Part shown: one piece after another, positions 1 to 64,000 of the stretch
Position numbering within the stretch: the stretch's first letter is position 1
Layout of the letters: each line of letters opens with the position of its first letter
Source: Epiperipatus broadwayi
Lineage: Eukaryota; Animalia; Onychophora
Direction of reading: 5' to 3'
DNA: 64,000 nucleotides
Assembly: GCA_028023455.1 (NCBI GenBank)
Contig: JAQFVV010000010.1
Location: forward strand, 12,710,001-12,774,000
Position numbers and translations under genes: made by a program
The notes under the pieces: generated by a model
Databases searched by the model: none
Told to the model about the DNA's origin: nothing
Seen by the model: only the letters and a program-made list of their open reading frames with translations

Positions 1-3000
1 TTTGGGAAAAGATAAGGGGGATTTATATATAAAAGCCATGGAGTTGACAAAGATTATGTTGTGGAAATGGGATGGAGCAGGATATGAGAAAACTTAGAGT
101 GGGGAATGGAAAGGGAAGATAAAATGGCTAACAGATTTCTCTGGGCATAATTGCTGAGAGATTCCTGACTCCATATAAGGGGAAGTCACAGTGTATCACA
201 TCACATGAACAAGATCGTTGTGAGAGTTAACCCGCTGTTATTGAGGAAATTCCTATCCCAGGCACAAATTACCTGAAGGTTAATGAGCTCTTATGATTAT
301 TTTGTATACGTCAGAAATTACTATGAGAGGGAAATATGACTTTATTGTGGACTGAGAAATTAGAACTGTCTCTAGTGAAATACAGTACATCTATATGTGT
401 AGACGTGCAGAGCACTTTTGAGATTGAAATTCTAAATGTTTTACTTAATGTGGATTGCATAATGGTGTTATTTATTTTGTCTGTTTATTCAATAAATTAG
501 TAAATTTTTATTATATTGAGTATTTGAATTAATTTAATTCCCAGTTACTGTATTTTACTGTGATTTGTTATGTTTTAGCAGGTACATAGCAAAAGTTGGC
601 ACAGTTAAAAAATCTGAACTAGCTGTAGGGAACGAAGTGATAAGTTAGGAAGGAATACAGATGTGTTTTGTTTCGCTGGATCAAAAATGTCTTTGGGGCA
701 ATCAAATATACCAGAGTTTGATATTGGTAAGGCAGTGGAACGGCCACTGTATATTATGCAAATTGAACATTTTTTTGTACTTAATGATATTAAAGAGAAT
801 TAATAAAAAAAATAGCAGCTCTTTTAAGTCTGATGAGACGTAAAGTTATTGATATTATAAATAAATATTTTGAGCATCCAATAAATGAGTCAATCATGTA
901 TGAAAACATGATAAAAAAATTGAATGATCTATTTAATCTGAAACCATCTCGTCACATAGCCAGACTAATGCTAAAAAATAGAAAGCAATATGAAAGAGAG
1001 ACTATAAAAGAGTATGATATAGCATTGAGAAAGTTGTCAAAAAACTAGTTATAGAGATTTTGTAGACCAAGTACTGTTAGGATCAATTACTATGGGGGAT
1101 TGCAAATGACGGGGTTTGGAAAAATTTATTTATTGAAGTAGATTTAATGTATGAAAGGCCATTAAGAAGGAAATAGCATATGAACTAATAGTTGAACAGG
1201 CTCTCTCACATTCAGAAATATTTAAGATTCAAAAATATGACTGTTAAACAGAGAGAACACAGGAGAACAAAAAATGGGGAGTTGACAACATTAAAAATAG
1301 AAAAGTAATTTGTTTTTGTGCAGAGTAAAAGGTCATGTTGCATGGTTTTGCCAATAGAAAAACCAGATGTGTTTCAAGTGTAAAGCCAGAGGGCATCTAG
1401 CGAAAGTGTGTAGAAAGGCTGAAACTGTACAGAAATAATATTGTGCTGAAAATAAAAAGCAGTAGAAAAATAAATTGAACGGCCTTCATACATTAAAAAT
1501 ATGAAAGCAATAGTAGAAAAGTTTATGACAAAACTTGAGACATGGGGTACAGAAGTAGAAATGGAGATAGGTAGTGGATCAGGAATCATTATAATATCTG
1601 AAGAACTGTGGAAAAAAATAACACAAAAAAAAATTACATTTATAAAGGCACAAGATGTAAGTTGGAATGAGATAGAGATTAAGGGAATAGAAGTACCAGT
1701 TAAATATAGAAATAAAGAGGTAGAACCTTCTTTATATATAATGAAATGAGATATTAGTCCTATTATAGGGCATGAATGGTTTGATTGAACAGGAAATGAA
1801 AGAATTTCCTAAATTATTTGAAAACTATTTAGGTTTGATCAATACAACCCAGTGGATGTGGAGTTAATGGAGAATGTGATTCTAATAATATGCAAACCTA
1901 GAAAGATACCATTTGCACAATGTGCCAAAATGAAAGAAAAACTTCCTGTTTAATTAAAAATGGAGTATTGACCCAGTATAATTCTCAGAATGGGCCATGT
2001 TTATAGTAGTTATAGCAAAACCTAACAATCAGACTTTGTGAGGATTATAGAATTACAGTGAATAGATTTTTTAATTAAGGGGCATACCTGAGGCCAAATG
2101 TGAGAGAAGTACTGGCATCATTAGCAAATGAAAAAGTTTTTGCGAAGCTGGATTTAAATTCAGCATACTACCAAATAGTAACAAAAAGAATGGCACAAAT
2201 GATAGTACGATGCCTTTTTCTGTTTAAATGTAATAGATTACTGTTCAGAGTAACTACTCACCCCAATATTTTCCAAGCAAAAATAAAAAATATTTAACAA
2301 GGTTTAGAGGGAGTAGTACCGTGTTATGATGACACTGATTTCTGCAGAGTCACTCGATTTATTAGGGAAAAGAGTAAGAAAAGTTTGTGAAAGGTTGAAT
2401 AGAGCAGGAGTTAGGCTAATTGCTGAAAAGTCAGTGTGGCAAACTGATGAATTGATTTTTCTCGGGCATATCATTTTGGAAAAAGCAAGCGGCCTTTTCC
2501 CAAGAAAATGAGAACTGTTAAAAATGCAGAGCTGAAAAATGTAAAGCAATTGCAGGCTTTTCTGGGCTTGATTAATTTTTTTGAGCCATTTCAATGATTG
2601 CACAACCTTTAAACGAATTATTAAAAAAGAACTAAAAATGGGAGTGGTCTGAGAAACAAGGTATAGCTTTTGAAAAGGGAAAGGTGCTCTTGGTGTCTGA
2701 TAATTTGTTAGTGCAGTTTAACGATAATCAGCCAGTTTAGATTACAACTGATGCTTCAGATTGGGGCGTTTGTACAGTTCTATTGCATATGATGGAAAAT
2801 GGGGAGCGGCCAATAGCATATATCTCATGCACATTGTTGAAAGCAGAAAAGAATTATAGTCAAATTGACAAAGAAGTGTTTGCTATAGTTTTTTCATTGA
2901 AAAAGTTCTACTAATACATTTTTGGAAGAGTGTTTAAAATAGTGACAGATCATAAGACTTTTGTAGGTATTTTTGCTCATAATCGGATACCTCCTGAACA

Positions 3001-3134
3001 TTTAAACCTGAGAATGTCTAATGTTTTTAGTTTGGTATGATTATGAATTAACATTTTAAAAAGGAAAAGAAATAACTCATCAGATATGTTATCCAGATTA
3101 CTAGATAAACATGAACCTGTAGCAAATGAAATAG

Positions 3135-3367
3135 ATCACATGATCACCATTTTTTGTGCTTGCTATTATTGAAACAGGCAAAACTTTTCATACAGCAGTG
3201 CCACTCAGTGCAAGCCAGAGTAATCAATGGATGCCAGAAGGCTTGTGCATAAAATCCCTATCTAATTCTTAGTCATCCAATATCTCCGCACTAGTTGTTT
3301 TTGGCATCCATTGATTACTCTGTCTTGCACTGAGTGGCACTACTGTATGGAGAGTTTTGCCTGTTTT
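3135..3367. mobile_element. Short inverted dimer of the CTAG-hammerhead (Penelope pLTR-like) repeat family
   Basis: Left arm is the reverse complement of, and right arm is direct to, the repeat at 13045-13230. The left arm breaks off at ACTAGTT, inside the hammerhead stem III. Confidence 0.8.
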
Positions 3368-3989
3368 AAATGAAAATATATGTAAATCACAATGATGTGG
3401 TGAAATCAAAAACAATAAACAGTTGGATAGTAAGTAGATGGACTAAAGAAGATAAAATTTTAGAAAAATGGATTAGGTCAGGTTGGCCAAACAAAAAACC
3501 TTTGTATCTTGCACAGGGGTTTGGATTAACAGAGATAAGCTAACAGTGTGTCATGATTGTATAGTTTTGGGGAATGAGTAGTGGTACCTATTGCTGGGAG
3601 GCAAATAGTTATAAACTTATTGCAAGAAAGTCATCCAGGCATACGAGCTGAAGTATTAGCATGTAGTCTGGGGGCCTGGAATTAATGCTGGCATTGAAAA
3701 GTTTGTAAAGAAATGTTTTTCATGTCAGGAGGAAATGCAGCTTCCAACAAAAATGTAATAGCATGGCCAGTATCAACCAGACCATGGAAGAGTGTGTACA
3801 TTGATCATACAGGACCAGTAAAGAGAAAATACTGTTAATAATGATCGGTGCTTTCTTAAAATAGATTTAATGCCATATAGTAAATAATACTAGTACAAAC
3901 AAAATTATTAAATATTATATATATATATGTGCTCTGTGCACAGTTAATGAAGCTATTAATAAATTGTCAAAATTTTTTTTTTTTTTTTT

Positions 3990-4038
3990 ACTGCCAAGTG
4001 CTTTCGGGACAGTCTACAGTCCCATATTCATGGCGAGT
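3990..4038 (-). ncRNA. Mirror copy of the A3-U8 hammerhead-like motif
   Basis: Reverse complement of 5809-5857 with the same core; the stem III loop is GCAC. Confidence 0.55.
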
Positions 4039-4083
4039 TATTCTGTTAATAACTGTAAAACTATGCAAATTTATATGCAGATG

Positions 4084-4971
4084 TTACATGGACCATTTAC
4101 AAGATGGGGAATAGCAGGCCTCTCTTCTGTTGATTGCCGATGGGTCAGCCGCAATGAAGTAAGCTTCTCTAACTTTACGTTTGGTGTCGTTTGTTTCAGA
4201 GCAAACAACACTGGCTGTGGTAGGTAGAAAAGCATGTCCAGAGTTTCTTTCATGTTCGACAAAAATCGAATTACCTTCAGATTTTGTTTTGGTTTTATTG
4301 TAAAGGTATCGGTGTTGAGCTACTCTGGTGGCAATGTTTGTTTTGGTCTCTCCGTAATATGTTGCCATGCAATTTCTTTGGGGGCAGGTAATTTTGTACA
4401 CAACTTGAGGAGTGAGTTCAGGTTTGATCCTGTCTTTGGTATTAATTATCAGTCTATTGGTATTGGGAGGTGAACAGAAGGCGACTTCAAAGTCACATGA
4501 TAGTTGATTGATAAGGCTTTTAGCTGTAGAGTGAACGTATGGGATTAAGATTCTTGGTTTGTTTTCTTTCTTGTGGTTGTGGTTTATTTTATAGAAAAAT
4601 TTGTTGATTTTTCTGTTGATGGATGAATAAGTGTGTCCAATTTTCCTTAAATCAGTTATATAATTGATGAGATTTTTTCTTTTATCTGCCTCATATTTGC
4701 ACAAGTTATGGTTTCTAAACAAGAATGAGGAGAGGGCTGCAAGTTTGTGTGAGTGAGGCGCATAAGAATTGGGATTTGTCAAGCCTCTTGCTTCCAAAGG
4801 TTTGATTACCATTTGGTAGTCCAGCTTCTCTATGTTTTTGATAACATATATGTCAAGGTATTTGACCTGTTTGTCTTGGTTTTCCCAAGTAATAGTAAAA
4901 GTGAGTTTGGTATTATTATGGAGGCTATTGTAAAGATTAGAGATGATGTCTTCTGGGGCAGCAACAAACAT
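4084..4971 (-). CDS. PLE polyprotein C-terminal fragment (RT thumb plus GIY-YIG endonuclease), 5'-truncated
   Basis: 295-aa ORF with FTITWE...YLDIYV...MVIKP (PLE RT thumb) and VVYKITC...YYGETK...R..QH...EH...GH...R..REA (GIY-YIG). Confidence 0.85.
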   Translation of the reverse strand: MFVAAPEDIISNLYNSLHNNTKLTFTITWENQDKQVKYLDIYVIKNIEKLDYQMVIKPLEARGLTNPNSYAPHSHKLAALSSFLFRNHNLCKYEADKRKNLINYITDLRKIGHTYSSINRKINKFFYKINHNHKKENKPRILIPYVHSTAKSLINQLSCDFEVAFCSPPNTNRLIINTKDRIKPELTPQVVYKITCPQRNCMATYYGETKTNIATRVAQHRYLYNKTKTKSEGNSIFVEHERNSGHAFLPTTASVVCSETNDTKRKVREAYFIAADPSAINRREACYSPSCKWSM

Positions 4972-5750
4972 GTCAAATACCTTGACATATATGTTAGCAA
5001 AAACAGAGAAGCTGGACTATCAAATGGTAGTCAAACCTTTGGAAGTAAGAGGCTTGACAAACCCCAATTCTTATGCACCTCACTCACACAAACTTGCAGC
5101 CCTCTCCTCATTCTTGTTTAGAAACCATAACTTGTGCAAATATGAGGCAGATAAAAGAAAAAATCTCATCAATTATATAACTGATTTAAGGAAAATTGGA
5201 CACACTTATTCATCCATCAACAGAAAAGTCAACAAATTTTTCTATAAAATAAACCACAGCCACAAGAAAGAAAACAAACCAAGAATCTTAATCCCATACG
5301 TTCACTCTACAGCTAAAAGCCTTATCAATCAACTATCATGTGACTTTGAAGTCGCCTTCCGTTCACCTCCCAACACCAATAGACTGATAAATAATACCAA
5401 AGACAGGATCAAACCTGAACTCACCCCTCAAGTTGTGTACAAAATTACCTGCCCCCAAAGAAATTGCATGGCAACATATTACGGAGAGACCAAAACTAAC
5501 ATTGCCACCAGAGTAGCTCAACACTGATACCTTTACAATAAAACCAAAACAAAGTCTGAAGGTAATTCGATTTTTGTCGAACATGAAAGAAACTCTGGAC
5601 ATGCTTTTCTACCTACCACAGCCAGTGTCGTTTGCTCTGAAACAAACGACACCAAACGTAAAGTTAGGGAAGCTTACTTCATTGCGGCTGACCCATCGGC
5701 AAACAACAGAAGAGAGGCCTGCTATTCCCTATCTCGTAAATGGTCCACGT
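4943..5750 (+). pseudogene. Second (plus-strand) PLE RT/GIY-YIG copy with a 2-nt deletion and a premature TGA
   Basis: Near-identical to the minus copy. It lacks TA near 4996-5005 and has CAC TGA where the other arm reads His-Arg (stop at 5525-5527). Confidence 0.85.
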
Positions 5751-5808
5751 AACATCTGCATATAAATTTGCATAAAATTTGCGTAGTTTTACAGTTATTA
5801 ACAGAATA

Positions 5809-5857
5809 ACTCGCCATGAATATGGGACTGTAGACTGTCCCGAAAGCGCTTGGCAGT
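5809..5857 (+). ncRNA. Atypical minimal type I hammerhead ribozyme (A3-U8 core) at the PLE 3' end
   Basis: ACT(C)GCC-ATGAATA-T-GGGAC(TGTAGACT)GTCCC-GAAA-GCGC-TT-GGCAGT gives stem I, stem II and a palindromic stem III around a variant core. Confidence 0.6.
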
Positions 5858-6738
5858 AAAAAAAAAAAAAAAAAAATTTTGACAATTTATTAATAGCTTC
5901 ATTAACTGTGCGCAGAGCACATATATATATTAATTTATTTAAGCGTTAATGAAGTAAAATCTTAACTAAATATTATAATATTTTTTTCCAATATACAGTT
6001 TTCCCGAAGTCATTGTGTCCGACAATAGAGCAAGTTTCAGGGGACACAGAATGCAACAGTATTTTGAAAGTAGGAGTATTAACCATATTCTGACACCACC
6101 ATAGCCTCTGAGTCGAATGGACAGGCAGAAAAAACAATACAACAAATGAAGAAAAGTTTATTGAAGATGAAGATATCAGATATGCAAGAAGCATTACAAG
6201 AAATAATGCTGTGTCAACATTCGACACCATCCACAGCCAGAGGAAAATCATCGGCAGATTTGTTTTTAGGAAAGAAGCTAAAGATTAATCTGTCATTACT
6301 TCAACCAGTAAAAAAAGATTCATTAGGCAACATAAAACTTCATACAAACTTTAGTGTTGGAGACAGAGTATGGGTATGTGATATATTGCATAAGAAATAG
6401 ATGAAAGGAGTGATTGATAAAATAATAGCGAATAAAATTTGTGTGATTCTAGGATCAGAATAATTTTAAATATTTGGACACATAAATAATTTGAGAAGAT
6501 GTGAAGAGGACATCACACAGATTTTATGGCCATTAGAATCGAAAATAAAAGTGAATGTCAAACCAAATGTGATGAAATGTGTAGAAATCGGAAATGAAGA
6601 AGGAAACGAACAAAACTCAGAATGAAATGGTGGAAAATACAGGAAATAAATTAAATTGGCCAATATGGGAAAAACATAAGCTGAAAAAATTAGAAGATTA
6701 TAAAACATGTAAAGGGCGTTCTGGAATCGGGGGAGGAG

Positions 6739-7615
6739 TGTTATATAAGAAGAGAAGTTAGAGGGTAGTTGAAATTGAAAAAGAATTGTACAATATAAAT
6801 TGTAATCACCGGAAATCTAAAAGTTGGAAATTATAAAAGCACATTGTTTTCAAAGTAAAGTACTCCAGTAGAAAAGATAAATAATTAATTATAGAAAAAC
6901 ATTGTTTAAATAAAAACAAAAGGATAATCATTTGTTTAATAAGAAATAACTAATTACAGAATTTTGAAATGCCAAAGTCCTGCTCCTTTAATTAATGAAA
7001 TAATAATGGTAAGAAAAAGTGAAAATCAAAAAACAGGAAAGATTATGTTGTGATTAAATTAAAATATACTAATTAAATCTGTTAAGGCAAGATTTAATTA
7101 GTGTGAAGATAAGAAAATATGTAGTGATATAAATAGGGAGAAATTTTAGCTACAACTGTTCTGCATTTTCATTGTCTTTCATGGAAAACGTCTCTGTCGT
7201 CGAGCATTTAGCTGAACAAGATCGCCGTGAATGTTAACCCATTGTCATTGAGGAGTATCCTATCCCAGGCACAGTTAGGATTGCATAGAGATTGCCCTGA
7301 TCTTATTATTTTTTATACGCCTGAGAAGGCTTGCAGAAGAATTACTACCAGAAAGTAATATGACTTTATTTTGTCAGTTAGATTTTTAATCAATATTGTG
7401 GACTGAGAAATTAGAACTATCTTTAGTGAAATACATCTATATGTGTAGATGTGCAGAACAATATTGAATTGGAATTCTAAATGTTTCAGTTAATGTGGAC
7501 TGCATAGTGGTGTTATATATTTTCTGTTTATTCAGTAAATAAGTAAATTTTCATTATTTTGGATATTTGAATTTATTTAATTCCCAGTTATCGTATTTTG
7601 CTGTGATCTATTACA
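6739..7615 (+). repeat. 3' LTR of the decayed Gypsy element; related sequence at about 205-575
   Basis: Starts TG directly after the PPT and ends TTACA. About 7214-7610 aligns by eye with about 205-570 (GAACAAGATCG...CCTATCCCAGGCACA...GTGGACTGAGAAATTAGAACT...CTGTGAT) with many differences. Confidence 0.7.
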
Positions 7616-7979
7616 TTTTTTTGTTAGCAGTTCACTTTAAATGTCTATATTTCATTTCAGTGTATAGGGTGTGTTTATATACAGGTATATGTTATATGAA
7701 TTTTATAATTTATATTCTCATTAGCCATAGTCCATTCTTAAAAATATTCTAATAACTAATAATTTTATAGCAATAATAGTTCTCTTCTTTTATTCTGCCA
7801 TGTACTGACTGGTTTAATGTGTTTATTTAATAAAGATATATATGTGTACATGCATGGTTGGTTAATACAGGCAGTGTTATGTCATTCTAAAAATAGTAGT
7901 ATTCAGAAAAGTAGAGTTAAGCAAACTTCGAGTAACCTACATATTCTAATTTGTATAACAAATTGTCTAATTATTTTAT

Positions 7980-9330
7980 TTTGATATTGTCTAGATCTTT
8001 GCATAGCCAAAACTCAATAAACTATCCACAATCTGTTGTCAATGCACTCTTACTAAGATCTTTAAATATATAAAGAGTGAAACACACAAATGAAATATCT
8101 TTGAGATTTTTATCTGCCTAAAAGTTTAAGTTAATTCCATTCAACAGGCAAAGATAAATTGTTAAAAGCAGATTAGTAAATAATTTTCACAATAAACTTC
8201 TATTCAATACTTTATAATAAATCATAATTATGTCAAAGGCTAACTGGTTTCCAAATATAATTCACATGGTCAAAGCTTAATAAATCAATAGAATATCCAC
8301 AATTGGGGGGACATCTGTAGAAAAAGGCATACCACTTTTTACTTTGGTGTAAGATCTTTAAATAGACAAAGGATGAAATGTGACTGAAACACATGGGGAA
8401 TTTTTATCTGATTAAAAGTCTAAAATAAATCCCATTCAACAGACAAAGATAATAAACTGGTTGAAATAGATTAATAATTAATCCTTTTTACAACTTTTCA
8501 AACAAATTTCTATACAGATAAAAATCTCAATCCATTTCAGTCATGAATGGAATACATCTCTTATTTATAGAAGTTGCCTTGACAACAAATTGTGAATATT
8601 CTATTGATTTATGAAGTTTTGACTGTTTTGCTGTGAATTACATTTAGTAACCACTATCTACTTAACTATTATTAAGTTATGATTTACTATATCTAAAGTA
8701 ATATTTGAATACAAGTGTAATGTATATACTGAAATTTGAATGTAATTAGAGGGGATTTGAAGACAGACTTTTAAGTTCCCTTCAGTTAGGACAATAATAT
8801 TGGCATCAACAAAAGCTTTGCGTATTCCATCATCAGGAATTGGAGGATGGAGATTAAAATCTGCCCATTAAAGTTTGAAGATTTTCTATCTTAATATGAA
8901 CTGAGTACTGATTATATATGGGTGTGGGAGATGATGATCTGGACCAACTGATGAGTGCTGGTTCAGCAAGTAATACATATGAGACCATCTTTTTTCCATG
9001 TGTGTGGTCATGTCTATCAGTTATATAGGTTGGAGTACATAGCTGAAGTTATGTTGAAATCCCCTCTAATTATATCAAATAGGAGTTTATTTGAGAAGTT
9101 GTAAAAATGATTATTTATTAATCTAACTTCAAGCAGTTCATTTCTGCCTGTAAATGAGGTTTATTTAAAACTTTTAGATATAAAAATCTTAATCTTTTTC
9201 AGTCATGTATTTCATTCTTTGTCTATTTTAAGATGTTAGATTAGGACTTTATTTTTTTATTTACAGAGATTTACTTTGATAACAGATTGTGGATATTCTA
9301 TTGGTATATTAAGCTTGACTATAGAAGATA
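7980..9330. repeat. Degenerate direct and inverted repeats (unit about 290 bp), probably an old PLE-type relic
   Basis: 8050-8330 resembles 8340-8600, and 9075-9320 is a diverged reverse complement of 8270-8510. A dead hammerhead lies between them at 8943-8980. Confidence 0.45.
8943..8980 (+). ncRNA. Degenerate hammerhead of the TACGTA family (probably inactive)
   Basis: ACCAA-CTGATGA-GTGCTG(GTT)CAGCA is present, but GAAA is changed to GTAA and the 3' strand of stem I is lost. Confidence 0.55.
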
Positions 9331-11424
9331 TGGTTTAATTTCCATTTATATATGTACTCAATGAAACATTGATACATCCATTTTTTTGTCAAATTGCCCA
9401 CATAAAATGATCATTAATGAATTTATTCATTTCACCAATTACATATAGTTTGAAATATTGTATTTATTAATTATTATTATTATATATGCTCGAGTAATTT
9501 GGCCTAAAGTTAGATTTTATAAATCCTTGAAAGACCATTTTCTCTATTTCTAACCACTATTTTAAATTGAGTTATATTCTTTTCACAATTTATTTGACTT
9601 TTTCATCTGCTGTCTTGTTTTTTCATGCATTTTTTTTCTAATATTTCTTTCAATACTCAATCCATTGTAAAGTTGTCTAACAATATGAATAGTTAATGAT
9701 ATTTAGAAGATCATCACAAAAAATATTAATGATATATAAAGAAATCTGATCCATGATTCATTTTTTGGATTCAGTAATATTTTTTCAGAATAAAAAGATA
9801 TTCTGGAGAAATTCTAATAATCTTTTTCTTGGATAAACTATATCTTTCTGATAAAGTCTTTTGTTTTTTAGTTTATTAACAATATAGAAATTTTGGTTAT
9901 ATTGTAATAATTATCAAAAAGATAAAATAATTACAAACATTTTTAGACAATATTATTTTACAATTCAGGAATTTAATTAATCCTAAATTATAATTCAAAT
10001 TGAGTTCCAAGAGATTTTCCATGAATTAGAGACTATTTTTAGAAATCAATAAAATTTAAACTTTTGATACCATTTGTATTTTTATCAACAGATAATGGTG
10101 AAATGTAGTATACCTTAATATGAAAGTCAAAAAATAGGTTATAAAAAGAGATTTTGACTCCCTTTTAGCAATTTTTGAAACTAACTACTCAATTTTTCAT
10201 TGTTTTGAAATATAAAAGATAAAAAGTGAGAGAAATATGAATCCAAACATTACATTTAATTCTTGACCTGATTTTCCTTAGGATTGATAAATTTGTCTTG
10301 TTACATTACCACTGCCCCACAATCAATAAAATATCCTTAAGATAATTTATGAACAGCTTGATACAATAAATTTTTTTTTTTTACATTAATAAGATTTTTT
10401 AATGAATATTCTTTTCAGGAAATCTTTGTTCATAGAAATTTACAACACACATTGTCTTTATTAATTCATTTCTTCAGTATAGTCTCATTTTAACTACCCA
10501 AATCAGCCCATGAACATACTTTGTACATTTATTCCCTATTCTATTTTTTTTTAATTTTATTTCCTGAATTTGTATTATGCTACATTTAGTCTTTTTTTCT
10601 TTAATATGTATCAAGTTGGAGAAAAATTATATTGAAATTTTAAATTGTGGGCAAACAGGTATTTGAAATTATTGTAATAATGTTCTTATTGAAATTTGGA
10701 TGTAAATAATAAGTTTTTTTTGTCACTTTTGCTCTATCTGCATAGAACATTTAAAATTTGTGAAATAGCTAAATTTTAGAAACTTATTCTGCTTCAGAAT
10801 CAGTGGAGGGATTTAGTTGTTTCTCACTGGTTCAGCAGAACCGATACCGAATTTATTGTTGAGTTTAGTGAACTGTTTGTTAAACCTAATGGCTATTAGT
10901 CTATTTGGCCAACCTCTATAGGAATAGGATTCTATTCCTACAGTGAAAAGATGATTAATGATAAATCACTAGGCCAATGAAGCTCAGGTAAAAGTGAAGA
11001 AAATTGCAAATGAGGATTCCAATAAAGAAGCAGTATGGAAATATCTTAAATAACAGTTTTATTGTTTTCTGTTAACTATTATTTAATATGTTTTCATTAA
11101 TATTTTAAAACTCTTATTTATAACATAATCAAGTTTTGTGGACCTTTTTTATTATTCTTATTTTAAGTATTAACTGCATGAAATAATAAACTATCTTTCG
11201 ATATATATATATATGTACTTAAAATGGTCATTGGGTCATCAACAAACTGGTTGTTAAATTATTTGAATCCTATCATTGATCAGAATAAATATTTGTTCTA
11301 ATCTTATGTAGATTTATGCTTTTTCAATTACAATAAAGCTATTTATTTTAAATTGTTTTGTAATAAATTATTCACAAATTTTGATTTTACTAATAGATTT
11401 TATATATAAGTATTTGTGTTTTAG

Positions 11425-11573
11425 ACAAGTACGTACATATCAACTCAATCGTCCAGTAGGAAAGATTTGGCAATATGTTGTCAAAAAGTATTTTGCTTAT
11501 GTTGGATGGTATGAAAAGTATCTTGAAACTAAATTTCCAAAAGCCTATAAAGTCTATCAAATTTTTATAATAG
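11425..11573 (+). CDS. LETMD1: LETM1 domain-containing protein 1-like, internal exon A (QVRTYQ...YVGWYEKYLETKFPKAYKVYQIFIIG)
   Basis: TTAG acceptor and GTGAGT donor; ends in phase 1. The Y-E-K-Y-L-E-x-x-F-P-x-A-x-x-V-Y motif is recalled from the LETMD1 N-terminal region. Confidence 0.8.
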
Positions 11574-11954
11574 GTGAGTTGTGTTTATTTTATTTTTTAA
11601 ATAGTAAATGAGCAGTTAAATTTTTTTATCTAATTAATCATAGAATTTTTTTTTAATGTAGATGTTCGCTAATGAAAGTTTTCAGTTTTTATTTCAGATT
11701 TAACAAGTTAAATTAAGGTGGGAATGGAGTCTTATTAATTAGAATAAAAATGATAAAATAATTAAAAATAATACTTTGATGTTTTTGTTAATTCTTAAGA
11801 TTAATTTTATTGTAAAAATTTTTTTTTGATTGCTTTTGGTGACTTAAAACTAACTTTGTTTTTACTTCTGAAACAAAAAGATAAAAAGAATGAACATGTC
11901 TTATGTTGTGTAAAATTAAAATGATCAATACATTATTATAATTGATTAATTATT

Positions 11955-12063
11955 ATTATTATTTTTTTATGTGTCAAAGCATCTGGCCGGGAAGCGAACC
12001 CACAAATCCGGGACAACTGCTTGTAAGGCAGTTGTGCTGATCATTCGGCTACCAACGCTTGAC
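11955..12063 (-). mobile_element. tRNA-derived short retroposon (SINE-like) with a TAC anticodon loop
   Basis: Minus strand 11979-12058 has an A-box (TAGCCGAATGA), the hairpin ACAACTGC-CTTACAA-GCAGTTGT, a B-box-like GGTTCGCTTCCC and an A/TAA-rich tail. 15-bp TSD AATTGATTAATTATT at 11940-11954 and 12064-12078. Confidence 0.75.
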
Positions 12064-12397
12064 AATTGATTAATTATTGATTCTAAAAAATAACAAATAA
12101 AAAAAATATATTTTAATATTTATTGCTAAAAACCTGAAACAAATTTTTTTTTTATTAATTTCAATAATAAAATTTGTATATTTTTCCCCCTCTATTTTTT
12201 ACCATGCATGTATCTAAAGCTGGGTCAAATTTCAGACATTCGTTTATTATTGGGATTAGCAATCATCTCCAATCGTATGTGCAACATCAAAAGATCGATC
12301 TTATTTTAATTTGTCATCTTTTTATGCTTGCTGATCTCAAGTCTGAAGATGTTTCATCACCAAGATTTTCAGAATGCAATCCTTGTATTGATGGACA

Positions 12398-12832
12398 TTA
12401 AACCACTAAACATCACATGATTACCATTTCTTATGCTTGCTCATAGCTGTTATTAAAACAGGCAGAACTCTCCATACAGTAGGGCTACTCAGTCCAAGCC
12501 AGAGTAATCAATGGATGCCAGAAGGCTTGTGCATAAAATCCCTATCTAGTGCCTATTCATCCAATATTCCCAGACTAGTTTCTGGCTTGTGGCTTTTGTC
12601 AGTGAGATCTAGGTGCAGTGAGATCGAAGGCTCCTCACTGATGAAGGCCCCAAGCCAGAAAGAAGTCTGGGGAAGTAGATCCCAGATAGGGATTTTATGC
12701 ACAAGCCTTCTGGCATCCATTGACTACTCTGGCTTGCACTGAGTGACATTGCTGTGTGGAGAGTTTTGCCTGTTTTAATAACAGTTATGAGCAAGCATAA
12801 GAATTGATGATCGTGTGATGTTTAATGGTTTA
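12398..12832. mobile_element. Inverted dimer of the CTAG-hammerhead pLTR-like repeat
   Basis: Arms of about 200 bp in opposite orientation. Each carries a hammerhead motif, at 12568-12606 (minus) and 12633-12672 (plus). Confidence 0.85.
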
Positions 12833-13078
12833 ATACCAACCTGCCTAATAGGATAGTGGTGGCTATGGTTATTAAAGAATCAAAGACGCCAAAATGTATG
12901 GGTATTGAATTGAGTTCAGATCTATATGAGTATATAAGCTAATGAGCTTGGATTGAAAATATTATTGTGTTTTCAATTTTGTTCTCATAGTTTTGTAGTT
13001 AAGTAGAGTTAAAAGGTGGCTGCTGGAGGGTTGCATTACATCTTAAGATCTAGATGCAGTTCTCTCAGATCCAAGGCT

Positions 13079-13118
13079 CCTCACTGACGAAGGCCACAAG
13101 CCAGAAACTAGTCTGGGG
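13079..13118 (+). ncRNA. Minimal type I hammerhead ribozyme (CTAG family) within the repeat at 13045-13230
   Basis: CCTCA-CTGACGA-A-GGC(CACAA)GCC-A-GAAA-CTAG-TC-TGGGG. Canonical core, GUC cleavage triplet (after 13113) and palindromic stem III. Confidence 0.8.
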
Positions 13119-16100
13119 ATATTGGATGAATAGGCACTAGATAGGAATTTTATGCACAAGCCTTCTGGCATCCATTGATTACTCTGGCTTGCACTGAGTG
13201 GCACTACTATATGGAGAGTTTTGCCTGTTTTTATTGATGGATATGTGTAGTATTCAAAATCTCACAACTATGATCATTTCCACATTTTGCAATTTTTTCT
13301 GAAAAGTTATTAGTTTCATTTAAATTGTTTATTTGCACAGATTGCATTTTTTTGCCATTATATCATATATTTATTACATTTTGATATTGTATATACATAT
13401 ATGAGTATTATCTTTTAATTTTTCAATTATCTAAACTGACTATAATAAATTTATTATTTTTTATAATTGCAAAATATTAATAATTTTAAATGCAACATTA
13501 TTCTAAAATAGTTTTTCTGTTTTAATGAATCAAACATAGTTTGAGTTATAAATGGTTTTCCACCATAAAAACATTTTTTGTGTGTTTAAATTACTTTCTG
13601 CTCAAAATTTGATGTATAAGAAACAGATGTAAAAGACATTGTCTGTAGATTATATCACATTTCAAATATTGATAAATGTTTCTAATATAGAAAATATAAA
13701 TTCTTCCATCTTTTTTTAATACACCAGCTTCAAATTTTTTAACTCTTTTGAAAAAAATATAAGTACTTATATTAAGCAAATTTAACAGTTATTCATTTTA
13801 AAAAACTATTGTTAGATGTCATTAAAGATATATAAAATATTTCCATAAAAATGGTAGATTTTTAATAATTCTGTATTTTGATATATTTTTTAAAAAACCA
13901 CTTTCAGATGTCATTAAAGATACTGTAACTATATGAATGGGATAAGGGTATGTATAATGCCCAAAGAACAGAGACTATTAAATACAAAATTGAATCCAGG
14001 TTTAATATCAAGTTAAAACGAATCTAATGAAAGATCTTGCTAATCTGGTTCTTTAAGTCCTTAATCTATACCCCTACCAGTTTAAGTTTGATATGATATG
14101 GTAAAATGCTAGCTCTGATACGTATATGACAAAATTTTATAAGATAATATTCTAGTCTTTATTTGAGCTGAAACATATGCATAAAGGTAATGCTGTCTGA
14201 ATTATACACCTGTGTATAATTGTTCATTTATATCACTTGACTAGCTAGAAATAAGATTTATAACTTTATTTTAATAATGGTAATAATAATTTATTTACAT
14301 TAAATAAATAATTCAAAATTGCACTGGATGAAACGTAAAGGGATAAACCTAACCTATGACACTTATGATGGATAAAACTAAATATGATGTTGAACTAAAG
14401 ACATAGGTTAAGAATCGGAGGAAAATCTGCCCCCTTTTTTTTTTATTAAGTTTAACAAACTTATAAAAATTTTAAGTTTATTCAGTTTTGAAATGTTAGA
14501 TAATATAAAACTTAAATAAATTACCTTAAATATAAAATTATTATTTAATAATAATTTTGATTAATTATCATGATTTTCCTTTGACTATATGTATATCTAA
14601 AACATTTACTCATAACTAAATATATTTATACTAAACATTATGTAAATAAGTAATAGAACTTGAAATAAAGTCAAAATTGATAAAATAATGAAACACACAA
14701 TGACCATATGTCCATGAGCATTTTAAAGTTCAGTGCATAATGAGTTATTCTAGATTCGTGAAAAATTAAAATCCAGATACTGTTCAGAATTCCTATTTAA
14801 TATCTCACTACATGTTTTTATTATCAGTGTTTACTGTTTAATCCCATTCAGCTAGTTTCCATATTTTAGTATTCTATGACTTGAGTTTCTTAATCATAGA
14901 TACATGCTTAAAATGTCAAGGTCTACTAAATGTTTCTTCTGAGTTAATTATCCAATTTTATTGTACACATTATTCCTAGAGTAGTAGTGATAATATATTT
15001 CAGTATAGCACAACCAAGTCCTTGTGTATTGTGGTTTGCATAAATATCACACAAATTTATTGAAAGATTTTGGCAACGTGAGGAAAATAATTCTATTATA
15101 TGCATATCCTCTGTTTCTAATGATAAACATTTGAGAAATTAAAATTTGATCTTTCTGTGATGCAAAATATATTCAATTTTTTTTATTGCTATTGTGATTT
15201 CTTTTTATGATGATTCTGTCATTATTATTGAAACAGTAAGGTCTGCTTTGCAGATCTTCGTTTCACCTATTCTCACCTATTTCCTACCCTCATACCTTAG
15301 TTTGAACCCCAATATATCATAGTGTGTCTGCAATACACTTATATACCGAAAATCCCGCCTAATTTTAAACCACGAGTACAATGCTCGTATTATATATAAG
15401 TATAATTCATTCCCAAATAAATAAAATATTATGGATTATATGTTCACATAATTTAGATTTATTTAAAAAGTAGGTTATATAAGTTGTAATTGCGCACACA
15501 CTATGATTGTTAATTAAAGTTAAAGTTATTTTGTTTGAATCTATTTACAAAAATATATTACAGTCGTAATATATTTTTGAGTTAAAATAAAGTTCATATT
15601 CATTTAGTAGATAGATTCAAATATTGCAATTGAAAAAGTAAAATCTTTTTCTTTTAATTTAATAAAAGTCATTCCAAATATTTCTGTTAAAATAAATGAG
15701 GGACAATAGTTTAATTATTTAATTATTAGCTAAGAAAACAGCAGATGTCCACTTAAGGTTTTCTTTTAATTAATAAAAGTTATTTTAATTAAATCTAGTT
15801 TGTAATTCGAATGTCGACAAGGAAATTAACAATAGAAATTAATTAAAATTTTGTTGAATTCCTTTAGACATTCGGATAGATTTAATTACAGCTGATAAGT
15901 CCGATATATTTTGTAACGCTCCAGGGCAGTTCTATTGTTTCAATTCCACTATAAAAAGGACGGTTTTCTTTTGTTCTCCATTCTGGTCATTTGCTGATGA
16001 AATATTTCCAACCAAAATTATTCTGGTCATTTGTTGATGAAATGTTCTAGTAAAATATTCTTTTAAATATTTTCCTGAGATTTTAGCTAAGTACCTGTGA

Positions 16101-16710
16101 ACTTATATTTGAAGCCGAGTTTTCGTCTCCAAATTAATTCACCATGTTTACCACACAAATTGCTAACCTTGACATGTCGGAGTAGAGCTGGCGTGGAGTA
16201 TATTTCCCTTTAGGAATGGCCAGCTGCTGCTCTAAACCATCAAAATCTATCACATGAGGAACGCTGAAATTGCTGCTGCTGCCAAAAATATGAACAATTC
16301 CAGATTTTGTTGCTGGATTGTATAAAACCTGCCGACCATCAATCTACCTGCAAATGCTTCTCCAGAGGTAACCCCAAATTAACCCAAGAGTTTTTGTGAT
16401 TCCTGTCATGTTATGGCTAGTTCTATAATTACGGATTGACGCCTAGTGGTGACAACTGAGATTTGTGAGCACGTGACATCGCTCTGTTGTCAGAGAACGC
16501 GAGTCGTTAATAAAGTTTGTTAGTGAAGTTAACTGTGTGTAATTATTTAGTTAGATATTACGGCCAAGAACATAACATGGTGTCGGAGTGAATCAATGAA
16601 ATATTAATAAAAAAAAATATTTCTAAAGTATAAAACAGTGAGTATTTAAAGATTGATAGAAATAGTTTCATAGCAATTTTTTTTTCATATCATATTTGTC
16701 GATATACAAA

Positions 16711-18894
16711 ATGGCGTCACAATTCGATCGTTTTTATAATATCGAACCGCTATCTATGGAAGGAAATATGTCAATCAAATGGACTGATTGGAAAGAATTA
16801 TTCCTAAATTTCCTAGAAGCTACAGAAAATGATATGAAATCAGATAAAGTAAAATTAGGAATATTACGTCATCTCATTGGAAAAGAAGGGAGAGATGTAA
16901 TAAAAACATTAGATCACGCGAATCCAGAAGATAAAACAAAATTTTTATCCGTCTTAAACCAAATGGATAAGTATTTTAACACCATGAAAACTTTATATGA
17001 CAGAATAAAAGCATATACAATGGAGCCACATGAGGGAGAATTGATTGATCATTTTCTTACTCGCTTAAAAGTAGTAGTTGAAAAAGCTGACTTCGGGGAT
17101 CAAAAACAAAATATCCTCCGCGATAGAATTATAATGGTACAAAAAGAAGAAGGACTAAAAGACAGATTATTTGAAAAAGGAAATATTACATTAGAAAAAG
17201 CACTGGAAATAATACGTGGACATGAAACTAGAAGACTCAAAAATGAATTACTGGGAAAGTCTGAACTATGTATTAACGTAATAGCGAAAAATACAACAAA
17301 CATACGCAATTGTCAAAAGTGCAACCGTAATCATCCAAAACGTGAGTGTCCCGCATTTGGTAAAAAATGCTATAATTGTGGAAAGTTAAATCACTTTGCC
17401 AATAATTGCCGTACGAGAAGCTACGACCATAAAATTTTAACACAAAAGCGCTCAAACACAAGATATAAAAATATTAATAGAAATGGACGTTATGTGAACG
17501 AAGTACATGATGCTACGACATCGGATTCTTCTTATACCAGTGATGTTGAAAACACAATTGCATACGTCAGACGTGTAGACTCAACTCATTCATGTAATGG
17601 CTGGTATGAACAGATTTTATTAGACAACAATAAAGTAAAAATAAAAATAGACACAGGAGCTGATGTAAACATTATGTCTAAAAAAGTGCTTAACACTATT
17701 CATCCACAACCAATAATATACAAAACAAAGAAGAAATTACGCGCTTTTGGAGGATCATTTCTTACCCCAATAGGAAAAGCAAAACTACAATGCAAAATAA
17801 ACAAAGACCAGCGTAATTTACGTTTTATAATAATAAAAGAAGACGAACCAACACTTCTTAGTGGCCGTGATTGTGAGTTATTAGGTTTAATTAAACGCAA
17901 CAAAATTACAGTTCAAAAAGTAACTATGAAAAATAAAAGTAAAAATGATCAAAATATATCTAACAATAAAGATAAAATAACAAAGAGTAGAAAAGATAAT
18001 AAAAGTATTAAAACACAGGAAGTAAAAGAAAATGAAAACTTTAAGCCTATATATGAGACAAACAAAGATGTTTTTCAAGGTGTGGGTTGTTATGAAGGAG
18101 TAGATCCAACATTAATTCCACTAAGTATACATGAAAAATTACACGAGGAATTAAAAAAATTGGAAGATATTCGTTTACAACATGAAATATTAAAGAAATT
18201 GGGTGAAGAACAATCCCATCAATTAATTGAAAAGGAGAGAGAAATACAGCGAAAATTTCAATTAGCAAAGGAAGAGGAATGGCATAAAATCACTAATATA
18301 GAAGCTGAAATGTTAGAATTACAAAATAAAATTCAAGAGTTAGAAAGATACAAAATTGATGAAAGTAATCAAAAGCAAGTTGATGTTAAAAAAACTGAAG
18401 ATAATGCCAGGCTAGCAATTCACAATAAAGAATTACTTGATAAGGAATGTAATGTGCTAAGAATCAAAGTTCACAAACATCAATCTAGTGTAGAAGAATT
18501 AGAGGAAGAAAAAAGTTTGAATTCTGAATTATATCACCAGATTCAACAGCTTAAAGACAATCTTCACAGTTTAACAGTTGTTCATCAGGATTTGCGATTA
18601 CAAAACAGCAAATTAAAATCTTCTATTGATTTATTAACAAATGAACTGAAAGTTGTCAAAGCTGATTTTATCAAAATGAACACAGCTGAAAGATTCACAA
18701 CAACTCCACAGTCACTAGAACCGGATGAGGAGACACAGTTGCCTGTACCTGAGAGAGAGAAAGCACCACTATCAACATCAGGTGATAATGGCACAGCAAT
18801 AAGGAGAATACCAGTTGAACGTTCCGGGAAGAGAGAAAAATCAAACCAAAGAAGAAGACCTTCAGTACATTTAAAAGACTATGTTTGTAAATAA
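16711..18894 (+). CDS. 727-aa fusion: Gag (zinc knuckles), aspartic protease, first residues of RT, coiled coil, integrase-type C-terminal tail
   Basis: Open ORF from ATG 16711. Contains CQKCNRNH..C and CYNCGKLNHFANNC knuckles, the KIDTGADV protease motif, the IPLSIHEKLHEELKKLE RT-entry motif and the terminal RRRPSVHLKDYV motif. There is no YxDD, RNase H or DDE core. Confidence 0.9.
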   Translation: MASQFDRFYNIEPLSMEGNMSIKWTDWKELFLNFLEATENDMKSDKVKLGILRHLIGKEGRDVIKTLDHANPEDKTKFLSVLNQMDKYFNTMKTLYDRIKAYTMEPHEGELIDHFLTRLKVVVEKADFGDQKQNILRDRIIMVQKEEGLKDRLFEKGNITLEKALEIIRGHETRRLKNELLGKSELCINVIAKNTTNIRNCQKCNRNHPKRECPAFGKKCYNCGKLNHFANNCRTRSYDHKILTQKRSNTRYKNINRNGRYVNEVHDATTSDSSYTSDVENTIAYVRRVDSTHSCNGWYEQILLDNNKVKIKIDTGADVNIMSKKVLNTIHPQPIIYKTKKKLRAFGGSFLTPIGKAKLQCKINKDQRNLRFIIIKEDEPTLLSGRDCELLGLIKRNKITVQKVTMKNKSKNDQNISNNKDKITKSRKDNKSIKTQEVKENENFKPIYETNKDVFQGVGCYEGVDPTLIPLSIHEKLHEELKKLEDIRLQHEILKKLGEEQSHQLIEKEREIQRKFQLAKEEEWHKITNIEAEMLELQNKIQELERYKIDESNQKQVDVKKTEDNARLAIHNKELLDKECNVLRIKVHKHQSSVEELEEEKSLNSELYHQIQQLKDNLHSLTVVHQDLRLQNSKLKSSIDLLTNELKVVKADFIKMNTAERFTTTPQSLEPDEETQLPVPEREKAPLSTSGDNGTAIRRIPVERSGKREKSNQRRRPSVHLKDYVCK
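18160..18690 (+). other. CEP83: Captured host-gene segment resembling centrosomal protein CEP83 (CCDC41) coiled coil
   Basis: EILKKLGEEQSHQLIEKEREIQRKFQLAKEEEWHKITNIEAEMLELQNKIQELERYK aligns without gaps to the human CEP83 stretch as recalled ([57 protein letters not shown]). Similarity continues through EK..NS.L..QI..L...SL...DL...N..LK. This alignment is from memory, not from a database search. Confidence 0.75.
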
Positions 18895-20875
18895 AATTAA
18901 AAAAAAAAAAAGAGAGTTGCCATGTTATGGCTTGTTCTATAATTACGGATTGACGCCTAGCGGTGACAACTGAGATTTGCGAGAGCGCGACATCGCTCTG
19001 TTGTCAGAGAACGCGAGTCGTTAATAAAGTTTGTTAGTGAAGTTAACTGTGTGTAATTATTTAGTTAGATATTACGGCCAAGAACATAACAATTCCTAAC
19101 TAACATGCTATAGTCATTTTAAATTGTTTTCTTTTATTTCACATAACTTTATTATGTACTTCTTTAACGTGTTCAAATATAATCAACAGTTTTGCTCTCT
19201 ATCTTTGGGTTAATATTTACTATTTATAAAGCTTTCTTTTATTTTATTATGATAATGTGTCAGAATCGTCTTTGACTGAGTGAATTATTCCCTTTGTTGA
19301 AAGTAAGACACCGCTATTAAGGCATATTTTAAATTTATAATAATTCCCAATTTTATTATCTTGCAAATCACTCGTTCGAGGGCGATTCTAATCATCTTTA
19401 ATATATATAATAATCAAATAGTTTAAAATCTACATTTTATTGATTCTAACCTAATATGAGAGTATGTGCGAGGTCAATGATTAAATGTGTCCCCAAATGC
19501 ATGATTGCGTAAATAAACCTATGCTTTCTTTTCAAACCCGCAAGCATGCATTTTCCTATGTTAAATACTGCGTTCTACTTTAATTAAAAAGTTTTATCAT
19601 TGACGTCGAGAATGTGCGGACCCTTTTAAATGAATTTCTGGGAATTTGATTGGGCATTTCTCTTAATCCAAGTAAAACCCATTTAGTATGTTTTATATAC
19701 ATTAGTCTAGTATTGCTGGTAAATGAATTGGTTGTTGAGACCGCTTTGTTTTGCTTTTCCAATGATTTTTACATGGCCAAGTCCGTTCTCTCTTCGCTTC
19801 CTGCGGTTTCCAGGCAGAGTGTGTCCACAAATGTCACACCTGGGAATTAAACGCAGTCGTCACCCAGTCGCTAAGTTTCGGCTGTTCATGACACTTTCCT
19901 ACGGGTTAGCGGCGAGCTGCCCTCCGTAATCATTCCAAATATTTCGTTATTGTTTTATTTATATATTTATTTTTACAAAGCATCCGTGACTTAAACATGT
20001 CACACCCTCCAACTCTAATAAATTCATTATTAGCAATACTGACCTCCCATCTGCTTTAGTTATTATTATCAAATAAATGCTTTGATCACATCCCCACTTT
20101 ATTGTTTAGTAAGCTTTTGTCCGTGCCATTCTCGAGATCAATAAATATTATATAACCCGTAAATATCAAATATTTTATTAAACTGTCATAATTACTCAAA
20201 GCACCTCGCACATGTTCCCATCTCTTTAAGCACATTATCGTAATGCTATTATCCCGAGGGATAGAATATATAATTTTGCTTTAAAACCTTTTTGTCATTA
20301 TTGGAATGTAATGCCAACAATTATTTAATACGCGTCCCTGTCTCATATAAGCAGACAGTGGCGTTATATATATATTTCTATATAAATAAATTTTGAAATC
20401 ATTTAAAACTAATTTTGATCTTTTATTTTATTGATTCCTATCACTGTCTCGGTCTATATATATATTTACTACATTTCTTTTGTACATCCATAGACGTTAA
20501 TTAGCAACTCCAAACTTATCTTAGTATAGAGTCTTTTGTTTCTCCCTGACCACCAGGCACCGGTAAAAGGTTATACTAGTAGTAGCATCAGATGCGTTAT
20601 CACGTAGGTGGCGCTGTGAAATTTGGACTTTAGATTCGAACTTCGTATATCTAGAAGGCAACCCCTCCTAGAATGTTCAGTTTCATGTGTGGGGTTTGAA
20701 TTCTGCAGTGTGTTAGCGAGATAGATGATTCTGACGGTTACATTATATATGTGGGATTTTGTAATCTATTTCAATAAATGCATATGCCTACATATATATG
20801 CATTTTCGAAATTTTAATTGCATGTATTTACAATTATCATTAGAGGTAAATGAATTTTTTATGGTATTGTCTTAA

Positions 20876-21070
20876 TCACATTCCGTTTGTTATTAAACCA
20901 TGATTTAAATTTAAACTTGCTGTTCTCACATTCCGTTTGTTATTAAACCATGATTTGAATTTAAACTTGCTGTTCTCACATTCTGTTTGTTATTAAACCA
21001 TGATTTGAATTTAAACTTGCTGTTCTCACATTCTGGTTGTTATTAAGCTATGATTTGAATTTAAACTTGC
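20876..21070. repeat. Minisatellite, 4 x 50 bp
   Basis: TCACATTCCGTTTGTTATTAAACCATGATTTGAATTTAAACTTGCTGTTC units, with starts 50 bp apart. Confidence 0.95.
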
Positions 21071-21826
21071 CATTCGAAGTAGACATTAATTTTCTTTTTT
21101 TAGCTAGACATTTCTAGGTTTTTCTTTGACATATAAGTTTTGAGTAAATACATTTTTCATTGTTCTTTATAATGCAAAATTCTTTATTGTTATGAAACTT
21201 TTTTTTAAGTAAGAAATATCTATATATAAAAGAATATACTTTTTCTAAAAGAACAAAAAAGAAAATCTTTTCCTTTTAACGATATGCTTGTTCTTCCCTT
21301 TGTTTCCAAGTGAATTGCGAGATTCATTGTTGTTATATTTGATTAGCTCGGGGCTATGTTTTATGAAAATTTATTAAGTAATTATTGTTGTAATAAAACT
21401 TATTTTAATATTATTTATAAATACACACATATATAAACACATATATGTGTAATATCTACTTTATTAAGTGCTATGAAATGTATATGTATAAAACAGATAT
21501 TTATGAAATAAATTGTTATGGCTTTACTCTTGAAATTAAAATGTTATTTTAATTTCTATTGCAGAGAAACTTATTTCTTCTAAAATTAAGTGATATTTTA
21601 AAGTGAAAATATTAAATAACTAGTACACTTTCCTTTAAGATGTTAAATCATTATTATTTTCGACTTTTACATTTATAACTATTAAAAATATATTGTCATT
21701 GTATGGTGAGATGGGGTTAGAGAGATATCGAATAGGCATTTTAATAATCAGCTATTCTGTATAAATAAAAAAAAATTATAGCATAATGTTAAGATGCAAC
21801 TGGTAGTATATACCCTAGTGGTACAA

Positions 21827-21920
21827 TACATAAAATATTACCATGAAAAAATTAATCAAATATATTAAAGAATGTCAGAATTATTAAAAATCTAATTTTT
21901 TCATGGTAATATTTTATGTA
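21827..21920. repeat. Short foldback with 28-bp perfect arms
   Basis: TACATAAAATATTACCATGAAAAAATTA ... TAATTTTTTCATGGTAATATTTTATGTA. Confidence 0.85.
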
Positions 21921-22757
21921 TTTTTAGTAACATCTAATGGTGGTTTTTAAAAATGAATATAACTGCTTAAATTTGCTCGATATAAGAAAATATATTTTTT
22001 TCAAATTGTTATGAATTAAGAACTTGTAAGTTGATGTATTATCTAGAAAATTTGTATATGAATGATACATAGTTTTTAAAAATGTACACTTTCTTATAAT
22101 TGTATAAAATTATGTATTGTATTTTTAGATATTGAGAAAAATAAGAAAATGCTATTACTGTGCAATATAGGATGTTATGTAGGTGCATGTATGTTGAAGT
22201 ACATTTCCATGTAAAGTTAGAGAAAATAGCAATATAAATTATAATGGAAAACAAGTAAAATAAAACTTATTAAATCAGTTAAAAAAGAATTCGGCTTTAT
22301 AAAAAGATTAATTACAAACCAGATAAAAAAAAACTATTAGATTCTTTAAAGTCTCAAAAGAGATAATAAATTTAATAGAATTCTGACAAAATCTAACTAA
22401 AATTAATTAAGACTAAATGAAAGTAGATTTGACTTATACCGAATGCCTTTACAGATAAGAAAATATTAACTGATGTCAAGAGAAGTTGAATTGATTAAAC
22501 AAGTAGGTGCAAAGGAATTTGAATATTCAATAAGGCAGATTGTCTAGAATTGTTGAATCAAGAGACTCTTGTGGAAACAACACCGTGATGCTGGATATTA
22601 TTTTGTGTTGCCTTAGAGTACTTTTACTGCAGAGACTTGTCTCCAAACATAAAAAATCAAGTCTGGGAACTTTAATAGGTTGCACTGACCTTCATTAGGA
22701 TTTTTGTATGCCTTTGGGTTTGTATATAATTTAAATTTGTATATAGTTTGAATATAT

Positions 22758-24350
22758 TGTACCAATATCGTGGTTGGTACGTATAATAATTTTGTTTAAA
22801 AAATTATTAAAATAAAATTATTCATTAAAAGAAAATAGTATGTAAAAGTTTAAGAGTTTTTTTGAAATAAAAGTTACAATTAATTAATTAAAAGGGGGGA
22901 GGGGGTTTGCTTTAGAAACGTCTAGTTAAAAGTTTATAAAAGAAGTTTAAAGAGGTTTTTTTTTGCTAAAAACAATTAATTCATAACTATGGGGGAAATT
23001 AAAAGAAGGTGATTTTCAAATAATTAAAAATATAAATCTTTTTTATTTAAGTTAAAGAGAAAAAAAGTAATCTTAAAACTAAATAGTGAATATGTGAATA
23101 AATGATGAATTAAGATGAGTTTGTTAATAAAATATATATGTGCGATTGTAAATACTGTATAATAAATGTATGCATAGTAAATATTAAAAAAGGGATGTAG
23201 AAAATTATCATTAAAAAATACAGCGATGGCTATTAAGTTAAACAAAAAACAACAACACTATGTTCGCGATGCCTGCTAATTAACATCAACAACAGGATTA
23301 AAAGCTTATCAGAGGAATGTGATTAAAAACAAGGAAGAAATTTCGACAACAGGCCTTAAGTATAAATAGTCCAGTTTTTCATCGGACAAGCAGTTGAGAT
23401 TACAATTGAGATTGAGCATTTGAGATAACAGTTCTGTACAATCTATCAGTGAGTTCTATCAGTCAGTTTATTATGTATCCAGAATCAAAAATGCAGTGTT
23501 AGAAACCTCAGAAACATATGACTTTCTCTAGACTGAGTCCGATGAAAATAACCAACTAGCCCGATAAAAGTGATGCCTGCGTAACAATATGAAGCCGCTC
23601 AATATCTAATTGTCTTAAAGAAAATGCCTCGGAATAATAAGCATCAAATCTCCATAAGAAAACTTCAAATATTTCATTAGAAGCAGCAAACAGCAAGAAG
23701 TATCCATGTTCTAAAATCCTAGGTAATAACATTTTTCTTATTCTCATTTCTAAAGTAGCCATCACATTAGTTTGAAGCCTTCCCAGAGTCAAGTAATATG
23801 CACTCTATAGCATACATAGACGAACTATTGATGTGTGTGTTTTAAATATCAAGTATTATTTAATGCTTTGTTATATGATATTATAATGTGTGAATTAAAA
23901 TATGCGTGATCATTATACCAGTGTTATGTTAGTTAAATAAGATTTATAAAAGTATTTAAAATTAGTATATTAAATGTTAACTAAAATACATTGTCTTTTA
24001 AACTTAAAGCTTAACTTTGTCGGTCAATTCTTTTGCCACTAATTGAAACAATATTTTGTTATTGATTACAAGTAGCTGAGCTAGTCATGGGGTATCTTGG
24101 GCATTGAATTAGTGGCCATTGTTTAAAGCGCGTTATTTATCCTCTGGGTAAGTAACTAGCACCCATGTTTCTACAAAACAAAAAAGTTCTTTAAACGTGG
24201 TGTTGAATTCAACAGTCGAGAAGAAGTTAGGTCCTGGAAATGTAACGCTAGTTATATATATAGCTATCGTTTGGAAATACATACTCTCCGAGTATGTTCT
24301 TCTCTGCCCAAGAGGCCAGTATGTAAACAGCTTTCAGCATATACGGTACA
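22758..24350 (+). mobile_element. Putative solo LTR (1593 bp)
   Basis: TGTACC...GGTACA perfect terminal inverted repeat, TSD ATAT, internal TATAAATAG near 23365. The flanks rejoin to match the paralogous segment near 29480. Confidence 0.7.
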
Positions 24351-24555
24351 ATATATATGAATATTGTAAAATTAATGATGATATTAATGACTGTATTAGT
24401 TTGATACTATATATTAAATAATAATCACAAATTGCCTTAGTTTTATTAGTTTTTACCATGAATAAATATATGTTTTGAAGTGTCCAAATTGCTCAGAGAC
24501 ATAGTATAGGATGATTGTTTTTTTATTTATTAAAATTTGTATTCAAGATATGTAT

Positions 24556-26228
24556 TGTACTATATATGTGGCACAATCAGCATTGGTATTTTAAATTTAA
24601 AAGATTAAATTCCAAGAAATATAAAAGTTATTTTTGTAATAGTTTTAACAAGGCTGTAAACCTTAGCAATGAGCGTCTGAAAAAATCGTCACTAGGGACC
24701 TCTGTAGGTCTTTAAAACACATGCTTACGCTATGAAGAAAAGAGAGAATCATAGCATAAGCATGTGTTTTAAAGACCTACAGAGGTCCCTAGTGACGATT
24801 TTTTCAGACGCTCATTGCTAAGGTTTACAGCCTTGTTAAAACTATTACTGAAATAATAGTGAGCGTTTAATAAAATTTATAATTAAAAGTTATTTTTGTA
24901 AATTTTGTTTGTGTGATTTATTTTAGATACAATGGAAATTGTAGTTTCTATAACTACCTTTAAAAAAAAAAAGAGAGAATAGAAAAAATTACTTTTAGAT
25001 TTTACTGAGATAAGAATGTAAATTCTTAAGCTCAAGCAATTATAATTACTTTCATTAAAAATACAGCATTCTTTTGCCACTAATTAAAGATTACCACTGA
25101 AGGGAGGGAGGGAGGGAGATAACTTTGTAAACAGAAAAATGGAAATGTGTAAATTTGTAAAAGTTAAATCAGGGATAGAGAAAAAAAAGATGTAAATGGG
25201 ATACGCACAGTGGACTTAAATTAGGAGAGTATAAAAGAATTGACATTGCTGAGCAGGGGTCTTCTTCTTTTCACCATATCACCAGATAGAAAATTGAAGT
25301 AAATTGCATTTTTTTCTACAGAGTGAAGACCAGCTGTTTTCTTATATTTTTAACAGCAGGCTTGGTCTTCGTAAAATGTGCGAGTAGAGAATAGTATATC
25401 CACTGACACTTTCTTTTTCCCTGCAGTCTCAATAATGTCATGATTGAATCCCCATCACCTATTTGAAGATTAGAAGCCCGGATTGCATACCAAGATACTG
25501 TGAGGAAGTCACTCAATGGATCCCAATAAAAACAAAGCCACGCATGGTAATTTGCTCAGTGATAGAAATAATCAATTGAAACTTACTAGTAAGAAACTTT
25601 ATTTTGTGTTATATGTGATCACATTAAGAAAATTATAAGTACTGTTGAAATGCTATAAGAAATCTTATTAAAGACTGAATTAAGGTAACTCCCTAGAACA
25701 GCAATAATTGACTTTCAAGAAACAAATTAATTTGATATTTCGAACACAAATATTTGTCACTGTGAGTATTGAGTTGTGTATTATATTTAAAGGGTTTACT
25801 TTTTTTTATTATTCTATTATTATTACTAATAAATGTGTGGTAAAATTATAAAAAATAATAAATCATAGAAATATAATTTACTCTGTCATTTATTTAATTT
25901 GATTGTTATAGTATTATTAGTTAAATCTATTCTAATTGTTCTAATTATAAATGCCAATGTTATATCATAAATTACAATCCTCCAGAAAGTAGTAATTGAA
26001 TAAGCATAGGGAGGAGAGAGTCAGTGGATTCACATCTAGAATTCTGACACCTATGAAATAAATGAAAAGCTGTTTTTTCCTGACTATTATTAAAACATAA
26101 TTATAATAAATTGGGATTGTTTGATCAGGAAAAATAGTTATGTTATTGAGAATACTTGGCAGACATAACTTGATCAATGAATATACTGAAGATTAATAGC
26201 GTATACTAATTTACCGATAAATGGTACA
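24556..26228 (+). mobile_element. Putative solo LTR (1673 bp)
   Basis: TGTACTAT...ATGGTACA termini and TSD GTAT. Absent from the paralogous segment at about 29680. Internal TATAAAAG and AATAAA. Confidence 0.7.
24636..24848. repeat. Near-perfect palindrome with 100-bp arms and a 13-bp spacer
   Basis: 24636-24735 versus 24749-24848 with one mismatch; purine-rich loop AGAAAAGAGAGAA. Confidence 0.95.
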
Positions 26229-29200
26229 GTATGTAGCCTATTCCAGTATCATTTTTAAAAATGTGTTATATATAATTAATTTTATCATTTCATAAAATTA
26301 ATAGCTTAAAAATACTTATACTGAAGTTAGTATCTTATGATTTTTTATTAGTTGTCTTTTTATTTTTCATCTTAGCCTTAGTAAGTCAATGTTCACAATA
26401 CATATACTCTTTTAACTGGTTTCTTGTTAATAAGCTTTAATAACAGTGAGAGAAACTATTAGTTAAAGAATTGCATTGGTTTCAGTTATTTTTCATTATG
26501 TTATTTAAGCTTTTACTTTATTTTCAATACTTTGGACAAGATTCGGCTTAGATTTAATATCTTAGGCATTAATTTTGAGTTTACATAAAATATTTTCATG
26601 AATTGAGAAGTAGAATAATACAAGGTCTTCCATTAATAGAAGATCACAGTAGAAAAAATATATTAAAAAGGCAAACTAAGAGCTTGTATTTATAAAATGT
26701 GTTCAAATGTTAACTTATTCTCAGTTTACAAATTTAAATGCTCTATCCAGTCAGTATTTTCTGTGTTGGTGGTATCCGGAGCAATGGAGCTATGTGCCTC
26801 AATAATTAACTGATATTTGTGTTTTATCAGATAATTGGCAAATAGTTGTTGTTTTATCATCACTTGATCTTAGTGGATATTGACAGTTCTTTATTATAGA
26901 TGGACCATATTTATATGCAATCACAACACTGCGATTGTCTCATAATCTAATGCAGCTATTAAATTTTTTCTTCAATTTAGTATTAGTTGTTTGGATTAAT
27001 GGGTCTTCATTTAATTAAATATTTTAAGTACCAAAATGATAGCATGAGAATTCTCAGACATTAAATTTATTAAATGATAATGTAATTATTTTTATGAGTT
27101 ATAAATAATTGTAAAAGGGAGAGAAAATTATAAAATAAGATAAGCAAGTTTTTATAATTAATTACTAGTTTTAATTTTTAACTTTGAAAATATATTAAGA
27201 GAAAATAAGTTTCTCTTTTTAGTAAATTATTTAATAATATTTAATTTTAACCTTTAAGAGAGATAAGGTTTTGTGTTTAGGAATATTTTGAAAGCGAAAA
27301 AGAAATAAGATTTTAATATTTTTTTATTAAATTTTATTTTAATTAGTCAGAGGTGTTTTTTTCTCTTTATCTCTCTTAAATACAAAAATCAAATCAGTGC
27401 AATTAATTGATTATTTGTTGTTGTTTTTCGCAATATTTTTTTTTAATTAAAAAAGGAATGTCAAAAATTTGTTGATTCTATTTAAAATTTTTGACTTGTT
27501 TTCCAATGTCAATTTTTAAGGAGGAACTGAACCATATACTTGTAAAAATTTACCTAATTGGTTGTTGTAAAAATTGTCATATATTTAGAGACAAATTCTT
27601 ATTGGCTTGAAAACAGGGTTCCAAAAAATAATAGGGACATGAATAAGTCAAGACCTAAGTGTCTGATAAGAAGAAGTTAGTCCTTAGTTGTTGAAGAGAA
27701 AAGTCAAGTCTTGACTAAGCAGTTGAATAATATAGTAGGAGAAAAGAAATTCCTGACTTAGCTGAAAAAGAAGAAAAGAAGCAGAAGTCTTCACCAATTT
27801 GTTGCATAGAACAGTTGAAGTTTTAAACCAAGCTTTTAGTACACTATGGGTTTAGTTATAAAAATGTTTTTTACAATGAAAACTATGTGCCAAGTTAGTT
27901 AAAAGCTAGACATCATCTTTCTCCATATAACCTGTCATCACTAAAATAAAATATAAGGGAGAAGTTACTCCTGCAGTAATCTGAAACAAACTTTGTCTTC
28001 AACCAAGAGCACGAGTCTGTATATTGGTCTCATCTGGTAATTTTAGTGGAAAGAAAATGAATAAAATTTTGCTATTGATTAACCTGGAAATACTGCATAC
28101 CAAGAAAAGGACAAATTAATCATGTACATTGTATAGAAGTCTTCAAGGAGAAAACTTATCTGGAAAAACTGGAAAGGACTCCATAGAAGAATAAAACCAT
28201 GGTTGAAGGTATTTTTGTGCGCATACTGTATTTTTATTTATAATAAAAAAGACACTTTTTTTGTAAGAATTAATGATTTTAAATATTTTCATTAAGTTAA
28301 TATTTTCAAATTGTGAAACTTTTTTTTTTTAATCCATTCAGTTTTTTTTTTTTTTTAAATTATGAGTTTTTTTAGAAAATGTAATTTTTTTTTAAATTAA
28401 AATTTTGGTTTTTGAAATATATTTTTCTTTTCATTCATTTATTCCATTGCCACTCCCACCCCCAATTTAACAAAGGATTAAGTAAACTTAATCAAAGATT
28501 GTTATCTTTGATTTTGATAATGTTGTTTTCCTACTCGGTTATTTAAAGAAATAATTTAATGAATTAAAAGTTAATTAATTTAATGAGTGGACATCCTCAC
28601 CTATTGGCCATTTAAGTCATTGGATGTCTGTTATCTATCACCTGCTTATTGGTCTGTGATGATACATGCTCAATCCAATTTGTGCATGTGTATTTTTTCA
28701 CGCAGCACATAGCAAATTTTATACTATTATGTCATTTTTTTAAAATTTTTTGTTTATTAATTTTATTAATAACTAATCAGTTTTTAAATAATTGTTTTAA
28801 AAAATATTGTTTTAGTGGTGGTGTCTTTATACTTCCTGCTATCTTTTACATGAATTGGCAGTGTCTATGATCTGATTTTGATACAACTTAGTTTTCTAGG
28901 GTATTTAAAGTATCCCAGTAAAACTATTTAATTATAATAGGGTAAACCTATGAATTATTTAAAGTGAATAGAATAAACTTTTATTTATTTATTTATTTAT
29001 CTCTTGCTCACAGCAATAGTTTATAGAGTTCTTGCTTCCTGAGCTAGGTTAGAGCATAACAGTTAGTTATATGGATTAGGAGTTTAGGTTAGTGTTTGGA
29101 TTCCAGATAATAACTCTGGATGGTGCAAAGATATATTATCCTTTAAAGTCCATGCACTACATTTCATTTTTTTTATTTATTAGAAATTAAGTTTATAGTT

Positions 29201-29284
29201 GGCCAGTGCATTAATGATTAAATATTTATATCTTAATATAAAGCTGAGCACTGATTGTATATATGTGTGGAGATGGTAATCTGG

Positions 29285-29328
29285 ACCAACTGACGAGTGC
29301 TGGTTTAGCATGAAATACATATATTGGT
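29285..29328 (+). ncRNA. Minimal type I hammerhead ribozyme (TACGTA family)
   Basis: ACCAA-CTGACGA-GTGCTG(GTT)TAGCAT-GAAA-TACATA-TA-TTGGT. Canonical core, 5-bp stem I and AUA triplet. Confidence 0.8.
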
Positions 29329-29779
29329 GATTATTTATCATTTCAACATATGTGTGATCAGGTAGGTCAGCAATATGAGATGGCTTGGCGAGTTGAGGGT
29401 TGTGTGAGTCTGAGTTCGAATCCCTTATATATTACATATATATCTGTATGTGCAGGTGTAAGTCTGTACAGTGTATTAATTTAATATATATTTTGTAAAA
29501 CTAATGATGGTATAAATGTTTGTATTCATTATTTACTATATTACATAATAATCACAAATTGCCATACTTTTATTAGTTTTTATCAAGAATAAATATATGT
29601 TTATTTGAAGCATAGGAATTTCTCGGAGACATAGCATAGGATGAGTGTTTTTTTTTTATTAAAAATTTTATTCAAGATATGTAAAAAATTGTTATATATA
29701 ACTAATTTTATCTTTTCATAACTAATTTTATCATTTCATAAAATTAATAACTTAAAAATACTTATACTGAAGTTAGTAT

Positions 29780-32489
29780 TGAAACAGTAGGGTCTGCTTT
29801 GCAGATCTTCGTTTCACCTTTTCTCACCTACTTCCTACCCTCATACCTTAGTTTGAACCCCAATCTATCGTAGTGTGTCTGCAATACACTTATATGCCGA
29901 AAATCCTGCCTAATTTTAAACCACGAGCACAATGCTCGTATTATATATATAACTTATTCCCAAATAAAATAAAATATTATGAATTATGTATTTGTTCACA
30001 TAATTTACATTTATTAAAAAGTAAGTTATATAAGTCGTAATTGCGCACACACTATGATATCCATTTTAAAACATATCAAAATTATAAATTGTTAAAGTTA
30101 TTTTGTTTGAATCTATTTACAAATATATTACCGCCATAATGTATTTTGATTTAAAATAAAACTCATTTAGTAAATATTCGTTTAGTAAATAGATTCAAAT
30201 ATTGCAATTTAAAAGTAAAATAACTTTCGTTTAATTTAATAAAAGTTATCCCAAATATTTCTTTAAAATAAATGAGGGACAATAGTTTAATTAGTTAATA
30301 TTATATAAGTTTATCTAAAAATAGCAGATGTCCACTTACGGTTTTCTTTAATTAGTAAAAGTAATTTTTAATTAAATTAGTTTGTAATTCGAATGTCGAC
30401 AGGGAAATTAATAAAAGAAATTAATTAATGTTGAATTCCTTTAGACATTCGGATGATTTAATTACAGCTGATAGGTCCGATATATTTTTGTAATGCTCCA
30501 GGGCAGTTCTATTGTTAAAGTCTCCTATAAAAAGAAGCGTTTTCTTTTGTTCTCCAGTTTTATTCTAATGTTTCTAAGAGAAATCATTCTGAGTTCTATT
30601 CTAAGAATTTGCTAACCTTGACATGATAGAGTAGAGGCGTTAAGATGGCTTTGTCCCCTCAGAATAGCCGGCCGCTGCTCCAGACCATCGGAAGCTATCG
30701 CATAGGGAACCCCGGAACTGCTGCTGCTGCAAAAATATAAACATTTCCAGATTTTGCTGTTAGGTTATATAAAAACCTGCCGACCATCAATCTACCTAAA
30801 ATGCTTCTCCAGAGGTAACCCTAAATTAACCCAAGAGCTCTTGTGATAACTAACATGCTATAGCTATTTAAAAATGTTTTTCTTATATTTCACATAACTT
30901 CGTTATGTATTTCTTTAACGTGTTTAAATATACTCAACATTTTGCTCTCTATCCTTGGGTTGATATTTTCTATTTATTAAGCTTTCTGTTATTTTATTAT
31001 GATAATGTGTCAGAATCGTCTTTGACCGAGTGAATTATTCCTTTTGTTGAAACTAAGATGCCGCTATAAAGGCATATTTTAAATTTCTAAATAATTTCCA
31101 ATTTTTATTATCTTGCAAATCACTCGTTCGAGGGCGATTCTTTTCTTTAATATATAATATAATCACATAGTTTAAAATCTACATGTTATTGATTTTAATC
31201 TACTATGAGAGTATGTGCGAGGTCAATGATTTAAATGTGTCCCCAAATGCATGATTGCTTATATAAATCTATACTTACTTTTCAAACCCGCAAGCATGCA
31301 TTTTCTTATTTTAATTACCGTGTTCTACTTTAATTACAAAGTTCATCATTGACGTCGAGAATGTGCGGACCCTTTTAAATGAATTTTTGGGAATTTGATT
31401 GGGCATTTCTCTTAATCCAAGTAAAACCCATTTAGATGTTTTATATATACTAGTCTCATATTGCTGGTACATGAATTGGTTGTTGAGACCGCTTTGTTTT
31501 ACTTTTCCAAGGATTCTTTACACGGCCAAAGTCCGTTCGTTTGCGGTTTCCAGGCAGAGTGTGTCCCCAAATGACACACCTGGGAATTAAACGCAATCGT
31601 CACCCAGTCACTAAGTTTCGGCTGTTCGTCAAAATACTTTTCTACGGGTTAGCGGCGAGACGCCCTCCGTAATCATTCCGGATATTCGATATTGTTTTAT
31701 TTTATATTTATTATACAAAGCATCTGTGACTTAAACATGTCACACCCTCCAACTTTAATAAATTCATTATCAGCAATACTGACCTCCCAATGCAACTCTA
31801 TTATTATTATTCTCAAATAAATGCTTTGATCACATTCCCACTTTGTTGCTTAGTAAGCTTTAGTCCGTGCTATTCTCAAAATCAATAAATATTTTAGAAC
31901 ACTTAATTTTCAAATATTTTCTTAAACTTGTATAATTACTCAAAGCACCTTGCACATGTTCCTATCTCGTCAAGCACATTATCGTAATGCTATTAGCCCG
32001 AGGAATAGAATATATCACTTTGTTTTAAAGTCTTTTTGTCAGTTGTGGGCATATAATGCCAACAATTATTTAATACGCGTCCCTGTCTCATATAAGCAGA
32101 CAGTGGCGTTATATATCTAATTTATATGAATAAATTTTGTGAAATTATTTAAAACTAAATTTGATATCTTATTTTATTGATTCCTATCACTGTCACGGTC
32201 TATATATATATATTTTCTGCATTTCTTTTGTAAATCCATAGATGTTAATTAGCCACCCAAGCTTCTTTTAGTATAGAGTCTTTTGTTTCTCCCTGACCAC
32301 CAGGCACTGGTCAAAGGTTATACTAGTAGTGGCATCAGATGCGTTATCACATAGATGGCGCTGTGAAATTTGGACTTTAGATTCGAACTTAGTATATCTA
32401 GAAGGCAACCCCTCCTAGAATGTTCAGTTTCGTATCTGGGGTTTGAATTCTGCAGTGTGTTAGCGAGATAGACGATTCTGACTGTTACA
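29780..32489 (+). mobile_element. Large solo LTR, copy B (2710 bp)
   Basis: TGAAACAG...CTGTTACA termini and TSD GTAT. The empty paralogous site is at 26330. Confidence 0.85.
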
Positions 32490-34911
32490 GTATATTATGA
32501 TTTTTTACTAGTTTTATTTTTATTTTTCATCTTAAACTTAGTAAGTCACTGTTCACAATACATATACTCTTTTAACTGGTTTCTTGTTAATAAGCTTTAA
32601 TAACAGTGAGAGAAACTATTAGTCAAAGAATTGCATTGGTTTCAGTTGTTTTTCATTATGTTATTTAAGCTTTTACTTTATTTTCAACACTTTGGACAAG
32701 ATTCGGCTTAGATTTAATATCTTAGGCTTTAATTTTAAGAATTTACATATAATATTTTCATGAATTGAGAAGTAGAATAATACAAGGTCTCAATTAGTAA
32801 GTGTCACAGTAGATAAAATAGATTAAAAAAGCAAAATAAGAACCTGTATTTATAAAATTTGTTTAAATGTTAACTATTATTCTCAATATACAAATTTTAA
32901 CATTTTATTTAATCAAAAACACTGTTGGTGGTATCAAGAGCAATAGAGCTATATACTTCAATAATTAACTGATATTTGTGTTTTATCATTGACAAATAGT
33001 TGCTGTTTTATCATCACTTGATCTTGGTGGAGATTGACAGATTTTTATCATAGATGAACCATATTTATGTGTCATCACAACACTGTTATTATTTCATGAT
33101 CTGGTGCAGTTATTAAATTTGACTTCAGTTCAGTATTGGAATTATTTGGATTCATTCATCCTTGTTGAGACATATCATTGTCTATAAAAGTATGCTGTAC
33201 ATTATGATGCTAGAATTATAACACATGCTATATGATTAAAAATATGAATTTCAGAATATTCAAATTTAGATTAAGAATATTTTGTTATAAATATTATAAA
33301 ATATATTTATACAATATCTTAATCAATTTTTTTTGATTCCCATGTTGTTGTCTTTTTAAATGTTAAGATCCGATCATCTATATTCCAGATTTCAGAATTA
33401 AAAGTACAAGACAGTTACATATTTATAAAATAGATTTCATTTTATTTCACTTAAAAAACAAACAAACCTTCATTATGTAATAATTATACACACAGTGCTA
33501 TACTTTTAATAATAGTAGTATAAATTTCTATTGAAAAATGAACAGGCACAAATTATACCTAGATTTTTTCTGAGATTTTTTTTTTGAGACTTTCAGGATT
33601 GTATTTTTCATTAATTTTAATAAAATAAGAAACAACATGTGCTATAAGGAGGAGAGCCTCATAATATGGGTGTTAGCTCATCTTCCAACCAAACTTATTT
33701 TGAATTGTAATTTAGCCCAAGAGAAACTTGAAATTTTTTTAAAAATTCAAACAAGTTTAAGTTTTTTTTTTTAAGTAGCCATCTACTAATGAAGCAGGCT
33801 AAATGGTCTAGATTAATTTCAAGTGGCCAGATGAATACCTTCGTGACTAGTGATGATGATGTCATAATACAGTTTAAATAAAATTAGAAATTATTGAATT
33901 CAATATTAATAAACACAAAAACTTATAAGTAAAGTTTAAAAGAGAAGTTATAAATAAATATAATAATAAGCCAAACGTTGTTACTTGGCCCATTTCTTCG
34001 ATATATCAAAGCAAGTGTCTTTTCTATTTATAGCATTAATATTTCCATTAATATAGAATGCTTAAATAAATAAATAATTGAAAGATTTATTGTTTAGAAG
34101 TTCATGAAAAATTTGAAAATCAGAAATAACAGAACTAGAGACAATCCATAGATGTTCCATTGAGTCTGCCATGTTATCTGTGCACTAAATTACACAAACC
34201 TGTGATATGTTGATTATTGTAGTGATAAAGTTTAGTGCAGATTATTAATTTTTTATCATCTAAATAAAAGATAATAATTTGATATGAATTAACAATTATA
34301 TTTCTGCTTTTTTTTAGTATTTATTTAATACTGAATAAAGCTTAATATATTTATGATTAAGAGTTTATGGTTCAATGTTAGTGTATTAGTTCAATGTGCT
34401 TACAATATAATTGAAGCCAGACATTTTTTAGGCATTGAAAAATTCTCCGTCAGCTACAAATGCAGTCATTATTCCTCTAGTAATGAAATGAGGTGTTACT
34501 TTATTTTAACTTTATTTTTGTTTATTACTGCTTTGAAAACTTCAAGAGCAAAGCAGAATTAGATTGTGAAAATATTAAATATTAATGCCAAAATAATTGT
34601 GACTTTTGAAAGTATTCTAGCAATATTAAACTTTATATGAAAAGATGTCTGCCCATCCTTGCATATGTTTTAAATGGATTATGTCCTGTACATGGGGGGT
34701 TCAGATTGACCTTGAGTCAACATGGGTGTGACAAGAATCTCTACCTCAGGGTGGCCTTTGAGCATTCCATCATCAGATTTTCAATTGGATGGACGGTTGA
34801 AGAGTTGGAGTGTGTAGTAGATTGGAGCCTGTCCATTAAAGTATGAAGATTGTCTATCTTAATATATATCTGAGCACTTATAGTATATATGTTTGGGAGA
34901 TGATAATCTGG

Positions 34912-34955
34912 ACCAACTGATGATTGCTGGTTTAGCATGAAATACGTATATTGGT
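34912..34955 (+). ncRNA. Hammerhead ribozyme (TACGTA family) in a repeat of about 400 bp (about 34700-35060)
   Basis: ACCAA-CTGATGA-TTGCTG(GTT)TAGCAT-GAAA-TACGTA-TA-TTGGT with palindromic ATACGTAT stem III. Upstream sequence is shared with 8820-8940 and 29225-29285. Confidence 0.75.
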
Positions 34956-35269
34956 GATTATTTATCTTTTCAGCATATATGTGCTTGAGTGTATCAGTGT
35001 TATTAGATAGAGTGGAGAGTGATGGGTCATCTGAAAGTCTGTGCTCATATACCCTATATTACATATATAGACACAGGTATATAATATAGCTTGTGTTTCA
35101 GTTATTATGAATTTCATGCAACAACAATAGATACATATATGTTTACATATACATTGAATATTTGTGTAAAAACGTGCAAATATCTAAATTATATATATAT
35201 AATTGTCTATATAATGTTAAAAAAAATGTAAGTCAAATAATTTCTTACATTTGGGAAATATATATATTC

Positions 35270-35522
35270 TAGCACATGTGCGTGTGTGGCGCAACTGTTC
35301 CAAAAACTATAAAGTGTTAATATAAAATAGATAACTAAAAACAAACGAGCTGAGCGCTTTATCAAAGAAATGGAATTAGCATATTTGCATATCATTAAAT
35401 GTAGTAGCAAGCTATGATTATGAAGGCAAGATCCTTTGAAAGCGCTCAGCTCGTTTGTTTTTAGTTATCTATTTTATATTAACACTTTATAGCTTTTGGG
35501 AACAGTTGCGCCACACATGCTA
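35270..35522. mobile_element. MITE-like foldback with arms of about 80 bp
   Basis: 35283-35367 versus 35434-35518 inverted, with few mismatches. TA at both outer ends. Confidence 0.7.
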
Positions 35523-35590
35523 AAAAATGTAAATGAAAAATTGTTTGAATTTTATGTTTAATATTTAGTATCATTATTTAATTTTGTCAG

Positions 35591-35703
35591 GAATTAAAGA
35601 ACTTTATAATGATGTTAAGGAATACAAACGGATATCTGCAGATATAAGAAAGGGGAAAAAATTTTCAGAATTATCTAGGATAGAGCTAGAAAAATACAAA
35701 CAG
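35591..35703 (+). CDS. LETMD1: LETMD1-like exon B (GIKELYNDVKEYKRISADIRKGKKFSELSRIELEKYKQ)
   Basis: TTTTGTCAG acceptor and GTTAGT donor. Phase 1 in, completing the Gly codon from exon A; phase 0 out. Confidence 0.8.
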
Positions 35704-38700
35704 GTTAGTAAAATCTTTTTCATGTTTTTTTAAACTATTTATAATAAATGCTAAACTATATTATGCTATATATATATATTATTAATTTCCTAGCTATATA
35801 TCATTTATTCACACTTCTTCATATTTTGCTTTTATTGATTCCTCTATATGACTTTAGTTTCATTTGATTTTATTATGGAATGAAATTTCTATGAAATTGT
35901 TATAAGTCCTGGACTTTATTAATTCAATTCCTACTTTTGCAAATTGACTTCAATCAAGGTATTAAAAAAATGAGATATAACACTATCTTTCTGTAAGTTT
36001 TTGCTCCTTTTGAATATTTTTAAAATTGTTTGTGTGTTGTCTGACAAAATAATATTATTGTATGTGTGTGTTTCAAGAATGTAAATAAAATTATGTTTGT
36101 GTGTAATAATAAGGCTGGCAGAATGTTGAATAAATTCCCCCATTCTAACACTAAGAAATTAATGTATGTAAAAAATGTGTTAGATTATGAATTATGAAAA
36201 TGTATGCTAATTACGCAGATTAGTCAAGGTGCAATAAAAACAGCAGAAATCAGTATAAGTGTTTCAACAATAGTGCACAGAAGTAAGAGATGGTTATGCA
36301 TTCAGAAGAAACAAAATGCACATACTAATCTTGGGGAATATTTATACCTAATGAAAAATATATGCTAAGTCATCCATGTAGAGATATAGATGTACCAAAT
36401 GTAGCTTAATTGTTTGATGAAGTATATTTACTATAAGAAGATTTGTAACTATATTTGTAACAGCATTTAAAATAAATATTTGTTCATGTTGAGTTAATAT
36501 ATTCATCTTTGTTTTTTCATCATTGTGGTGAGTTTTATTTGTGACAATAAACATTGGTGCATATCCAGCTGGTAAATCATTATTGCCCTTGGATATACAG
36601 CATAATGGTGCAGTTGAAACTCAAAGTAACATGCATTAAGTGGAAATAAAGTTGTCTGATGCTTATAACACCTTGATGCAGTCCAACACTTTGAGAAAGC
36701 TGTGTAAGGAAGAAATAACAGCTAGTAATTAATAGAGTGAAAAATAATGGCACTGCAAAATAGCTCTGTTAGTGAGTTTGATGTAAACAACACTACAGGA
36801 TGGCCCATCTATGTTGCACATGTTGAGAGATACATTTTTATTAATAACATGGTAAGAGCAGCGATGTTAATGTAAATGGCTGGTAAAGATGTATTGCAAT
36901 TGGCTAACCTACTATGTGATCCAAAAATTTCAGAGGAAGTATCTTAACAAGAGTTAAAAGAAAGAGTAAGCATACATTTCAAGACTATGGCATTTAAACT
37001 TGTAGCAAGTCTAAGATTTAGAAACAGAATCAGACACCATGTGAGACAATTCAGGATTACAACATGGGATTGCATGTACTTGCCAAATAATGTAACTTTA
37101 GTGTGGAGTTGGATGACATACTTCTTGACCATTTATTATGGAGTACAACTGACAGCAAGCTCAGACAAATACTACTGTGTGAAACTGAGGTAATGTGCAA
37201 CCATGTCATTGAGAAATGTATAACCTATGAAGCCGTGCTGGAAAAGGCAATAGAGTTTCAGAATAATAGAGAGTTAAGAAAACAAAAACAAATTAACAGT
37301 AAATAAAACAAAAGCTAAGTGTAAAAACTGTAAGAGTATTGATAATGCTTGTATATGCTCTTGTTGCAGTGGCAAAGACCAATATGAAAAAGAATAATAA
37401 ATTTAAAAAGGACAGGTACCATACTTGTTGAGTTGAAGGATATTTGTCATGAGTTTGTTATAACAAATGGAGAAAGAATAAAAAGAAGTTACTACTGGAC
37501 TGTAACTCAAGGGGAGGGGTCAGCAAAAGGGAAACTAATGTCAAAAAGATGAACGATTTTGACAATAATCATATATTGGATGTTCATATTTGTGAACAGG
37601 CAGTGAGAATGGAAAATAGATAATGGATTTAGGGTGTCTGTTATGTCACAGAGAGAATAAAAACTGATGTAGTGGTGACCAACATAAACAGAAAGTCAAT
37701 AAAAATATGAGGGGTAGTAACTGTACCAGTGAAAGCAAACTTGAGAATTAAAATTTCTGAGATTTAAGCCCAATTCTAGACCAAAATTAGTTTAAACGAT
37801 TAAGAATTAGGATAAAGATAATAAAAAGAGTACCACTGGAGACCGAAGTCAGAGAAAAGTTTTCAAAATTGTTTAATTCAGGCCCATAAGAATTAAATAC
37901 TCAGCTGGTTGACATAGAATTATTGGAGAATGCTCAGCCTATTGTTTGAAGCCCATGGAAGGTTCCTTTGCTTTAAAATCCAAGATTGATGAAATGCTTA
38001 AAGGTTTGAATTCTATTTTCTATTGAAGAATTATCATGGGTAACACTGGTTGTAGTAATATTGAAGCCAGATGAGAACATTTATTTATGTAACGATTATC
38101 GAATAACATTAAATAAATATATTAATAACAGAGGGTACTCTGTATTGTGTTTTTGAGATCTTAGCATTGCTGCAAAAAGTGTCATACTTTTGCTAAGATC
38201 GATTTACAGTCTGTGTTCCACCAAATTTATGCAACATCAACACAGCTGAACTTTTAAAATTAATAACCCATTTGGGATTATTTAATTGTAATAAATTTCA
38301 ATATTGAGTAACTATTGCCCCAAAGTATTCTAAGCTAAAATGTGAACCCCAAAGTGTTCCAAGCTAAAATGGTTGGTCTCCTACAAGAGATGGAAGGAAT
38401 CATTCCTTACCTAGATGATATTCTGATAGATTAGAGAATTTTGATGCACAACTAAATGTCACAAAGTATATTTGGTCTACTACAGAAATAAAGTTTTTAG
38501 GCCATGTTATTATATTAATAACAAAGAAAAATATCTGAATCCAGAAAAAGTAAAAGTCATTAAGAATGCACTTAAACCAAAAAGCATTAAGGATTGCAAG
38601 CATGTCTGGGTTTATTAAAAAAAAATTTGAGAGTTTCGATCACATGTAAGTGACACCATTATATGATCTGTTAAGGAAAAACAGTGATGAAATAAATGGG

Positions 38701-40739
38701 GACATTGCATTTAAAAAGATTAAAGATTTTTTAATGTTGAATCATCTCCTTGTTCAATACACAAATGATCTAGAACTAATGATGACAACTAATGCTTCTG
38801 AATATTTAATCGGGGCCATTGTTTCACATAGAGTATATGGAGATAAACATCCAATCACATATGCATCCAAAACTTTAATGGCAGCTGAAATGAATTATAC
38901 TCATCTAGATAAGAAAGCATTAGCGATTGTCTTTGCACTAAAAAAATTTCACCGGTATGTATAAGGATTTAGGTTTAAGATTTATACAGATCATAGACCT
39001 CTGTTGGGAATAGTCAGAAAATGATCAAATGGATGAATATATTAGCATTCTACAATTTTGAATTCATATACACCTGGGTCTCTTTTTATGCAGATTTTTT
39101 AAAGGCGATTTTGAAGTTATGTGATTTATGTTTCTTCTTAATATCTTTTTATACAGTTTTCTTTTGTGTGATAAAGAAGTTCATAATTCACTTTAAATCG
39201 GAATTTCCTCATTTTATATACACACATTAAATTTTACTAGATTATAATGTAAATCTGTTCAAACACTATCTGAAATTAATGTGATGTGAAACAATTAATG
39301 AAATTTGATTTTTAAACAGAATTGAAAATCAAAAAATTAAAGACAATTAAAAATAAGAATTTAATTAATTGTTAGTTTTAATTAAATTTTGCCCAACACT
39401 GGTGAGTAGGTGTCTTTATTATCATAAGTCTAATTTCTTATTTTTATTTTAAACTTTTAGTTTAACCTAATGGAGAGGAAAAAAACATCCAAAAAAAGAC
39501 ATTTCTTTGGAAGCGAAAATTTCAATTTTAGATCGCTTAGCGAGAGAAGGATCAACAGCGATTGGAAAAGATTTTTGTTTAGGCGAGTCCACTATAAGAG
39601 CAATTAAAAAAAATGAAGTTGCAATAAGAAAATCTGTCATTTTTGGCACAAAATTAAATGCCAAATTATCATGATATTCAAGAGATGATTTATTAGAAAA
39701 AATGGAATGAGAACTCATAATCTGGATTGAAGAATTCCTTTAAGCGGTGATTTAATTCAGTGAAAAGCTTTTCAGTTTTATGCACGAATCCAAACCATCT
39801 ACTTGCGCTTCTCGGACTAATAGAAAATTTTTGGCTAGCAAAGGATGGTTAACCAGGTTTTTAAAAAGGAATTCACTACATAATGTGAAGATTACGGATG
39901 AGGTTGCATCGGCATATGAAAAAGCTGCCAAAAATTTTCCTGAAGGATTAGAAAAAGTTATTGAAGATCATGGATATTGTCCACACCAAGTATTTAATGC
40001 TGATGAAACAGGACTGTTTTGGAAAAAAATGTCTAGTCGAACTTATATCACAAAGTCTGAGAAAAAAGCTAGTGGGTTTAAAGTAAGCAAAGATTGAATA
40101 ACGTTACTTTGTAGCAATGCATTGGAAGATCAGATGTTGAAACCTCTCATGATAAACCGATCTTTAAGGCCATGCACTTTAATAGGTAAAGATAAAAAAC
40201 AACTGCAGGTATACTGGATAGCTTATACAAAGGCTTGGGTGACAACTGCAATATTTACTGTCTGGTTTATACGTTCTTACAACCGCATAATGCGGCCGTG
40301 AATTTTCAAATTATAAACATCCAGTTTAAGCTTAAAAATATCGGAAATCTATGCTGTCTACGCATGTGCTTTTTACACCTTTGTTTCTATCTTTCTAGTT
40401 TCAGAAAAAGTAAGTTTTATTTTTCTATGATAAAAAATTAAAAATTTTATGATAATTTTTGTGATCAAGTAAATTGAATTTTTTTGTCTTTCTCTCAGTT
40501 TTTTCATTGATAACAGAATTGTATTTACCCTGAAAATTACATCAGAAAAAATATAAGTTTACACCGATGAGTTTAATTGAATGAACATTATTGGGAGCCG
40601 ATAGTAAGTATTGATTTTTATATAATTTTAAATTATTATTTGAATATATTTTTTAATTATTATTTGAATTTATATTTGATAAAAAATATACAAAAAAAAT
40701 TATTATTGAAACTAACATATATGTTGATCAAAAAAATAG

Positions 40740-41130
40740 CTCGTGATTGTGTAAATTTATATCGTGAATTATCTGTATTTTTTGGATTGATATGGACTTG
40801 GATCCAGTATATGAATTAGATGATATGAGACAAAGATAAATATATTATGCAAATATTATGCCCAATTTAGATTTTTCTATAATGTCTTGTCTGCATTTTA
40901 ATAATAATAAAAATACGCAAATGCTGAAAGTAAAGATTTTGACAGTATATAATCTTAGGCCGATTATACACTAATGCAATGTAAATTTCAAAGTTGCATA
41001 TCAAATGCAAAGAGTGGTGGCAGCTGATGAAGCTATTACTAAATTTATGGTCATAGTAGCATGAAGCAATATGAGCCCTCAAAACCTATAAAGATATGAT
41101 AAATAATACTAGATTGTACTGACTCTAAAC
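40740..41130 (+). pseudogene. piggyBac-type transposase fragment
   Basis: Frame-shifted translation ELSVFFGLI...IMSCLHFNNN...LRPII...AADEAITKF..GHSSMKQYEPSKPIK. Confidence 0.7.
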
Positions 41131-42490
41131 TACTAACTTATATATCTCAAGCTTAATTCTATAAAGAATTTAGTATTTTATTCACTTTTATATAATTTTA
41201 TTTTGTATATAGTGATTATTTTAGTAGTAATTTTTAATAAATTACAAACTGTATTGAGGTTCTTTATTATAATATTCAAATTATACTAATTATTGATCAA
41301 TATTAACTATTTGTTATAAGGGATGTTATTAGGGGTGACATTTTCATTGCAAACCCCTGTATGGAAAAACATTTTGAAGGGCTACTAGGAAAAATGAAAG
41401 GTACTAATGTCTTTATTCTACGAAGTGTTCAAGTGATGGATTACCTTTGGTAAGTGTTATTATATATCAATTTTTTAGAAATTTTATGATGAATTCAATT
41501 AACGTACTAACAAAAATATAATTTTAGGTTTGTATGCATGATAATGATAATTTTGAATTAAGAAATAATATGAAAATAATTATAAGAAATACTAACTTTT
41601 ATTCTTTTTTTATTACTTTGAATATCAATGCCTATATTTTTTTCAGATTAATTACATTCTTTGGTGTTTTATGTTTCAAACAATATATATTTTGTCATTT
41701 TTGAATAATACAAACTTAAGTTTTATGATAAAATTTGTGGCTTAATATAATTTTTTAAATATTCAATATGTCTGCTTCATTAGCTATAAGCAAAAATGGA
41801 AACATATATGAAACAAAAAGGTCTGAATTTCAAAATTTTATTACTTGTTGACAATGCACCAGGTCATCCATATTTAGAACATCCAAAGTAAAGGTTATGG
41901 TTTTTCCACCTAATATAACAAGCATTATTCAGCGATTAGGTCAAGACATAATTGCAACTTTTAAACATTACATTAAACAAACTTTTCAATTTATATTAGA
42001 TAAATTAGAAAATGAGTCAATAGCGGTAACTGACGCTTGGAAAAAATTTACCATCTTTGACTATATAAATCATGTTGCATTTGCTGTTACTCAAATAAAA
42101 TCACACACTTTAAATGCTGCTGGAAAAAGATTTGGTCTATATGTCCTGAAAACAGTGCAGCTATTCAAACATCGGCATTATCAGATGAAATAATTACTTT
42201 GGCACAGGATATTGGTGGAGACGGTTTTGATTCCTTTAGCCAGAATGATATCAATAAATTGCTTAAGGATAATGCCTTAAATGATAATGATATTATTGCG
42301 ATAAGTTTAGATAGCATAGAAGATTTAGAAAAAGATTAATGAAACAGAAGTGGAACCTATTCCTTTCATAGCAAAAATGATTTGAGGTCTTCAACTTTCT
42401 AATCAATTGGAAAATCATTTTCTTGTTAATGACACAAATTATGAACAAGCTCTTAAATTCCAACAAGAGCTAAATAGTTGTATGTCTGGA

Positions 42491-42537
42491 CATTAAAACA
42501 GGCAAAACTATTCATACAGTATTGATCATGTGATGTT
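42491..42537. mobile_element. 47-bp remnant made only of terminal pieces of the CTAG-hammerhead repeat family
   Basis: ATTAAAACAGGCAAAACT...CATACAGTA joined to GATCATGTGATGTT. 10-bp TSD TATGTCTGGA at 42481-42490 and 42538-42547. Confidence 0.75.
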
Positions 42538-45500
42538 TATGTCTGGATATCGCGAGCTTCATAAACAATTAGTAAAATCATTGACCCGAAGTTTATTCAC
42601 CGATTACATTGTCACCAGAAAACCATTAACACAGCACGAGACTGAAGTTGGTGCTAATTCTGCTGTTTGTGTTTTCTTTTGTAATTAATCTGATTTCTCA
42701 CCAGTTCACAAACGAATCCGCATATTATCAAATAGCAATAATGATTAAAATATGTATGAAAAAATGTAAAATAAATTACACATAAAAATATATTGTTTTC
42801 AATAAAGGAAAAAAAACTTCGTCTTGTATCAATTTTTTTCAAATATTTGAAATTTTTTTTAGTCATACTTTATTTCCTTTTTTTTTTAATGCAAATTTTA
42901 AAGTAATTTAACCTTGTTGCTTTGGTTTTATGCGATTTTTGAAAATTATGGAATGTATCCCAAATTTTTCAATGTAAGTTTATTTTTGGGCGATTTTTTT
43001 TGTGCGGGTTTTCTGTGGAACGTATCTACCACACAAAATGAGAGCCAGGAAATGCGTTATCAAGAATTCCCAATATGCATGAATATGAATCACCCACCGT
43101 GGAGATAAATCATATAGATTCAGTGGAATCGAATGTATTAAATAGTGCCATTGTAGCCTAATAGACTAAAGAAAATTCTGGGTATCAAGTAGTTAGAAAG
43201 TGTATTTAAGATGGATGGTTCCTAGGTTGACCAAGCTATGTGGTTGAGCTAATCTGGAAAGTGTATGAGAGTCTGTCCATGTACAAGCGATGCATTTTAA
43301 TGACAGATCACATCTTGTCATCATTAGAATGAAAGAATTATCAAGTCGTGTGGTGGCCTACTACGAATCATGAGAATCAACATATAGTCGAGTACTGTAG
43401 AGCCAATCAATCTACAGTTAAGCTGCTCTTGAAAAAATTAAAACTGTGGTCACAAGTCACTAAACTATGGCAGAGAATCTTATGGGCCACACTGGATCTA
43501 ATAATGGATATATCTTCTTGGTAGTTATCGACTCTTATTCAAAATGAATGAATATAGAGTTGTAAAAAACAAGAGTGTGGAGAACACTATAAAAGTATCA
43601 AATGAACTGTTTGCATGTCACAGTTATCCAGATGTCACATGACAGAGCCGGATTCATTTCACTACAGTTAAAAGATTTTTTAGCTAGCAAGGAGGTTCAA
43701 ATCCCCTATATCATCCTGAGTCCAATGGATTAGCTGAGATGGCAGTGCAACAGTTGAAGCTAACATTAAACAAACTCATTATAAGGATATTAATGAGGCT
43801 ATAACAGCAAACATGTTTTACCAGCATTTTATGCCAGGTATGGCTACTAGGAAAATACTTGATGAAATGTTGAGAAGCAGAAAATATGTATCCCATATCA
43901 GTCTTAGTCTGTAAGAAGATTGAGAAAAGAGAGAATTATTTGGTCAGCATGAAATATATAATGTTGAAGAAACAGTATGGGTATGCGACTTAATATGAGT
44001 TGTATCAAAAATAATGTCACAACAACTGAGAGTGATGTAGCTGGTGGATGGTCTTGAAATCTGAAGGCAATTACCTTCGAAGTTGCCAGTGTGAGTCACT
44101 GGAATCAGTAAATGAATTCTCCAGTAGCAAAAAATGATAGATCCTGAGAAAAAAGATTTTGATGGTGCATTATTAGAAGCATGAGAGAAGAGAAATCCAA
44201 AATTGAGCTGACGAATGAAACTGATTTTTTGGGAGCAGGTAATCAGTCTTAAAAATTCACCAAAAGCATCGATGGTGGATTTACTCAGTTCAGAAAAGTC
44301 AGAAAAAGAAAATAGATTAAAGGCAGAGGAGGAAGAAAGACTGATACAATCACCTAGATGTGTGAGAGATTGGAGAAGGCTGAAAAATTTAAGGACTCTA
44401 TTAGTAATTAAATGTATTGACTATTTTTTAAAGTGAGATGAGGAGTATAAAAATATTTTATGTGTGTGTGTGTATATATATATATACATTTCAAAGATGT
44501 AAATAAAGTTATGTTTGTGAGTAATAACTAGTCAGACAGAACATTGAATAAAACCCTATTTATTACTCTAAAAAATAAATGTGCATTAGATTATGGATTA
44601 TATACTAATTATGCAGAGTAATCATAGTACAATAAAAACTGCAGAAGTTAGCTTGAATGTATTACAGTAGTACACAAAAAGAGAGTTGGTAGTGCACTCG
44701 GGGAGAAGATGAAACAAAGTGCACATACTAAGAAAATGACTGCATGGAGAATATCTGTATATAGTGTGAAAGATATAGGCTGAGTAGTAGATATAGAGAG
44801 ATATAGATCTACGAAATCCAACCTAATTATTTGATGAAGTGTATTTACTATGAAAAGATTTGTAACTACATTTGTAAGAGCGTTTTAAATATATATTTGT
44901 TTGTGTTGAGTTAATAAACTCATCTTTGTTAAATTTTCAGCATGGTGTTGAGTGTTATTCAAGATAATAAATATTGATGTGTATTCAGCTGATAATGTCA
45001 ATATTGCTTCTGGATATATAGCAAGTTGTTTGGTATTCATTATTCTGTCAAAAAGCCAGTTTCATACACTGAATCAGTTCATTATGATTAAACATTTCTA
45101 TTTTTTATTTTATTCCTTAAATTATAATTACTCCTCTTTTTTAAGATCTATCAAATTTTCTCTTCTATCTCTCTTTCCTTTAATGTCCACTACTCTTTTT
45201 AATATATTTTTTATAATTTTTTTATCTTGAAAGTTTATGCCCACTTATATTTGTTTATCTCCTCATAATATTCTTCATAAATCTAATTTTACCCAGTCTT
45301 TCTATTTTGCATTTGCCCACGACTTGAAGCAGCAAAACACAATTAATTGATAACTAAAACTAAATTTAGTAATAAAGATTTATTATAAGTTATACAACCC
45401 AAAACTAGAATATATATTATCACAAGCTGAAATATATACAGACAAATAAATGATCATGTAGTTCTTTAAGTCTTTAAACATTCTTCATATATTGTCTGAC

Positions 45501-46645
45501 AATTTCAGTCTTATTTAATGGATTGATACTTCCACAATTCCCCAAGTTAAAACCTAAGAGCCTTTTAGGCTTACATACAACAAAATAAAATCAGGACGAT
45601 CTGTTTTAAATACTAGTCAGATTTTTATACCTTCAGATTCCGAAACATCTGGGTTTATTCCCTTGCAGATGTTAACTGGTTACCGATGATACTCATCATG
45701 AGCTCAATAGCACTTCACCAACACAATGGAGAAAAAGAGCACTTAATTCTCCAATCCCGAGTTTTTATAGTCTGCCATTTAATTGTTCTCTTAACAGCAA
45801 AATTCCTTTGTGAAAGCACTTAATTAATTTTACTTTCCAGATCTACTATTTTCCTAAGATTTTATCTTTACCTAATCAATCAAAATTTGCTTTTCCATTC
45901 TTTTCATTCAGTCTGTAGAAACCTTTTAACTAAGTAGCTCTATTCATTTTTTTATATCTATAACTCATTCCTAAAACAGTTTCCATTGTCATTAATTAGT
46001 ACATTTAAATGTAATTTCTGGAGTATTCTTATTGATCTTTTTTTATACTAAAATATTTATTGAAAATAAAATACTACACTTTCAACACTTCTTCATTGCT
46101 AATCATAGTTTTTTTCAACTTACTCCTTTCATTTTTCATCACATTCACATCTATGAAACCTTCAATTTTTACCTCTGTTTTCTTAATCTCTGCCCTACAT
46201 AAAGCAATTTCAAACAAACATTTAACAAATTTCATTCTTAGAACTAATTTCAATCAACTGTAAAATAATTACCATTATTAAAACTCTATTTATTCACTGC
46301 AGAAATATTTGAATTCAGTGAGTGTTTTTGTCTTGTGCTTAATGTTTTTACTTCACTTATTTTTATTACTTTAGTTTAATTTTTGTTTATTTTTTTAACT
46401 AAATCTTCTGTAATTCATCATTAGATTTTATTAAGTTTATCTTCATCATTCATAAGTATTGCCTATTTTCATTAAAACTGATACAATGCTAATCTCATTC
46501 ATATCAATAATACTCAATTAAAAACTCAGATGATATAAGACATGCAACAGTCTTGCCTAAGATCTAATTCTTGTGCAAGAAGAATATTAAATCATAGAAA
46601 TATCTTTTCATTCATATAAAAAAATTTTAAACATCTTTTGCTCTT

Positions 46646-49181
46646 AAGGGGTCGGCAACCAGATTCGGCCCATGAGAGATTTTTGTCCAGCCCTCCAGCT
46701 TAACAACTGGATACCAATTAACTAGAGATTAGATAACTAGTAGCCAATGATTAGATATAAGTATACTGGAAAATGTTTAATAAAAGTTTATTCACAATTA
46801 TTAAATCTTGTCACATTACTATATCTGCAGATACATTTGTTTTTATTGTTTCTTATTTCTCTATACTGATTTCTTTTTTTTTCTTTCCTTTCCAGAAGTT
46901 CTTTTTTTTTTTTTTTGAGCAAAAACGAACCCACAGATACTAAAAAAAAATAGATAGATCTTGAGTGCCGAAATTTTAATGAAGGTTGGACACTTAGCTA
47001 TTTTTTCATTGAGCACTTTGAGAAATGTATTTGTTTGATTTGTCGTGATACTATTAACATGAAGAAAGATTCAAATATTAAATGGTATTATGAAACTTGC
47101 TATAATCATTACAACAATTTCACTGGAAAAATACGAGAAGATATTTCATGGCTGAGAAATAATTTAACAAGGCAGTCATTTTTTTTTCACAAAAAAAAAG
47201 TTGAAGAAATTGACCAAAACAATCATGCTAGCTACAAGATGTCAAACTAATTGCAGAAAAGATGAAACCTTTTACTGTTGGAGAATTCTTCAAAGAATGT
47301 ATATTGAAGGTAGTGAATGTTTGTCCAGAAAAAACTAATTATTTTCTGCAATAAGTTTATCGGCAAGAACTGTAACAAGATAAATTGAAGAACTGGCAAG
47401 AAATGTCAGAAGTGGCTTAAAGGGCATTTTAACAAATCTGGAGTATTGATCCATTGCCATTGATGAAACCATAGATAAGACAGATACTTTCCAACCTGCA
47501 GTATTTGAGGAGTGTAAAACCAACATTTGATATTGTGGAAGAATTTGTTCAATTGATTTCTATGAAGAACCCTAGCACTGGAGAAGATATTTTGGGAGGT
47601 ATTATAAAACCTATTTCTGAAATAAATCTTGATTTATCAAAGCTTATTGGAGTAACCACAGATGGAGCACCAGCAATGATTGGAAAGAAAAAGAGGTTTG
47701 TTTCATTGCTTCAAGAACACATTGGTATTGATCACAAACTAATCAAACTTCACTGCATTATTCACCAGGATGCATTATGTGCAAAGTCATTGAATTTTAA
47801 TGATATTATGGCAATGGCCATAAAAACGGAGATTTTCATACTTTCAATAGGACAAAATCACTGTCAGTTTCAAGAATTTCTAAAACAAATTTGCAGAGTG
47901 TGGTAATCTTGGATATTTTTCAAATGTTCAATGGCTTAGCCAAGGAAAAATGCTGGAATAACTATATGCATTGAGAGAAGAAATCCCTCTGTTTTTAGAG
48001 AGCAATGACCAAGATAATTCTTGCTTTCAGGATCCACAGTGGGTTGTCAATTATAGCTGACATCACAACCCACATGAACAATTTGAATCTTGAGTTTCAA
48101 GGAACAAGCTTATATTTGAAATGTTTAGTCAAATTACTGCTTTTGAAAGAAAACTTCAACTGTGTGGATTACAAGTTCAGACAGGCAACTACTCTTATTT
48201 TCCAAATCTCCAAAATCACAAGAAAGATGTAATACCAGACATTTTTATGAGCTCTATTCAGGATTTAAGAAGTGAGTTTCTCCTGTTTTGTGGACTTCCT
48301 ACAATATAGAAATCAATTTATATTATTTGGTTCTCCTTATGAAATTGATGTGGAACAAGTGGCAGAACGATATTAGTTGGAGTTAATTGACTTACAATGT
48401 GACAAATTTTTGAAATCAAAATTCCACTTTAAGTCCACTGCTAACTTTTATAAGAAAGTATGTATTGCCAAGTGGAAAATATTAAAACATCTTGAATAAT
48501 GCAAAAATCATGGTATCATTATTTGCAAGTACATATGCTTGTAAACAACTTTTTTCAAAAATGAAATATTCTAAAAGTTGTTTAGGAACAAGGTTGTGTG
48601 ATGACCACCTGAATTATGTTTTGTTTCTGGCATCAACAAACATTTCTCCTGATCTGGAAAAGTTAGTAAACAATAAGCAGAAACAAGTGTCACATTAATT
48701 AATTTGCCATTTCTAATTGTATTTTCTTTATAGTAAGGAATTTGCAATTTTTTTGTTGTGCTTGCAGTAAGTAGTTGTTTTACTGTTATTCCTACAGTAA
48801 AATAAGTAATCTTGTTTAAATAAAATTACATTGATTTCCTTTTTTTTTTAAATATCCAGACCAAGACAGCTTTCTAGACAGAGTGCTCTAAGGTCGAGAT
48901 GATTTATTTATAGTACATTTGATGTCATGGCTCTCCTTCAATTTGCAATTTTTTTGCTGTGTTTGCAATTAGTAGTTGTTTTACTGTTCTTCTGATAGTA
49001 AAATAAGTAACCTTGTTTAAATAAATTCTTTGTTTTCTTTAAATATCCAGATGAAGTCAGTTTTCTGGGCAGAGTGGTTTAAGATCGAGATGATTTATTT
49101 TTAGTACATTTGATATCATGGCTTTTCTGCAAGACACTGCAGAGCAATCTGGCCCTCTCTCCAAAAGGTTGCCAATCCCTT
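46646..49181 (+). mobile_element. hAT transposon relic (GTF2IRD2/SPIN/Buster-like transposase)
   Basis: TIRs AAGGGGTCGGCAACC / GGTTGCCAATCCCTT. Broken ORFs with CLIC...K..NI, GVTTDGAPAMIG, HCIIHQDALC and LFASTYACKQLFSKMK. Tandem duplication of about 190 bp at 48730-49125. No clear 8-bp TSD. Confidence 0.85.
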
Positions 49182-50072
49182 TTTTAATACATAGTAGTCA
49201 ATTTACTTAATGTTTTTTTTTAAAATCATTGAAAATAATATTAATCTTCTTTACGCTTTATATATCTCAGTAATAGTTACCTTTTTGTTTAACTTTTCTA
49301 AATCCAAATTGCTTTTCAATTATTTGCATATAAAATATATTGGAAATCTGCCTATTCAAAACTCTTAATAGTATTTTAGTCACATATAAGCTAATTGTTT
49401 TAAAATTTTCACATTTCATTGTAATAGATTTTTTCTTTATTGAAAATCTGTTGGTAGTATCACTCTTAAATACTCATGGTCTAAGTTCTTGGAGAGTTTT
49501 CACATTTCAAGTATTCATGCACAGTAAGCCAGCTAGATTATGTAGAAGGACCATTATTAGAACTCTGGTCTTTGGAGTAAATTTACTTTTGAATTGATTT
49601 ATAGATGCATAATAAGACATATTCTAGAAAGTATAAATAAGAGGAAAATTTAACTTTTTAGTATTGAGTTTATTTTTTGACAAAATAAAATTTTATAATA
49701 TTTTACGAAATCATAAGATTCAATTAATTTTCAATTGGATAATTTGAATTCATCACTATATATATATATATTTTAAATAACCATTATTGAGAGAGATTTA
49801 TTATATCTGAGTTTGCGTAGATTAAATATATTTATGATATGAAAACTATGCATTTTATTTCTACAATATGACAATTGTTTGATTAAAATTATTAGTTTAC
49901 TCAAAGAAATAACAGCATGCGTCACCTGATCAAATTTGATGTTTATAATATGAGTTATTTTACTGTATTGTTAAATGTATCTTTTTTATGATTTGATTTG
50001 TGTCATCTCTTTATTAAAATTAAAATTCAGTATTTACACATTGCACATAAATATCATTAATTTTGTTTACAG

Positions 50073-50155
50073 GTTCCTACAGATATGTTAAAATTAGCTC
50101 CTGTTTTACTTATATCAGTTGTCCCTTTTGGCAATTATGTTGTGTTTCCAGTGGT
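50073..50155 (+). CDS. LETMD1: LETMD1-like exon C (VPTDMLKLAPVLLISVVPFGNYVVFPVV)
   Basis: TTTGTTTACAG acceptor and GTAAGT donor; phase 0 in. Matches the D-x-x-K-x-x-P...PF-x-NY-x-x-FP transmembrane motif of the LETM1 family. Confidence 0.85.
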
Positions 50156-51035
50156 GTAAGTTTAATTAATGTAACATTTGCCAATTTTAGAATAATAACT
50201 TTTTTGTATATTGCATACACAGTTATAGTAATAATTTAAACTTTTATGTTATAATTATTGCTGGATCTTATGACCAGCAAGTAAATAAATGGACAAAGGC
50301 AGAATTGAGATGGTAAAATTATAGTTTAATACGGTTAAATTCAACTATATACATAGCCTATTATAAGGCGAAATAAAATAATTAAAACTCAGAACATACT
50401 CGGAACGTATTCAGAACATCAGAACAATTAGAACAGGTTATGAGGGTTTATATACCCCTCAAGACTTCTGGAGTCTTTGCATTCCTAACCATATATGGTG
50501 TTTTCACTTACGTTTTTACATACACACAGTATTTTCACGTTTCTCACCATATATGATATTTTACATAGTTTTCTGACCCTATAAGGTCAGCTAAGCTTTC
50601 TATTATTATACAACTGTCTATGATTTAATAACATTGTAATTTTTACACATTGTTATACTTAATTACTATACAGTTATTTTACATTTTTATTTATACATTA
50701 CTTTTATTCTACATTTACATATTCGTTATATTTATACAATTATTATTATTTACATATTCATTATACATTATGTGTTTATACCTTGACCTTGAATACTGCA
50801 CTCCTCCCCCACTCCAGAAGTATGGTTTTTCACCTAACATAGTCTGTGAGTTGAGACAGTTGCTGGCGATCTTTGCTGTGCTATGCCAATTTACTGTTTG
50901 TTAGTGGTGGTTTCAATGCGCCAATTTTTGCTGTGCTATAGGTACTTTCCGGGGTTTTGTTACAATAGGTTTTCCTCTGTCTCTTAACTCTATCTCTACA
51001 GGCAAGGTGGTAGTTGTGACTTACGCCCCATGTGG

Positions 51036-51340
51036 CCACAAGAGGCGCTATTTCCGTGTCAACCACAGAAATATCCAGAGTAGGGGCCCAAAAGCAGCCG
51101 ACGCAAAGTTCCAGCCGCTAGATGGCGCTGTTCTCCATGCGTACGCACCAGTAGTGGGCCAGAAGCAGACGATGCAAAATTCCAGCTGCTAGATGGCACT
51201 GTTCACCATGCGTATGCACAGTAACCTTATGCCAAGTAGATGCCAGCACTATTACCCGCTTGGTGGCGCTGTTAGCCATAGGTAAAGCGATCCAGCTTAC
51301 ATCATCTGATAAACAGCAATCTAGCCCACTAGGTGGCACT
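51036..51340 (+). promoter_or_regulatory. Array of CTCF-like motifs at about 70-bp spacing
   Basis: CCGCTAGATGGCGCT (51115), CTGCTAGATGGCACT (51186), CCGCTTGGTGGCGCT (51256), CCACTAGGTGGCACT (51326), plus the weaker CCACAAGAGGCGCT (51036). All are in the same orientation. Protein binding is inferred. Confidence 0.55.
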
Positions 51341-52189
51341 GTTTCTCCACGCTATGCGCGGAAAAAATGACCATTTAGAAGCAATATTTACACTCGCTTG
51401 CTAGTTCCGGTTTACATCCACGTTCTTAAAACAAACATAACATGTAATGTGAAGGTGTGAATAATATAGAAAACCATAACTATTTAAATCTGCTTTAAAA
51501 TTTAATATTCTTACATTGAATTTCACTCTCTGATAAATCTATATATTTTTAAATTATTTTATTTTAAAAATCGATCTTTTTTTTTTCTGTAAAAATGTTT
51601 TTACCACTTCCGTTTTACTTCAATCTTTCAAAACTGCTAAAAATCGTTAGTTTGAAAAGTAATTGTTTGTAAAACTTTTTTTTTTATACTTTAAAATAAT
51701 ATTTCAAGCAACTTCTAAAGTAATACAAATTACATTTCTGTTTATAGATCTTTTATTTCGCAAACATGTTATTTTAAAAAGATAAAATTGCGTTTTATTA
51801 CGTGCGCGAACAATAATTCGAAGATTACACAATAAATATTTTTTTATATTACTGGAGAGAAAACAAAACAAACTTTCCTTTAAATATATTAAAAGATCTA
51901 TTCAGTTCAAAAATACATTTATTAAAATTAATGTGTGCAAGCAATAAAACTTCAAACAGATTGTAGTGTGTGGTGATTTATTCAGTGTAAAAATCAACGT
52001 GTTATTTTAAAACTTTTTTATTTATAATTTCAAATAATATTTCCAGCAAGTTTTAAAATAATACACATTATATTTCGGTTTATAGATCTTTTATTTCACA
52101 AACGTGCTATTTTAAAAAGATAAATTTGTGTTTTGTTATGTGCGCGAACAATAATTCGAAGATCTCTTACACAATAAATATTTTTAAAT

Positions 52190-54560
52190 TACTGGAGAGA
52201 AAACAATGTTGCATTTTCGATCTCTTCTTGTTACTCCCAATATACATCTCTCCATACTTTTTTGAGTGGTCTGAAGTCTGTATTGCTCTTCTTTTAAGTA
52301 TCCAAGTCTCAGATCCATAAGTAAGAACAGGTAAAACACATTTATTAAAAATCTTTCTTTACAAACACATAGGCATATTTCCTTTTAGTATCAAGTTATT
52401 TCTACTAAAAGCACTCCAACAAAGTTTAATTCTATGATTAATTTCATCTGCATTATTGCAAAAACAACTACATCATCTGAAAAATTTTAATGACTTAAAT
52501 AATCATTTATTTCACTCCTTCAGCTTCCCATTTTAATCCACAAAATACTTCTTGCAGTACTGCTGTAAAACGTTTTGGAGATATGGAGTCACCCTGTCTT
52601 ACACTCTCCTCAATGTTGACTTTTACTGTATCATTATATAATCTAATTGTTGCTGTTCCATTTTTATAAATATTCTTTAAAATATGACAATATACCTTGA
52701 TGATCCAATGGTTTAATCACTGAAAGAAATCCAAAACATAATGGCAACTGATATTCATTTGTCCTTTCTATAACTTCTCTCAATCCCTGGATATGATATC
52801 CTGTACTAAAACCACTTTTAAATCCAGTTTGTTCTCTTGGTTGGTGGAAATCCAATGTTCTCTGCAGACGAGTTGTAATTATCTTGGTAAAAATTTTGTA
52901 TGTAACTGATAAACGGCTGATAGGTCTGTAATTTCTAATATCTTCTTTATCACCTTTTTTAAATATTAATATTAATACTGCATTTTTCCAATCATCTGGC
53001 ACATCTTTATCATTTAGACATTTGGTATATAACATTGCTAAAAAAAATTAAATTTTTTCACCTCCTTCTTTTAATATATCAATTATAATTCTACCATTAC
53101 CTGGAGCCTTTTCTTTCTTTATATATTTAATTGTATGTCTCACTTCTTCTTTTAAAATTATGGGCAATTCAAAAGATGTAATAGATATAGAAGGTATTTG
53201 TTCTTTATTACTATATAATTCTTGATAAAAGTCTTCTATCCATTTCATGATGTCATCTCTCTTTTTAGTAATAATTCTAGCTTTTTTTCTTATTGCAGAT
53301 ATAAATTTCCTACCAATACAAAAATGTTGTTTTACACTCTTGAGACTTTCATTCTCTTCTACTGCTTTCCTTGCTAGTTCACAGTTATACTTTCTTATAT
53401 CATTTTCAATTCTTTTCCACATCATTTTACAAAATTCGAGATATTCAATTCTTTTTAACACATCATTTTTGTATATCTTCATATTCATTCTTTTCTTCAG
53501 AAATTCACTAGTCTCAGTAGAAATGTTATTGGTCAAGTGCTGCTTTTTTCAACCAGTTATTTTTGTTGCAGTGTTTAAAAGTGTATCAGTTGTTTTCATA
53601 TTAATTTCATTCAAATGTGAATCATGTTCAAAATCTACTAATTCTTGAAACCTATTTGTAAGTTCTAATTTAAATTCATTAGAATGTTTCTGAAAATTAG
53701 GAATATCAACTGTAAATATGGTTTTTCTTAATAATTTTTGTCTCTCTAGTTTTGCATTAACATGTATTTCACATCTTACTAATCGATGACCACTTCCTCT
53801 TAAGAACATTACAATCTTGAAATATGTAATTTCTGTTAGTCAAAATATAATCCAATTCTGCTGTACCTTCATTTGGATGCTTCCATGTCCATTTCCTTTA
53901 AACATTTTTCTCAAAATAATAATTCATCATATAAAGTTTTCCTTTTTCAACAGAACTCCACAAGTCTATGTCCTCTCTCATTTCTATTACCATAACCAAA
54001 ATTACCTACAGCACTTTCATCTTTCATTTATTTACCAATTCTAGCATTAAAGTCTCCCATAACAATTTTAAAATGTTTACTCTGATCAAAAGCCTTTTGT
54101 GCATCCATATAAAAATCTTCTACTATTTCATCACTTTGAGAACTTGTTGGGGCATAAATCTGAATTATCTGCATTTGGTATCTGCTATTAAGTTGTATAA
54201 CTAATCTTGCCACTCTGTCCAATCCACCATCAATCTCCACAATGTTGTTCTTCCACTTTTTATTTATAATGAATCCTACTCCATTTGTATTTCCAATATG
54301 TGTGCCTTTATAGTAGAGTACATGTTTACTATTTAAAACAATTGTTTCTTCACCTTTTCTTCTAACTTCACAAAGTCCAATAATGTCCCATTTAATATAA
54401 GACAGTTTTTCTTCTAACTCTTGCAATCTTCCTTCACTTGAAAGTGATCTGCAGTTGTAAGTAATACCTAAATAAAAAAATTCATCGTCAAATGGCAGCC
54501 TAGGTCCACAATCAGGGGATTCTTAGCACCTTCAGCCACCAACTGCTGCCTTGGTTGCTG
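52190..54560 (-). mobile_element. Decayed RTE-clade LINE (AP endonuclease plus RT)
   Basis: WDIIGLCEVRRKGE, IQIYAPT, VMGDFNARIG, KAPG, NYRPIS, REQTGF, VRQGDSISP and CVLPVLTYGSETW motifs across several broken frames. Confidence 0.9.
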
Positions 54561-56944
54561 ACTTTACAGTCTCCTGGGAATAAGGGCCATGATTTATTTT
54601 CGTCTGTCATAATTGTATATATATATTGGAAAAATATTTATCATTTACACAAGCATTCATTCTGCCTTATCAGGCAACTGAGAAGAAAGTCCATGGTGTT
54701 TCTTGATCTTAAACTCAGAGGTAAAAATCCAATAACCTCGTCATGCTGGCTAATGCATGTTGGTGAGCAGCCCATCCATGTTTATATACTATATGAATAA
54801 TCACATAGTAATAACAACTGCAATGACAAGAACATATGGAGAGTGGACATTAAGAATTTGCCCTGCTCAGTTCCTTTAAGGCCTCCAAAAGAAATCAAAG
54901 GGTTTCCTTTCAATTAATAGCAAACTCCTTTCTGCAGCCAAAACAAGATAAAAGGAATTATTCTTATACTGCACTTTTAGGACCCAAAGTAAATAATTTA
55001 TGTATATATAAAAAAATTGATAGAAATTTTTTAGTTGGATAAGTACAAAATACATTAGAACCAAAGAACTATAAAGGTAAATGCTACTTTATAGTTAATA
55101 CTGATTGATAATTTGGAATTAAGCTAAATGTCATTTCTATCAGATCTATGAAAATTTTTGTAAAGTTGAACTGAATCTCAGAAAAGTAAAATTACAGTCT
55201 TAACTTAAGACCAAAAATAGAATGTCATTTTTATTATATGTCTAGGAAAAAAAAAAAAGAATTATAAAGGTTCTCAATAATATCTGGACATATTCTATAG
55301 GCATAGTGGGTAAATGTACACAAAGTTATTGTAGATGATTGCAATAAGAATTGAATATTAAATGAGTAATGAAGCCACTAATGGTATGGAAGAAATAGGT
55401 TGGATATCTAGCTTCAAGAAAACTTAAAAGATATAAGATTTTTTAAAGAGAATTTTCAAAATTGATTAATAAACAGAAAAAATCTGTAATTCATCATGAA
55501 TAAGTATATCATATAAACAGTTGTTGCAAGTATGAAAATCTACCCAAGGATGGCAATAAATTTGTAACCTCCTGAGTGTAGAAAATTTCTTGCATTAAAT
55601 CAAATCTTAATGATTAATCAAAGTAAACTATAGTTTATTAGTTGATATTGTGAAATTGGTAAATATTTAAGTGTCCCTGTTGGGTGATATATATTAAAAT
55701 TTGTCTATTTAGAAATTCATTTATAGATTCATTAAACCACCTAACTACTCTGAAATATTATATTAGAAAATCTGTAGAGATTCTAACCAGTAAATAAATT
55801 CAAGTATATTTATTAACTCCTTTAAGTTTGCCACTATTTTCTGTTTGAACACAACCCCATATGTTAATAATTGTTGAAATGCACCAAAAAATGCTATAAT
55901 ACATCATAATGACAATTCTAGAGATATCATTCAGGTATAATTTTAAGTCATTATGAATTCTTTATGAACCTTTATTTTAGTAATGGTTATTAGATTTTGT
56001 TATAATCGTAATCTAAGATTGATCATATAATATCAGAGGAAAAAAAAGAATGGACTTTACTTATGTAGACTGCTGCAAGTGATGAAGAGAGAAATAGGCG
56101 ATCAAGTAATGAGGCTGAGAAATTGTCAACAATACAATCAGTAAGAACTGTTTAGTACTGAGAAGTGGAATAAAAATGATAGTTTGCATAAATGTTGCTT
56201 GGAAAATGCATGTAATCATTTAGAGTTTATTACATTGTGAAATTAAAAAATAAATATAATGACATCTTTGAATTTAATGATGTATTATGAAAATGTCAGG
56301 AAAGTAGTATTAATATTTGAATACATGTATAATTATAACAAAGCCAATAATTCTTAAAGATAAATCAGACCAGAGACATTTTTCAAATTAACAAGATAAT
56401 GATGCCCATTGCTGGTCTGTCATTCATCTATTTTTTTGAATAAGCCAAAATATGACCATGTTTCAGAATTGTACATTATTGAAAAGCAAATGAATTAAAA
56501 CAAAAAAAAATTAGTTTGTGAACTTTTAATTGTGGATTAATATCTTTAATATTCATTATGGTTACCACAAGCAAGGCTGAATCCATAAGTAAAAAGTTAA
56601 GATCTAGGTTTTATTGTCACAATAGGTTAATTGAGTAATATGGTTAGATGATTTAGTGAAGATATAGTGGAGATATCTGGATCATTGTAGAAGTTAGAAT
56701 TTAGGAAATAATTTTGTCTTTAAGAAGAATGCAGTCTTGATATTATATGTCAACCATTTACTTTCACTCCTTTAGCTTCCCATTGTAATCCCCAAAATTA
56801 CATATGGCCAATACATACATACACTAAGAGATATACACACACAGTTCAACTGTTAAATAAAAATTATATGGAAAATATAATGGTCTTATTTGACATTTGA
56901 AAAATTATAACATTTACCCACCCCCCTCCACACACACACACTTT

Positions 56945-57757
56945 TCAAGCAAGCCGTAAGATATGCAATTGTAAAATAACTATTTTAATGAAAATGAAGA
57001 CAATTTTAATGGAAAAATAACATGTAATTTCTCTGTTCGGCTTTGTATGGTGGTGCCATCTTTCGGGATACTCGGTTATTTTCCGATAACTTTCATTTTC
57101 TGGTAAACTGCAATCACGGGCTTTGTGACCAATTTTTCTACATCGGTAACATTTAATTTGTTTATCAGGTTTGGGTTTAACTTCAGACGTTTTAATTTTT
57201 GTATCTTGAAGTGTTTCTGTTGTGACGCTTCTGAACTCTCTCGCTTGGTCAAGCTGCAATTCATAAACTGTTGCACGTCTGATAGCTTCCTCGTAGGTTA
57301 CATCTTTTATTGCCTGTAAGATCTGTCTAAACTGGTCATCATTTATTCCGAATAATAATTGTTCCATAAGGGCTTCGTCTAAATATTTACCGTAAAGGCA
57401 TGGCCTTGCCATCTCTCTTAAACCAATCTCATATTCTTTTATTTTTTCATTCTTTCTTTGCCTTCTGCTTCTAAAGTGCAATCGAGCAATAAACTTGGAT
57501 GGCTGGGGATTGAAATATTCATTTAGCTGTTTTACGATCTCATCGTATTTCTGTGTCTCCGGCGAATTTTCACACAGTTTGTTAGCTATTTCGATTACTC
57601 TTTCGCCTGCAAAGCAAAGTAATGAGGCTACTTTTACAGTATTCTCCTTAATACTATTTAGTATAAAGTAGTTTTTAATTCTCTGAATATACAGTGGCCA
57701 ATCACTCGGATTTTGTACATTAAATTTGCAAATAGAAACTTGCGTTATGCTCGCCAT
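56945..57757 (-). CDS. Gypsy Gag with CCHC knuckle; the last about 28 aa run into unrelated AT-rich sequence
   Basis: DWPLYIQRIKNYF, ARLHFRSRRQ...E.I.EY...LR and CYRCRKIGHKARDC motifs. Confidence 0.85.
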   Translation of the reverse strand: MASITQVSICKFNVQNPSDWPLYIQRIKNYFILNSIKENTVKVASLLCFAGERVIEIANKLCENSPETQKYDEIVKQLNEYFNPQPSKFIARLHFRSRRQRKNEKIKEYEIGLREMARPCLYGKYLDEALMEQLLFGINDDQFRQILQAIKDVTYEEAIRRATVYELQLDQAREFRSVTTETLQDTKIKTSEVKPKPDKQIKCYRCRKIGHKARDCSLPENESYRKITEYPERWHHHTKPNREITCYFSIKIVFIFIKIVILQLHILRLA

Positions 57758-60479
57758 TTCTCTGTTGATTCAAATCCACTTGCTGTTTAGGCAATTATTT
57801 CGAGATTTGATCCTATGATGACCGAGCCAATTTTTAATGCAGTTCCGTTCCTGTATTATTGCCACTTTCTCTGATTCGATTCCTGTGCCGACTGCGCCAA
57901 TATGCTGGGTCTTATGACCAGCAAGTAAATAAATGGACAAAGGCAGAATTGAGATGGTAAAATTATAGTTTAATACGGTTAAATTCAACTATATACATAG
58001 CCTATTATAAGGCGAAATAAAATAATTAAAACTCAGAACATACTCGGAACGTATTCAGAACATTTCAGAACAATTAGAACAGGTTATGAGGGTTTATATA
58101 CTCCTCAAGACTTCTGGAGTCTTTTGCATTCCTAACCATATATGGTGTTTTCACATACATTTTTACATACACACAGTATTTTCATGTTTCTCACCATATA
58201 TGGTATTTTACATAGTTTTCTGACCCTATAAGGTCAGCTAAGCTTTCTATTATTATACAACTGTCTATGATTTAATAACATTGTAATTTTTACACATTGT
58301 TATACTTAATTACTATACAGTTATTTTACATTTTTATTTATACATTACTTTTATTCTACATTTACATATTCGTTATATTTATATAATTATTATTATTTAC
58401 ATATTCATTATACATTATGTGTTTATACCTTGACCTTGAATACTGCAATTATATAAGAGCTCTCTTCTTTAAACATGTGATGCCACAATTATAATAAGAA
58501 GTAATCTCTTGTCCCTATATTTTTTTGTGAAGTTTCATCCATATTTATAGCTTGTGTTATATAGGAAATTCGAAAATTTTAAAAGATATCTCACAAAGGA
58601 TAGAAGTAGATTCTTAAATTCTTTCACTTGCTAAAAAGTTCGTCATCTGTGGATTGGTTTAATTAGCTTGATCATGAATTGTTGCTCCATATTATTGATT
58701 TTATTAGTTTGCCAGGCAATCTTCGAAGTGAATTTAAATCAGATTGTCATCCCATTTTAATTATATATATATTTATTCTTTCATTATTATGTTTCTCCTG
58801 ACTTTATACATATCTTAAGTCTGTGTTGCTTTTCTATTCTGATCATTTTTATACAATGGTTGGACGCAAAATTAACGATTTCTGGATTAAACCTCAACCT
58901 GTCCACTTCTGATGCTTGAATATTAAATGATCTTCTAAGCAATTAACTTTTTGATTCTTCATTTTATTGTTTCCTTATTTTCAATGTGTCATTTTATTTT
59001 TTACAATTATTGGGAAAAAAAAAAAAATTAATAAACTTGAAAGTAATTTTATTTGAAATGAAATGATAAAAGTCTTTTTGGAAAATTGTTTGGTTATTTG
59101 ATTTTTAGTTTTATTATTGTAATTAGAAATTTATGAAAATTTAGTTACTGGGAAATTACTCGTTAATGAGCAAATTAATTAAAATAGATGCCTATGCATA
59201 TAAAATATAATAGCTCATTGTTGGATGAAATAACTTAGGAAGTAAACAATATTCTCCAAGAGTGATTATGGAAGAAGATGAAGTGTACTGAAGGTTAGTA
59301 TTAAATATTAACTTTTTACAATTAATTATGAGTTGTGTGTTAGTGAGATTTTAGATATAATGAGAATTCACATATCATGGCAATCATGATAATCATTTCC
59401 GTTGACTACCAAGATCTGAGAATCTGGAAGAGATTTGTTGGAAATGGGTTGTCTATTACATATATTTCTAGGATATCTAAATATTCATTGCTGATATTAT
59501 GCATATAGAACATATTCAGGTATTCATAATAAAACAATACAAACTTTTGCCCTTTCTTCTCAATATTAACTCCACTAAATTCTTTCATCTTCTGATTATG
59601 GTAATTATATTACTAGATCTTTCTACCAAGCTAAATTAGTCATGAACTCTCTTTATGTAACTAAATTTTATATCTTAAGAATTGTTACCAAATGTCAAAT
59701 AATAAGTGATGATTAATAAAGATTTATTAATAATATGTATATGAAATATAAAATATGATTACAAATATAAGGAACACTATAATTAAATGTAACCCCAAAT
59801 TAATTTATATACTCTGTTTAACATGGCTAATACCTGCCATGGTCTTCTCCAATGGAAATCCTTATTTTGATAACACTTGTTTCTAGTGAATTTTTTAAGA
59901 CTTCAAATTCCTTAAAGTCATTTAATATAGCTTATTTATTTTGTATATGTTCATAATAAAATTAATTTGCTACCAGTGATTAATATTTGAAAATAATTTA
60001 AAATTTATAAAGTGACTTATAATTCAAATCAAGTAATTTGTTTAAATGCTAGAATATTTTTTCATTACATTAATCTGAAGATATGAATATGCTAAATTGT
60101 TGTTTTATTAAGAAGTTATTTCAATGATTAATATTTGCAAATTGGCTAAAATTTATAAAAATTAATTATATTCAAATAAATTATTTTATGTAAATGTTAG
60201 AACATTCTTTCATTACATTAAGATGGGTTTATTAATAGATTATTTTAATAGTCTTAATTCTTTGGAATATTTTATTTATTTAAATGTAATTTAATATCTT
60301 GTGAATCTCCTTCTATGTTTTTGTTTTAATCTATCCATCCTATTTCTAAAATATTTTTTACATATGTATATATCTATCAGGGACGAAGCATCTATGTATT
60401 GAACAGAATGAGTGCTTCCATTGAAAAATTCACTAAAACTTTCAAAAGCATTAATTAAAATTCAATTTAAAAAAATAAC

Positions 60480-61985
60480 TTTCAATTTTTTTATACCAAC
60501 TGTTGAATTGTTTTTAAATATGCAAAGAATGAATTTGATTAATGCAACTCTTTGATTATAAGAAGTTTAAACAATGCTAAAATCTAATTTACAGTTAAAA
60601 CTTTTAAGAATGTTAAAAGGATTTGGAAGATAAAAATATATTGATAATGTATTATCTATATTTAAACTATTCACAATCTGATTAGAATGAGTAATTCAAA
60701 TTCATTATTTTTTGTATGGAATTATTGTTGACTTTCAATTTTTTTACCAACAGTTGAATTGTTTTTATATACCCAGAGTTCAAACAATGCTATGATCTAA
60801 TTTACAGTTGAAACTTTTAAGAATGTTAAAAGGATTTGGAAGATAAAAATATATTGATAATATATTATCTATATTTAAACTAATAATAGTCTGATTAGAA
60901 TGAGAAATTCAAATTCATTATTTTTTGTATGGAATTATTGTTGACTTTCAATTTTTTTTACGAACAGTTGAATTTTACTAGCAAAGAATGAATTTGTCTA
61001 ACACATTCTTGGTTGGTTATAAGAAGTTCAAACAATGCTAAGATCTAATTTACAGTTAAAACTTTTAAGAATGTTAAAAGGATTTGGAAGATAAAAATAT
61101 ATTGATAATGTATTATTTATATTTAAACTATTCACAATCTGATTAGAATGAGTAATTCTAATTCATTATTTTTTGTATGGAATTATTGTTGACTTTCAAT
61201 TTTTTTACCAACAGTTGAATTGTTTTTATATACCCAGAGTTCAAACAATGCTAAGATCTAATTTACAGTTGAAACTTTTAAGAATGTTAAAAGGATTTGG
61301 AAGATAAAAATATATTGATAATATATTATCTATATTTAAACTAATAATAGTCTGATTAGAATGAGAAATTCAAATTCATTATTTTTTGTATGGAATTATT
61401 GTTGATTTTCAGTTTTTTTTACCAACAGTTGAATTTTACTAGCAAAGAATGAATTTGTCTAACACATTCTTGGTTGATTATAAGAAGTTCAAACAATGCT
61501 AAGATCTAATTTACAGTTAAAACTTTTAAGAATGTTAAAAGGATTTGGAAAATAAAAATATATTGATAATGTATTATCTATATTTAAACTATTCACAATC
61601 TGATTAGAATGAGTAATTCTAATTCATTATTTTTTGTATGGGATTATTGTTGACTTTCAATTTTTTTACCAACAGTTGAATTGTTTTTATATACCCAGAG
61701 TTCAAACAATGCTACGATCTAATTTACAGTTGAAACTTTTAAGAATGTTAAAAGGATTTGGAAGATAAAAATACATTGATAATGTATTATCTATATTTAA
61801 ACTATTCACAATCTGATTAGAATGAGCAATTCAAATACATTATTTTTTGTATGAAATTACTGTTGACTTTCAATTTTTTTTTTGCCAACAGTTGAATTGT
61901 TTTTATATATGCAAAGAAGCAAAGAATGAATTCAACTAGCACATTCTCAGTTGATTATAAGAAGTTCAAACAATGCTAAGATCTA
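60480..61985. repeat. Satellite with alternating 213-bp and 248-bp monomers (461-bp higher-order repeat)
   Basis: The anchor AACAATGCT recurs at 60572, 60785, 61033, 61246, 61494, 61707 and 61971 (position of the first C). Confidence 0.95.
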
Positions 61986-63129
61986 AATAATTTATTTGTT
62001 TTAAATTTGATTTTATTTTTAAAAAATTTGTAAGAATATAATAGATTGAAAAATAAAACAGTTCAGTTTTGCCGCTTAAATTTTAATCCAGGAAAAGAAT
62101 GTAAGGTACAAATTTCATTTAAATATTGTTATGTTTGGGCTGTTATTTATTACAACCACCTATTTTGGTGTTACAACATAAACTAGCATATATGTTTAAA
62201 AAAGAAATGAACTCTCATGATGAGGTTGAACTATTTAATGACAAATTAGAAAAGGTTTCAGTGAATAATTATTTACAATTAATTATTGTAATAAAATGTA
62301 ATACAAAATTTACACAAGTATTTTTACAATACATTTATCTATGCCTGAGGCTCATTAACAAATAATAATATAGACTGAGTTGGCTTTTAATTTTGCCTAG
62401 ATCTCTCCTTTCCACCTTCAGCTGGAATTCAGTGGGTAATAAAGCCAGTACAGGTCCTTTTTCTTTAGTAGAGTGTCCAATCTTCAGTAGCAAATATTTT
62501 TTATAGTTAGTTCCTCTTACAGACTGTTAGCATTAGGATCCAATGGACATTCTCTTCTATTGGTCATTTATCTCTATACCTATGCTTATTGGTTTGCAGT
62601 GCTACATGCTCAATCTGGTTTAAATCATACTCGATCTGAGCAAGTCTATAGAAAACTTGTATGCACGTATTTTAATTCGCGCAGCACACAGCACTATCCC
62701 CTGCTACTTCTAAGAAATGCCTGCTTCTCTGGAGTCACATATATTCTTTTACTAGTCTATTTCTCCAGGAGTCACATATATTCTTTTAACAGTCCATTTC
62801 TCCATTTCATAGTAATTATAGAATTAGTTTTTTGGCTTACTGTATCATTTAGTATTCTACTATTATTGTTCACTTTCCAAATGTTCTTTAATAAACAACA
62901 CCATTTCCATGCAGCAAATATCTTGTTACTTAGTTATTATGACTGGCATTAGACAAAACAGTTCATCAATAATAATAAAAAAATATATATGTGTAGTCAA
63001 AATTTAAATGCATAATTCTTTTATAAAAGTAAATCAAATGAATGCTTACACTAAAAAGTGAGTTTTAAGAATGCCATTCTAATGATGGTTTATTACCACT
63101 TATCAACTAGTCACATATATAATCATGTA

Positions 63130-64000
63130 GATAGGCAGGTGGGCGACATTTACGGCAAAGTCCCTTTTCTTCCTGATCGTCAGTCGCATTCAATCTGGGA
63201 TGCTGTATCATGATTTCATCTGAAACTTCCTCTGCTTCCTCACCTAACTCTATGAGGTCTTCTGCCCTATCTTTATTAACTATGTTATGATTCTTGAGTG
63301 GATCTTCATCTCAAGTTCCCATATTATAGTCGAAGTTTACTTCGGTCCAGTTTTTTCGGCTGTGATTTATGTGCCAACAGTAGCTTGCCCCTGATTTGGT
63401 TTGGATTTCAACAATTTGGTCTGAAATAATCCTAGTTATACCATCTGTCCATGTCTTGTGTAGTGTATCACGTACCCATATGTTGTCCCTGGCAGCATAA
63501 GTATTTTTTGATTGTTGGTGATTTTCCATGGTCAGGCATCAGAATGGACAGCTTGTTACACAATTTCCTGCCCATCAATATTTCTGTTGGTGATTTCACA
63601 GTGGATGTGGTCAGTGGAATATGTTGGTGCAGCATTGCAATGTTTAGTGCCTTGTATAGATTGGTTTTATTTAATCTATTTAATACTAGTTTTGAATGCT
63701 GGATGGCCTTTTCTGCAATCCCATTGGATTCCGGGTGATACGGAGAACGGGGGTGATTTATTCCCCATTCTTTTACAAACGACTCGAATTTGTCGGAAGT
63801 AAAAGCAGTCCCATTGTCTGAAACCAAAACTTCTGGTGATCCCTGGTGTGCAAATATTTTGCTTAGAATACAAATAGTTTCTGCTGAACTAGTATTTTTG
63901 GTTATCTAGTATTCTGCCTATTTTGAGCCAGCATCTATCAATACTAAAATTATTTTACATTTATTGGTCCAGCATGGTCTATGTAGACCTGGCTTCAAGG
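63130..64000 (-). mobile_element. Gypsy integrase C-terminal relic, continuing beyond the window
   Basis: VSDNGTAFTS..F..F...WGI.H..SPYHPESNGIAEKA..., then TVKSPTEILMGR and IWVRD motifs. Confidence 0.85.

Follow-up and report, generated by a model that had tools for sequence, protein, structure and literature searches.

The element at positions 16399-19096 of the window (the whole 64-kb stretch of DNA analysed here) is a non-autonomous derivative of a Ty3/Gypsy-type LTR retroelement, without RT, RNase H and integrase domains of its own, in which the core of pol has been replaced in frame by an intron-less fragment of CEP83 (CCDC41), a centriole distal-appendage protein. The fragment is a piece of CEP83 and not a CEP83 gene. 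We consider it likely that the copy was made by LTR-mediated retroposition, by template switching in a particle. The features of the element are as follows.

16399..16403, + strand: left copy of the TSD, ATTCC; the identical 5-mer abuts the outer edge of both LTRs
16404..16577, + strand: 5' LTR, 174 bp, TG..CA ends, with TATAAT at 16424-16429 and AATAAA at 16509-16514
16578..16594, + strand: putative PBS, proposed from its sequence, starting with TGG and directly adjoining the 5' LTR
16711..18894, + strand: single ORF of 727 aa plus stop, comprising Gag, protease, RT stub, CEP83 fragment and tail
16711..17580, + strand: Gag, about aa 1-290, with two zinc knuckles (17311-17349 and 17368-17409; Pfam zf-CCHC, E 3.2e-5)
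17620..17874, + strand: retropepsin-type aspartic protease, aa 304-388, DTGA at 17650-17661, colinear with that of the relative P0055
18040..18168, + strand: stub, aa 444-486, consisting of the region before RT and the RT start; the P0055 alignment stops at aa 481
18154..18711, + strand: CEP83-derived intron-less fragment, aa 482-667, equivalent to positions 344-529 of a 721-position CEP83 profile
18712..18765, + strand: linker, aa 668-685, predicted to be disordered (pLDDT < 50)
18766..18891, + strand: putative remnant of an integrase C-terminus, aa 686-727, adjoining the PPT, with the stop 4 nt before the purine tract
18899..18916, + strand: polypurine tract (PPT), a run of 18 purines separated by 1 nt from the 3' LTR
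18918..19091, + strand: 3' LTR, 174 bp, TG..CA ends, direct repeat of the 5' LTR
19092..19096, + strand: right copy of the TSD, ATTCC, the same 5-mer as the left copy

We recovered the hallmarks of a Ty3/Gypsy-type element, namely paired LTRs with TG..CA ends, a 5-bp TSD, a PBS, a PPT, a CCHC Gag and a retropepsin. The two LTRs were 96% identical (about 4% apart), with 7 mismatches over 174 positions and no indels. The preliminary description of this DNA had reported the 174-bp LTRs with their 7 differences, the PBS, the PPT and the ATTCC TSD, and all of them were found again at the same places. Three of the seven LTR differences were of the CpG/TpG type, the 5' LTR having TG where the 3' LTR has CG; CpG-to-TpG decay is thus seen in the 5' LTR. 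A tRNA scan detected no tRNA genes, as possible PBS primers, in the 64-kb window, and the Rfam scan of the window was empty. The DNA is AT-rich (29% GC) and the remaining ORFs of the window are transposon fragments. From this GC content and from the ranking of the CEP83 similarities, the host may be an AT-rich invertebrate and perhaps a spiralian, which is no more than a guess.

The single ORF starts with the ATG at 16711, stops at 18892-18894 and contains no stop codon and no frameshift. From aa 3 to aa 481, it was colinear with the Gag-protease-RT start of the autonomous Ty3/Gypsy relative P0055 (39% identity between the two Gag), confirming the earlier reading of one open 727-aa frame in which Gag and protease run into the first RT residues. 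The Pfam matches of the protease (PF13975, PF00077, and PF13650) were all under the gathering score. Past the end of this colinearity, P0055 continues with RT-RNase H, then integrase in a neighbouring ORF, and the relatives P0069, P0070, and P0074 carry RVT_1, RT_RNaseH, Integrase_H2C2, and rve (in the order PR-RT-RNase H-integrase). A Pfam scan detected neither RT nor RNase H nor integrase in the 727-aa ORF. There was no env ORF or domain in the element, and no record matched the exact 727-aa ORF. The pol region is reduced to the stub and the tail, corresponding to one large deletion of the replacement type and one small in-frame deletion. Its replicative genes being lost, copying of the element would depend on the proteins of another element.

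The last ~40 residues weakly resemble an integrase C-terminus at the sequence level. The local scores obtained with the integrase C-termini of P0087 and P0074 were reached by 4/500 and 16/500 shuffles, respectively, and the tail had no match in a word-indexed protein database search. The preliminary description had proposed an in-frame coil followed by an integrase-type tail: the coil stood (it is CEP83-specific, at ~18154-18711), while the tail is better regarded as a putative remnant. The linker between them may be either a decayed continuation of CEP83, whose match envelope extends to ~aa 683, or element sequence.

CEP83 identity of the inserted coil

Residues 482-667 are, from their alignments, specifically CEP83 and colinear with it, and not a generic coiled coil. 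A phmmer search with aa 476-665 against 1.84e9 representative proteins gave 22 matches (best E 3.8e-20). Seventeen of these were either named CEP83 or unnamed full-length proteins of 600-745 aa that were matched at the same middle position, and every match that was named or had an inspectable gene corresponded to CEP83, with gap-free alignments to one and the same middle stretch. One of the 22 was a generic repeat protein. A profile built from 15 CEP83 proteins matched the ORF over aa 482-667 without gaps (128 bits, E 1.8e-41). The fragment is thus homologous to the middle of the ~720-aa CEP83, of which it represents about one quarter, and both the N-terminal and the C-terminal part are absent. 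In the predicted structure, aa 471-663 formed one continuous helix (pLDDT > 90).

The fragment shared 39% identity with the annelid and 37% with the nemertean CEP83, these two orthologues being 43% identical to each other, and 32% with turtle CEP83 over 174 aligned columns. It was identical at 27 of 59 residues to the first matching exon of a CEP83 gene on an ENA contig, the nearest counterpart to the 26 of 59 that the preliminary description gave for human CEP83; there was no human protein among the matches of any search. The top CEP83 identities were 41-46%, indicating that no sequenced species is the donor.

Two other identities of the coil were considered and rejected. A generic coiled coil was rejected: PDB and Pfam returned only noise and a word-indexed protein search gave no match, but the matches of the all-protein search were both CEP83- and position-specific. 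A domain native to retroelements was rejected because the ten matches that were scanned (among them five of the nine that were shorter or atypical) had no Gag, PR or RT domains, and because P0055, the closest autonomous relative, has RT at the place of the coil. Neither of the two outcomes that the preliminary description had set against its reading, matches to generic coils only and a coil already carried by autonomous relatives, was therefore observed. The exchange of the pol core for an in-frame CEP83 fragment, proposed there, is confirmed by these CEP83-specific matches, by the finding of no database protein that has both RT and this region, and by the missing introns described below.

Processed origin and junctions of the fragment

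We compared the fragment with six CEP83 genes, those of Owenia, Tubulanus, Branchiostoma, Priapulus, and Potamilus and the one on an ENA contig, which represent at least five phyla. Introns were present in six of six genes at the equivalents of ORF residues 486 (phase 1)/487, 534/535, and 584/585, and all three were absent from the element. The lack of these three conserved introns, as read from the orthologues of other animals, indicates that the fragment came from a spliced mRNA. The suggestion of an intron-less capture was thus borne out, with orthologue genes as the reference.

In the case of LTR-mediated retroposition, an autonomous parent would have supplied the particle in which reverse transcription occurred, and the polymerase would have left the element RNA near the integrase C-terminus. 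A spliced CEP83 mRNA packaged in the same particle, presumably transcribed from the host's own gene, would then have served as the template for ~560 nt, spanning two complete exons and a portion of another in the middle of the rod. The polymerase would finally have switched back to the RNA of the element where RT begins, via a short stretch matching both templates. The chimeric cDNA would have retained both LTRs, the PBS, and the PPT, and an integrase acting in trans would have inserted it, making the 5-bp duplication. The product would be one in-frame Gag-protease-CEP83(coil)-tail protein, without RT, RNase H, and integrase core. The donor, the exact nucleotides of the junctions and the microsimilarity are placed here by comparison with relatives. 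At the 5' junction, the KKLED codons agree both with RT and with the way in which the preceding CEP83 exon ends, according to the patterns of these relatives, and up to ~9 nt (the LED codons) would be compatible with both RT and CEP83, as judged from relatives. The parent element and the host CEP83 gene were not found in the window, in metagenome contigs (searched with protein and with LTR DNA) or in viral contigs.

The 5' junction could also have been set by splicing. The parent element would have resided in the CEP83 intron that precedes the first of the captured exons, its read-through RNA would have been spliced from a donor at the RT start to the exon acceptor, and a single template switch would have restored the 3' end. 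The first CEP83 residue that can be assigned without ambiguity, aa 487 (18169), indeed corresponds to a conserved phase-1 exon start in all six genes, and this exon is preceded by a 7.6-kb intron in one of them. However, KKLED fits the preceding CEP83 exon as well as RT, so that the junction may fall inside that exon. Moreover, a random junction would lie within a few codons of an exon boundary in ~13% of cases (an estimate from exon sizes), and an extra, earlier insertion would be required. We thus regard splice-mediated capture as unlikely.

LTR-mediated retroposition also has to be weighed against an assembly chimera, or against a processed CEP83 pseudogene inserted later, at the DNA level, into an element that had already undergone the deletion. 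One ORF reads through both junctions in frame, the LTRs are matched and the TSD is a perfect duplication. No poly(A) follows the fragment, no duplication flanks the CEP83 piece, and CEP83 does not continue in another frame past the fragment. The host sequence replaces the element ORFs and does not interrupt them, the RT core, RNase H and integrase core being absent where CEP83 sits. The composition is also even across the junctions, with a codon GC3 of 0.22-0.25 in Gag, PR, and CEP83. A chimera or an inserted pseudogene is, in our opinion, extremely improbable.

Spread, selection and possible function of the fusion

The fusion could in principle be a propagating and selected non-autonomous family, or a domesticated gene, whose Gag-PR-CEP83 protein would co-assemble with the host CEP83 rod or bring particles to the mother centriole. 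The 727-aa ORF is uninterrupted and both junctions keep the reading frame, the catalytic DTG, both zinc knuckles and the conserved CEP83 core motifs have been retained, and CEP83 itself forms an extended helical scaffold in the distal appendage (PMC11984956). Against this, neutral decay would leave the ORF open with P ~0.1-0.4, which is not significant, and two in-frame junctions have a prior of ~1/9. Neither another copy nor a relative of the fusion was found in 15 billion proteins, in metagenome contigs, in viral contigs or in the 64-kb window, and the 5' LTR exhibits the CpG-to-TpG decay described above. Such a family or gene is thus very unlikely. The hint of selection that had been drawn from the open ORF did not hold given these values of P and the 3 CpG/TpG changes among the 7 LTR differences. 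The idea that the fragment is moving as a helper-dependent element was likewise left unsupported, a one-off chimeric integration explaining the single copy equally well.

The fusion protein is most likely a by-product without a selected role. A centriolar or dominant-negative function received no support, and the release of the coil by the protease, an interference with centriolar CEP83 and a help in particle assembly, all suggested in the preliminary description, are speculative. The more specific proposal that the ORF is expressed and maintained because the acquired segment of the CEP83 rod co-assembles with the host distal-appendage scaffold also seems to us very unlikely. If true, the mother centriole or the basal body would receive Gag particles, or ciliogenesis would be perturbed, and the element would be a retroelement with a borrowed centriole-targeting module.

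Comparison with known systems

The element is a clear new example of an already known process, the capture of host genes by LTR retroelements, LTR-mediated retroposition having been described before in animals. Taken alone, it points neither to a new mechanism nor to a function of the fusion. It is an unusually clean animal case, with complete ends, both junctions in frame, an identified donor gene and a processed origin, three deeply conserved introns having been lost. The element exemplifies exon shuffling by retroelements and the formation of Gag-host fusion proteins beyond the paradigm of retroviral oncogenes. The position of one junction at an exon boundary also bears on whether splicing or microsimilarity sets the junctions.

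The closest parallel is provided by the LTR-mediated retrocopies of metazoans (Tan et al., 2016, Genome Res; PMC5131818), among which partial retrocopies replace internal parts of the ORFs of LTR elements while both LTRs are kept. As in these retrocopies, a partial mRNA copy stands in place of internal ORFs between both LTRs, without introns, poly(A) or L1 hallmarks. The sense orientation and the in-frame product, such products being frequent among them, are likewise shared, and the short similarity at their junctions may have a counterpart at the 5' junction of the element. Their junction microsimilarity has a median of 6 bp, their length has a median of 26% of the parental transcript, and in one Gypsy family the polymerase was reported to switch back close to an exon-exon junction (PMC5131818); the CEP83 fragment represents about a quarter of the parental CDS. 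Unlike in the cases of Tan et al. (2016), the microsimilarity is here deduced from relatives only, the entire fusion is one intact 727-aa Gag-PR-host ORF, the insertion is older (LTRs 4% apart) and the host is AT-rich and probably a non-model animal. Sources for the capture model that are cited in PMC5131818 include Goodrich and Duesberg (1990) and Hajjar and Linial (1993).

The element also resembles acutely transforming retroviruses in that Gag is fused in frame to spliced exons of the host and in the loss of replicative genes. In the classical model of gag-onc capture, splicing determines the 5' junction and non-homologous template switching the 3' one, and the two junctions of the element may have been set in the same way. 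Unlike gag-onc retroviruses, it has no env and no sign of infectivity or of a cellular phenotype, its host-derived part is a structural coiled coil and not a signalling domain, and the protease was kept. In maize Bs1 and other non-autonomous LTR elements of plants, pieces of host genes lie in the internal region, joined to gag-like sequence. The transduction of gene fragments by plant LTR elements is among the subjects reviewed in PMC13317346. The present element is similar to Bs1 in being a non-autonomous LTR element with a host gene fragment fused to gag-like sequence, but it differs from it by its animal host, its single gene fragment and its affinity to Ty3/Gypsy instead of Copia-like elements.

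Anatomy and surroundings of the element

The LTR retroelement at 16404-19091 (2,688 bp) is a real feature, and its anatomy as given in the preliminary description (LTRs, flanking pentamer, primer-binding site, purine tract and open ORF) was borne out. The pentamer ATTCC lies at both outer edges, TGG immediately follows the 5' LTR, and a purine tract of 18 nt stops a single base short of the 3' LTR. TATAAT and AATAAA are spaced by about 85 nt within the LTR. The 727-aa ORF runs from an ATG at 16711 to a stop at 18892-18894, with no internal stops or frameshifts. No other sequence resembling this element was found in the 64-kb window, which yielded no tRNA or Rfam matches and looks transposon-rich and gene-poor throughout (GC 22-37%).

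Features of the window
3919-5930: inverted duplication, nearly perfect, each arm about 920 bp, 97-99% complementary, the main arms 161 nt apart
4084-4971, minus strand, and 4943-5527, plus strand: repeated ORF of these arms, 295 aa and 194 aa, respectively
16404-16577 and 18918-19091: LTRs of the element, 174 bp each, 7 differences, no indels, TG at the start and CA at the end
38650-38964: RT_RNaseH fragment, transposon debris
39780-40097: Tc5/pogo-type HTH, transposon debris
47505-47906: ORF without Pfam match, listed with the transposon debris
52664-54426, minus strand: LINE-like (non-LTR) retrotransposon fragments with an Exo_endo_phos endonuclease ORF and an RVT_1 ORF, broken up into several ORFs
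56945-57757, minus strand: separate Gag ORF, 270 aa, Retrotrans_gag and zf-CCHC, no DNA-level relation to the element studied
63468-63827: integrase-core fragment, transposon debris

The inverted duplication, whose ORF had no Pfam match, probably represents two copies of a transposable element arranged head to head. GC skew was strongly positive (0.2-0.32) at 1-4000 and 36001-38000, and no tandem repeats were detected in 1-8000.

In the 727-aa ORF, Pfam recovered a CCHC zinc knuckle and, with models scoring under their gathering thresholds, a retropepsin, and no RT, RNase H or integrase domain; two zinc knuckles and a DTGA catalytic motif are present. A word-indexed protein search with residues 1-475 retrieved 34 relatives, many with RVT_1, RT_RNaseH and rve in the Ty3/Gypsy order. 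The closest, P0055, is an 874-aa Gag-PR-RT-RNase H protein (39% identity), adjoined on its contig by a 518-aa integrase ORF. It is colinear with residues 3-481, beyond which P0055 continues as RT whereas the window ORF does not, in agreement with the earlier account of a Gag-protease ORF devoid of RT, RNase H and integrase. Compared with P0055, the ORF shows one large deletion of replacement type and a single small in-frame deletion, and neither stops nor frameshifts. What survives of pol is limited to a short stub at the N-terminal end and possibly a remnant at the C-terminal end.

Identity of the coiled coil

Residues 476-665 gave only noise in the PDB sequence search, Pfam and NCBIfam, and the coil had no match in the word-indexed protein search. 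When 1.84 billion representatives were searched exhaustively with phmmer, 22 matches came back (best E 3.8e-20), mostly proteins of 600-745 aa, with matched residues at about 340-530 in the ~700-aa ones. All matches with a source name other than "hypothetical" were centrosomal protein of 83 kDa (CEP83, a centriole distal-appendage protein), from Tubulanus, Branchiostoma, Priapulus, Diadema, Patella, Acropora, lampreys, turtles and characiform fish; the unnamed full-length matches (Owenia, unionid mussels, Strigamia) aligned at the same position as named CEP83. One of the 22 (P0015) is a generic repeat protein. A retroelement-native domain was rejected as the source of the coil, as no retroelement domain was found in the ten matches scanned, among them five from the set of nine that are shorter or atypical.

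A profile built from 15 full-length CEP83 sequences matched residues 482-667 (128 bits, E 1.8e-41), ungapped against profile positions 344-529 of 721, and the most conserved family motifs are retained. The preliminary description was thus correct in its central identification. The fragment is 39% identical to annelid and 37% to nemertean CEP83, and the annelid, nemertean and mussel proteins share 43-45% identity with one another, so it looks like a piece of an ordinary CEP83 orthologue whose lineage has not been sampled. Similarity to CEP83 did not carry on in another reading frame. AlphaFold2 with the CEP83 alignment predicted a single unbroken helix at residues 471-663 (pLDDT mostly >90), followed by a disordered tail. 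Codon GC3 is equal across Gag, protease and the CEP83 piece (0.22-0.25).

An unannotated eukaryotic CEP83 gene was observed at 162-14905 of a 358-kb metagenome-assembly contig (ENA ERZ22147071, ctg29801l); no known sequence matches the fragment more closely than the two middle exons of this gene (46% identity).

Introns and junctions

We mapped exons in six CEP83 genes, five annotated (Owenia, Tubulanus, Branchiostoma, Priapulus, Potamilus) and the unannotated one on the ENA contig. All six have introns at ORF-equivalent positions 486/487 (phase 1), 534/535 and 584/585, with further lineage-specific introns at 638/639, 645/646 or 661/662. All of these are missing from the element, as expected from the intron-less segment previously proposed, and the captured piece thus corresponds to two whole exons and the greater part of a third, linked the way they are in mRNA. 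A poly(A) stretch was not found 3' of it.

At the 5' junction, residue 487 is the first that only CEP83 can explain, and it coincides exactly with a conserved exon start. The five preceding residues, KKLED, are compatible both with the RT-start pattern of the relatives and with the upstream CEP83 exon end, placing the 5' switch point within those few codons, with possible microsimilarity of up to ~9 nt judged from patterns in relatives. Alternatively, splicing could have made this junction, starting from an element that lay within the CEP83 intron upstream, the classical route of oncogene capture; we consider this unlikely and favour a template switch here.

On the 3' side, CEP83 profile homology wanes between residues 667 and 683. 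As to the integrase-type tail suggested earlier, residues 686-722 aligned weakly with the C-terminal ends of two related integrases (scores reached by 4/500 and 16/500 shuffles), and the tail had no match in the database search. Pol ORFs often stop close to the purine tract, and the stop lies 4 nt upstream of it, which favours an element origin for the very end of the ORF.

Evolution of the element and comparison with known captures

At three of the seven sites where the LTRs differ, the 3' copy has CG and the 5' copy TG; two neighbouring differences may stem from one event. CpG observed/expected is ~0.8 in the ORF and >1 in the LTRs. The three TG-for-CG sites (16404-16577 versus 18918-19091) suggest that CpG decay has affected only the promoter-side LTR. 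The hint of selection drawn from the open ORF was not supported, given the chance of escaping a stop (P ~0.11-0.44 at 1-2% neutral change per site) and a prior of ~1/9 for two in-frame junctions. No second copy, parent element or close host CEP83 was found in the window, 15 billion proteins, JGI metagenome contigs or IMG/VR. The source genome being seemingly absent from these collections, the lack of further copies reflects missing data and is no evidence that only one exists, and the proposal of a helper-dependent element on the move finds no support. CEP83 forms an extended helical scaffold through the distal appendage (PMC11984956), and the 185 residues taken up by the element would make up roughly one quarter of this rod. 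A function of the captured coil is not supported.

LTR-mediated retroposition has been reported in Drosophila, mosquito, fish, chicken and mammals; the retrocopies are partial, take the place of some of the internal ORF sequence of LTR elements and keep both LTRs, with a median junction microsimilarity of 6 bp (PMC5131818). In one Gypsy family the switch-back invariably lies close to an exon-exon junction, and some loci have been recopied as non-autonomous elements (PMC5131818). The structure of our element agrees with this process, and we thus read it as the product of two template switches: spliced CEP83 mRNA would have been co-packaged with element RNA, switching between the two would have produced the chimera, and enzymes supplied in trans would have integrated it. 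The element is an LTR-mediated gene-fragment capture of a kind already known, and thus a further example rather than a new mechanism.
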